Source: Balanoglossus misakiensis (Eukaryota > Animalia > Hemichordata). Taken from it: a stretch of DNA of 64,000 bases. Of the stretch, positions 1 through 64,000 are shown piece after piece. Within the stretch, counting starts at the first letter, position 1. Every line of letters begins with the position of its first letter. A program made the position numbers and the translations under genes. The stretch is taken from NCBI GenBank assembly GCA_040954595.2, contig CM082594.2, forward strand, positions 3,953,319 to 4,017,318. Direction: 5' to 3'. The notes below the pieces were generated by a model that was given only the letters and a program-made list of their open reading frames with translations, had not been told where the DNA came from and made no database searches.

Positions 1-99
1 AGTTAGCCTCATCGGTTGATTGTTCGCCAAATCTGAATCTGAATCTAAAACGAGCGAAGAAGAGTCTGTTATCATTGACGCTTTTGACGCATTTAATAG

Positions 100-2929
100 A
101 TACACATGTTGATGGCTGCCCTCTACGAAGCATACGTCTCGACGATCCTTCTGAGTTTCAGGCCGGGGAGTGTGGTTGCCGACACCCGCAGCGCTTTCAG
201 GAATGAGACGGTCGTAACCGATGAAGAGATAACAGAGAAACTCAGGGAAAATGCCGCTAATTTTTCCTTGTTTGAAGTTGAAGACGTCAGTTTCTCCGGT
301 CAGTAAATATTCCGGCTACACAGTCAGAGTTCAGCGGGTTTTTGTTTTAAATTCTGAAGACGTTATTTGGTCGTGCTCATATGTAAATGTATTGGAAAAC
401 CTTCTCATCATGTTATATGTTTGGACAGTGATTTTGCATAAGGTGTAGGTTCTACCACTTGAGTTGACGCCAATAATAGGGGTTAAAAAACAACAATTGT
501 TGTCTTAAGGGCACAATCTGACGTCAACTACATTGTATATAAAAGCGTCATTTAAAAAGTGTATTCATCGAGATTTGTTATTTGTTTTAGAATCCCAAGA
601 CAGCGTGTGCTCAATACCGGGTAGTCACAACTGTTCAAGTGATGACCATTGTATGGACTTGGAGGACGGGACGTTTACTTGTGGTGAGTTTCAGTTCTCG
701 CCGCCAGGTTTAAATAGACCATTTTCCGAACTCCGCGAGACCATGCGAGATCTCGCGTGGTTAGGCAGTTTATATGGAAGGGCATAATCTTTATACATAG
801 GCTTGAGTCTCGCGAGATCTCGCAACGTGCGGAAAATCATCTATTCGGCTGGTACAAGTGGTTTAAGGGTCACTGTGGCATAGACATTCATCCTGAGTTG
901 CAAAAGTTCACGCATGCGCGCCTTCAAGCATATGATAAGATAGGAGACACCCTGAAAATCGTGATCACATATAGCACTATGCAGTTAGCAAAACAACATG
1001 TACATGTACATGACCGCAAGATTATATATACACAAGCAAGATGTTAATATCATAAGACATCCACCACCAATATTGTTTTCCTCACAGGGCCTTGCAACAG
1101 CAATCCGTGCATGAATGGTGGCACGTGTTGGGCGAATGCAGATGACTTCAATTGCACGTGAGTGTTTAAGTTCCCAGCTGACCAAAGTGGCAGTTTTGTT
1201 GTATATGTGAAAACTTATGTATATCTACCACGCATGATTTCAAAGGACACACATGGAAACGCGTCTGTGGCCAATAGTGAGTGGTCGAAAAAAATAGGAA
1301 GGGGTTTATGACAGTATTCCGTGAAAGAGATCCGATTGTGTGTAGTCCATCTTATCATGAATTCTTCCTGGGGTAATAAAACAAGCAAACAACAAACGCG
1401 TATGTTAGTGACGTTGTTAAATCTCTCCAGCAACTGTATTAGTTTCTTACAAATTCATAAATGTTGACGGCTATTCGCCGTTTTTTCCCAGGTGTCCAGA
1501 TTCGTACACAGGTGACACATGTGAGATCAAGCTTGGCGCTGTTTTCGAAAGTGGTATGTGACATTTCTTGCTTCATAGAGCATACACCCCCGGAGCTACG
1601 GGGTCTATAACAAAGCCAATAGCAAGCAGTATAATAGTATGTAAGATAGCGACACCAAAATCAAACCAGTAAATTCCATAATTCCTCCATATCGTCAACA
1701 TTTGTTCGACAATATTAATCTGATTTGGACATTTCCATCAATGTAAAACATATCCACCAGTCAATGTAGGAAAGCAGGAACCGCCGAGTTTCCGATAGTG
1801 TTAGAATAAGACAAAAATATCGATCAGAGTTTAAAATCGCCACATATAATGCTCCACCCCCTTAACTCCTTGAGTTTCATGTTTACGCGTTTACAGTTTT
1901 GGACAGGGCCGAAATCATTGGCCTGTCCACCGGTCTTGCCGCGGGAGTTCTTGTCATCGGCGTGATCATCTTACTGATACTCTACAAACGGCTGCGTAGA
2001 GGGAAACCCTCCCCTCCTGCAGTCAAGTCACCGAACCGGCCGTGGTCACTGCCTTGGTCGGCGAGCGACTTCGCTTGGCCCGGCGGCGCTCCAGCCGAGT
2101 TGTTTTGGGGTCCGGGCGAGTCGGGCGAGCCGGGCGAGTCAGACGACTTTGACAGCTTTCACGGGAATCTCGTCTATGGTCGTCGAACAGAAGTGGCAGG
2201 GCAAGACTTCCAGGTGGCGTGAAGTTCTTATTATGCAAAATTTGTTTCTACTGATCAAATGGCAAATGTTTGCACCAGCAGTTATGTGCAAGTTTATTTT
2301 ATATTAATTTGTCCAACAATTGTCATTGATCCCCCCCACTTTGAATTCACGTAAATTATGTTAATTATAATTTAATTTAATTTAATTTAATTTAATTTAA
2401 TTTAATTTAATTTAATTTAATTTAATTTAATTTAATTTAATTTAATTTAATTTAATTTAATTTAATTTAATTTAATTTAATTTAATTTAATTTAATTTAA
2501 TTTAATTTAACTTGTGTTAACTTACATTAACTTAATTTATTTTGCAGAGTTTCTTTCACCCTGGTGGGGATGAAGCTAGCGAGTCCTCGGGTCATCATGG
2601 CTTCATAAGACCCTACACTGTTGATGGATCCGAAGCCGTGAGTGTTCAGGTAAAGAGACACTTTATTCAGTACTTTTGCAAAATTGCACATTCATCCTTG
2701 TATACATGGGGCAGATCGGTGATGAGATGTCCTTGCAATGATAAACGTCCCGTCTCTCTCACTGACGTTCTGTGCTCGCCTCATTATACACCATCACATT
2801 GCAGAACTTTTAACACCTTTTGCTGTGCCTTTCACTTCGTAGGCCGGAACGTACGATGCCGCTGCCTCCATCGAGAGCAGAGAGTTCAAAATCCCGCGGG
2901 CTCATCTCCGAAAACCGCCGCTCTATTGA
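100..2929 (+). CDS. 3' part of a SEA-domain, EGF-like, single-pass transmembrane (mucin-like) protein; 5' end lies upstream of the window
   Basis: Phase-consistent GT-AG exons: 100-298 (SEA end with FRPGSVVAD, a GSVVV-type autoproteolysis motif), 591-683, 1088-1157 and 1492-1553 (EGF-like CNSNPCMNGGTC...CTCPDSYTGDTC), 1897-2213 (hydrophobic IIGLSTGLAAGVLVIGVIILLIL then YKRLRR), 2548-2637 or 2649, and 2843-2929 (ends FKIPRAHLRKPPLY*). AATAAA at ~3192. Confidence 0.8.
713..845. mobile_element. MITE, short internally deleted copy of the family at 4482-4732
   Basis: Imperfect TIR AATAGACCATTTTCCG / CGGAAAATCATCTATT. Both ends closely match the copy at 4482-4732. The terminal AT may be a 2-bp TSD. 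Confidence 0.75.
2366..2510. repeat. (TTTAA)n microsatellite
   Basis: Near-perfect pentanucleotide run in an intron of the SEA-EGF gene. Confidence 0.95.
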
Positions 2930-4481
2930 CATTCAACGTCGTCGTGATGGGCGAAGTGTACGTCAATGTATAACACCGTGAAGTAACAAGTTTCTCACGT
3001 GAAGAAATTAAACTTTTCTGATCAATTTTTTTTATCACAACTGTACATGACTACATGTTTGTCATGTAAATACTTAGCCGAGGGCGTCATTTGGAATGAC
3101 TACATAGGCCGGTTTCTTAACTATTTTATATACAATGTAATCATAAAACGGAACTTTTAAATAATCTTAGAGTTATTATTTGTAATCAGGTAATAAATTG
3201 ATAGTTCTTAATTTGATATATTTAGAGAATTGGTATACATAATCTTATAATGGTATTCATAGCTTGATGTCCTCGTATACGGGCCAATATTTACAAGAAT
3301 TAACTACGTTTCTCAAACATGGGACGGAAATAGTTTTCATTTATATAGCAGATATATTTATAAATTGACGTTTCCTTCTGGTGAATGCTGGCTGAAAAAG
3401 CCACTGTATTTGAAAGGCAAAGCATTAAACAATTTGTTGTTTCAAAAACTGTTCTACCAAACAATTGGCATGAACGCCTGAGTTGACTGAAACAGAAATA
3501 ATGATCAATAAATGCGGCAACCTGTTAGAACACTACAAAGAAAATGTAGAAGTATATTTCAGTTGTCAATGAGCTTGAAAACTGTCACGTGAGCGTTTGA
3601 GAATTAAAAGCACATATATATTCCTATAAAGCAATCAACGTGAATGAGTAAAAGTATATGGAGTTGATATTGATAACATTTTGAACGTCAACCCTTTTTC
3701 TTTCAATACAGCTTCGATAAAGGTTTCAATTTGTGTTAGAAGAATGACGTATTTGGAGTTCAACAAACAGATTAAAATATCCCGGGTGTAGATGCTCAGT
3801 GGAACTAATCAAAGACAAGAACCATATATATTATTCTGAGGTTTTATTTGACTGTGTGATAATAACACACATACAACATAAAGAACTTACACAAAACGAT
3901 CGTCTGCACACAATAATGTAATATTTCATCGCTTTACATGTAAATATATATATAGAACTTTATGTAAATTAAGTTTTAAAAACAACGATTATGAATAATA
4001 CTGTACTGGGAAAAGGATGGGGACAATCCAGTAATAAAGAAATTGAATGAAAACGAACAAAATGGTAAATTTCTCAAAGTGCATGCAATGGACGGTTTGG
4101 TTTGGTGTGGTTCAAAATCAAATGGCGCCGGGATAAATTTAAATGCTAGAGTTGGTAATATAAAGTAAAATTAAATTTAATACAGTTGTATGAATGATTC
4201 GGGTATACTAGTATATTATTAACACGAGAGTAGCTGTTTGGTGGTAGATAGAAGTGTGCATTTTGCTAACGGATGGCGTGAAGAGGCTTACTTTTTATAA
4301 GTAAAAGATAATTGTGAGTAAAATGAGTATTGTGAAGCACGTGCCTACTAGTAGAACTAATTTCCCTTGCTTCTGCGCAGCGCTGCAGTCAGCATGTCAG
4401 TTTCTTTGTGTCACGCACAGTATTTTGTCACTTCCGTCTGGCTGGCTTGTTCCCCTGCTTGGTAGAGCGGTACCTTTGGCC

Positions 4482-4732
4482 AATAGACCCTTTTCTGAAC
4501 TCCGCGAGACCCTGCAAAATCTCGCGTGGTTAGCCATTTTATATGGAGGGGCATTCTCATGTGACGCAGGACAGATCTTTGTGTTAAACGGCGCAAAGGT
4601 TGGAACTTCTGTTAAACTCTGCACCTGTTCCAGTTTCATACATAGCTGATTTGTATTACTGGTTAGCAACCCTATGCAACGGTATTTAACCAAGTCTCGC
4701 GAGATCTTGCAATGAGCGGAAAATCATCTATT
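4482..4732. mobile_element. MITE, longer copy of the AATAGA...TCTATT family
   Basis: TIR AATAGACCCTTTTCTG / CGGAAAATCATCTATT. Shares GAACTCCGCGAGACC...ATCTCGCGTGGTTAG and AGTCTCGCGAGATCT with 713-845. Confidence 0.75.
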
Positions 4733-5335
4733 CTAGCGCATTTACATTTCCAAACGAATAAAAGCTATAGTTTGGAGTGTTAAAATGCAGCTTTACAAAC
4801 AATGCAAAAAAATTCATGACGACGGCATGATAAAAATACAATATCCACCTATTTGCAAATGAACTTAAACGCGTATTACGAAAGCAGCAAATGAGCATTG
4901 TTCAATCTTTATAAATTATTTTGTTTAAATTTATTATGAGTAAACTAATATTAAAATTGTGTAAGTGATTCAGTATGAGCCAGACATTGTCTGTGGTTAA
5001 AAAGTTGTTTTGTTAAAACAATACATCCGACGATTCGGTCAATTTCCGTGGAATAAATTTGCATGCAACACACTTGAGTCGGGTAAAAGACGTATATCAG
5101 TCCTTTAAGGACAAAAACATACGTAAGTCAAATTAAAACACAGCTGGTTTTTAATCTGACATGATTTTATGACTGAAAGTCTCCTGATTGTACTATATGC
5201 CTAAAAATAAAATTACTGTCCACAATTGAAGGTGGATGATAATAAATAAATGGAGCCCAAAATGGCTGCTGTTTGGCTCCATGTTATATCGTCATTGAGT
5301 AGGTAGTTCTGGTTTTGGTGATGCGTTCACATGTT

Positions 5336-7317
5336 TTACCACTCAGAATAAATATATGAAGGTATGGCTTTGGGAGGGTGTTTACCCTTCAGTTCTTTGA
5401 CGTTTTTCGGCGATTTTGAAGTTTTGCCATGGGTTGCCATAGAGGGCGCACTGATCTTCCTCTGCCTTGGTGCCGTCGGACTACCAGGTGGGCTTTTCGG
5501 TTGGTGGTGAGGCATGCTGGGTAAACGAGAGGGCAGGCTGATTTTTCTCTGCGGAGATGTGGGGCTGCCTTGTCGTGGACTCTTCACGGTACTTCTCGGT
5601 GAGGAAGGGACGGAGCTGCGCGAGCCGACGCCGACTTTTCTTTGGCGGGAAACGTCGGGTTTGGGCGAGGAAGAGAGGGTTCCCGATCTCGGTGGCGACG
5701 ACGAGAGTTTGGACTGACTTGGCGGGCTTTTGCCCGTCGGGGTATGCTTCACCGGAGGTAGTTTCACAGTCCCCGTCGTCCAAGCGCGCTCTCTGCCCTG
5801 GCAATGGTCTTCGTCGTTGCCGGGCAACGACTTGCTGAGCAAGTTCGCTCCGCGGCGGGCCTCCTCGTCGAGCTCGTCTAAATTCGGAAGCGAGCCCGAG
5901 TGCTGGCGTAGCTGTGCGTAGTACTCCTTCATCTCCTGTTCCTCCGTCTCCTCGGCGTCCGGCTGCTCCGTCAGACGCTTCATCACCTGCCGGCCCATCT
6001 GGAAAGCCACCCGATGGGTACACTGTATCTGTTCGGCGTTCATCCCGTTCTTGCTGACCACGAAGACGCCGTAGTCCTTCCTCGGGTCGGAGATCGGGTG
6101 ACATGGTGTGGTGAACGGCGCGCGTTTCGTAACACTGGTGTAGTCCGACAATATTTTCCTCCCGCGTGCCTCGCGCGCTCTCCGCAACTCCGTTTTCTTC
6201 TGGGCGATGGGCGACAGGATAAGAATGTCTGGGGTGTGGCATCGTCCACTTTCCATGGCGTATTCCTCCGCTGTGCCGTAGTCTACATTATCTCTCAGCG
6301 TCAGGTCTGCCTTCCCCATGGTTACGAGAACCCTTGAAATGTCTTTGTAACCCATTTTGGCAGCTTCTAACAATGGCGTCAAACCTGTACGTTGTTGGGA
6401 GAAAAGAAAAGTCTATTAACTTCCAACAGGAAAAGCATCATAAGCCATTCTGTAACCTCCCTATTTCATTCATTCTCTCACTCCGGCCTCCAAATGTAGT
6501 CGGGACATGAACGCAGAGTTGGGGTAAATTCAGTAAATGTTACCCCTGCTGTAGATGGGTTTTTGACTCGCTAGATTTTGAAGATATTGTCGGCGAAAAC
6601 AAGAAGGCCCAGCCAAAAGACAACGTGCATGTCACCTTCATTAGCAACTACTCGTGCTATTGCCATGACTTTCATTTTTTATATAACTTGACTGTATAGG
6701 AAAGTTTTCATGAGGCTTCATCTGTTTTGAAACCGGCTGCAAAACATGCTAAATTCGCAGTTTGTTAAAGACTCTATCTGCGCACAAATTTGCGCTAAAG
6801 TGTTGCGTTCATTTGGCGACCACTTACCCAAGTTATTCTTCAAGTCCACTTTGAGTCCGAACTTTTTGAAGCAGTTTATGAGAGCGATCACGACCGACGT
6901 GTTGCCGGTCTGAGCGGCGGCCATCAACGGGGTATTGCCCTCGTCGTCCTGAATGTTGGGGTCGATGTCGATGTCCTCGGCGAACACCCGAACCAGGTCC
7001 TCGTGCTCCATGGCGCACGCGTGGTGCAGCGCCGTCTTGCCGCCGTTGTCCTGGCTGTTGATGTCCAGGCGCGGGTCCTCGATCATCTGCCTGGCTATCT
7101 CCCGCCGGTTCTTGGGCACCATCTCGGTGAAGCACAGCTTCATGATGGGCGTCATGTTCTCCTGCTTGGGGTCCTCGTAGTTGATGTCGATCCCCGTCAG
7201 CTTCAACGCTGTCCGCATCTGCGTGAAGCTGTTGCTTTTGATCGCCTCCGCCAGGTGAAAGTTGGCCTCCTTTGACTTGTTCCTCTGCATGCCTAATGAG
7301 TTGTCGTTTCGAACCAT
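5336..7317 (-). CDS. Ankyrin repeat protein, ANKRD63/ANKRD34-like, with S/P/R/K-rich disordered tail (~512 aa)
   Basis: Coding exons 7317-6828 and 6384-5336 with a phase-1 GT-AG intron. Ankyrin motifs GKTALHHAC, GNTPLMAAA and GLTPLLEAA. The segment LINCFKKFGLKVDLKNNLGLTPL resembles ANKRD63 LVRSFRRLGLRLDRTNRAGLTAL (recalled from memory). A strong acceptor at 7506-7508 implies upstream 5'UTR exons. Confidence 0.8.
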
Positions 7318-10300
7318 TTGGACACGTGGTCAAAAGAAATCTCCCACCCACAAATACACACACACACGACAAATAAATGTTCAGGGTTCAATGTCAAATG
7401 TTCTGGTCTAAAGACCTTTTAAACGTTCTTCCCGTACGAATTAATCAATGCAAAAAAGTCGTATCGAAGTCACAACGTTGCTTGCGGCGTTTGCTTTAAT
7501 TCTGCCTGAAATGAAAAAAAAATACCAGACGATTAGGAAACGCTGCTTGGTCAACGGAAGAAAAACACCATCTCATTCCAGACAAACAACCAAAAGACCG
7601 GCCGGAGCATAGAACTGCGGCAATTTTCAAGATGGACCGTTGCAATGGAAAACATCGAGAAAGGAAGAAATCTATGAGACACAGTGATACACACGAGTGA
7701 ACTACAGCGACGAACACAAATATCGTCAAACAAACTGTCCATTCAAAACCTCGCGCGTTCTCGCGGCTCACTTCACGTGACGTGCGCGCTCAACCACAAG
7801 AGCAGGCATTGAAGGGGCAAGTTTCGAGTTACCCGCGGGCTTTTGTCGCCAATATGACTTCATTAAGACCTGTAAGAGGGGACGCATACGTAGCATTGTT
7901 ACAGCCGAGTGGGGTAATTGATAACAACGTGTAAGGAATTTTGTATTTTGCACGAAATTCTTCGTTCTCCTGATCACCCAATGCGTGTCGACATTTTCGT
8001 TTTGTTCGCGCCCAGTCACGCAGACAGACTACACAAACTTGTTGACGTTGATTTTCACGAATTTCGATTGGCATACCCGAAGCACAGGCAAGCGACTTAC
8101 TTACTATTAATCCAGATGACGGATTGTTCGTCTATGTTATTTTCGCCTGTGTTTTCTTCCCAAATGCATGCGCACGACGACTTCAAAACACCAGAATTCC
8201 AGGCACTTTTGCGCGGGCATTTAGTATCCGTCCTGTCGCTTCGAACGACAGACGTCGAATGACTGGGTGTGAGCTGCGCACGACTGTCTAGGTCAACGAA
8301 AGTTGGCAAGATCAGCGACCGCAGCTTAAAAAACAACTTGTTTTGACCGCAAAGCCGATAAGATAAAAATACGATCCCTGTCTCATGTTTCCATATTGCT
8401 CGACCTCAATTGTTGAAGGGTCACGTGCGACATAAAACACGTCCATTTTATAGTGTAATTTCACGCCATACTGTCTGCATTGTACATTGAATTACTTCTT
8501 TCCTTGAATGATGTTTGACCCGAGGGCGGGTTGGGTACGCCAGGGTGAGCATCATTTCGCGCGTGCAATGGGGACGGAATTGGGCACACTGTTGTTTTCA
8601 TAGCCATTGTTTGTTTGACTGTTTTGTTAGTATTTTTGACGATCATTTTACGAGAATCTAACATTATGGTATTTCTTGCGACCCCAGATTTATCAACGGA
8701 TCTTCATAGGCATATTGATAATTTCATATTACAAATTTCAGCCCCCTGACTGACTAACTGCAAACTGACAAGATAAAATAATTTGATTGCATAAAAACAA
8801 TTATTAAAGGTAAGTTTGCTAATTTCTAAGCTTGGTTATTTGGTGATCATTATTATTTTCTTTCGCCCGTTTTGATTTTTGAAGAAGTGTAATGAAAGTT
8901 TTTTGCAGTAGATGTAAGCTGAAACACTATTTGTCGTCGCTTTGCGTTGTTTGGCCTTGGAAGGTTGTTTTGAAGCAAGGCAGGGAGAGCGCCATTATCT
9001 GTAAACAGAGACAGGCTTTCAAGAGAGTCGATGGATAATTTCAAACATAATATAGGCCTATAGTGAAAGGTCAGATTACAAACGTATATTGGCGACGTTA
9101 ATGCCTGTCACTCTGTTCACGAAAACATTATCCTGCGCAATCGTTTACCCGTGAAAATGCTGGGCAAACACTTTTAACGAAAAGACCGATTGATCGCAGT
9201 GGTAGCCAACAGGTGCGGTTATTCATTTTATCGCGTTCGCGACCAAGCGGAATTCTTCTTGTTATGATGTACTCTATGTGCTGTGAAAAACAACGCCGTA
9301 TGGTGTTTTCGAGTTTTCGTGGCTGGCCTAAACGCGAAATGGTAATCAGCAATAGGCTCTGATATCGGTTCGCCCAGATAGCAAGATCGAGCATCCCGTC
9401 TGGAACTGTCTAACAGACGCAAATGTTATTGTTTTTTTACTTTAAGACGAAATATCTCCATTGAAATGTTTATTTGACAACCCGAGTAGTACAACCAGCG
9501 CAATATCATGAAGACACAGTTCACAAATAAACTGCCAGGACAAGTGTATTATACATAATAAATTATTGGATCAAGTCAACCAATATCAAATTTCCAATTG
9601 TAAAAAAATCTCAAACAGACATGATAGATTGTAGTTTCTCGACCCTGACGAAATTTAAGGTTATGAAAAAAACATATATTCGCGTTAAAGTAATTAATTT
9701 ACATATTCTGCCGAGTTTTGATCGTAATTGCCTCAAGCACGGTAACCGTGCCTCAAGCTAACGTCCATCATCTCAATTTTTGTCACATTCTGCCAAACGG
9801 CCTTACGTCACGAGTTACACAGTACAGAGTTTGTAAACACCACCAGAGGGCAGACTCTCTGAACTTCAACCAAAGGGCCTTCATCGCGAGGGCATTCAGT
9901 GTCTGACAGACTTCAATGCCTGTGTTGTGGAGTGACCGTGATTATAGCGAAGGATGGTCGCGTCGCCATTTGCACACACGCACCAGACTGAAAAAGACCA
10001 ATTACTGCAAAATTTTTGATCGACCGGTGACATTAGCACCGAAATGAACTGACACACATAAGACACATGCACGACAAAATCATATACATGTACATGTCTA
10101 GGTTTCAGCGTCCCCCCACAATCACTTAAACGACGGTATTTCTGGCCCAACGATAGCCATGATCAATCCTACCTTGAGGCCTCCTTGTCTGGACGGCCAG
10201 TGACTAGCTGAGAGCCAAAATCGACGTGACCCGGGCCGACGGATTTGTCGTCTGCCTCGTTGCTTTCAAATGGCACAACTATCTTAATCAGCGGGGTTCT

Positions 10301-13300
10301 CATATCGGCCTTAGTGGTGTGTAATGACTTGTCTCGCTGCCATGAACGCACTAACAACCGGAACTGCGCCGACGGTGATATGCAATATACGATTGTCAGT
10401 GCACAATGCCAGCCGTGATTTATGCCCAGTAAACTCTCTCCACTCGAGGTGAGGGGTTGAGGAGTCAACGAGAGTTGGAAATAAATCTTCGGAGTGAAAC
10501 AAGTGCTTATAAGCCAGAATTGGTCAATCTTCATCGATCGATTGGAAAGGGTTGTCGTTTTGAGTGACCATAAGTATCGTTAAATATTATTTCGATTATT
10601 TTAGTTTTTACGAGAAAAAATATATTTATGTACTGCTTAATACATTACAGAAACTGCCATTTTGTATTGTTATGTTATGCAAGGGTGTAAATTGACTGAA
10701 TTTAATTCTGTGGCGCCATAGAATGTAAAGCCCCCCCCCCCGCCCTCTTTGTCCTTGGTGGGGGTAAGACAAGGAGAATGTTGTCACAAGACTGTGGTCT
10801 AATCCCTTTAAAGGTTACCAAAAGGACAAGGTCCCTCACTTCAGTGAAGATTGGTCAGTGTTTAACTGTCTACAGTACTGTACCAGTCCAGTTGCCCCTA
10901 ACTCACAGTTTGGGATCTGTGAGTATTTTACTGACCCTTCACGTTTTTTTTCTTAGTACTTTAATCTGTTCGGCTTAAAAGATATACCCTGGTGAACAAA
11001 GAAGGCTTAAAGCCCAATGAGCGTAATTACCACAGATTTCATAAGTCCCTTATCGCTGTTGTCGTTTTCGTGAAATGTACCTGGCCAACTGAACAATGTG
11101 ACCCAAATTACGATATGTGGAATCTGGTTAATATATCCGACTTAAACCCACGGCTATGTTTTTCTGTCGCTTCACGTGGGAAATTACGAGTCGGGGGCTA
11201 TTTGTTTGCATCAACAGAACCTTTGCAACGTTGGAGATGTGTGTTTGTACGCTGGGGATTATTACGTTTCGTTGGCATGCCACGATTGCCTGGAGATCGA
11301 AGAATATGGCACAGATTGCGAGCAAGGTACCTGTCCGCTTAATCTGAAGCGTCAGATCTCGAATCATGTATGCAATGAACAATAATACTGCGATCGCACT
11401 AAAGTGTTTGGACGAATTCAAAACAAGATAAGCGGACAATGGAATATTGGATTTCAGCTCAAAATCGATTGTGTTTATTACATGTTCAATGGAGGGATAG
11501 GTGTTTTTTGCGGTCGGTTTGGTTTTCGAGAGCCGTGGGCATTTCCAACTGTGTTTTTTTTCTCTCTCTTTAAATTTGCCGTAAACACATTTTATGCGTG
11601 ATTTACAGATAAATTTGAGTTTACTTACACTAAATTTTATTGTTTTGAGACTCACGCGACGACATCACGTCGGGTCCTTTATTTTAATGTGTTTACACCC
11701 TCGCCATGTTTGACCCAAATCAATTAGTACATGTAGCGGTCCGGTAAACAGCAAAATCTCAAATCACATACGTAACTGATCGTACGTCTCCTACGCAACG
11801 CAAAACTTTTCGATTCTCGTATTCAGCACACACACACGGGTTTAATTAAATCCCAACGACGGTGAAAGCAAATATTATGCATAAAATGTAAAATAACAAC
11901 ATAAGCGTATAAGAAGAAAGACCTTCGTGGTATTGATTAAAATGAATATACGACTTGTTTTTGCGTCACCTTCGCAATCTCTAATCTCGGCGGCTAAAGT
12001 CGAGGTCTTCTCACACCTGTGCGTCCAGGGATCCAAACGACAAGCCGATCTTAATCCCTCCGCCGTTGCCCGTGAATTGGCGTCTTATCGGGGCACTGGC
12101 ACACTGCCAACATCTCCGAGCATAATATAGTGCTTTTTATAACATGTTTACTCCGAAATTGGGCGCCAAACTTGGCAAAGTGCTTCCAATCGATCAAGCA
12201 GACGGTGAAGTGGTGGCGCGAAAGCTTGCCTCTATGTGTCGTCTGCTTTGATTTGATTTACATAATAACCTTTTTCGAATTCTGACATGGCCCTTTCGCT
12301 GTTTGATTGATTTATGGTCGTCAACTGTTTTTATCGAATACATTTCCCGTTTTCAATATACCTTTTTCGTTGTTCTTACTGTTATAATGTAAACATGGAA
12401 GAACAAGTATGCAACTTGCACCCACACACGCAATTTAGTAGGCCTACATGAATTCAAGTCGGTGGAAATGAGGCGTACACCTTTGATTGCCCTTATCGTG
12501 TTGTAGCGATACCAAAGTTCAACTAGGTCGAAGATTACAACCCCAATCGATTTAAAGCTAAGATTTTAAAACACGATAAAGGCCGATTTCTATCTCGGTG
12601 GGACTCCATAAATGTATTCATTAACGATATCGGCGAAAGCCACGGTCTATACTGTCAAATGAGCAGTGACAGTATACCTCGAGTGAGACTGACTATAGAC
12701 CGGGCGAATTTTCCAAGTGACGTTTGAACGCGGAAAATCGGTCACTGGCTGAACCAAATCTAAACGGCAGTTGCAGTGAACACGGCGAATATTTCGACTC
12801 GAATAAAACGCGTCTATACTTTGTCGGTTGAACTTCGTCCACACAGAAGCCAACGAGCCCGTTTGAGTGCAGAGTGTATGGCCTATAGCATGTACCTCCA
12901 TTGGCCCAGTTGTGGCACTGACACCTGTTGCAGTTGTGTTCTTGTCGGGCAAAAGCGACAGCGGCGCTGTAATTAGTCGGCGGGCTTACCTGTTGCTGTT
13001 TCTCTCTGCGCCGTTGTTTCTACAGTCTCATGCTGTCTGCGTTAGTGGTGAGACCACACGGGAGACCAAAACACACTCGAATGCATTCGCGTCTGTCGCT
13101 GTCAGACCGTTACTGTTCACAGTTACGTACCACTATTTCAAAGCTTAGCGGAGCGGAGCTCGCTCTCTGTATTGTTCACCAGTTCGCGTATTGTTTGCAT
13201 CTGCTGTTACAAACGTGCGTAATGGCATTGTTATACCGATCGACTTGTCGGCCACATCTCGAAAACAAACAAACTCGATGACGTCAAGCTTGGCGGGGTG

Positions 13301-15420
13301 TACGGTCGCGAGCTAGTCACCTGATTAGCTCGATAAAAAACGTAACCGCGTTTAATTGGGACTATTTCCACCCCTCGTAAAGACGTTCTAATCGTGAACA
13401 ATCAAACACGCAAGACTTGGCATGCACCGAATGATTTCTTCAGAATGTTTTGATTCATCGGAATTATTATATAACGTTTACCGCTAAAATCAGACTAACA
13501 AGATTTTGCACCTACAGGTAGACATAGGCCTACGCCTACATTGAAACACATACAGCGTTCCATGCGTGACATCGAACAATAATCCCAACGATGAACAGTG
13601 AAACTTTCCGAAATCACAAAAAAATTCAACCACACCTCACAAAACCGACAATAGGCCTTGCTATAGACCCGCTACACGGATTCAGAAACCACATCCGCCG
13701 CTGTGTATACCCCTATACACAAGTCGACCCACACATACCGAGCGGCATATCCACCCGCGTGGATTATTCGCTTTGAAACGCGCGCTATTAAAATAACACT
13801 GATCCCTTCTCCCAACTTTGATCCAGGAAATTAATATCCCACCGGAAACAGACAAATAATTTTCTGTCGGTCAGTGAACTCGCGCAAATTCACGCAAGAA
13901 TGTGGTCAATATTAAAAGGGCGGTGTAGACCCGGGAACTTGAACTTTGGCACACTTTCCGCGCGGTCATAGGAAATGCCATATTGATTGTTGTGTGAACT
14001 ATCATTGACGTACGACGCACATGCATGAGATAATTATCTGGCGATCTCAACATACCATATTCTCAAAAGGTGAGGCATTTTCGTTTACCTTTTGCATTCT
14101 TTGCATGCTTCAGTTTTGTAAAGTTTTCTTTGAAGAAGTTTACTTGCTTTGAGTTCGTTTTAGAATTTGGGTGGAATAGAAAATCACACTGCGTCAGAAT
14201 CGGTCGATATGACAGCGGTGTGTTGTTGTTATTCTGATTCTGAACGGGTCGATCTGGATTTGGGGGATGACGTCACAGCCACGTTCATTGCACAAGTGTA
14301 TTTCTTGTATAGGCTTTCACTGCATAAACAAGTCCGATATGTACCAGTATTACGTCAGACTTCTCCACCCGATTTTCGCCTCAATTGGCGTGTTGTCGAT
14401 TTTTACAATAGCCTAATCACGGATGATACACAAAGTCAGAATTCCAACATATTGACGGAAACTGCCGAGAAAGTTTCAGGAAATGCTCTCAGTGGTTGAT
14501 ATACAGAGTTCGAAACATACACCGCGTGCGGAAAATAAATGAAATGTACACGAAAAGTACAGCTAATACCAAGCATGATCTGTTACGTTGTTTTTTCGAT
14601 TTTCGCTATTTTATAACTGTTCGTCGTAAACTGCTCACAGTGGTTCACAGTCAAAACAACAATTTAATTGCTTATAAAAACCAGTTTCTCCTAAATTCAC
14701 CGGCATTTTGAATGCCCAATTAACCGAACTATCGCGTAAAATCGTGATCGATGCTGCTTTGCATCTGAAATACACCTGTCTATATTGGGATCAGGCATTT
14801 GCAAGAATTCTTTGAAAGCGTAAAACTATAGGCCCTAAACGTTCGCCTCGCCCAGCTATTGTATTTCCACATGTCAAGTTTATGACTGTAGTTCAGGTGT
14901 GTCGCCAGTGCCATGGGGTGCCGGTGTTCATTGTATACCCCCCTCCCCTACCACGTGCACGGTGCGCACCGGTGGCGGTCAGATTCGATTTGGGATGTGT
15001 CACGTCAGAGGCCGGGTGGATCATGTGATCACTCACTCCCGTGACGTGATCAAACGAATATAGTACATGTATTGATAGCTCGGAGCCTATACACATGGCA
15101 GTGTGAAGTTCATTAAATTCTTGAGTACCCACCAGACTGCTACAAGGGCGTCGTCATGAAGAGTTACACACCCTCGATCTGTTCCCTTTTTATCAAATCT
15201 ATTTTTGTTCACGAGGATTTCAAAATAAGTCAAGCGTGGAACCTATTCTGTATTACTGGTCGCTTTCATGCATTTCTGACAAGAAAACGCTAGCTAACTT
15301 TCGATGATGAAAAAATAAAGGGGTAGAGAACATCAAAATGTTTTCAGTTGCAGCCTAGTTCATTGTCACGTTTTTTCCCTTATTTCCCAGTACAGTCATG
15401 ACAGTGTGAACAAGATTCGA

Positions 15421-15541
15421 AGACAGACAGACAGACAAATAGTCGTTCAGTCAGCCAGTCTGTCGGGCAATAAGACAAACAGATAGTCAGTCAGCCAATC
15501 AGTCAGTCAGTCTGATAGGCAGACAGACAGACAGACAGACA
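15421..15541. repeat. Degenerate (GACA)n/(CAGT)n simple repeats
   Basis: Visible tetranucleotide runs. Confidence 0.8.
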
Positions 15542-17269
15542 GTTCAACATATAGCAGCTGGTTCGAATTTCAAGAAGTGCGATTCAAAATGAAGCAATTT
15601 TGGATGAACTTACCACGATCTGAAACTTTCGGTGTTCGCGTCTTACGCACTAACTCACACTTCTCACGGTCACGCCTATAATACCGTTCTACCTGGTTCT
15701 ACACACGTGCGCTTTAACCGGTTGTATGTTATATATATAGGACACAGCTCGGTGACTCACCCCATGTCCCGTGATTCAATCGCCCCTCGGTGAAATAAGA
15801 CGGTCGGATTGCGTCTGCCCGTCGATTCCTTAAATGGACTATGTGAGGTCACTTTTGTTGTGTAATGTCAAAGGTGTTACCTGATTGTACACGTGTATAA
15901 AAGACCGGTGGCGTAGACTCGTCCTGTAGCACACAGTGTCAGCGCAAGCATTTACTAATCTTTTTCCGCGCGAGACGTTGACCGCAGTACAGTAATAGTA
16001 ACAAGGCCGCGGTCGGATCACCGTAAAACGTTTTATTGCTTCCCTTATTCATTTGCGGTCCCAGTTCCTTGTGGTGAATAAAATGCTCATTGATTTCTAT
16101 TCCGGCAATAGCTTCCGGGGATCCACGGTGTTTGTTCAGGCAGAGTGCAATGTACGACCGAACGACGGTTCAACGTTTACCAGTCTAAGATATTTCTTTG
16201 AGACCAACTACTTTTCTGATTAAAGTAGGCCTAAGGTTAACCCCTATACGTGCGCGCATGTGTGGTTAATCTGGGGTCACACGACATTCGAGCAAAATAT
16301 TAGTTTATGTAACACGACTTCCTGGCTTATAATTGATATTTCCACGAAAAGAAAAAGAGGGGCATAAACAAAGAATTTAATAAGTTCAATCATATAATCC
16401 GCTTCGCTGATGTCCACCGGAAGTCGTGGAGGAATCCGTCGCGCCGTTTCGAGTGCGCAGTTTATCTAGGATCATCGCCATGACAACGGATGGGTTTTAA
16501 AACGCCACCGAAAACTCGCAAATGAGAAGCGTCGGTGAAAAAGATCAACTAATGTCTAAACAGGCCGCTTGAAATGTGACGGATACACACAGACCAATAA
16601 AGGATCTTGGTAACGTGGCGCCAATACTGCCGGCCTCAACTCATTAGCGGGGTTGTATACGTAATTGTGGCACTCTGTGCAGATTTGAAAATAAATGCTC
16701 GCCTATTTACCGTTCAAGATCGATATTTGTGAAATCGATGACGTCATGTGCATCAGACGCCGGACGGAGATGACTTGATTCGTCACTGCCAATATAATAT
16801 TGATTTGTCCCATATTAAGTCAATTTCATGTTTATCGCGAGTAAGCTTTTCATAAAAACATGTTATTTTAATCATTAGCGTATTGTTATTATATTCAGCC
16901 AATTATTCTTGATCTTATGCGGGTCTGTAAATTTCCATGTCTTCTTATTTTGCCGACTGTCGATATCAGTAACATGTCACCCTGACATTAAGACATACCA
17001 GTTGTCCGTATAGAAAGTTTCCAAACAACTGATCGAAGTTGCAAGTTTGTATGGTCGCCCTTTGGGGTTGTGATTTGTGTCTAAAACAACCTATATGCAC
17101 TAAATTTAAGGCAATTAGAACGCAGTGTGGATTAAATTATAGAAATTTAAAATATCTTAATTCTTATTGTTTCCTCTGGGCAAAATTAAGGAGGACGATC
17201 GGTCGAATCATGAAACCGGACAGAAACGAAAAAAAGACGGACAGCCTGTCAACCAGCCACTGTGAGACA

Positions 17270-17345
17270 TACAGACAGACAGACAGACAGACAGACACAG
17301 ACAAGCAGACAGACAGACAGACATGGCGTATCTGATAGACAGATA
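17270..17345. repeat. (GACA)n microsatellite
   Basis: Visible tetranucleotide run. Confidence 0.85.
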
Positions 17346-18406
17346 GACGAACATACATACAATAAAATGACGGTTAGTTTTATCCCGAAGAAATGGACAA
17401 ACTGAAAGATTGGGGAGACGTTACCACTGGTAAATCGTGACTTTTAATCAGCGGCCATCGAACTTCAATTTCGTGCTGTTCTCATCACAGTCAGAATTTA
17501 GCACGACACGTCTTTTGAAATCTCCACCTCGCCTCTCAATAGAAAAGCCACTTGATTCGATAAAGTAAACCCATTATTCCGATTGCACAAGGGATATTTG
17601 CAGAAGTTGAAGCAGAAAATCCACTCAACAAAACCATTCATCAAGATCGTAATTAATCTTTCACCATTATTCGGAGAACCATTTAGGGGGGGTCCAGTTT
17701 CGCGGTAATGCTGGCTTCGAGTGCACTATCGGACAATTAATACGGAGCTGTCTTAATAGCTGTTCTAAATTCAGCGCGTGGTTGTTTTTGAAGTACACGG
17801 AGGACTTATGAAGAAAACAGCGTGACTGGGACGAAAGGCAAAACATGTTCTCCTATAGAGATGTTCAAGGAGGCAGATTACATATCGACGACTACCGCTT
17901 TTGTCGACGATGGTCCTATTTGAATTCGGCAGTCTTCTCAATGAATGTTTCCATTACCTGGTACAAGGGGGTGGAGGCTGGTAAGACGATGGCGTAGAAT
18001 CAAACGTCACGCCAATTCTCCATTTTAAAGGCGCAAATGCACGAAAATTAAAGACAGAGGTGTAATTTGTAAGGAGGATAAGAGTACGATTTACTTAAGT
18101 TGATCAAACTGCAAAATGTTGAATGATTGTCACGTGAGACCAACAGGCATGCGTTGTAAGGTCGTGTTTTTTGTCGCCATAGACTAATAGCAGTCTATGA
18201 GAGAACGCTCTACACATTATTTGCGTCCTCTGAGACGCTTAATATGTTGCCATAGCGACGTTTTGCCGGACTTTGGCGATGCAATATTGAAACATGCTTG
18301 TTTGATGGTGTGGGAATTTCTTACGTTTCCGGGGGGAGGGGGAGACAACACTGGTAACCGAACCTTGCACGGACGGTCGGGCGGACGTACAAACGTGTCG
18401 AAAGAC

Positions 18407-18407
<1 letters not shown>

Positions 18408-18443
<36 letters not shown>

Positions 18444-18450
18444 GAGACAG
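18408..18450. repeat. (GACA)n microsatellite
   Basis: Visible tetranucleotide run. Confidence 0.85.
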
Positions 18451-21400
18451 GCAGGGTCACTGAATTCTACTTCAGCCAGACATCGCGCAAGAGCAAAACA
18501 CACAGAAACAAAACCACGGAGACGTCTCAACAAACACACAAACAAACTAACAATCACCATCCCTCAACGTGAAGTGTTACAACCCGCTAAATGTCACGGA
18601 CGTACTTAGAACTTGGCAACCATTATGATTTCTGTTGACCGGTGATTTCCAACAGATACAAGCCCTCCACCTCCTCTCAACGGTTGCTCATACATCAGAC
18701 AAGTTTACAAGGTCGTTATAATCGAAGATACCGGTGTATCAAGTTGCCATGACAACATTTTGCTTTACTTTCAACGAGTGTACTTGTATGTGTTTTCTTT
18801 ATCAAGTTTATCCGTTCGGTTTTGATGAAGGAGGTGCGCCTTTAAACGTTTATAATTTACAGCTCACTCGGTCTCTCGTATTACTAACATGCCGTAGCGG
18901 AAGGGATATTGAGTTTGTGGGCATATTTAGGCGGTCGTTCCTAGGATCCGAATGCGGGACAAAAAGGTAGTCCCGGACACTATACGTGCATCCCCGCAGC
19001 CCCGTAGCCATAGCGTCGTTCGAACATTGGTTCTCCCGACAAAAGATCCCTTGCTTTACTACAGCCGAGCTGTGTTGAGTTCAAACATCCAGAAAATAAC
19101 CTAAAGTTAAATAGCGCAACTATGGCAACGGCGACGCAGTGTTTTATGACGTTGCAAACGGTACAAGGATTCGTTTCTACCGACGAAATATTCGCACCAA
19201 ATAAACAAGAATTAACTCCCGGCTCTATATTCGAACCTAACACTTCTACCTAAAAATACACTCGTACATTGTGGTCGACGATTTAATTAGAACATCGCCA
19301 ATACACCACCTCTATGGACATTGTCCGTGAGATATTTATAACTCCTTTTTGTACAGAGAGAAGAAAAAGGCCGACGAGTTCGTACAATAAGGCGCCAGTC
19401 GATTATTGTCGAACGAGTTATTGAAGCATTTGACTGTAAAAGTCCAGAGTTGAAAGATCGCAGTAACACCGTTATCGATTTCCTGTACTCGGTTGGTAAA
19501 GGCGAGGTTTCAAAATGTGAACATCGATTTTTTTCCCGAATCATAGATTTTTGGGAACGATAATGCGATGTTTTCAAAACGCATTCGTGTAAAGGGCGCC
19601 CATGAATATTTTCACTGGTACTTTTGTCCCGACCGAGGATCAAAGAGAACTTCTCCGACATTTTTTTCGTGATAGCGAAGTATTAAAAAAGACGTTGGCA
19701 TCGATGCTTGCCCAGTGCGAAAAGACGGAGCCATTACATGCTTTTGTGACTGTAGTTTTGAAGACCACGATCAAGATGATAGTCTGATGATGATAATGAT
19801 GAGGAGGAGGAGGAGGAGTTAGAAGATAAAATCGCATTCGTGTCCCTTCGTCAACTTTTTGACTGAAGATGATTCAGTCAACGCAATTTACCAAGTATCA
19901 ATCAAATGTCAATCCACGAATTTATTTTATCAAATGTTAATTTTCACCTTTCCGAACAACGAAGACAGAACAGACGAAGCATAATTGCAACTTTGACGTA
20001 CTAGGATAGACTTCACACTCATCTCATACACTTGATAGAAGGTTGACAAAGGGACGTTGTCCAGGCAAGGTCAGATGCTGTTGCATTATGGGATACCCCC
20101 TTCTGTCAATCGATAACCTTTGGTGCGCATTACCACCTGTAACTCTGAAAGTGTCCATTTTGAGCTTCGTTTCACGGCGCCTTTGACTGATTTCCCCTCG
20201 AACCCGGGCACATCCATCAAACACTGAACCACCCGCGTAAATATTACCGTCGACACTAACCGCAATCACAAAAAAATGTGAAAAGTTGAACAAATTCATG
20301 GCGTTCGTGATATTTTATCAAGAGTGACGTATTTCACTCACGGTGCGACCTGTTTTTTCTCAAACTTCTGAACCTGACTTTATTCACGCGTAATTTATCG
20401 CTTGTAATAATAATAATATTAACAATAACTATAATTTATCTTCATTCGTGGAAAGGACACCGGGACAACCGGTCAATTTTTAATACTGTACATTGTGTTG
20501 ATCAATCAAGGGGGTTGTACATGTATTCCGTTAACGGCCCAACTGTATCACTACCGATAACCCTGTTCTTAATTCGCTTAACACTTGAATGTATAAAAAG
20601 CGACGTGAGAAATATTTTTCTATCTTTGTATAGAGCCAGACTGGGTACGACTATCCACCAGCGCTCATGTACATTTGTACTCGGTGGCAAGCGCCAACGG
20701 TGTCGCATTGGCCTTCAAATCAGTCAAGTCCTCGAGAGGTTGACAATCAATTTATCAGTGACATAGTGATTAAACAGAGGGAATATAAATTGATTGATAA
20801 TGGCGGGGAGAAACGATAACCCAAATAGCGCAATGCGATGTTGCTAGGTCGCACTGGGGAACTTGGCAATGTTAGGCGGCGTTGTCAAGGTAACCCTTTT
20901 TCCGATAACATGGAAAATTGATAGGGGCTGATAGGATAGTATGACACGGCAGACGATGCGATCAATGCAACTGAAATCGATGACGGTTTAACAGCAGCGT
21001 GGCCGTTGTATGACCCCTCCCCCCCTCCCCCTCAGGATGGTACTTCATTTTATTCCCGCAATAACACTTCGGATTTAATCTTTGCTGTAATGTGACCTAA
21101 ATTATGACCCAGTTTTGTGGCCGGTGTCTCAGAAGCAAAGTTTTCCAAATTTACATGTCGCGATGACGCACTTCGGAGGATCGGGTCGCGCTGAGACGTG
21201 ACACAAAAAGCCACTGCCTTTGACCTCATCTTTTCAACGTCATGGACGAAGCTGTCCTTGAATACTCAAAACCTCAACAGCCACGACCGGGCCGTGTCGA
21301 GGTGACACAGAAAAGAAACGGCTCACACACACACACACAATCAGTGCTCGACGCGGGCTTCTAAATTTAGCCACGGCAACGTTACATTCGGTGGTTGCTC

Positions 21401-23079
21401 CGAATGCAGGAGTATTGTTCGAGCGCGCGAAGGACCATAAACTATCAGACGGTACTCCACCGTTCCCCAGATGACGTGACGGTGATGATGGCGTCATCAT
21501 TGCGAACCTTCGTTCGGACTCCTGATCTACTTCCCTTTCTCTAGAACTTAAACTACTCGTTCCTCATCCGAAGCCTCTATGAAAGTCGGTATCGGTAGGC
21601 AAAAAGTTAAAACAAGAGTCACAATTCCTTAAAAAGTGACAGTGGTGGTCAAAACTAAAACATGGACCTTTTAGAGCACGTCCATAGTCATGGTAAACGG
21701 GACACTGCCTTTTTCACGGACACTCCCAAGAATTCTTTGACCACCTTCGGTCATAGAAATAATCCCCAACTTCCTCTTTTTTCAATATAAGGATATCATT
21801 AACTTCAACATTGTTTGATGTAATGCATTTAATCTTCCCCATACACTTCACCACTGTGATTACAAAGGCACGCACAGCTAGAGTAAGTGCTTCTGGGCAG
21901 TGGAAAGACAGCCAAAAGTTACAGCTACTGCAGCCTCAAATGTTTCTGATGACGCGCATTATGGGCTTTGGAATTACAGCCGCACTATCCCGACAAACAT
22001 GTAAAGTTAATTTATCACATTCGGCGTTATTGCCACATTCGGCGCCGCTTTTAAGTGTCAACTCTGTTGGCTGGTTTAATCTAAACTCCATTTTATTCCA
22101 TTACTTTTTAATCTCACCTTCCCAAATCAAAAGTTTGACCCGTGAAAATTTAATAAATCAAACCGCGGTGCTGAGTGCAAAATCGAAAGAAACAACACGG
22201 GAGAGAAGTAAACCAAGCACAATAAGTGAAATAGTTTGGTACTATGGCGGACGGCAGTGCAAGAAAACACTATCCAAAATTGTCTTTTTCCTGATATTTT
22301 CACAAAACGTAGCGAGAAACCGTGGTTGCGAGACCTGCAGCTTTACTCACGCCAGTTCTAAACATACACCGGAGCATTTTTTTTTAATCCAACCGATAAA
22401 AGTGATCGATGTACATGTATATCCATGACCTCACACGGCTAAAGGACGTAGCTTCAAACAAGTCATTAAAGTAATTTTGAACATTTTGGCATTAATTGTA
22501 CGCATGTTAATTGACACATAAAATGATGTATATACATGGTAGTTGACACATAAAATAAACAATGAAAACACGAAAACAAAACATTTGCTTTACTTATCCC
22601 TAATAGTACTCACTTTGTAATTTTGTCAAATGCTGGAGTAATGTTGGTCATATCAGTGCTTTCGAGCGATACTGGTTTCAGCTTATTAGTCAAATGACTT
22701 AAATACTTTTTCGCGAAGCTAGTCTTTTATTGTCGGTTTCGAAACGCACCCAAATATTAACCTGCTGTGCAGAACAGAAAGGCTGAGGGACTTTCCAGCT
22801 GCACTGCGCCAGTTAAAATTGCGAAACAAGATTGAGTGTCATGTGACTATTGTTTACATCACGTGCCAGGTAAAAACAAGGACATGCCATCGTTCACCAG
22901 CGTCAAGTGACCCTTGGCCTTGCATAGGAAAATATGCCGATTGCGACAGTCAAATTCACAGCGAGAATCAATAGAAACGCATATAGTGAACACATTTGAA
23001 TCAACAGGTTTAAAGAATGCAGCCAAGTTCGCCTGTTTGTTTGCTTGTCTGTCTGTCCGTCTATCTGACTGCCTATGTT

Positions 23080-23386
23080 TGCCTGCCTGCCTGCCTGCCT
23101 GCCTGCCTGCATGTATGTATGTATGTATGTATGTATGTATGTATGTATGTATGTATGTATGTATGTATGTATGTATGTATGTATGTATGTATGTATGTAT
23201 GTATGTATGTATGTATGTATGTATGTATGTATGTATGTATGTATGTATGTATGTATGTATGTATGTATGTATGTATGTATGTATGTATGTATGTATGTAT
23301 GTATGTATGTATGTATGTATGTATGTATGTATGTATGTATGTATGTATGTATGTATGTATGTATGTATGTATGTATGTATGTATGT
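23080..23386. repeat. Compound microsatellite (GCCT)n-(ATGT)n
   Basis: About 30 bp of GCCT followed by about 275 bp of perfect ATGT; explains the YIHT/CMYV ORFs. Confidence 0.97.
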
Positions 23387-24233
23387 CTCTGTCTCCCTGT
23401 GTCTTGTCATTTGTTATTTCTTCACAAACGCAGCTAGCTACCGAAACATCACATGAAATATTTCCTGCCATTTTGGGGCCGCATAATAAACTATTTTCTA
23501 GTTCTGGTCTGACTACTACAATTGATATCGATTATGATCGATATGTGGTGTGAATACGTTTGATTCATGTGTAGGAAATAGCAGAGATCATACCTGACGA
23601 CAGATTATTTTGTCGACAAAATGTCCCAAAGACTTCACAAGTTCACGGCGGCGCATGTTCATATATAGCTAGTGTGACGACTCAAAACATTGTGTTTTGA
23701 AATATTGCCAAAACAGTGATTAAAGAACGCGCGCAGTCTTGGCTGAGCGCCAAGTCAAATTCTTTGACCGGCTTTGATAACAAATGGGGACGACAAACGC
23801 TTTGTTGTTTTGTTGATGTATCGTCTGAAGTTTCTTGAACGGAATCGATGAGAGAAAGGGAATTTCCCGATCAAGTGAAAATAAAACTTCCTAGGCGCGT
23901 CCGGGCTGAATAAAAATGTCCAATATTTTCTCAGGACAAGATAACAACGCAAGCATGCGTCGAAGTTACCGATGGACCTTCGGCATTGTTATATCAGTAC
24001 ATGAAGATCATCGCCACGCCCAAATGGGAACGGAAAACTCTAGCGCCATCTACGGTAAAAAAAAATATGAAAACGCAATCGAGTCGGCTTCTGGATCTTT
24101 CGACGTACCATTCTAGTTGTGGCATATACGAAGGTGACAAACTTAAGGCAAAAAGCGCTAATTCTGACTAATTAGGATGGTTCAATATCGAGTTGAATTT
24201 AAGTATGCACAGTATATTGCGAGAGATGAGGTT

Positions 24234-24309
<76 letters not shown>
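24234..24309. repeat. (CT)n microsatellite
   Basis: Visible dinucleotide run. Confidence 0.95.
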
Positions 24310-26863
24310 GCATGCATGGAAAAAGAAACAGTGGTCTCATTACTACAATAATCGTAAAACGTCCCCCTCCCCCATTTCCAAACCCCCTTATACATCATCG
24401 ATGGTTTACAGTGTGTACGAGAATACGATAGCGCGTTTCTCACGCTCGGACAGCGGTTGCCCTTGGCAACTCTGCTACAGTAATTTGAAGGGACAAGGGG
24501 TCTGAAAGTTCATCCAAAGTTCGAACAAATCACCGCTGAAACGCGAACTAATCTTAACAAATGACATCATATCCCAGCTACATAATTCGCCCCACAAGAC
24601 TTTAGGCCTGTTATGGTTACGAGCGAATGCCTGTTCGGGATAAGTATACGGCCGGGTCGGTTTCGTATTTTCTGGTGTTTACCGAATTCCGAGTCGGCCG
24701 TACGCGTGTTAAGAGATGCTATTCGTCGCTTCCGATGAAACACAACGCTTCGAGCAAAATGACAAGGCCACCGGAGATCAATATTTTGCACTGCGCTGAC
24801 GCCGTGACAAAGGAATCCGTCCGGTTTTGAATTGCGTTTATTTTATGTCGGTGAATAAAAGTCACGCTTGACTTGTCAGTAATACATCATCGGCGATTGT
24901 TGTGGGCTCGGGTCAAATTTCGTCCTCTTTATTTCGCTTTAAAAATAGCCATGCTATTGTTTTTAGAAGTGTCGACGATATACTTACCTTTGCCGGTGTT
25001 GGGAACTTTATAAGGGAACGGTATCTCGTGACTATGTATAATGTAACGGGGATGTGGGGTGCGTGGGAAAGTCCACGGAACATTTCAACTCAATATTGTA
25101 ATTTCTTCCTCCTGACAAATATCGATCGGAGAAAATGTGGCACAATGAGAATTGGCCGTGATAATGAACTTACCATGTTGATGTGAATAGTGAAAGCTCT
25201 CTCTCTCTTGGCATTTCGCGACGCAAGAGGGGAGATGGTATATCGGTTGGGCGTCCTTGTTGCAGAACGCCGTTCTTCTCGTTTACTTCTACCGCAGGTG
25301 AGTCGGGTCTGGTCGCGGGGCCTGCGCTTCGCTTCGGTCCGGTGTTTCACCTGCAGAGTGTGCCGCTGTTACTACACGAGTACGAGGGCTTCCGACTCAA
25401 AACACCTCGAATTAATTGAAGAATTTCTTTTGGAATCACTTCACGAACACACTTGTGTACAGCCAAGCCGGGTGCGAATTTGAAGTCTTCATGCGGACGG
25501 CCGTCAAATCTGAACCAAGACTGCCACTGGCAACTGGCCAAAACAGCGTTCGTGTCACGTGCCGCGGTATTTCTTACCTGGCCGACTACACCAGGTCAAC
25601 CGACGCTGGCTGCCGCGGCGTATATACCAAAAAACCTCACAAACACTGCACAAGATTGATATCGACTGCACGGAGCCAGCAACGACAAAGGGGAACGAGC
25701 TCCCATAAAGTTTTTTAATAAACCTTTGCCGCATGTTGCCTATTGTGTGAGTTTGTGGGTTGTTTTCTGCTGCCGTAGAAAATAGAGTTATTTGTCGGGT
25801 CTAACGAGCTACGACAAGCAACCACCCGTGGACGAACTGTGCGGATCGTAAAACCGGGTCTGAATTAGAAATACCCCCAAGGCGTGGCGCGTTGATTCGT
25901 GTCTGCAAATACTTGTGATGGCTTATGGGGATATTTGTGTACTAACATTTAGCTTTCAAATGGCGCTTTAGTCCGAGATCAACAAAAGAAGTGTACTTTT
26001 ATTTAGTTCGGGAGTTCATCAAGTTTGATGAAGTCACATCGGGGATCTCATGCGACTTGCCGGGCCCGGTAATTCCCTCCCCGGCCCATCCATCCACCTC
26101 GAAGGTAATAAATGTATGTTCCGTTCCAGCGCTATAAACCCTGGCCGGGGAATCGCCCGAGCAACTGGTTGACTGAGATGACTTGGGACGTATCATACAG
26201 CCTTTCCAACCGCCCAAGATATTACTAATTATTAGTTTCAAATTGAGCACATCCACTTTTTGTTCGGGATTCAAAATGAGCCGGACTTTGGGAAATTTTA
26301 AGAGAAATGTCACAGCTTATCGACTCATTCAGCGAGCGATATAATGGAACGTATATCCTTAAACTGAGACTACAGAAAAAAAATACTTGGGAATTTTTAC
26401 CTCAACATTTAAGTATAATGACGTAGTGCTTTGTTTATACAGTGAAACCTATCTAAACTAATTAAACTATGCCCAATCCAGATGCCCAAGTAATCGCTAC
26501 CATGTAGACATATACCTTAGAATCTATCCTGCCTTTGTATGGGATGTGTTAACAATGCCAGATAATGTCATGATTGATTGCAAAAGGCTCCCTTAAAATT
26601 TCTGTTTTGTTATTGTTATTCAGAGAGGAACCCTGCGAGATTCTGTGGAAACACTATTGCGTCGTGTTCTCAGCTGCATTGAATTTTTCGCGAGGGTTCC
26701 TGATCCTTGGCATTTGTCCATCTATTCAGATAAAGGGCCGAATGGGGGCAATATTTGGCTTGGAAATCAAACGAAAGGCTGTTGACAGGTTAAAGAACTT
26801 TCCCCACTGTTTGGAGAAATGGGATAGGTCAGTTTTCAATCGCGAGGCTGTTTGGATTTACGA

Positions 26864-26877
26864 CACCAGAGGGCGCC
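26864..26877 (+). promoter_or_regulatory. Candidate CTCF site
   Basis: CACCAGAGGGCGCC is close to the CTCF core CCACCAGGGGGCGC and lies just beyond the SAFB 3' end. Confidence 0.45.
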
Positions 26878-28629
26878 ATTTAGCAGCCTCGAGTTGTACG
26901 ACCCATAGGCATTTCAGCCTCATTACGTGAAAAAAAGATAACGCGACTATCTACATGTTATTCAAGCCTAGTATGTTCATGCGAACTAAAGACTTGAGCC
27001 AGGCTCTGCTCAAGAATTGTCTTTCGGTACTATAGTTCTCCTATGTAATGTAGGCAACAAGTGATCATGTATACAAATGTTCAAATCATACACAAAACAC
27101 ACAATAATCTCACGAAAGGTTTTGTTCTTTACTTCAAAGGTGCACAATGAAATATGCCACTACTGCACAAACACACTACCATAAAAAAGACTGACAGCAA
27201 CTTATCTTGTCAGATTAAAAAAACTGCTAAATTTAAAATGACAATATGGGCATACAAGAGACCAGCGGTTGAAAAGTCGGCAAAATTTGTCAATTTAGAA
27301 ACACTCAGAAACAGTGATCAAACTGCTGATTTTTAACAATTTGGTTGAAATTGTATATTCGCATAACAAGAGAAATTTAACATTATTCAGGGGAGGGTTC
27401 CCTCCATTATTCAAAGCTAGGATGAAAGCAGAGATAAAAGTCAAGGCAGTGTCCTGTTTCTAAAGGTGAAGAAATTTTTTTGGGAATGCTTTGCATTTAG
27501 TTCTACATGTCAAGGCTGAAGCGCATCACAAAAACAAGAAATGTTGGTCATTTGGAAAAAGTTGATCAACTTTTAACACCAAGAGAACTCACACGCGAAC
27601 ATGAACTGTGGATTTACAAATAAGAGCGGCAAATAGAAATGTGGGCAGTATCATTACTCCAGTGGGCACAGTTCCAACACAATTGCATTTCAATGCAGTG
27701 AATTATCAATTATGGGGAGTATCAGGTAATCACTGTTTACTACGTCTGTGGTGATTTTGGATAAAATCAAAATATTCCCAACAAAGCAAATTTATTCCAT
27801 GTTCTTGCGATTCAGTGTTTTTCCCCCGCAACGAATCATCTGAAGGTCCACATGAGCTGTTGTGTATATTCATTACTGAAATTAATGTAAATGTAATAGG
27901 AACGTTGCACCTCTGGTTGATTTGGTTCTGTACAATTGTAAAACTTCAAGCAGGTATTTAAAATGTCAATTGAGAGAAGTCCATCACTTCCTGCTTCTCG
28001 ATCGGTTGGCATCCCTTCGAGTGGCATATTCCCTATCCGGATTACTCTTCCCGGGGCTGTAGTGCCCCCTGCCTCTCAGAGCAGTCCCTCTTCCCATCTC
28101 CCTGGTTGACACAATCTCTTGGGTTAGCGACGGTCTCACACCTGTGCCCGCACTACCCACAACTGGCCTGTGCTTCAGAGCGCCCACAGTAAGCCTGGAA
28201 CTGCCCAGAGTGGCAAGGGCCGGTTTGTACTTGCTCAGGGTGGAGCTGCTTACCAACTGCTTCTTGCCAGCAAGCAGCACGCTACTCCGCCGGTACATGC
28301 TTTGTTTTGTTGTGGATTGCGCAGTGGTAGTCGGACGGGCACCACTCCACCCGATGGCCAGCTGTTTTTTCAGCTTCATCACAGTTCCCTGTATCTCTTT
28401 GCCCCGCGCGGTCAACGTACCATTTTTTGTTTGTTGCAGTCTTAGGGCCTTCTCCAGTCCCCTGATTCGTTCTCTGGTGTCGATAATCCACTTTGAAGAG
28501 GTTGTCCTTTGTGACTGGGGCTCCTAAAAAGTAGAAATAAATGCAAAGCGCAACCATGCTGCAATCATGATATCATCTACCTTGGCTATCATACATTTCT
28601 GCTGTGTTAAGTCTCTTTAACTTTTTTAA

Positions 28630-31600
28630 TCAATATCTGTGCAAGCCCCGCTGTGTTACATCTTTGTAGATATCAAAGCGCGCATCAGGCTGTGTCTGAC
28701 GATGCCGATCTGCCCCATACGCGGCAGCCCCTGTAGGTCCTCCTACCTGTACTGTGTTCATCATGAAGGCGCTTCCGGCGTGATGCTGGGTGGTCTGCGC
28801 CATGTAACCAGCGGTTGGTCGCTGACCGAGCAGGGGTGCTGTCTGGGCAGCTGATTGCATCTGAGCGTTGCGCTGCTGCTGGACGCTCACTTGGTTGGAG
28901 ACTGGGGCTCCTGGCCAACGCTCGCCGTGCCTGTTGACAGTGGGGTTCTCCAGCCCTCCCTGGGGCCACTGCTGCGGTTCATCCTGGACGGTCGGCACCG
29001 GGCCGAGCAAACCGGGACCAAAATTTCCACCGGCAACACTGGTGCGCCCCCTGGTAGAAGTGGTGGTCCGCCCGACGCCACGATCATCCTGCATTGTGCT
29101 TCGGCTCTGCCACGAATCGGACACCTGGTCACGTCTCATATCTGTGGAGTAGTGGCTCTGCTGTTGTCGTGAGTCGTGACTGTAGGATGAATCCACACGT
29201 CTTCCGCTATCTGAAATCCTGTCGCGTCTATCACTGCCCCTTGTATCCGTACGCCGGTCTTGGCCTGACAGACTTCGCTCGGATTTCCACTCATCACGGC
29301 TGCTTATGCCCGTAGCTCGCCTTGGTGGTGAATCTATCCTGCGCGATGACTCGGTTGGCCTGCCACGCATGGAATCTCTCATCGGTAGATCTTTGACTTT
29401 GCTTCTATCACTCAGTGAATCCCTTCGGTCGCGATCTCGGTCACTCACTGGTCTTCCTGGCTGGCGGGGTGGGAAACGGTCGTCTCTGCTGTGATCCGAG
29501 ATTCGATCGGCCCCCCGGCTCTCGACGATTCTCCGATCGGTTGTACGATGGCTATCTCTGACTGCATCACGGCGAACAGGTTGTTCAGTGGTGCGTCTCA
29601 CTGGCACTCCTGCTGTGGGCTCTGACCGCCTGCGAATCACATCATCTCTTCTCATGGGCTCATCCCTGCGGACATCACGGACCTCTCGTCTGTTATGGTC
29701 AGGCCTTTGAAGAGTATTGACACCCCTCACGTCTCTTCTGATGTTCCCCGTCATCGTGTGAGACTGTGCATCCCGTCTCACATTTCCACCAAGGTTGTGG
29801 GACTGAGCATCTCTTCTGGTATTCCCCTGGATGGTATGGGTATGTGACTGCCCTGTGTCTCGCCGTACATTCCCTGGCATGTCTCTTCTTCCATGATCAT
29901 CACGCCTCACTTGATCATCTCTTCTAACGTGATCTGAGCGATAAGCTGGCTCATCCCTTCTCCTGATGTTGTCGATATCGGAGTACCTGTTTCCTCCTGT
30001 GCTGTCATCAAGGGTTCGCCCATCTCGACGGTCGTATCTCTCCACTCTACGTTCCATAGTATCTGACGGCCGACTCGAATCTCCCTGCTGCCCTCTGTCG
30101 CGGGAGTCAAAGTCAGAGTACCGGTTTGGTTCGTCGTTGGAATCAAAACCCATGGCCATGCGTTTTGGTTCAGTGAAGAACTGGTCAGTAGAGGCGGCTA
30201 AATTACGGCTTTCGAAAGAGCGCTTCAACCCCGCGCGGCGTTCTTGGTCAAGACGTATCTGTGCCTCCAGTCTTCTTTGCTCCTGCCTTTCTTGTTCCAA
30301 TCTTTCGTGCTCTCGAATGCGCTCCCGCTGCAGCCTCATCCTTTCCTGTTCAAGACGTTCCCTTTCCAAGCGCTCCTTGTCAAGCCTCTCCCGTTCGCGC
30401 GCCACCAGTTCCCGCTCCCTTCGGATCTTTTCTTCCTCCTCGCGTTGCTTTCTGCGGATGTTTTCCCGGTCTCTACGCAGCTGCTCTTGTCTCTCTCTTT
30501 CCTTGCGCCTTTCCATCTCCCGCATTTCCCTCTCCTTCTGCCGCTGCCTCTCCTTTTCCCTCTTCTCTTTGATTTGCTCAAACGACAGGATATCTTTCTT
30601 CTCACCCGGCTTCTTGGCAGGGATGGTAGTGCTGGTAGTCTTTGCTGCTGTAAGAGGTTTTTCATCTTTCTTGGCTTTAACACTCACCACAGGTTCTCCC
30701 TTACTCTTATCCATGACAACTGTTCTTCCTGCAACATAATAAATAAATCCAGACATTTAAGTATCGCGTATCAAGTCTAAAACCTTATCAAAAACACTGC
30801 CATAATACGAATTCATCAAAGGCTGAAAAGATTCAATTGAAGTATGATTCTGTAATGTGACATACCTTTGGCATTAACATCATCTTTTTTCTCAACTGGT
30901 TTCTTCTCTGGGGTCGACTTATCATCTGGTTTCTTCTCTGCCACTGGCTTATCATCTTTCTTTGGGACACTCACAGCTTTTGCACCCTCCTTAACTGCCG
31001 CTTGCGTCTTCTCTCCTTCCTTTTTGACTGTTACAACATTAGAAGCACCCTCACTTTTGACATCTTTGGCTTCAGTCTTTGCGTCTTTCTTGGGTTCAGT
31101 TGATTTGACCCCTGTGTCCTTCACGTCCTTCTTTTCTGCTGGTTTGCGGGCACTAGCTGCTGGGTCTGTCTTGGCCTATTTAATGCAGAAACACCACAAT
31201 CAGTTTAATATTAAGATATTTTAAAATGTCACTGTCATTATTTCACCCTGCTTATAAGATGCATCAATGCATAAATATTCCCTCAAAATTATTTCTGTTA
31301 AAGTACCCTCAAAACATTATACCTAAGGTAAACACACCATGTGCAAAAATATGAAAACTTGCAAGTCACATTGCACACCATAACATGACCTTCTCATGTA
31401 AAATACAAGATTTTTACCAGCTTCTTTCAGTAATTTGCCAAAAAGGGTGTCATGTTTTCCCACTTGAATTCTGAAGCACTCCTGTGCACTCCTAAAGTTC
31501 AACCCATTACTATGTAACTTGACACACACCTATAATTCCAACAAAAGCCATTGCCCTAAGGCCAGGAACTTCACTCACCCATTCTACATAGATGATGCGT

Positions 31601-34600
31601 CCATGAAGCTCAGTCCTGTGAAGATGGTTGAAAGCCTTGTTGGCTTCAGCATGACTCGACATGGTGACAAAACCATAGCATCTGGCACCAGGGCTGTGAG
31701 CACTGGTAACTATTTTGGCTCCGACAACCTGCATTTGATGAAAATCAGATTTGAAATTAATGATGTAATGTACGCCTAACAAGAGTGGTGCAGACAAAGC
31801 TATTATAATATGAGAATGTCTTCATTCGCTTTCACTGTCTTTTTGGGGATCAAACATCACACCGCATGTTATGTAATCTTTGCAAATGGCAGTTTCATGA
31901 AAGTCAGTGTTTTCACAATTTGCAAATAACTTACAATCGTTCCCATCTGGATTCGAACGATAATGTTGATCTAAATGTTACCATACTTGCACATTTGGTT
32001 TGCCAAGTTGTTCCTTATCTTACTTCAGTTTCGGCGCCCAGTTGCTGATGTTGCGGTAAATTCAAAGAGGTTATATCGAGATTGATAACAATACTAACAG
32101 TGGGGTATTACGGGTGTCGTAAGAGGATCGTCTTACACTTTAAACAAACTGGCGAAGCATCCTACCGGGTAAGAAACCATTAATCCTGTTTGTGTTTGCC
32201 GCAAAGCATATAAACTGTACAACAACTGTAGCAAAGTTGGAATCAACTTCACAAACCAATTACACAAGTGTGATAACATTTAGATCAACATGAACGTTCG
32301 AAGCCAGATGGGAACGACAATAAAAATAGCATACACTGGTAAAAAGCAAGCCTATCAATGTCAGGCATCGCTTACCTTGCCATATTTACTGAAAGCAGAC
32401 TTCAGGTCAGTAGCTTTGGTGCTGGATGATAGGTTACTAACCCACAGATTTTTACCACTGGTTGAGGAACTGGTCCTTGAAGATGACGACGATGATGATG
32501 ATCCACGCCGGTCTAACAAAAAAAAATTTAACACTGAAATTATCTGGCATATAACAACGGCTAATGCACTCAGCATTACAAAGTTTGTTACATATAAAGC
32601 ACACTTACATGCACACAAACACATACAGCACACTTACATGTACATGCACACACGCTCTGAGCCATGGTATCTGACTGGAGCACATTCTACCCAAAATGCA
32701 GCTGGTCAGATTTGAGTTCTCTTGGACCATTTTTGGCATGCCAAATTAAGGTGGTGTTACTTACTGCCAAAACATGCGAAACAGTTAATAAGTAGTACGT
32801 ATCATTACTTGAAGACAGACATTCAGAATATGTCATTTTGCTCACCTTTTTCATCTTTAGCAGGGGTTTTGTTGGGTTCCTTGGCTGTCGTGCTGAAATT
32901 ATAACACCACACACAAAAACACAGGAATTAATGACTATTCTGCCAGCACTAGTAAAACACAAAGTCAATGAGAGACAGTTACTACTAAAACTATCAATGC
33001 AAGCTTTTGAAAATATGAGCAGAATTTTCCCATTGCTTTCAGGGCAAATATTCCACCTGCAGGAGTGTCCTGCTAAAGTTGACAGCAGACCTCCAAGGCA
33101 GATTGGTTCGAAAGCAAGAACGCCCAACACTTCTGTGCATCTTCATGACTCCACGCTGTAGTTGAAAATTTGACTGCTCCTGAAACATCCAGGTTGTCAA
33201 GCTGGGGTCGTCGGAAAAAGACATCGAAGGACTGGGGATACAATGGGGTTTCATAAGAGAGGTCACCGACATGATCTGCAATGCAGACTGAGTAAACTTT
33301 GGTTTACACATCTTTCTCTCCCTCCAGGTTCCACGAGGATATGTCCATGCAGATTTTTTTTTTACTATTTTAGATGTCCATGGTTAGCAATAGATGGCCA
33401 AAACACATTGGTGATGGAGTTGAAGTGTTTGGAAAAGCCAAAAACTGCCGGTCAAGCTGCGTCCCAACTGAATTTTTCTGAAAATATTTCAACTTTTTCA
33501 CAGATTTTCTATGCCTTCACAACAAAATACATAGCAAACAAGGAAATTTGTTGGAAGGCCTTTTTTCAAACTATTGGAATTTGCAGAGCTTTCTTGGCAA
33601 TGGAGGTCATCTTCAAGTCGCTTTCACACGTCCACTTTCCATTACATCTTCAGGTTTTTTACCTCCAAAACAGAGGGGAGACTTTCCAGCTGCAGAAACT
33701 GCACACGGAAAAACAAAAAAATACATACGCATAGAGAGACAGTGCCAAGAACTTTCAAAACTTACACTAAATAGATAGTGGAGAGATGAAATAACAAACC
33801 TCTTGGTCCGTGAACTAGAGGGTGTTGAGGATGGACTTTTCTTTCCAGTTGCGGTTTCTTTGACAGTTTTTGGTGTCTCCTCGCTCTTTTTATCACCACT
33901 CTCACTTTTCTTTGGCTCCTCCTTTTTCTCTTCCTTCACTTCCACCTTTTTCTCGGTTGACTCTTCTTTGCTCTCTTCAGATTTGGTCTCCTTGGCTTCG
34001 GCCGTCTCAGTCTTGACAACCGCATCTTTCACGACAGCCGCAGCAGCCTCCTCAGCTGGTTTCTTCGTCTTATCCCCATCATCATCTTTTTTCTCCTCTT
34101 GCTGGAGGTCAGCATCCAGCTCCATGATCGACTGGTCATCAGCATGCACTACTAGGGATATGTTGTCTTCCGACTTAGGAATAGATGAAGTGTCCATTTT
34201 TATGGTGTCTTCTTTGGTAAGAGGCTCCACTATGGGTGCTGAACTTGGAGTCGGTGGTTCAGATACCGTGACTGGTACCTCGATCTTAGGCTCGGGCGTC
34301 TGCTCAGTATTTTCAACTGAAAGTGAATTTAGAAAAGTGAAGCATTGCTCCTGTATATACTCATTCGCGATCCTCTGCTTCGCCGTGGTTGTTTCCCCAT
34401 TTTTCAGGTCTCAGTTCCGGACCAGTCACTTACTGCAACTTGCTTGCATGACTTACCTTATTATCTTCCATCCAGCTCACCATAAATTCCATTTCACCAG
34501 CTGTACAACTGAGTTTACCTTTTGTCATCCAAAACCAACTTCCTATTTAGATATTTTTTCCCAACCCCATCCCCAACCACACAACTTGGAAAACTACAAA

Positions 34601-37600
34601 CTTTCTAACACTTGGGGGATTAAAATGATGCTCACAAGTCAGATAAAATACAATCCATTGTGTGATGGTACTGAACTTTGTTTTGTTTACCCTCCTGGTT
34701 TGGTATGATCTGCACGTTCTTGACTGTGATGACACTCCGTCAGACAAACACGCATCTGTTGCACTGCCCCAAGGTGAGATGTGAATATGGCGACTGACAT
34801 GAACTGACACGTTGTTGCTGGTTCTGAGTGGTGATGTCCAGGCGTCAACTGTTTACAGTAGAAACTGTTTTTTTCTCCAAGTCATGCGGCCTTTCTCCAT
34901 TGGTGGCTCAAACAGCTCACTGTGTTGAAGATTGCTGTGCATTACTCTGTGAATAAACATCTTCTCAGGGTTTGCCAAATGCACCAAACCACTGTCTAAA
35001 TGGACCATTTGTATTTCTCTGTTGGCTGTGATTTTCTTCAGACTGGAATGTCACTCGCTGGTCTATTTGATTTACGACGACGTTTAAAACTTGAATCTTC
35101 TTCCTGTGAATGTCATTTTATCATCCGTGAAGTGGTTTCCAACCTCTCTCTGCTCATTGACAAGTTTCTGTGCTCGTTGACAAGTTTCTGGTGGTTTCCC
35201 ATAAAATGTACAATATAGTTTTCTGTTATGACGACGCAAAACCTCTTCGGCTGGAAGTCCATCTTCTTTGCAGTAATGCTTGGTTGGGTATATATTTCTG
35301 TAGTATACTTCCGTATTTTCAAATGTCAAGATTCTTTTCCATCTGACAATGAGTTGTAAACATTTATGACCAGAGCACTGTTGCTGTTCTCCAATCTTGT
35401 TTCTTCAATACCTTGTGAAAATACTTGCTCTTGAGTTGACAAAGTTCTACTTTGCGCTGACAGAGAAGGCTTGAACTTATGACATTTCTCAAAATGCCAC
35501 TGCAGTTTCACACCAAGTTATACAGTACACATCAAACACAATGGATCATAGGGTGCAGTTTTTTTTCCCTTTTTGCAAAATTAGTCAAGACCATATAATA
35601 CACTTTATGATTTTCTCAAGAATTTACGACACAAAAATCGTGAACTTTAACCCTTTCACACACACCCAGCATCCCTTGAGGTCCAAAGTTCGCCACAGAA
35701 GACAATGGATTTGCACCAAACCACTGTGGTGAAAGGGTTCAAATGAAATAAGCTGTTGTGAGCATCACTCTTTCCCACCATGACCCAACCCCATTTACCA
35801 AATTGAGTACCACACAGAGAGTCTCTGGTACGAGCAGAAACTCTGTGTGTATGCTGGTATTTGACAAATACTCTACCTTTCTCATCGCTGCTGCCTTCAA
35901 CTTCCTGTCGAGAGAAGAAGACACACATAAATTTAAATCATTAGCCTATAGTTCATAGTTTAGGTTCAACGAGATAAGAATGACATTATTGCTAATGCAT
36001 ATATGTATATGTATATATCGTAGAATGGAGAGTTTGAAGGCATCAATCACAACATATCTTGTTCATATTCTGAATAACAAAGAGTGTGTTGTGCGACTTA
36101 CATCAATTAATAATTGATCATCCTCCGCTGTGATATTGATCACATCACCTTCAATCATGTCTTCATCTGGTTCCTCCATTTCAATCTGCACATTTCAAAG
36201 CATTTGGTTGATTAAGTTTGATTCATTGCTTCAGATTATTTTCAACAAATTCCAAAAATTAGAAATGTCCAATTTCACTGGTTCTGGCTAATTTAAATAA
36301 TCTACGATTACTTTACCTCATTATCAGCTTCCTCTTGTACTTCAGCTGTTTCCACATCATTTGTATCTTCCTTGCTCTCTCCCTCCGGTTCTGCTTCTTC
36401 CTCCTCCTCTTTCACCTCCATCTCTTCAGCTTCCTCATCTGCCAACACCGCCTCCTCTTCGTCCTCTGCCAACACATCCTCTTCTTCTTCCTCCTCCTCC
36501 TCCACATCATCCTCTCCTACATCGTCTTTCACTTCAAATCCTTCCAAATCATCATTCACTTCAAACCCTTCAACATCTTCCCCCTCCCCCTCTTCATCTA
36601 TTTCTTCCTCGGCGTCACCTCCTCCCTCTTCGGTTTCTGTGTTGTTGTCTCCATCCTGATCCTGTTGTTCATCTGCATCGCCATGATTTTCTGTGTCTGC
36701 ACTTTCATCCTGGATGGAAATACAATACATTTACCATTTCACATAAATTGCCACGCTGGCGGACAACTATACTTGCCTGATATTTCCCGATAAATGTTAC
36801 TTTATGACTAACTAGAATACATGAATTCAAACCTACTCGGTTAGCCACCCAGCCTATACCCCCTTCATACACACTTGTGTAAAAAAAAAAAAAAAATTGA
36901 GGAAATCTCAAAAGTAGGGTCTCAAAACTTATAAAGTATATGCACAAAAAGAAATTTCAGCATAATGGTTTCAGACTCAAAATACAACCATTTGGAGTAA
37001 CTACTGTATGTTCCTTACCTCCTCTTTGACCTTAGTCCGTGGTTTTCCTATAAAGAATCACCAAAGAATACAATTATTAAACCAGGCAAGAAATGAAATT
37101 CTTGATGTAATAACACATAGTTTTCCTTCAAGAGTTGATCATTTGGCTACTTTCTGCTAACAAAAAGTTACAAGTCATGGCCAATAACATAGAATTACCT
37201 TTATGGTAATTCAACATCAAAATGAGATGACTTACTTGTTGGTGTCTTCTTCACTGCTGTAGCTTCAACTTCTATGACTTCGGGATCACCACCTTCATCC
37301 TTGATAGCCTGTTGAGCAAAAGTGACAATTACATCAGAATCCAATTTGTACCCTGTTTCATCAGAGCAGAGCCAAATGTACAATAACAAGATCTGGCATC
37401 ATATTCATGTTAGAAAAAAACCTGGTAACTTGCTAATTGGAAGATGTGGTCATTCAAAAAGGCTTTGGAATGGCAGTGTTCTCCCCGGGGCCAGAGGGAA
37501 GCAGGGCGGCTAATTTACATAATTTATGCAATAATATTTTGCATAATATATTCATACAATTTGCATAATGAACTCTGCAAGCTTACAAGTTTCTTTTACA

Positions 37601-39935
37601 GGTTTTCTTTTCTTCTGTACCATCCATCACATTCATATAAACAAAAATAGCACAACAAACTCAAAATTACATATCCTGCTATTTATTTACACTCTAGTTT
37701 AACAAATCATTTAAAGACTTTTGACTGTGATAGTACAAATTTCAATGACCTCCCCATGAAGACCTAGTAAAACAATTTTCACCCAGAGATCTCCTGGGTT
37801 CCTAAATCATTTAGCATATTTGGCTAAAATTTAAGTGACCCCCCCCCCCCCCTGGATTTTGCCGCCACCCCTCGGCCGTAAAAACTGAACAGTCCCTAAA
37901 GCAATGATTTCTTTCCTGATAAAATCGACAAATTACTGATGGAAATTACTGTTATGCTGCTGAAAAAAACCCACAAAAAAACGCCTGCCTTTTTTGCTTC
38001 TTTTTGACATCACTAATTGCCCTTGAACATCGATCTCAGGGTGTCTGCCGCGGCCGTGTGTACAAGTATTCTGCAGACGCGCGGATACATGGCATGACCT
38101 CTAACAAAAGTTGCTACATCTTTTGTCAAGTTTTAGATATTTTGTTGCGACCGGAACGCTGAGCTGCGTTAGTTGTTGCAATTTGTGCGTTACTACGTCA
38201 ATGATACTATTTATAGAACGCCTATCTAAAGATTAAACTGGTGCGCTGAGTGAAATGGGCAACGCGTACTGTTTCACGATCCGGTGAAATGCGATCGTGA
38301 CTCGACAAATGATTTATTCTACTTTGCGTGTTCCGTGGGGAACTCCGGTAACATTTACCGGGGTACCGGCCTTAACAAAACACTGCAGAAACAATACATT
38401 GACAAACTTATCACACTGTGACAAAGGTGTGAACTACACGTTGTGCAATGTCGCGTCGATCATTCCCTCGAACGTCAGCCGCATGCAGAAACAATTACCG
38501 GGGCGGGAATGAAAAGAAAGCAGGGCGGCGCGTAAGATAGCAGGGCGGCAAAAAATAAAGGAGGGCGGGTCTGCCCTGCTAAAACCCCCCGGGGAGAACA
38601 CTGAATGGTATCCATGTGTGACAACAGTGATTCTTGATGTCATAACAATAAATTTGAATTTGTACAGTTAAAGGGACAAAGTCTCTCTCTCGCTGTCCTT
38701 TTTTCCATTAATTATGTTTCATACAAGACACTGTTTATGTTAATGTACATTTGGATATATAGTGAATCAATGATCAACCACACAAAACTTCCATCCCGCT
38801 TGTATGATATGAGAGTAAAAACTCGCCCAAAATGAATAAATGGTAAAGAACGATTATTCATTTTGGCGAGTATTTTTACTCTTGTGTCTACAAGTGGGAC
38901 GGAAGTTGTGTGTGGCTGAACGTTCATTCACTATATACATGTAGGATAACAAACGGTGTCTTGTATCAAATATAATTAATGGAAAAAAGGGCAGCGAGAG
39001 AGAGAGACTTTGTCCCTTTAAAATTTGTATTTTCCCAAATATGGAAATCATGGGAGACTGATAGCCACGTTGATGAGTTTGGGGACCAAAGTTAACACTG
39101 GTCACGTGTCGTTCACATTCTTGTCAACAAGCTGTGGAAACGCAGGGATACCATTGATGTTTTACAACTGCCCATCATTTTGAACACATTTTTTTTTCAA
39201 CAAAAACAAGTATGCCAGACAGATCTGCGAAAATGTGGTCCAAAATATCAAGCCTTGTGTCAGTCAACCCAATTCATATTCATGAGCATTTGTATAGCGT
39301 GGGACACTTGGTGTAGGGATTCAATCTTTACACAACACCACTGCACTAAACAATAATGACTAATGCATATGCTTGGGCAAATCCCCAGGCTTGGCTAAAT
39401 GTCTGTTTTTGAATGCACAAGACCCCATCACATTGCATTAAATTAAATTATACCGGTTTATGGAGGGGAATGTGTGCACATAAACAAGACAAAACACGCC
39501 TGCTAATTTTTGTGCAGTCAACCCTTTCCCGCTGGCCGCTGGTGTCGTGCACTATGCAAAAATTATATTGTCGTTCACAGAAAAAAATGCCTCCCGCAAA
39601 TCAAATTTAACGGCGAAAAACAAGTACATGACAAAGAATTCTTCAAGTCTCTACATGTGTACAGTCCCGTAATTATTCAGATGGTAAGTGGCAACTGTAC
39701 GTAAAAATAATGAACGATCAAAAATTGTCCGCCATCTTGAATCGTATGCAGCTCGCGCACTACACAACTGCTAAAGTATTTTTTCATTATAAGGCAGAAG
39801 ACAATTAATTACCTTCTGCAATCTTTCAACAAGGGCTGCTTTGTTTCCACTTTTATCTTTTCCTCGCTTCTCCAACTGTTCTTTAAGGTCTACAACTCGT
39901 AATTCACTAACTTTCTTTTTCGTTAGCCCAGTCAT
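28630..39935 (-). CDS. SAFB: Scaffold attachment factor B family protein (SAFB/SAFB2/SLTM co-ortholog), ~1329 aa
   Basis: Twelve phase-consistent exons: 39935-39813 (SAP domain [33 protein letters not shown]), 37308-37236, 37047-37019, 36709-36317 (acidic), 36185-36102, 35904-35877, 34316-33800, 32892-32846, 32512-32376 (RRM: [18 protein letters not shown]), 31728-31579 (RRM: [12 protein letters not shown]...[12 protein letters not shown]), 31175-30866, and 30728-28630 ([18 protein letters not shown] coiled coil, RD-rich tail). Total 3990 nt, divisible by 3. AATAAA on the minus strand at 27791-27796. Confidence 0.93.
35651..35737. mobile_element. Tiny piggyBac-like MITE
   Basis: TTAA|CCCTTTCAC ... 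GTGAAAGGG|TTCA: 9-bp TIR with CCC/GGG ends and a slightly degenerate TTAA site. Confidence 0.5.
37474..38603. mobile_element. Non-autonomous DNA transposon with 17-bp TIR and 5-bp TSD (hAT5-like), in SAFB intron 1
   Basis: AATGG|CAGTGTTCTCCCCGGGG ... CCCCGGGGAGAACACTG|AATGG. Subterminal AGCAGGGCGGC repeats near both ends. No long ORF. Confidence 0.85.
38672..39017. mobile_element. Foldback MITE with TTAA TSD and AGGG...CCCT ends (Kolobok-like), copy 1
   Basis: TTAA|AGGGACAAAGTCTCTCTCTCGCTG ... CAGCGAGAGAGAGACTTTGTCCCT|TTAA. Almost entirely palindromic. Second copy at 41153-41499. Confidence 0.9.
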
Positions 39936-39984
39936 TGCGAATACCAGCGTGCACCACCCAACACCACGCGCAAGATGTCTATGA

Positions 39985-40020
39985 ATACCCGGATGTACAG
40001 TGTGTCACGTGACATACAAA
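39985..40020 (-). promoter_or_regulatory. Probable SAFB proximal promoter
   Basis: Palindromic TGTCACGTGACA (E-box/CLEAR type, 40003-40014) and ETS-like CCGGATGT (39989-39996) 55-80 bp upstream of the ATG. YY1-like CCGCCATCTT just inside intron 1 (~39728). Confidence 0.45.
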
Positions 40021-40827
40021 TGTTCGCCTGATTATTTCAGATTCTTTTCAATTTGAATTTTCAGCAAAAAACATGTAATTGTAGATCACCTTGTCACATG
40101 ATACATATCATGTATTGAGAATTTCAGTGACCGCGGACGGAGAAAGCGGATCGTTTTGATTCACAGTAGTAAGATTCGGTCGATGAGGGCGCGCTTGCCT
40201 GGACCCAGCTTACCGGCCCCCATGGCCCCCATGTGCATTGCCATGCCAAGGCCAACATTAGATCTAAAGTGATTTTGAGTTAAACTCCTGCTATGCACTC
40301 ATGTTTATAAATCAGGTGACTCCCAGTATGGATTGCTTTGCCTGAATAACAAATCGTTTATTTGACAATTTTACACAGTTCCCACGTTCATGTAATATGA
40401 TCAAGAAACTGGGTTGTCTGGCCATAAATGGGAGTGCCTCTCAATGAATCGTTTATTTGATAATTTTACACAGGTCCCACATAGTTTAAACAAGAAAGGG
40501 CGCTCTGAACATAAACTGTGAGATTATTAACAAATTTTACAAAATGGGAGGCCACTTGGCATTTCAGTATAGTTGGGAATAACATGTTTGACCTGCAGTG
40601 AAATAAGTGAATTTAGACCAATACACTGAGAGTATACAGATTTCATTCAAAAAAGTTTTATTAATATAACCCTATTAATCTATACATTGGTTTGACCATA
40701 TTGTTCTCAATTAGTATTGATTCCTCAACACACAATGAGCTAGGGGGTGACAGGGTTTGGTACCTTTTGGGAAGTACTGATCAAATGTAAATATTTTAAG
40801 TTTTTTTAAATTGTGTTGAATCATTTA

Positions 40828-43800
40828 TCACGAAAATCCAAAGAATTGATCTAAATTTTCACTAAATTTCTTGGGTTCTCCAGGCTTCAGGGGCTTCAGT
40901 GTTGATATATCCATTTCTTCAAGAGTTTTTGATAATTGGCTGAAAAATAAAATTGGAGGGGAAAAAATTAAGCAATGCATGTAATTGTTGATTCAACCAC
41001 ACAGTTTCTATTGCATGAATCTCCCTATACCAAGAAAAGAGTGCAGAAAATTAAAGTACATAAATATCTTAGAGACAATTTTAAGTACAAAGTACAGCAG
41101 CTAAATCTTCTTGATTTACCTTGCATTTTCCTTACTTTCCATAGAGGATTAAAGGGACAAAGTCTCTCTCTCGCTGCCCTTTTTCCATAACTTATGATTA
41201 ATACATGACGTCGTTTACGTCAATGTACACACGGACATATAGTGAATCAACGTTAGACCACGCACAACTTCCATGCCAATTGTACACACAAGAGTGAAAA
41301 ACTCGCCAAAATGAATAATCGGTGTTTACCATTTATTCATTTTGGCGGGACTTTTACTCTCATATCCTACGAACGGGATGGAAGTTGTGTGTGGTCAAAC
41401 ATTGATTCTCTGTATATCCACATGTAGAATAACATGAACGGTGTCTTGTATCAAACATAATTAATGGAAAAAGGGCAGCGAGAGAGAGACTTTGTCCCTT
41501 TAAGGTATGTTTTGACTTGGAAAACAAACAGTGAACACACTGATGTACTGGTATACTGTTAATTTCGTGCTACATGAGAAAAGAACATTACCTTGGTATA
41601 CAGTAAAACAGATGTCCGTCTTTGTAAAGTTTGTACGCCAGTTCAACTTGGTGGTTTCCCATCAGCTTTTCATTAATGACAACAACTAGTGGCTTCTTAG
41701 CACCCATGGTTTCTAGAACACTACCGGAACCTGTTTTTAAGGAGAAAGAAAAAGAACTTTCTTAGCAACTCAACATTGGCAGTTTAGTAGAACCGTAACA
41801 ATCCGCTAATGGACCTTTCAGGTTTTCTGATGGCAAATGACATCAGTGAGATTGCCATGACTTGTTTACCTGCATGACTGATGACCAAAGATGCTGCTTT
41901 CACGTCTTCTGAGATAGAATCTTTAAATCTAAACACATCCACGCGGAATGTTGGTGTTATCAATGGTTCCGGTTCATATTCACCGCGTCCAATCTGCAAC
42001 ACCAATCGCGTGTAGCCTAATCTCTCTAGTTGCTGAAAACAATAAGAGAACATCTATTAAAGTACCTAAGTCACCTGTACACATAGCTGCCAATCACAGG
42101 TTTTCACTTGGAGCTGCCAATCACAGGTTTTCACTTGGAGGGCAAATGTAAAAAAGTCCACCAAGACAGGATGTGATATGTATGCACGTATTATACTGGT
42201 ATCACTGTTACAAATTCTATTAGAAATTGCAGCTTCAGGGCAATGTCAATAGTCAATGTCTAGAAACCAAAACTTGCACGAAACTATTTGAAGCCCTGAA
42301 TAAACATGACCTGTACATGTATGTCACTGTAAGACAACCAACTGGACTACCTGCTTGTGTGTATGGTTAATAATATTAGTTTTTGGATTTTGCCCTGGTA
42401 ACCATTAATATCCTGGAACAAACTTCAGTCGTGCTCCTTTTGAAGAAACTAGTATTTTCCCTCTTCATTTCTGACTGGAGCAGTCCACAAATGGTCACAG
42501 AATTAATGTGATAGCAGATTTCCACCACTATGGTTTAATCCAAAATATATTGCTTTCTTTGGTAAAGTGGGACCTCTAAAGAAGGAAACAGGGGTGAACT
42601 GATGAAACAGTAAAGGTTCAGAGGAAATGGGAATCAGGCGATGTCCGCTCAAAAGTTACACAAATCTATTGTAAAATACAAACACTGGTGTTCACAGTTC
42701 CACATATATATTGCTACAGATAAGCTACACTTTTATTTTCACCGAAAATGCATGGAAAGCTATTTACAGGCCAGAACTGAAGTAATTTTGGGCAGCACAT
42801 AAACTTGTATCCTTTCCCAGAATAACTGATTTTGCATCAGAGGTGGAATCAAATGAAGCAATGCGACAGTAAACATCAATACAGGGTTTGGACTTTGGAT
42901 TATAATCCCTTGGGTGGAGGGACTGTTTTGATTTATAGTAAGATGACCCCACTTGGACACAGGGTTTTTGGCGGGAATTAGTATAGGTATGCCAGAGAAG
43001 AAAGGTTAATGATTGACTAGAGTAAAGGTGTTTTATTTGTTTCCTGTGAGGTTTGTCAATAGCCGGTTTGATTGATTATTCACCTGGGCCCTATTTTTAG
43101 TAGTCATATTGGGGATACGACTAGGAAAGACCATGGAAAGACAAATGCTCTAAATAAAGTCAAAATCTTGCTATTTTTTAAATGCTGTTTAGAGCTATTT
43201 TCAAGTACAATAACAGTCTTTTTGTTACTGTTCATAATTTTCTTAGTCAGTCAGTGATCTCTACAACGTAAAATTCAGCTTTCTCAAAAAGATACATTGT
43301 ATCATTTTCAGTAGACACCTGTCAAGGAGAGAATATGAAATCATATATAGTACCATATCATGGTTGCTTTTTGTTTTCATGTTAGATATTTTGTCATGAG
43401 TGACCTGGGTTTTGAGTGACAAGCAAACGTTTCCAAAACACGTGTATATATGGCCATTTTCATGACCCCCATCTTTGACCCCATATCCCGGTACATGTAT
43501 TTCTGTTGAGATATACTATAGCCGTTCCAGCATTCAACGAAGAATGCTAAAAGTTGAGCTCTGAAAAAACTTAAAGTAGCAGCGAAATATATGTCAGCTG
43601 ACCAGCACTATGGTCTCAAGATCGATACCAAACTGACAGATCACACGAAAATGCAAGAAAGGTCATGCCACAAATGTCAGGTCATGTAAGAGTCATGCAA
43701 ACGACCACTTGTTTTACAATTTGTAACTAACCTTTATCATGTGTTTACAGGAGTTAATTCACTCTGTATACACATTCTTGTTCGCATATCAGAAAAGGCA

Positions 43801-45480
43801 GCCCTGAAGAAAACTTCAGATTGATGTTTCACTATTTAAAGAATAGGGGAGGGGGTCAGTGTGAAATAGGTTGAAGTTTAGAAAGTGAGACAGTTTCTTT
43901 AGAATAATTCTGAGTCTGAGACAACTGTTACCATGGAAATCTAGAAGCAAGAATCATACCACTGGAAAATGTGTTTACCAATACAGTGTTCAAGACTGGA
44001 AAATTGTTTTTTCCAACAACTTTTGATATAATCAGATTTGGGTTGTTTGGTTTCCTCTTCCCATGTAACAGGTGTGACTAACTTTCAGAGATGGATGCAT
44101 TGTTCTAAAAATGTAAAATAGTTTTTTTTTTAACTTGCTAGGAAAAACAAAGAACCGCTACACTATGTACATTATTATTAGTTCAAACAATGTTGCGGTG
44201 GACTTGACCTCTGAAGATGTTATATGGAGTTTATCATATTTTATCTAAATACATTTTATAAAGAATTTTGTGACACCGTTTTTTTTATTATCACTCATCA
44301 TACTCAGTGCCCTTGTACGGTTTGACATTGAAATCCTTGATGTTGGAAAATGGTAATTAAACTTGTCACCCACATGAGTCACTGGTACTACATTTCTATG
44401 TGTACCATGGTTTCGAAAAACAATATCAAAGCAATGCACAACTGATGAACTAGAACACCTGAAACATGTAAACACTGTTACAACTTAGACAATATACAGC
44501 ACCTGCATGATTTTTCAAGATTTATTCTGGAGTTGGTAAAAAACTAGTGTGTTTATATAAAAACTGTGACAGATTTTTGAGGTTATATTTTTGTCACTCT
44601 TCCAACATTTTGAAAAGATCCGCCTACAGCATGAATCATGTAGTCTGTGGTGAGTCAGAAATGATCTGAATCAAACGGAAGAATCATACAGGTTTGAAAA
44701 CAGAAAAACAGTCCTGTGGTAGTTATGGTCGCAGCAACACCAACTCTCCAAATCACGAGTTTCTTGGAACTTGGAAGTTACATTTTTGATCAAATATTTC
44801 AAGCGAAAAACCAGCAGTGATAGTAAGGTGAGTTATGGCTTTGTGTGTGACAGAGTAAGTGATGTAAACATTCTGTGAAAATCAAGTGAAAGCGGTTTTT
44901 GGAAACCGAGTTCAGCAGTTACCCTGTGTGGATGTACACTGTGACCTTCTTTTGTTACAAAGCATAATTTATAGTAGATTGATACATTTTGGCAATCTTA
45001 TACCATGGAGGTAGTACATTGCAACAACCAACAATACACTTTGTTACATTTCATGTACATTTTTGGAGGCGTCCGGCGGAACCTAACCTCAGGTGTATGT
45101 ACTCTATTGTCCGCGCGTAAAACGGTCGTCATGGACAATACTACACACCACATGTTTGCTGTTTTATATGTGTATGAATGGCAGTGCACCAGACCGAACT
45201 CAATCATGACATTACGTAATTCTTGCCATGCATATCAAGTTTGTTCTGATCAGCCTGTCTGACAGAAACACATAGGAAACTGAATCACGACATAGCCGCT
45301 TTCTTCTGTTTATCCAATTCTATGTTTCAAACAATAAAACGACAAAAATGAATCACTCCAAAGTTGCAACTGTGCATCATGACTCACTTGACGGATGCCA
45401 TGGCTTGATACGGTCTCGATCAAGTCGTCAAATTTTGTGGTTCCGACAGTGACAAATGCTATCTTCTCACTACTAGCCAT
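40828..45480 (-). CDS. ALG13: UDP-N-acetylglucosamine transferase subunit ALG13, short GT28-only form (~168 aa)
   Basis: Exons 45480-45388 ([15 protein letters not shown]), 42032-41870 (LVLQIGRG...LVISHAG), 41730-41592 (SGSVLETM...[17 protein letters not shown]) and 40939-40828 (stop TGA). All GT-AG and phase-consistent. Confidence 0.93.
41153..41499. mobile_element. Foldback MITE with TTAA TSD (Kolobok-like), copy 2, in the last ALG13 intron
   Basis: Same TIRs and TTAA flanks as 38672-39017; its central loop is approximately the reverse complement of that in copy 1. Confidence 0.9.
42085..42140. repeat. 27-bp perfect tandem duplication
   Basis: AGCTGCCAATCACAGGTTTTCACTTGG occurs twice in tandem. 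Confidence 0.9.
42958..44928. mobile_element. Candidate non-autonomous Chapaev-like transposon in ALG13 intron 1
   Basis: TGGA|CACAGGGT ... ACCCTGTG|TGGA: CAC/GTG termini, 8-bp TIR, 4-bp direct repeat. No long ORF. Confidence 0.55.
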
Positions 45481-45762
45481 ATTCCATTTTAGGGCCCCTT
45501 GTCCTCTTCCGGGATCATTAACTCTTAAGAAAATGGTAATTTCCAGTAAAAATTACATAACTAAATTTATTATAAATAAGAAATATCAGATCAATTAATT
45601 ATCTAAGTATAATAAAAAATTATCTTAGATTGTAAATATATGGTGTAATTTAGCGTATTGTTAGTGAAAGCTAGCGAACGAGGTTAGTCACGTATCCCGT
45701 CAGCGAAAGAGTGACACGTGGTTTGACGCAGTGCATTGTGGGTTACGCACAGTGTACAAAAA
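45481..45762. promoter_or_regulatory. Bidirectional promoter between ALG13 and NTAQ1
   Basis: Divergent start codons 282 bp apart. ZNF143/Staf-like AACCCACAATGCACTGCG on the minus strand (45727-45744), E-box CACGTG (45715-45720), and ETS-like CTTCCGG (45506-45512). Confidence 0.65.
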
Positions 45763-48285
45763 ATGGCAGCAGTGAGTGCGTCTCTCTTCGCGCCTCGTGA
45801 TGACTGCATTTATACCTCCTGTTATTGGTAAGTTTGACACCCAAAAAATATTGCAACGTCTTTCTGGTACTTTGAGGAACGTTCTGGGAGCAGTTTTGCA
45901 AGAGTTGCACGGAACTCCATCATAGTGAAAACGATTTTTTGAGACTCCCGCGTAATAGATTCGTTAGCATGAGGCCAAGGGTCAGAAGCAGCGTCGCGTG
46001 GGTTTGGGGGCCTCGTGGTCCACAGCGCGGGAACCGTAAAAAACGCGTAATTTTTCAAATTTTACCGGCAAAATTATTTTCCCTATGCTTCTTTAGTTGT
46101 TTTGAACAAAATTCAGTGCATTGTTTGCATTTGCGGGGAGATTTTTGGCGCCTTTTCAAACTCTCGCGATGAAGACTTTTGTTCACGCGTTCATTTTGAA
46201 AAATGCTCGTAAATTTGTAACAGTCGGACTGCAAAGTTCAGCGTAAACGGGCCAAAGGCCACAAACGGTCGTTTTTAACTAATCAGAAATTTCCTAAGGT
46301 GTTTTTGAAAGACAAGCGAGCAAGTTTTCCTGGTTCTGATGCGTGAGAACCCGTGAAAATTGCATTGAAAAAATCTGTTTTTTGTTCGAATGAACATGTG
46401 TCGTCCATTTTTACTACGAAGTGTTTACTATGGCCCCATATTTGCATGCGCACAATTGCGCGTAGAGCAGAAATGGCGTGTTCATTCATGAGCTGTACGT
46501 GTGAATTTCCAAACGAAACCGACACAAAATTACGTCAAACTGTAGTTTATTTCATATTTTTACCATTTGTGAACCCAGACCACACAAACCCGGCAGTTTG
46601 GCACCAGAAAAGTAGAAAGGAATGCAGTTTTCATTGTAATTAACGAAGTGACCTATTTTACGTTCAGCGGTCGATTCGCGCCAACTTCGTGGAGTGAACT
46701 TAAAAAAGAGAGGGAAAATTGAATTTCGCAGAGAGCTGTGATTTCAAAGTACACTTATGTCCTTTAGTATTTATTCCGGGCATGCATAATTACTTCGCAG
46801 CGTCCCCGCGTGGGGTTCCTTTTATAAAGAGGCGGGAAAATGAACTCGCTGCACCTCCAGTCCACCATCCTCGGAAAAGCAAACTTGGCACTTTGCCAAC
46901 AATTGTGACAAATGCGTAATAGCCCTACAGATGAGTCACATTTTTTGCCTTTCGTGCGTTTTTCGTCTTTAAATATTAATGGTGGTTTGTTTTTCTTGTG
47001 CAGTGAAGAAAATGTGTGGAAGTTATGCGAGTTTGTCAAGGACAGCCACCAGGAAAAATTAAGAGAATTGTTCGTGGTTTTTGTGTCCAATGGAAATAGA
47101 ACGGTAAGTTGCGTGGGAAAATTCGTTTTATACACATTTCAGACAAAGAAAAATACTGAATTTCTTTAACGTTGATAAGCTTTTGCCTTTTAAGTTACAT
47201 TTTCATTTTGGCGACTTATTCAAGGTTTCACTGCTAAAATAATTTGTTTCTCATTGCAGGTCCCATTATGGAAACAAAGAGCTGCCAGGTCTGCAGAGGA
47301 ACCTGTAGTTTGGGCAAGTTAAAAAAAAATGAAATCACTGGTGAATAACACCTGTGGTTAAAATTTAACCAGGAGTAATTGCATTTTTGGCGCTCAGTTT
47401 TGAATGAAGACTTGCTAGTTACACAAAGGAAAGAAAAACAAACAATGTGATAACACTGTTAGTTAGGCATGCCCCAATTTAGATTGCTAATCAGACTTCT
47501 GCCTTTTTCATGTAAATGCATGCATCTACTTGTCTCCTACTGCCAATTACTATACTGGTGTTGATTACTACAAAGAAACAAGCTTATTGAAATTGCCTCA
47601 CTATTATGTAATATGGTCAGAACATTGCTTTATGACCCCAAGTTCATTGCCAAGTTCAATTTTATTGGCTCATCTTTTGTTTGACAGGACTACCATGTCT
47701 TCATGGTCAGCTCTGAACAAAACGATAGTGATAAAGTGTACGACCTGGATACAACACTGGCATTTCCTTGTAAATTCAGTCAATATTCGTCTGAAACATT
47801 TCATTCAGATATTAGACTACGGCCAGGATACCACAGGTAATTTATATCAAGGACTTGGAGAAAGGAACTAAATCACTGAAAAATACCAGAGGATGTCATT
47901 TGCTATGTTAAAACATTTTCCCACTTAATTTCCCCCTTTTTTACAAGATGAGCTATAAAACGTGTTCTGTTTACAGGAAATTCAGAGTTATTCCAGCCCA
48001 GACCTATCTGGAGAAATTTGCCTCTGATAGATCACACATGTTCAAGAATGGGAGATGGCTCTCGCCACCCCCAGAATATCCTTGTATTGAAACAGAAGGT
48101 GAGTGAGTGTACATCTCATCTTTGTGAGACATGGCGAGAAAATTTGGGTTTCTCGTCTTTCTGACTGGGCATTTCTTTGTTTTGTAGAGTCAAAAATGAA
48201 CTTGGATGATTTTATCTCGATGGATCCAACTGTTGGTTATGGGGAGGTTGTTAGTTTGGACGAGTTCAATACAAGATTTTCCTGA
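45763..48285 (+). CDS. NTAQ1: Protein N-terminal glutamine amidohydrolase NTAQ1/WDYHV1 (~195 aa)
   Basis: Exons 45763-45827, 47004-47103, 47260-47313, 47688-47836, 47977-48098 and 48188-48285 give [60 protein letters not shown] and [16 protein letters not shown]. Catalytic Cys/His/Asp motifs present. Intron 3 has a GC donor. AATAAA at 48543 and 49996. Confidence 0.95.
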
Positions 48286-48581
48286 AAGCCATATTTTTTG
48301 TTAGAGTTGCATTTGGCTGCTATTCAGTTTTGAATTGCTAGAAAAGTGCAAATATGCAAGTTCCAGAAAGCTTTTGAAAGTGTGGTATTTGTACCTTGTC
48401 ATTTACAAGTATGTCTGCAGTCCCATAGAGTTTAAGTATGCTTGGAGACTTAACATTTTAACGTAAAGCCTTGTATGTAAAATTGTACTCTAAAAAATCA
48501 TTTTACGAGAAGTTATTGCTGTGAATAATGTATATATACCAGAATAAAGGTCCGTGTTTCTGGATTTTTAAAAAAAACTTT

Positions 48582-48670
48582 GGGTTTGACCTTTCAGTCT
48601 GATTGGTATTTTCATCTGTTGGAATCGAAGCCATACAGTAAATACCATTCAGATTGCAAGGTTTCTTCCC
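48582..48670 (+). ncRNA. Putative pre-miRNA-like hairpin 1 of 4
   Basis: CAGTCTGATTGGTATTTTCATCTGT-loop-ACAGTAAATACCATTCAGATTG (core 48595-48656), plus lower stem GACCTT/AAGGTT. Confidence 0.55.
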
Positions 48671-48732
48671 TCTTCTGCGCCCTGGTGGATATCTACCTGC
48701 CTGTCTTTTTTGGTCTTCAAGGATTTTGTGAA

Positions 48733-48810
48733 TGGCGATCCAGTCTCAGTGTGCATTTTCATCTGTCTGCATTTCGATGGACAGTAAATGCCACTGAGAT
48801 TAGAGCGCTG
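48733..48810 (+). ncRNA. Putative pre-miRNA-like hairpin 2 of 4
   Basis: CAGTCTCAGTGTGCATTTTCATCTGT-loop-ACAGTAAATGCCACTGAGATTA (core 48741-48802), plus lower stem GGCG/CGCT. Confidence 0.55.
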
Positions 48811-48930
48811 GTCACAGCATCAACAAAGATCATCTGTCGCGGTTATTGTCAGATATGGGAGACGAATGTCCTTTGTCCGCAATCTCAGCTGGTTTCTGAA
48901 TGTTCTGAACTCTTCTCAGAGTGATGGCTC

Positions 48931-49004
48931 TTGCCTGCCAATCTGAATGTGCATTTTCACTGTGTGCCTGAGACAACAGTAAATGCCATTCAGGTTGACT
49001 GGAA
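48931..49004 (+). ncRNA. Putative pre-miRNA-like hairpin 3 of 4
   Basis: CAATCTGAATGTGCATTTTCACTGT-loop-ACAGTAAATGCCATTCAGGTTG (core 48939-48997). Confidence 0.55.
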
Positions 49005-49079
49005 TGATGCTACTTTGCACCGAGCGATTTTTCAACCTCCTGTTTTGAAGAAGATGAAACTGTTAATTGTCTCATGGAA

Positions 49080-49167
49080 GACAGACCACACTTCAGTCTC
49101 AATGTGTATTTTCACCTGTGCTTTTTTGCAAACAGTAAATACCATTGAGATTGCAGGGTACTCTGTC
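49080..49167 (+). ncRNA. Putative pre-miRNA-like hairpin 4 of 4
   Basis: CAGTCTCAATGTGTATTTTCACCTGT-loop-ACAGTAAATACCATTGAGATTG (core 49094-49153), plus basal stem GACAGA/TCTGTC. Confidence 0.55.
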
Positions 49168-52100
49168 AACAAACACACGGTGAACTCCACTATTTGGTGC
49201 TTTGGATTTGAAGTAGTTCCCACAGCACTGTCCTTTTCATGTTTTTGAGAAGATTATACGGTGCCATTAATCCTGAGTTTGGAAGGTCACTTTGGGCGCT
49301 GTACAGTGTGAAGAAAAGGTCCCTACTGTTTGGGTTAACCTTGGTCACTTGTTGGAATGTCGGCATGCGCACAATAGGAGATTTTGGGTCATTGTGTTGA
49401 AATTAACTCTTTTGCAGTTGGTGTGCACCCCCCTGTCTGGGTTTTTTAGAGTTCTTTGTCTTGTGTAGAGATCCAGGTCATACAATTGTTGGGCGGTCTT
49501 GTTTATATTTATTATGGAGGATGAAATGGTGCCTTGCCATGATATTACTGCGTCTGTGGATAGTTTGTTGTATAACGTTGGTACCTTATTTAATATCTCT
49601 GCTTTTTCTTCAGCAGTGATTTTTTTTCCTCCCATACAACATAGGATTGACAAAGAGGAAGAACAAAAGATATGCTTCACTGCAGATGTGGGTTGCAACA
49701 GCTGTTTGCATTTCTATTGTCTCGCAGTATAATAGATGATGTATACAGTGAGAAGTATGATTCAATTCAAAGCTCTGTAGTAAAATATAACAGAAATGCT
49801 GCACGTTTTCTTTGCTGGACGTTTACTTTCACAATTTCTTTGAGACAACCAGACATCTGAACAGAGGTTGGCATATGCACACGGACACTTGCCACAAACA
49901 TTCATGTATGCATAATGCCCTCTGTAGTGTTTCACACTTCCATTATTGAAGTTTTGAAAGAAGACTATTGTGTAACTTGTGATATTGTAGTCTTGAATAA
50001 ATGTCACCTTATTGCATTTTACAATTTGTGTGTGTAGTAAGTTTGTGCAAATTGCCCAATATATGAATGATGGTGTCACAGCTGTAGCTTGCAAGTAAAT
50101 ATGCAAGGCAAAAATACCTGGTCACATGGCCCAGTTTCCTTCCCATGAACTCAAAATCTTTTTAAACCAATAAATGCAAGTAGATACGCAAAATTTACAT
50201 TGGTGTATAAGTTGGCCAAATTGCAAACCAGTCTGAACTGAACCTAAGAATTCTGATTTTTTTGGAAAGTTCCCTATTGAGGGCGCCATATTCTGAGATC
50301 CAAGATTCACGCAGTGAAAGAGGCTACGTGCAGTGACTGAGATGGCCTATCTTTATGTATAAACAGCATTCAGACAAAAGAAACTGACCAATAAAAAAAC
50401 CTTTACTAGACCACTGCACACTACCTGAAAACAGAACAAAGAAACGAAACACAGCACACAATCTTTTCACTTTTGTATTTGACTTTAATGATTTTTCAAG
50501 AGGTTATATTGCAAGAAATGAGATGCGTATATCAGTTTCCGATTTACAGTGAGCTTTTATCTAGTTTATAGGGAAAATACACGACATTCCTTGTGAAGAC
50601 AAGTTGGCTGATAAAAAAGCGCCCCCAAGTGTTGGAATCTACAAGTCCATCCAACAAACACAAAACAATTTCAAAACCAATCAGGAAATACTGCCAACCT
50701 GCAGTATTTTACATCGTCTCGTGTTTCTACTTGCAAAACATTACCACTTGAATACAAAAAACGTCACATTTTCAGGTCAAAGAAGACCCTACATCATCAT
50801 ACCAACAAATCACAATCTCGCACCCCCCCCTTCTGCATATTGTCAATCAATATACATACAAACTTCATCATACCAACCAGAATAAGTGTCAAACTGAGCG
50901 AAAAACATGTCAGCTTTGCTCATATTATTTTAATAGTGGCCATACACAACTTCCATCAGTGATATCAATAATAACAATATAGTATATTGAAGCTTTTCTA
51001 GGCAAGACTAATGAAGCATTTTGAAAAAGATTACTAAGCAATACTTGGCTTATACATAATTCGTGGCAGCATAGCATATTTTTTATCATGTACATATTGT
51101 TTTGAAGAATTTTTTTTTACAAAATACAAAGACAAGTTATATTGGAGTGTTGATACAATGTTTGGCAACTGGAATACAAATACAGTGATGTGCAGATACA
51201 TACATTACATGCAACACACACACACGCATGCACACAGACATACACACACACGTCAACCACTGAACAGCTAAAAGAAAATTGTGCACACCCGTACAGAAAC
51301 ACCATGAAACCAGTCTTCCACCGTGCAGAGAAAACCTTGATCAGCATGTTTTCCATAACATAAAAGTTGTAGCTCACTAATGCTGAAGAAAAGTTAATTT
51401 TGTGATAATTTGCCATTTTACATGGAAACAGATTTCACTTCATGATCTTGCATGTCGCAACTTGCCAACTTTCATACTTTAATATTACATGAACTTCACA
51501 CAGTCCTCGAAACACCTGCATGTTGGAGGGATTCCATGTGTTTTTTGTATTCCATACTCAGGTTTTTATTACTCTTTTCTATCGCACCGTTCGTGCAAAG
51601 AATATTTTCAGAAAGAGCTGCCACAGACACACAGGCTTATCTTCGGAAGACCACACTGAATTAATTTACAACATTTGCCTATACAGTGTGGATAACGAGT
51701 ATACAACATGAAAAAAACATCAAATACAGGTTAATTGTGAGATGTCTCGGAATTGCCAAACCTTCACAGTTGTTCATATCTGAAGATTGCAAGGAGATCA
51801 ACAAAAAATTTAATACGCAATTTCTATATTTTTTTATTACATTGAACTAAAGCTGTAACCTAGTTGAATGTGATTGGATACCGTGGCAACTATTATGCAG
51901 CTAATAGTGTCGTGTGTGGCTGTGCGTACGTATGTGTGCATATGTGTGTGTGTGTGCGTGTGTGTCAGGGGTAGCGTGTGAGTGGTGTATCTCAGGTCAC
52001 ATGCTGACGTAGATGGCTCACATACGCACCGAGGATATGGCAACCCCTCTCTCTCTCTCTCCAAGAATTTTACAATGAACTCTTTTACATCCTGATTTCC

Positions 52101-52329
52101 AGAACTTACATTATTATGACAACCATGAAAAATTGATGAAAAAAAATCAGAGCTTTTGAAAATCTTGTTATAAGATCATGATCAGAGTTAAGAAATTCTA
52201 GCTATACTACCATCCCTGTGTGAAATGGGTTAAGTTTTTTCGCTGTCTCTAGGTCCTTGAAAGAAACTGCACATGCTACATTATATCTCTTCTGACATTT
52301 AAGTTGTATAAATGTAAATAAGACGTCTT

Positions 52330-54014
52330 TCATGGCTCCTTGGGCAGCTGTGTCTCTATGTCCACACGGCATATGGGACACCGTTTATTGGTCAATAGCC
52401 ACTGATCCACACAGTTTATATGGAAGAGATGCATACACGGCAGTCGTCTGAAAGAGGAACAAATAAAATATAAGCTATTTCATTCACGTTGTATTTTTCA
52501 TTAATCCAAAAATCTGATGGGAAGTTCAACTTTCTATGTGTTTCTATGAGTCCCAATAAAAGTGTGCAAATGGGTCACGGTGTGAACAATAACATTGATG
52601 CCAAAGTTGATTTACTTGAGTAGGACTACATCAATGTTTTTGAATATTTCCCATTAGTGTTGTGGCACATTTTGTATCTACTGTAAACCTACACAATACT
52701 AAAAGAAGTTATTCCAAATATTTTCAGTTTCTCTCCATTTTTTTCTGACCAGAGGTTTAACGGCAAAGAATTGAAGGATATCAATCATCTCTTACCTGAC
52801 ATCATCATTATCTTCAAATACTGACAGACATATAGTACATTTATCGCCTTCCTCTTTATCAGCCTCCTCTTCTGCTGGATCTCGTTTTCTCTGTTGGGAA
52901 AAAAATGATTTGACTCTAAATGTCTTTCTGTGTCTCACCACATACCCCACCTTATAATTTTATATAGCAGACGCTAACAAAAGTTTTTATACACACCCCA
53001 CCCTAAACAACACAGTTTCTTGGCAAAAGTCTTGACACTTCAGAATTCTTACCTTGTGGAACTTGTGTGGAAAGGTGTTGCGTTCTATGGTGCCTTGAGT
53101 GGCTCCTCTATTGACGTGACCAAGACGGTCTTCCAGGTTGACAAGCTCCTGCAGGAAAGTACACGAAGAATTACAGTACATGCAGAACGAATCAAACAAA
53201 AGCATGGCTGTTGAAAACATTTGAGAACATTATCTCACGTTCTACACCAATCTGTGTACTTGTATTTGGCCACTTATCTCTTTCTCTTAGTCAGTCAGTG
53301 AGTCAGTCAGTGTGTCTCTAGCTCTGCCTCAACTTTCTCCTGTCAGACTGTCCCGAGCAAGATCTGACTAATCATGTACAATCATACATAACCTCATCGC
53401 ATTATAAAATTAAGAATAAATCTAACAGCTGGAAATGAGTTTATCAATTTTGGCATCAGCTAATCTCTTGATTTTGCTTATAAAGAAGTCTGTAGCAAAA
53501 CCAAAACAAGAGAAAGTCTGTTCAGCTACTGAAACTTATCTAAGACAAAGGCACTGTCATTTTATCATGCCCCCCAGTGCCCTACCTCATACGTAGGTCG
53601 TCCAAACATCAGCCTGGCAGTTCTTGACATGACACGACCTAGCATCGGAGGATAATGTCTTGGAGGGAACGGTGGATGGGCCACTACATCTTGCATTTGC
53701 GTCTGCTGATGAAAGTCATATCAATAGATTATTGAAGTGACACTCACTAACGTTGGTTTGCTCGGATATGATACATCCAGAAAATTCCAACACAGTAGAG
53801 TGGGACCCGGTTTAATACTGAAACACCTCTTATCTGAACATCTGATTATGGCATAAAATGATTTTATGTCCCATTATGTTATGCACATTTATTTGAAGGG
53901 TCACTTTTCCAAACAAAAACAGCCATACCCAAGAAATTATTTATCTATACACCTCTCGTCTGCATTTATCTCACAGTGCATTGTATATGTTTGTATGGAT
54001 AATGATGATGATGG

Positions 54015-54050
<36 letters not shown>

Positions 54051-54053
54051 CAG

Positions 54054-54089
<36 letters not shown>

Positions 54090-54149
54090 CAGTGATGATG
54101 ATGATGATGATGATGATGATGACAGTGATGATGATGATGATGATGACAG

Positions 54150-54182
<33 letters not shown>

Positions 54183-54512
54183 CAGTGATGATGATGATGA
54201 TGATGAGAGTGATGATGATGATGATGACAGGGATTGCGCTAGGCCTCAAAATCTTGGGGTCCCTGGGACCCCTTCCTTGTGAAAATCAGGGGTCCCTAAA
54301 TATTTTTGTGGGTCCCCATTTTTTCAATATATTATAACACATACGTACTCGCCACACACTTACTGGCGAAGTCAACATCACAATTTAAGTGTATTTCCAC
54401 ATTTATTTTCATTTTCTATGAACGTTTCATTTTTTATTATAAAGTAATTTCCTTCTGGCTTTCTGTTCATTGAAGTTTGACATAGCTTGAGAAAAAGATT
54501 TTGCCAATCAAT

Positions 54513-54550
<38 letters not shown>

Positions 54551-55348
54551 ACAAACAATAAAATCGCGGAGGGAGAGCCCCCTGTGTTTATACGGGGAAC
54601 CACAGAGAGGAAGCGATGCATAGCTATCGATGTCAGAGTGTTCTGATCGTTGACGAGTTTTGCCCCCATATTTAACCCAGTCCAGCTACATGGAGTCGGA
54701 TAAATCAAAGATTTTCAAGCGAAAACGGGTGAAAGGATTACATGTACACCAATGAAGATAGACAGGCTGTAAAAAGCATAATCAAAAGCGAGAAATTTTC
54801 TCTTTTTTGCGGAAATCAAACACATAGAACGAGGGAGTCAACAAAGACACCCGCTGAACTGTCGAAAACAAGGTCGCGCGCGTTCGATTGACCGTGCGCG
54901 GTACATCGGGTCCACCGCTCGATGCAGTCGGCCGGCTGCATGGGTACGTCCCGCGATCGCGCGCGACCACCCGCTCTCGACATCGGCCTCTAATTAATGA
55001 CACATCGTTCACAACTTGTTGACAAGGCAATTGGCGGACCTGCCAAAGGAAAAACGAAGCCAGTTTTTCTTTTGTTGTCAGGAAAACTCTAACATGCTTT
55101 AGTCAAATGATTATTTCACACTTTGTTTTTGTTTACAAGTGTCAATCTTCTGGATTAGCAAGCCGTAAAAGCGTTTTTGAATAAACAAATTAAAATTACA
55201 AGACGATCATTAATTACTGCAGTGTGCGCTCAGCTGGGGTTCCCCGGACGCAGACATCAAAGTGAACCCGCGTCCCAGCAAAAAAGCTTGCGTCCCGGAC
55301 GCGGAATTCTGCGTTAACGCGATCCCTGGATGATGATGATGATGACAG

Positions 55349-55384
<36 letters not shown>

Positions 55385-58300
55385 CAGTGATGATGATGAT
55401 GATGATGATGACAGTGATGATGATGATGATGATGATGATGAGTGTGTGTGTGTATTTGTGTGTGCATGTGTACCTAGTGCAAGTTCACATTTCATCGAAA
55501 CTTCAAACTATCCTGATAAATCGCTTACCATTCCGTGTCCAAACGTGACGTGTATACCGGGCGCCGGAGTGAAGTGGTGCAGCCTGGGCGGTGGATGGTG
55601 ATAGTGGTGTAGATGATGATGTAAATGTCTGTGTTGATGCTGTACACCGCTGGCGTCCCCGTCGGCTCCCGGAGCCATGCCGGGTCCAACTGCAGCCCCG
55701 GCTGGTGCGATGCCCGGCCCGACTGCACCACCACCCAGGCCTGGCCCTACTGTGGGGGCAGTGGCCGCAATGCTTGCGCCGTTGGACGCCACTGCTGTGA
55801 CTGTTGCTTCTTGTTCCCTGTGAATTCATAAAATTACAGAATTGATTAATATACTTGTACTGTACCAGTATTTCTGGTTTCCCACTTGCCTTGTGAATTG
55901 TATAATTTGTACGGAGAAATGCCAACTACAAGAATTTGATATATTTTACAAAATAAGAGTGCAAATTTTCAGCAAAACCTGATTGTATGTCACACTAGAC
56001 TGACACTTAAGCCTAATCCTAAAATTGCCCACTTTGATTGACTGGAACATGGCTTCAATACCTGTTAACTACAAGAGAAACATACACAAATACTTGGTAT
56101 TCTAAAACTGTAACTTTGTGAGAAAACTCGGATTAATGATGACACACAAAATATCAGAAGTTCTTTGATAACTTGTGGGTTTTATCCTGCAATTTTTAGA
56201 GAATTAACAGAGGACTTGTTTACTCACTGGTCCGTGGTGATTACAGTTGCGGCACCTGCCCCATCAATGTAGACTGCAGTTTGTACAGCACCTTGTTGCT
56301 GCTGCTGTTGTTGCACCTGTTGTTGTTGTTGCTGCTGCACCTGTGCTGTCTGTATTGCCGCTTGTTGCTGCTGTTGTTGCTGTGCTTGCTGCAGTCGGTG
56401 CGCTTGCATGTACAGGCTTTGTGATATCCGTTCTCTTTGCCTGCAAACACATTACATTGTAGATTGGTAGATTCATGAGTGTAGGAATCAATCTGGCTTG
56501 TTGTTATTTTTTGTCTATTTTCACACTTTGCTTGAAAATAAATGTCACATCCTGAGAGATGCATCAACACACCAAATACTATGGTGATTGATCATAGGAT
56601 CTCAATTATGCGGTGGATGGACCTCAATACAAAAACATTGAGACACTCAGACGGACAGAAAACATGCATTGAGACCATATACGTACACATAAACATACAT
56701 ACATACATACATACACACGCACACATACATAAAAACACACACATACCCCCCCCCACACACACACACAGACAGACAGACAGACAGACTCCTACAGATGCTA
56801 GACATGGATTGGGGACATAAGTTCCCACTGCTATAGATGCATCTGGCAAACAGTAATGGTAATGTTTACTTCAGATTCAGAATATCTAAGTTCCTTTTTA
56901 CTTTAGACAGTCTGACAAGGAAGTGCACTTTGCGATCTGTTTCTCACCTTTGCATATTCTGTTGATGCATCTGCAGCCTGCGACGATGCTCCTCCTGCAT
57001 CCGGTGGTGTTGCCGCAGCAACTGCTGGTGGTGCGGCGGAAGGTTCTGATGGTACGGAGGCGGGGCGGCCGATCGCTGGGGATGATAGTGGACTTGTGGT
57101 GACTGATGGTGATGTAGTCGTGATGCATTGCTGCTTGGAGTAACTGTACAGGACAGAGAAAGATGCATAATGAAGAGCAAATTCTTCATTGGATTAAGTG
57201 CTCTGGGTGTGAAACTGGTATTAAACCATGACACCTTCCCAAATACTAGTGGGCATATAGCCAATTTTCCACCTCACTACAGTAAAAATCTACAGAAAAC
57301 AATCTGAAATCACAGCGATGTAGTGTACAGCCTTTTCTCCCAGTATGTAAGTCACAAATTTCACCACTGACAACGATGGGAGTTAGTTTTATTCAACAGC
57401 AGATTGACACTGGCATCCAATAACCGACAGAGAGAAGCGACGTGTCTTACATGCAGATTGTTCAGACTGACCACAAGAGGGCAAACTCTGATTTTGAGAA
57501 CGTTGCGGATGCGGGTGGTGATGGTGGTGATGCCGTGGTGGTTGTCGCTGTGGTTGCTGCTCTTGTTGCTGTTGTGGGTGTTGTTGGTGTTGGTGCTGGT
57601 GTCGCTGGCACTGCCTGACTGGTCGCTGTGGTTGTTGTTGTTGTTGTTGTTGTTGTTGAAGTGACTGGTTGCTCTGTTGTTGTTGTTGTTGTTGGCTCTG
57701 AGCTTCCACAGCACAGCTTAAACGATCACCTGTCGAGCTGCCACTGCTGTTTGCAGTGCTACAGTTTGTGCCCTGTAAAAAAACAGAATTATTCAAATTT
57801 AGTCTTTACTGTGATCAGGGGTCACGTATTTCAAGCAAGGATGTACCCATCCATCCATCCATCAATCCATCCATCCATCCATCCATCCATAAATCCCTCT
57901 GTCCATCTATCCATCCATACACACTTCATTCACTCTCAAACTTACATAGTAATTGTGCTTTAAACTTTGATACACATGTAACTTAATTAAAAATTTTCAA
58001 AGCTGATTATACATGTACTTTTAAGACACCTTGGCTGATTGATTTTTCCACAGGTATAGCATTAGATTTTCCAGATTTTTAGGTGATATTCTTTGCACAA
58101 ATTACCACAGATTTTAATACACAATTTTCTTCCAGATGTGAGTTAAGTTGACAACAACATACATTACTCTGCCAATGTGAACAAATTTTCAACTCTGACA
58201 ATAAGATAAGGTAAGGCACACTTAAGACACACACCTGTGAAACGAATGACGGCAGAAACCAGTTCAGCGGCGAGCTGTTTTGCGGTCCACTGGTCGGCGG

Positions 58301-61300
58301 TGGTGGTAGCGGCGCAGCAGCAGCAGCTGACTGCGGCTGCCGGCAGGTGTTGCAGGACACGATGCAGGACGGCCTCTGACAGCACGGAGCGGGCGACGAC
58401 GAAGAGGCCGACGGCGACGGCCCCAGCTGCGGGATGCTGAGGTGTAAATGACGTCGCGTGGGCATCTCGCGGGACAGCGACGTCTCGGCGCTGCAACTGG
58501 CCGGCTCCTGGCACTGCTGCGACTGGCCCTGGCAGTCGGAGGAGGCCAGGCACGACGGCGGCGGCTGCGAACACTGTTCGTGCGCAGGAGAAGGCAATCC
58601 GTCGGGAGCATCGGAGTCCGGCCGCAGCAAAGCGGGTTCCTCCACTGACGAGGCAGATATGGCTTCAACAGAATGCAGTCCACTGCTTCGATCAGATTCT
58701 ACAAACAAGGGAAGAAAAAAAACATACTTTCATCATGACTTTCATGTGTAAGATTCAAACATAACATAGAAAACAATATGACTGAACTACTTAGAGGAGG
58801 CAAAAGCACAGTGGTAAAGACATGAGGTGCCAATGGCATTGACCACGGCCATCACCCAACAGGACAGGGTGTGTTATTACATGCTCATAGACTAACATGG
58901 AAGCTAGTTATTGGCAATGCTGATGTAAAAAAGGAGTATCCCATAACACAATTTGGAACCAACCCTGCAATTCAGGTTGTTACATGTTCATAAACATGGA
59001 GGACACTTTTTGGCAATCTGATTTAAAAAGGAGTAGCTCATCCAAATTACCGAGTTACACAATATGGAATCAACCCTGAAAGTCTCCTACCTTCATCTGA
59101 TTGTGTCAGATCAACCACATCGACTGCTGCTCTGGCTCTTCGTCTTGCTCTAGCACTCTTGTTTCTGCTGGACTTGGTTGACCCGTGCTCCTTCTTAATG
59201 TATTTACAACTACTGTAGCCAGAGAAAAAACAAGAAATTTTGTGATGACTTGTGCAAGATTACTATCAGAAATATGAATTATATTGATACCTCTCAGACA
59301 CATCTCATCTACTGTATATGATCTAATGCACCTTAGTATCTTATTTCATGTCAAAATAAGAAAGAAATCTGCCTGGTCAATGTGTAGCAACACAAACCAG
59401 TATTGCATGATCCTTGCATTCAGTCTACCGCACTGAAATCAAATTCAATGATGTCATTCAGCTTGGATATTGCATAGTTTCATTTTCTTAGAACCAAACC
59501 TGAAGCTTTCTTAAAACAGCAAGGAAAGTTTTATGCTGCCTTTTCCTTGTGCAATGTTACAAATGGCAATGCAGTCAAACCTCTGTTAGTGGCCACCTCT
59601 ATATAGTGGCCACTTTGTTACAGTCCCTGTGCAATTCACATGTACATTAATTAACCTCTATATAAAGGCCACCTGTCTATAAAGGCCAATTTAGGAAAGT
59701 CCCTTGACTGGCCGCTATAGACAGGTTCGACTGTGCATGCAAAGTTTCTTCCTGCAAACAAATCTCTTTGAGTTCAATTAGCCTCACCTAACACCATTGA
59801 GCTCGTCGTCGCTGTCGCTGTCCTGGTCGTCAATGGCAACCACCTCCACATCACTGTCGCTGTCCGAACTGGAGCTGCTGCTGCTGCTCAGTTCAAACTC
59901 CATGTCGAAGCTCTGCAGGGGGTTGCTGGGTCCGGGCATGGGGTCATCGTCGATGATCTCCACCGCCGAATCGTCCAGGGAATCGGCGGGCGTCGACGTG
60001 CCCACAGTGCCGTTCTGCAAGCCACTGGTGGAAGGCGCACCGACAGCGTCTCGCGGGGAACCACCGAGTTCGCTGATATTAACGACTCCTCGCACATTGC
60101 CGGGTTCGTTGACGCTCACAATGTCGATGTCGGAGTCGTCGTCCGAGTCGCTGCTGTCGTCCGTGATCAGCCAATCCGTGGAGGACTCCATCCGGCTGCT
60201 GACGTCGCTGTGCGCCAGGATGCCGCTCGTCGAGGGTTCAACGTCCAGGACGTCGTCGCCGGGGAACGGCGCCGGCTCTGTGTTGCCGCGGGACAACGAC
60301 GGCGTCTCCGACGTGGCCAGGCGCGCGTTGCTCTGCGACAGCGAGACAGGCCGGCTGAACGCCGAGCTCTCGCTGACATTCAGCTCTGTCCTCTCCAAGT
60401 CGAACGTCCTCTGCCTGTGCGGGAACATGGGCATCATGGCCCGCTGCTGCTGTAAATACGCACACGTCGGCCGGAACGCCGTCTTGGACATGCCCAGACT
60501 CGGGCCGTGCATGTTCTCCTCCAGCCCGCCCACCAGCGGGTCGCGGAAACCCATCAGCGCCGGAGCGGGCGGGACCGACACGACGCCGCTCTGCTGGTGC
60601 ATGTTCCTCTCCGCGTTGGGCAGGCTGAGATCCAACACCTCCTGGGCGCTGGACACCACGCGCGATATGACATTGTCCGTCAGCTCGGCGGACGGGTAGA
60701 AGTTCCCGCGGCTGGGCGACGTAGGGGGTGCGCTGGAAGCGGACTGCGTCCCGGTCGTGCTGGTCACAGTTTCTCTGGACTCGACGTTCCCGTTACTGGC
60801 ACTGTGCACGTTCTTGTCGTGCTTACTCTTCAGTTTCTTGGCCTTGTTGCCGTCCTCGCTCGGCCGGCGACAGAACTGGTACTCGGCCACTTTCTCCGCG
60901 CACATCTCGATGCGCGACAGATCCACCGCGTCGTCCATCAGGTGGTCGAACTGCTGGAAAAACTCCGGCCCGCTCATGGGCGTCGACTCCTGCGAGTTGG
61001 TATCCAGGGAGACCACGTCGATCTCATCTTCATCACTCTGGTAGTTGCCATGGTGATCGCCGTTGCTGAGGATGCCTAGGAGACCCACAAGAGAGCAGTG
61101 TAGAATGCAGTACAAATTGCTGTTGCAAGGACACTTTTGGAAATAATACTGGGTAAAATTTATTTTTGTTTCAATTTTTCAAGCCAAAAGATACACCGCA
61201 AAATTTATACTCAAGGTTTTCTGAGATTAGAGGATGGGATTTATACTGATTAGATTTGAACTGTTGGCCACAATACACAATCTGCAGAAGACTATGAAAC

Positions 61301-61737
61301 ACCTCTTTGTATACTTGTAACAAATTACATGAAATGAGAATGAAAGTTTCACAGTTGAATCATGAATTGATCATAAATAATTAGCCCCCTTGAGTTCCTG
61401 TTCAATTACAGACTTTTCTGAAAAATGAAACACTGGCTCATTAAAACGGGACAGAAAAAAACGAAGCAGACTCTCTCATACCCAAAACTAATCATGTTAT
61501 ACAATTTGTCAGTCTCCATTGTCAATATTTCATTTCTGCATCAAATATTGATCATCAAATAAAACCACTCTTTTTTTTACCTGGACTTTCTGTATCAGTT
61601 TTTTCTTGCTCGGTGAGGAGTTCCTCATTGTCGCTTGCGGGTGCACTGGTCTGACACAACTCTGGAATTGTTTCAGCCGGTGGTGACACAGCGTCCAGTC
61701 CCGGAAAGACCTCTTCGTTGATACTGGATTCAGCCAT
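52330..61737 (-). CDS. RNF111: E3 ubiquitin ligase Arkadia (RNF111/RNF165 family), ~1158 aa; first exon(s) upstream of 61763, probably beyond the window
   Basis: Phase-consistent exons 61737-61581, 61075-59788, 59212-59091, 58698-58235, 57772-57451, 57143-56948, 56440-56228, 55817-55529, 53702-53586, 53148-53053, 52890-52796 and 52447-52330. SIM-like motifs including VDVVDLT, His-rich tract, [25 protein letters not shown] (NRG/TIER motifs), and RING-H2 [49 protein letters not shown]. Confidence 0.92.
53998..54227. repeat. (GAT)n microsatellite with recurrent GACAGT interruptions, left part
   Basis: Directly visible; intronic in RNF111. Confidence 0.95.
54228..55328. mobile_element. Non-autonomous hAT-like element inserted in the (GAT)n array
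   Basis: GATGATGA|CAGGGATTGCGCTA ... TAACGCGATCCCTG|GATGATGA: 14-bp TIR (12/14 matching) and 8-bp flanks. Contains an internal (CAA)n run at ~54514-54550. Confidence 0.8.
55329..55440. repeat. (GAT)n microsatellite with GACAGT interruptions, right part
   Basis: Directly visible. Confidence 0.95.
57847..57890. repeat. (CCAT)n microsatellite
   Basis: Directly visible. Confidence 0.9.
58872..59080. repeat. Imperfect ~105-bp tandem duplication
   Basis: TTACATG.TCATA...AACATGGA...TTGGCAAT..TGAT.TAAAAAGGAGTA...ACACAAT.TGGAA.CAACCCTG occurs twice. Confidence 0.7.
59572..59733. mobile_element. Tc1/mariner (pogo)-like MITE
   Basis: TIR CAGTCAAACCT / AGGTTCGACTG with internal GGCCAC-type repeats. 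Flanks are TG/TG rather than the canonical TA. Confidence 0.65.
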
Positions 61738-64000
61738 TGCTAAATCCCCACCAACACACACTCCTACAGGATGCCAAAAAGAACAAATAGTTTTTTTAAA
61801 AAATTTAACAAATCGTAAATTTACCAAGTGTTCACTGTTGTGAAAGGTGATATATTGGCTGGAATCACATGTTTTAATGATTTATTAAATGTCTTTGTGA
61901 ACACTGACAGTTTGTGGGTGAGATAAAAATAATTCCTGTGCTTCCTTCATTTCAGGCAGTGACTGAATATTCCAACATGATGTCAAGACTATTATTAGCA
62001 ACACTTTCATGTTTTATTTGTTAACCTCGTATGTATAATTGAACTTTAATACGACATTATGATGATTTAATCAAGATCAAAATGTCTCCATACAAAAATA
62101 CATAAAGTTATTTATTTTATGGGAAAGAAAAACTTCAGCGCACAGTGATGTTTGAGACAAAAATAAATATAACTGCAGAATTTTTTGTTTAACTTACACT
62201 GTTACAGGTGGCAAAACTAAAAGTATAGAAAAATACAAGTAGCATGTCAATACATCATATTTGTGCAAATATCACCGATTCATTTTGATGGATCTAGTAC
62301 TGTGTTCATAGCAGGAAAATATTTGCTGACAGTCGGTTATTTTTGCTGGCTGCTGGCTATTTTTTACATGATGTACATCCCGGCCTGATAACCGAATCAG
62401 CCCCTATTAAAATAGGTTATGAGAACTGTACTGAGATACTTTCATTTCATGAAACAGGACAGTTTCTAAAGAAAAAAACTTCTGTGTTTCATTACACACA
62501 AACGTTCTATTTTATTTTTCCCCGAATTTTTTCAGTAAAAACACATCAACATCATTTAGGTAAAATTTTCCTGGTATCATGTTTGCTTTGGACACATATA
62601 TGATTTCATTTCAATTTTGAATTTTATGCATCCATACAATGCTTGGACTAAATCGTTAGGGCTTGACACTGATTGATGGATTAATTAGTTAGATTAAAAG
62701 GTCAGCTTTCACTTGCTTAATTGGCAAAAGTCATCTTTTCTACTTAAAGTATGCACCCATGCACCGAATGAACTGACATCTTGTATACACAGAAAAATGT
62801 TTAAATGAGTTTGCTTGTTATGTATGTACGTGTATTTCATTTGTAAATACGTGGAAAAACGGAAACTGAACACACTTTTAAATAAATTTAGGTGGAACGG
62901 TTGTTTCAAAAGAAGCGTGGTGTTTGCACAATGCACAGAACTTCACAGAACCGATTAAAAACTGAAACAGAAAGAGGCAATGATTGCCAGTATGCCGGTG
63001 CAGTGCAGTGAACCAAATGTTCCTGAAACTAACATGATCTAAACACAGTAGTGCCATGGTATAATCAGCTATTATACTCAATACATATCCGAATCTCAAG
63101 ATTACAGATGAATAAGAAAACAAAACAAGCAAATCTTTGCATACCGTCAACATTATTTAGGTTTTTTAATGATTTTGAATCAAGAGCACAACGTCATGAG
63201 TGACGCAGCAATGTTAATTACTTGGGGCTTTTCTCTGACCTTGACCCAGCACTTACAAATCCTATGTACACTACTGTTGACAAAATTGCTTCCATTCTTG
63301 CTTGGCATGAAAAACGTTGCTATTTCCGGCTGTTTCGGGTAAAACTGAAGGTAGCCAGTAAAGAGCTTGAATGACCTGAGGGTTGTTTGTTTATTTTTAC
63401 ACTCAGGTCAGGTTCACTTTGTGTAGATGGCTTTTTTGTCAACAGACATAAAAAACAGGCTTTATTTATTGCCACTATTGTACAAAACCGACAAAAAAGA
63501 CATGCCAATTTTCATCAAAAATGGGGGAAATGCTGAAAAACAAGAAAGTACATTTTGAAATGGACAATAGAAACAGGGAAAACGCATCACAGTACTGACG
63601 ACAGCACAAGTCCCAACTGCAAACCTATTTTAAACCACGGTGCCATGCATTAATCATTGACACATCTGTCACTGTATTTTAATACTCTCACCATGAATTT
63701 ATAACCTTGTTCAAATTGAAATACTGGCCATAGCTGCAGTACAAACTCCATACTGTCCCCAGTCTTTTGCTGTTTCTGACTTTTTCAGAACAAAAACCTG
63801 ATGGACTATTTTTTCAATATATACACTGTAAGCATGCGTATGCAGATGGAGGTAAATATTTGTGGTACGACTGACTGTATGGCTGACTGACGCACAGTCT
63901 GGTTTCTGTGACAAATGTTGGGATTCAACACATACATCATTCATCCAATTCTGCTTCAATTTTAAAATCAACAGCAAAGTTAATGAATTTCATTGTACAT

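Follow-up and report, generated by a model that had tools for sequence, protein, structure and literature searches.

MIR-4828 is a MirGeneDB family of microRNAs that is dated to the Hemichordata node (PMC11848845 Dataset S1). According to the supplement of that paper, three Sko-Mir-4828 copies of Saccoglossus are located at NW_003123408.1:368927-368991, 368809-368871, and 368588-368648 on the minus strand. They lie at the 3' end of the wdyhv1 gene (368990-371607, minus strand), on the same strand as the gene, and the gene model ends no more than 2 nt from the 5' end of P1, the 65-nt copy that comes first after wdyhv1 (PMC11848845). Three Pfl-Mir-4828 genes of Ptychodera are tabulated in tandem as intergenic with no host named (PMC11848845), and the synteny between this gene and MIR-4828 is therefore established for Saccoglossus only. 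In strand order, the precursor lengths are 65, 63, and 61 nt in Saccoglossus and 65, 65, and 61 nt in Ptychodera, and the spacings between 5' ends are 120 and 223 nt and 158 and 198 nt, respectively (PMC11848845). Supplementary Table 2 of MirGeneDB 2.1 adds P4 for each of the two species and exchanges the names P2 and P3 (PMC8728216), so that P1 to P3 fall in strand order. Four copies were thus already known, although the table in PMC11848845 has three. As for processing, MirGeneDB scores three motif types, the basal UG, the apical UGU/G, and the 3' CNNC (PMC6943042), and processing is boosted when the loop has a UGU at its 5' end (10.1101/2020.05.05.078014). These motifs are supporting but not required features. 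A described system with a comparable layout is VMP1-miR-21, in which transcripts bypass a poly(A) signal just upstream of the hairpin before cleavage by Microprocessor (PMC3413119).

The 64-kb stretch of DNA analyzed here (the window) contains four paralogous stem-loops, starting at 48595, 48741, 48939, and 49094, downstream of the gene NTAQ1. NTAQ1 is also named wdyhv1. The four hairpins are very probably MIR-4828-P1 to P4, an assignment made by clade, synteny, geometry, and copy number and not by sequence alignment. The features of the locus are as follows.

45763..48285, plus strand: coding exons of NTAQ1 (WDYHV1), ATG at 45763 and TGA at 48283-48285; probable host of the cluster or source of read-through
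48543..48548, plus strand: proximal AATAAA; candidate signal, 47 nt upstream of precursor 1
48595..48658, plus strand: predicted pre-miRNA 1, probable Mir-4828-P1; 64 nt; basal UG at 48581-48582; UGU at +23; CNNC at +17
48741..48804, plus strand: predicted pre-miRNA 2, probable Mir-4828-P2 (P3 before MirGeneDB 2.1); 64 nt; basal UG at 48727-48728; UGU at +24; CNNC at +17
48939..48999, plus strand: predicted pre-miRNA 3, probable Mir-4828-P3 (P2 before MirGeneDB 2.1); 61 nt; basal UG at 48925-48926; UGUG at +23; CNNC only at +19
49094..49155, plus strand: predicted pre-miRNA 4, probable Mir-4828-P4; 62 nt; UGUG at +24; no basal UG and no CNNC at +16 to +19
49996..50001, plus strand: first AATAAA 3' of the cluster; candidate signal; others at 50169 and 50390

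The precursor lengths in this list were predicted by placing the 5' cut at the C that is conserved in each 5' arm and allowing a 2-nt overhang. The four stem-loops had been proposed in a preliminary description of the sequence, and their positions were borne out by both arm matches and folding. The consensus of the 3' arm matched exactly at 48635, 48781, 48976, and 49132. With as many as three mismatches allowed, no other site in the 64 kb matched; 0.01 chance matches were expected, and four matches were reached in none of 100 shuffles. On the plus strand, the fold energies of copies 1 to 4 were -38.1, -41.1, -34.4, and -35.0 kcal/mol, with z scores of -6.67, -5.51, -4.15, and -5.53 (from -4.2 to -6.7), and none of 200 shuffles per copy equaled them. 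The plus strand folded better than the minus strand in three of the four copies, by a margin of only 1.3 kcal/mol in copy 3, and copy 4 showed no plus-strand preference (-35.0 versus -35.5 kcal/mol). The preference of the covariance model for the plus strand is built into the model and was not counted as evidence.

On the four-copy alignment, 96.7% of the pairing cells were paired, compared with 25 to 42% in slid controls. Changes on both sides were observed in 5 of 23 pairs, including G-C/C-G, U-A/C-G, and A-U/G-C swaps, in agreement with the compensatory changes named earlier; this covariation and the shuffle counts are descriptive and not probabilities, because only four related sequences were compared and the structure was derived from them. 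The G-U pair claimed for every copy was present in all four (column 8-66 in three and 9-65 in one), and the internal bulge was also retained throughout. The arms were conserved, with 82 to 95% identity among the 3' arms, and the loops and flanks were divergent, with 13 to 47% identity among the 30-nt flanks, as the preliminary description had it for arms and loops. Below the 5' arm, copies 1 to 4 had 9, 16, 10, and 16 lower-stem pairs, respectively. In addition to the basal stems described earlier for copies 1, 2, and 4, copy 3 thus has one as well, although a weaker one. Each copy is an imperfect hairpin of about 60 nt with well-paired arms and a lower stem, as is canonical for animal microRNAs. 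A fifth copy was found in the window neither by a hairpin scan nor by a model search, in which the next-best score was 18.6 bits compared with 81 to 87 bits for the training copies.

Four lines of evidence connect these hairpins with MIR-4828. First, the host is a hemichordate, as nearby proteins are closest to those of Ptychodera, Glandiceps, and Saccoglossus. The open reading frame at 5336-6409 on the minus strand had five matches, including proteins of Ptychodera flava (76% identity), Glandiceps (62%), Saccoglossus (53%), and a sea star (36%), and that at 59787-61082 on the minus strand had its sole match in Saccoglossus (46%). Second, the cluster lies directly 3' of NTAQ1 on the same strand, as in Saccoglossus. 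Third, the tandem paralogues agree with the catalogued ones in order, length, and spacing: the first three predicted lengths are 64, 64, and 61 nt with spacings of 146 and 198 nt, and copies 1 to 3 together span 344 nt, compared with 343 nt in Saccoglossus and 356 nt in Ptychodera. Fourth, there are four copies in the window and four in each catalogued species, of which P4 would be the last in the row. The feature is real and its class is correct, but the family is already known. The cluster had been called unrecognised in the preliminary description, and this is not supported, given the curated MIR-4828 genes at the 3' end of Saccoglossus wdyhv1 and the four paralogues in both Saccoglossus and Ptychodera.

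It is very improbable that a different microRNA family occupies the same place after NTAQ1. The link to MIR-4828 is known by synteny and geometry and not by sequence, and Rfam gives no family name, which leaves some room for such a family; however, the same neighbor, the same strand, the near-equal precursor lengths in matching order, the 198-nt second step of Ptychodera, and the four copies would then all be coincidence. In Rfam, seven matches were obtained at E values up to 5 in 46000-53000, none of them at the gathering score, and the best match overlapping the cluster, mir-571 over copy 2, was rejected (24.1 bits versus a gathering score of 40). The sequence of MIR-4828 was not found by a motif search of main texts, in which only an unrelated paper matched, or in the supplementary material available from PMC6007596, PMC11848845, PMC8728216, and PMC10435380. 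The available parts of PMC4729200 and PMC11521371 likewise contained nothing on the family.

The identity of the upstream gene as NTAQ1, which had been proposed earlier, was supported by matches to Nt_Gln_amidase (PF09764) in both of the two exons tested. Sequencing data consisted of three contig-level runs from one sample. A spliced contig of run X3 skips the NTAQ1 introns at 47837-47976 and 48099-48187. The third intron (47314-47687) appears to start with GC and not GT: the spliced X3 contig has a loose end that reaches 47313, and with this boundary the exon sum stays a multiple of three. Immediately upstream of the proximal AATAAA, an allele of run X1 has 36 different letters in place of about 80 nt of the NTAQ1 3' UTR (48434-48515). 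The end of the spliced X3 contig at 48544 coincides with an allele-caused break in the X1 contigs and is therefore not evidence of poly(A) signal use. Run X3 gave no cover over the hairpins and thin contigs at 49143-49844, which were not weighed either way.

Several other genes are apparent in the window. Exon-like stretches on the minus strand at about 41590-45600, seen by eye, suggest a gene in a head-to-head arrangement with NTAQ1. A convergent downstream gene lies at about 52700-61180 on the minus strand; its large exon has one match, to a Saccoglossus protein (46%), and no Pfam match, and its short 3' exons look to us like an Arkadia/RNF111-type C terminus. At 28630-36730 on the minus strand, a multi-exon gene contains an RRM exon (PF00076), acidic stretches, and an Arg/Glu-rich last exon, and seems to resemble the SAFB/SLTM family.

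Marks of animal pri-miRNAs are present in the cluster. The canonical offsets are -14 for the basal UG and +16 to +18 for CNNC. A basal UG was found at -14 in three of the four copies (P = 0.004 at the local dinucleotide rate, or P = 0.012 allowing three registers, with the copies treated as independent in both values). A UGU was found at +23 or +24 in all four copies and CNNC at +17 in two, and in copy 4 UGU was the only one of the three motifs. These marks bear on a second explanation, namely, that NTAQ1 has a long 3' UTR in which the hairpins are repeats of a cis-acting RNA element that remains uncut and serves protein binding, localization, or decay. In favor of such an element, the array is flanked on the NTAQ1 strand by AATAAA signals (those described at 48543 and 49996 are both present, and others follow at 50169 and 50390), and all copies have the internal bulge. 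In contrast, the UG at -14, the UGU where stem and loop meet, CNNC at +17, and precursors of 61 to 64 nt are marks of microRNA processing, and the syntenic hairpins of Saccoglossus are curated as microRNA genes in the supplement of PMC11848845. This explanation is accordingly regarded as highly unlikely, and the hairpins, processing motifs, and Saccoglossus synteny support the earlier proposal of a polycistronic microRNA cluster on the plus strand downstream of NTAQ1.

Least probable of all are MITEs or other dispersed inverted-repeat remnants with no RNA function. The arms are near-palindromic, and two MITE-like copies with a hairpin at their center do occur in the window (38668-39021 and 41149-41503). 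Here, however, conservation covers the arms and not the loops or flanks, direct repeats on either side of a copy reach 5 nt at most and lie at inconsistent offsets, and the window has no fifth copy (next best, 18.6 bits). Dispersed copies with target site duplications, which the preliminary description named as the sign of a MITE, were not seen within the window and the contigs, with no consistent flanking repeat and no extra copy. The contigs give weak evidence on this point: those at 80% likeness (6, 7, and 4 in the three runs of one sample) tile the locus together with its alleles, and no contig can be assigned to a second place, but short divergent copies and filtered records would escape.

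Other repeats were observed in the window and in metagenome contigs. The two copies of the palindromic element at 38668-39021 and 41149-41503 are about 355 nt long and 81 to 84% alike, with identical 12-nt inverted ends that start and finish with TTAA; this MITE-like element is perhaps of a TTAA-targeting type, in our view. A direct repeat pair is found at 713-846 and 4482-4733 (89 to 93% alike); its first copy shares sequence with a strong hairpin located at about 736-825. Inverted repeats 85% alike are found at 31937-32014 and 32239-32317. Five metagenome loci from a pattern scan were rejected as chance matches, as they had no blastn similarity to the window and a best model score of 21.6 bits. 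Four of the five have a dispersed repeat in common. In the metagenome contigs L001, L002, L003, and L005, such a repeat extends to about 880 nt with 71 to 83% likeness, and L001 contains two copies of it in inverted orientation; it is unrelated to the window.

Sequence variation at the locus was in line with selective constraint on the stems. In the contigs of the one sample, none of the 14 listed substitutions fell in the arms or basal stems, and neither did any of the four indel events among those listed (12 of 13 indel rows, with the rows at 49031-49067 counted as one event). One variant was located in the loop of copy 3. The variant region was 851 nt, of which the arms make up 23% and the arms and basal stems together 35%; variants near contig ends are left out of the contig variant tables. 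Because the variants come from one sample and are linked in haplotype blocks and not independent, they give only modest support for constraint.

The hairpins are very likely Mir-4828-P1 to P4, predicted to be cut by Drosha and Dicer from one plus-strand transcript that is likely NTAQ1 read-through past the proximal poly(A) signal. In the proposed mechanism, one plus-strand primary transcript would carry all four hairpins, and Microprocessor would cut at the conserved C of each 5' arm, in a register fixed by the UG at -14. Microprocessor and Dicer would then release short duplexes, as expected from established microRNA biology. A 9-nt block at the start of the 3p arm is invariant, whereas 5p positions 2 to 8 differ among the copies, and the 3p arm is therefore favored as the main product, which would probably be loaded; pairing with the UGU motif also partly holds this block. 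With the U starts proposed in the preliminary description, 3p products would be only 20 nt long if they end at the Drosha cut that the basal-UG register predicts. A start 1 to 3 nt further 5' would give products of 21 to 23 nt with different seeds, and at 23 nt all four copies would share one seed. The 3p products may repress mRNAs via seed pairing, with copies 1 and 4 on one side of an A/G difference and copies 2 and 3 on the other. Copy 4 would probably be processed less well, given its lack of UG and CNNC, or be helped by the neighboring hairpins.

The source of the transcript would be read-through of NTAQ1 past the proximal poly(A) signal. NTAQ1 is the closest source of transcription. We lean slightly toward read-through over a separate promoter inside NTAQ1, and a dependence on NTAQ1 alternative polyadenylation or read-through, as suggested earlier, is plausible, with VMP1-miR-21 as a precedent. 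The end of the wdyhv1 gene model of Saccoglossus gives a hint of read-through, but the ends of gene models can be arbitrary. A more far-reaching suggestion, which we put forward tentatively and with less than even confidence, is that MIR-4828 of acorn worms has no promoter of its own. At the poly(A) signal 47 nt upstream, each NTAQ1 transcript would then be committed to one of two fates, an mRNA or four microRNAs, a switch that might have been kept since the split of Saccoglossus and Ptychodera.

These results add a third enteropneust to a hemichordate-specific microRNA family that is used as a clade marker, which is of modest importance, and indicate that all four MIR-4828 copies and their processing motifs were kept. 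They also indicate that a family with no Rfam match and no open main-text mention can still be present in MirGeneDB. In the literature searched, no main text names mir-4828, and its seed use, targets, and coupling with NTAQ1 thus appear to be unstudied there. One point of some interest is whether the cluster arises via bypass of the NTAQ1 poly(A) signal.

The locus can be compared with three described systems. MIR-4829 and MIR-4830 are also clade-restricted hemichordate tandem clusters of three or four copies with precursors of 61 to 70 nt. However, they are at other loci for which the table gives no wdyhv1 link, and their lengths or spacings do not match; lengths of 61, 70, and 61 nt with spacings of 205 and 186 nt, 61, 66, and 63 nt with 228 and 227 nt, and 65, 62, and 61 nt with 351 and 472 nt all fit worse than those of MIR-4828. 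Human VMP1-miR-21 resembles the locus in that a microRNA hairpin lies just downstream of the poly(A) signal of a coding gene (PMC3413119). In contrast, its gene and microRNA are unrelated to those described here, its hairpin is single, miR-21 also has its own promoter in the last introns, and the distance from poly(A) signal to hairpin is a few hundred nucleotides (PMC3413119), compared with 47 nt here, where we infer the bypass. Catalogued MIR-4828 differs in its first step, which is 158 or 120 nt and not 146 nt, and copies 1 and 2 are predicted to be about 1 nt off in length; the present host is a third species, with 76% protein identity to P. flava. The locus resembles catalogued MIR-4828 in its enteropneust host, in its four tandem paralogous copies, whose precursor lengths and spacings correspond in order, and in its place directly after wdyhv1/NTAQ1 on the same strand, as in Saccoglossus.
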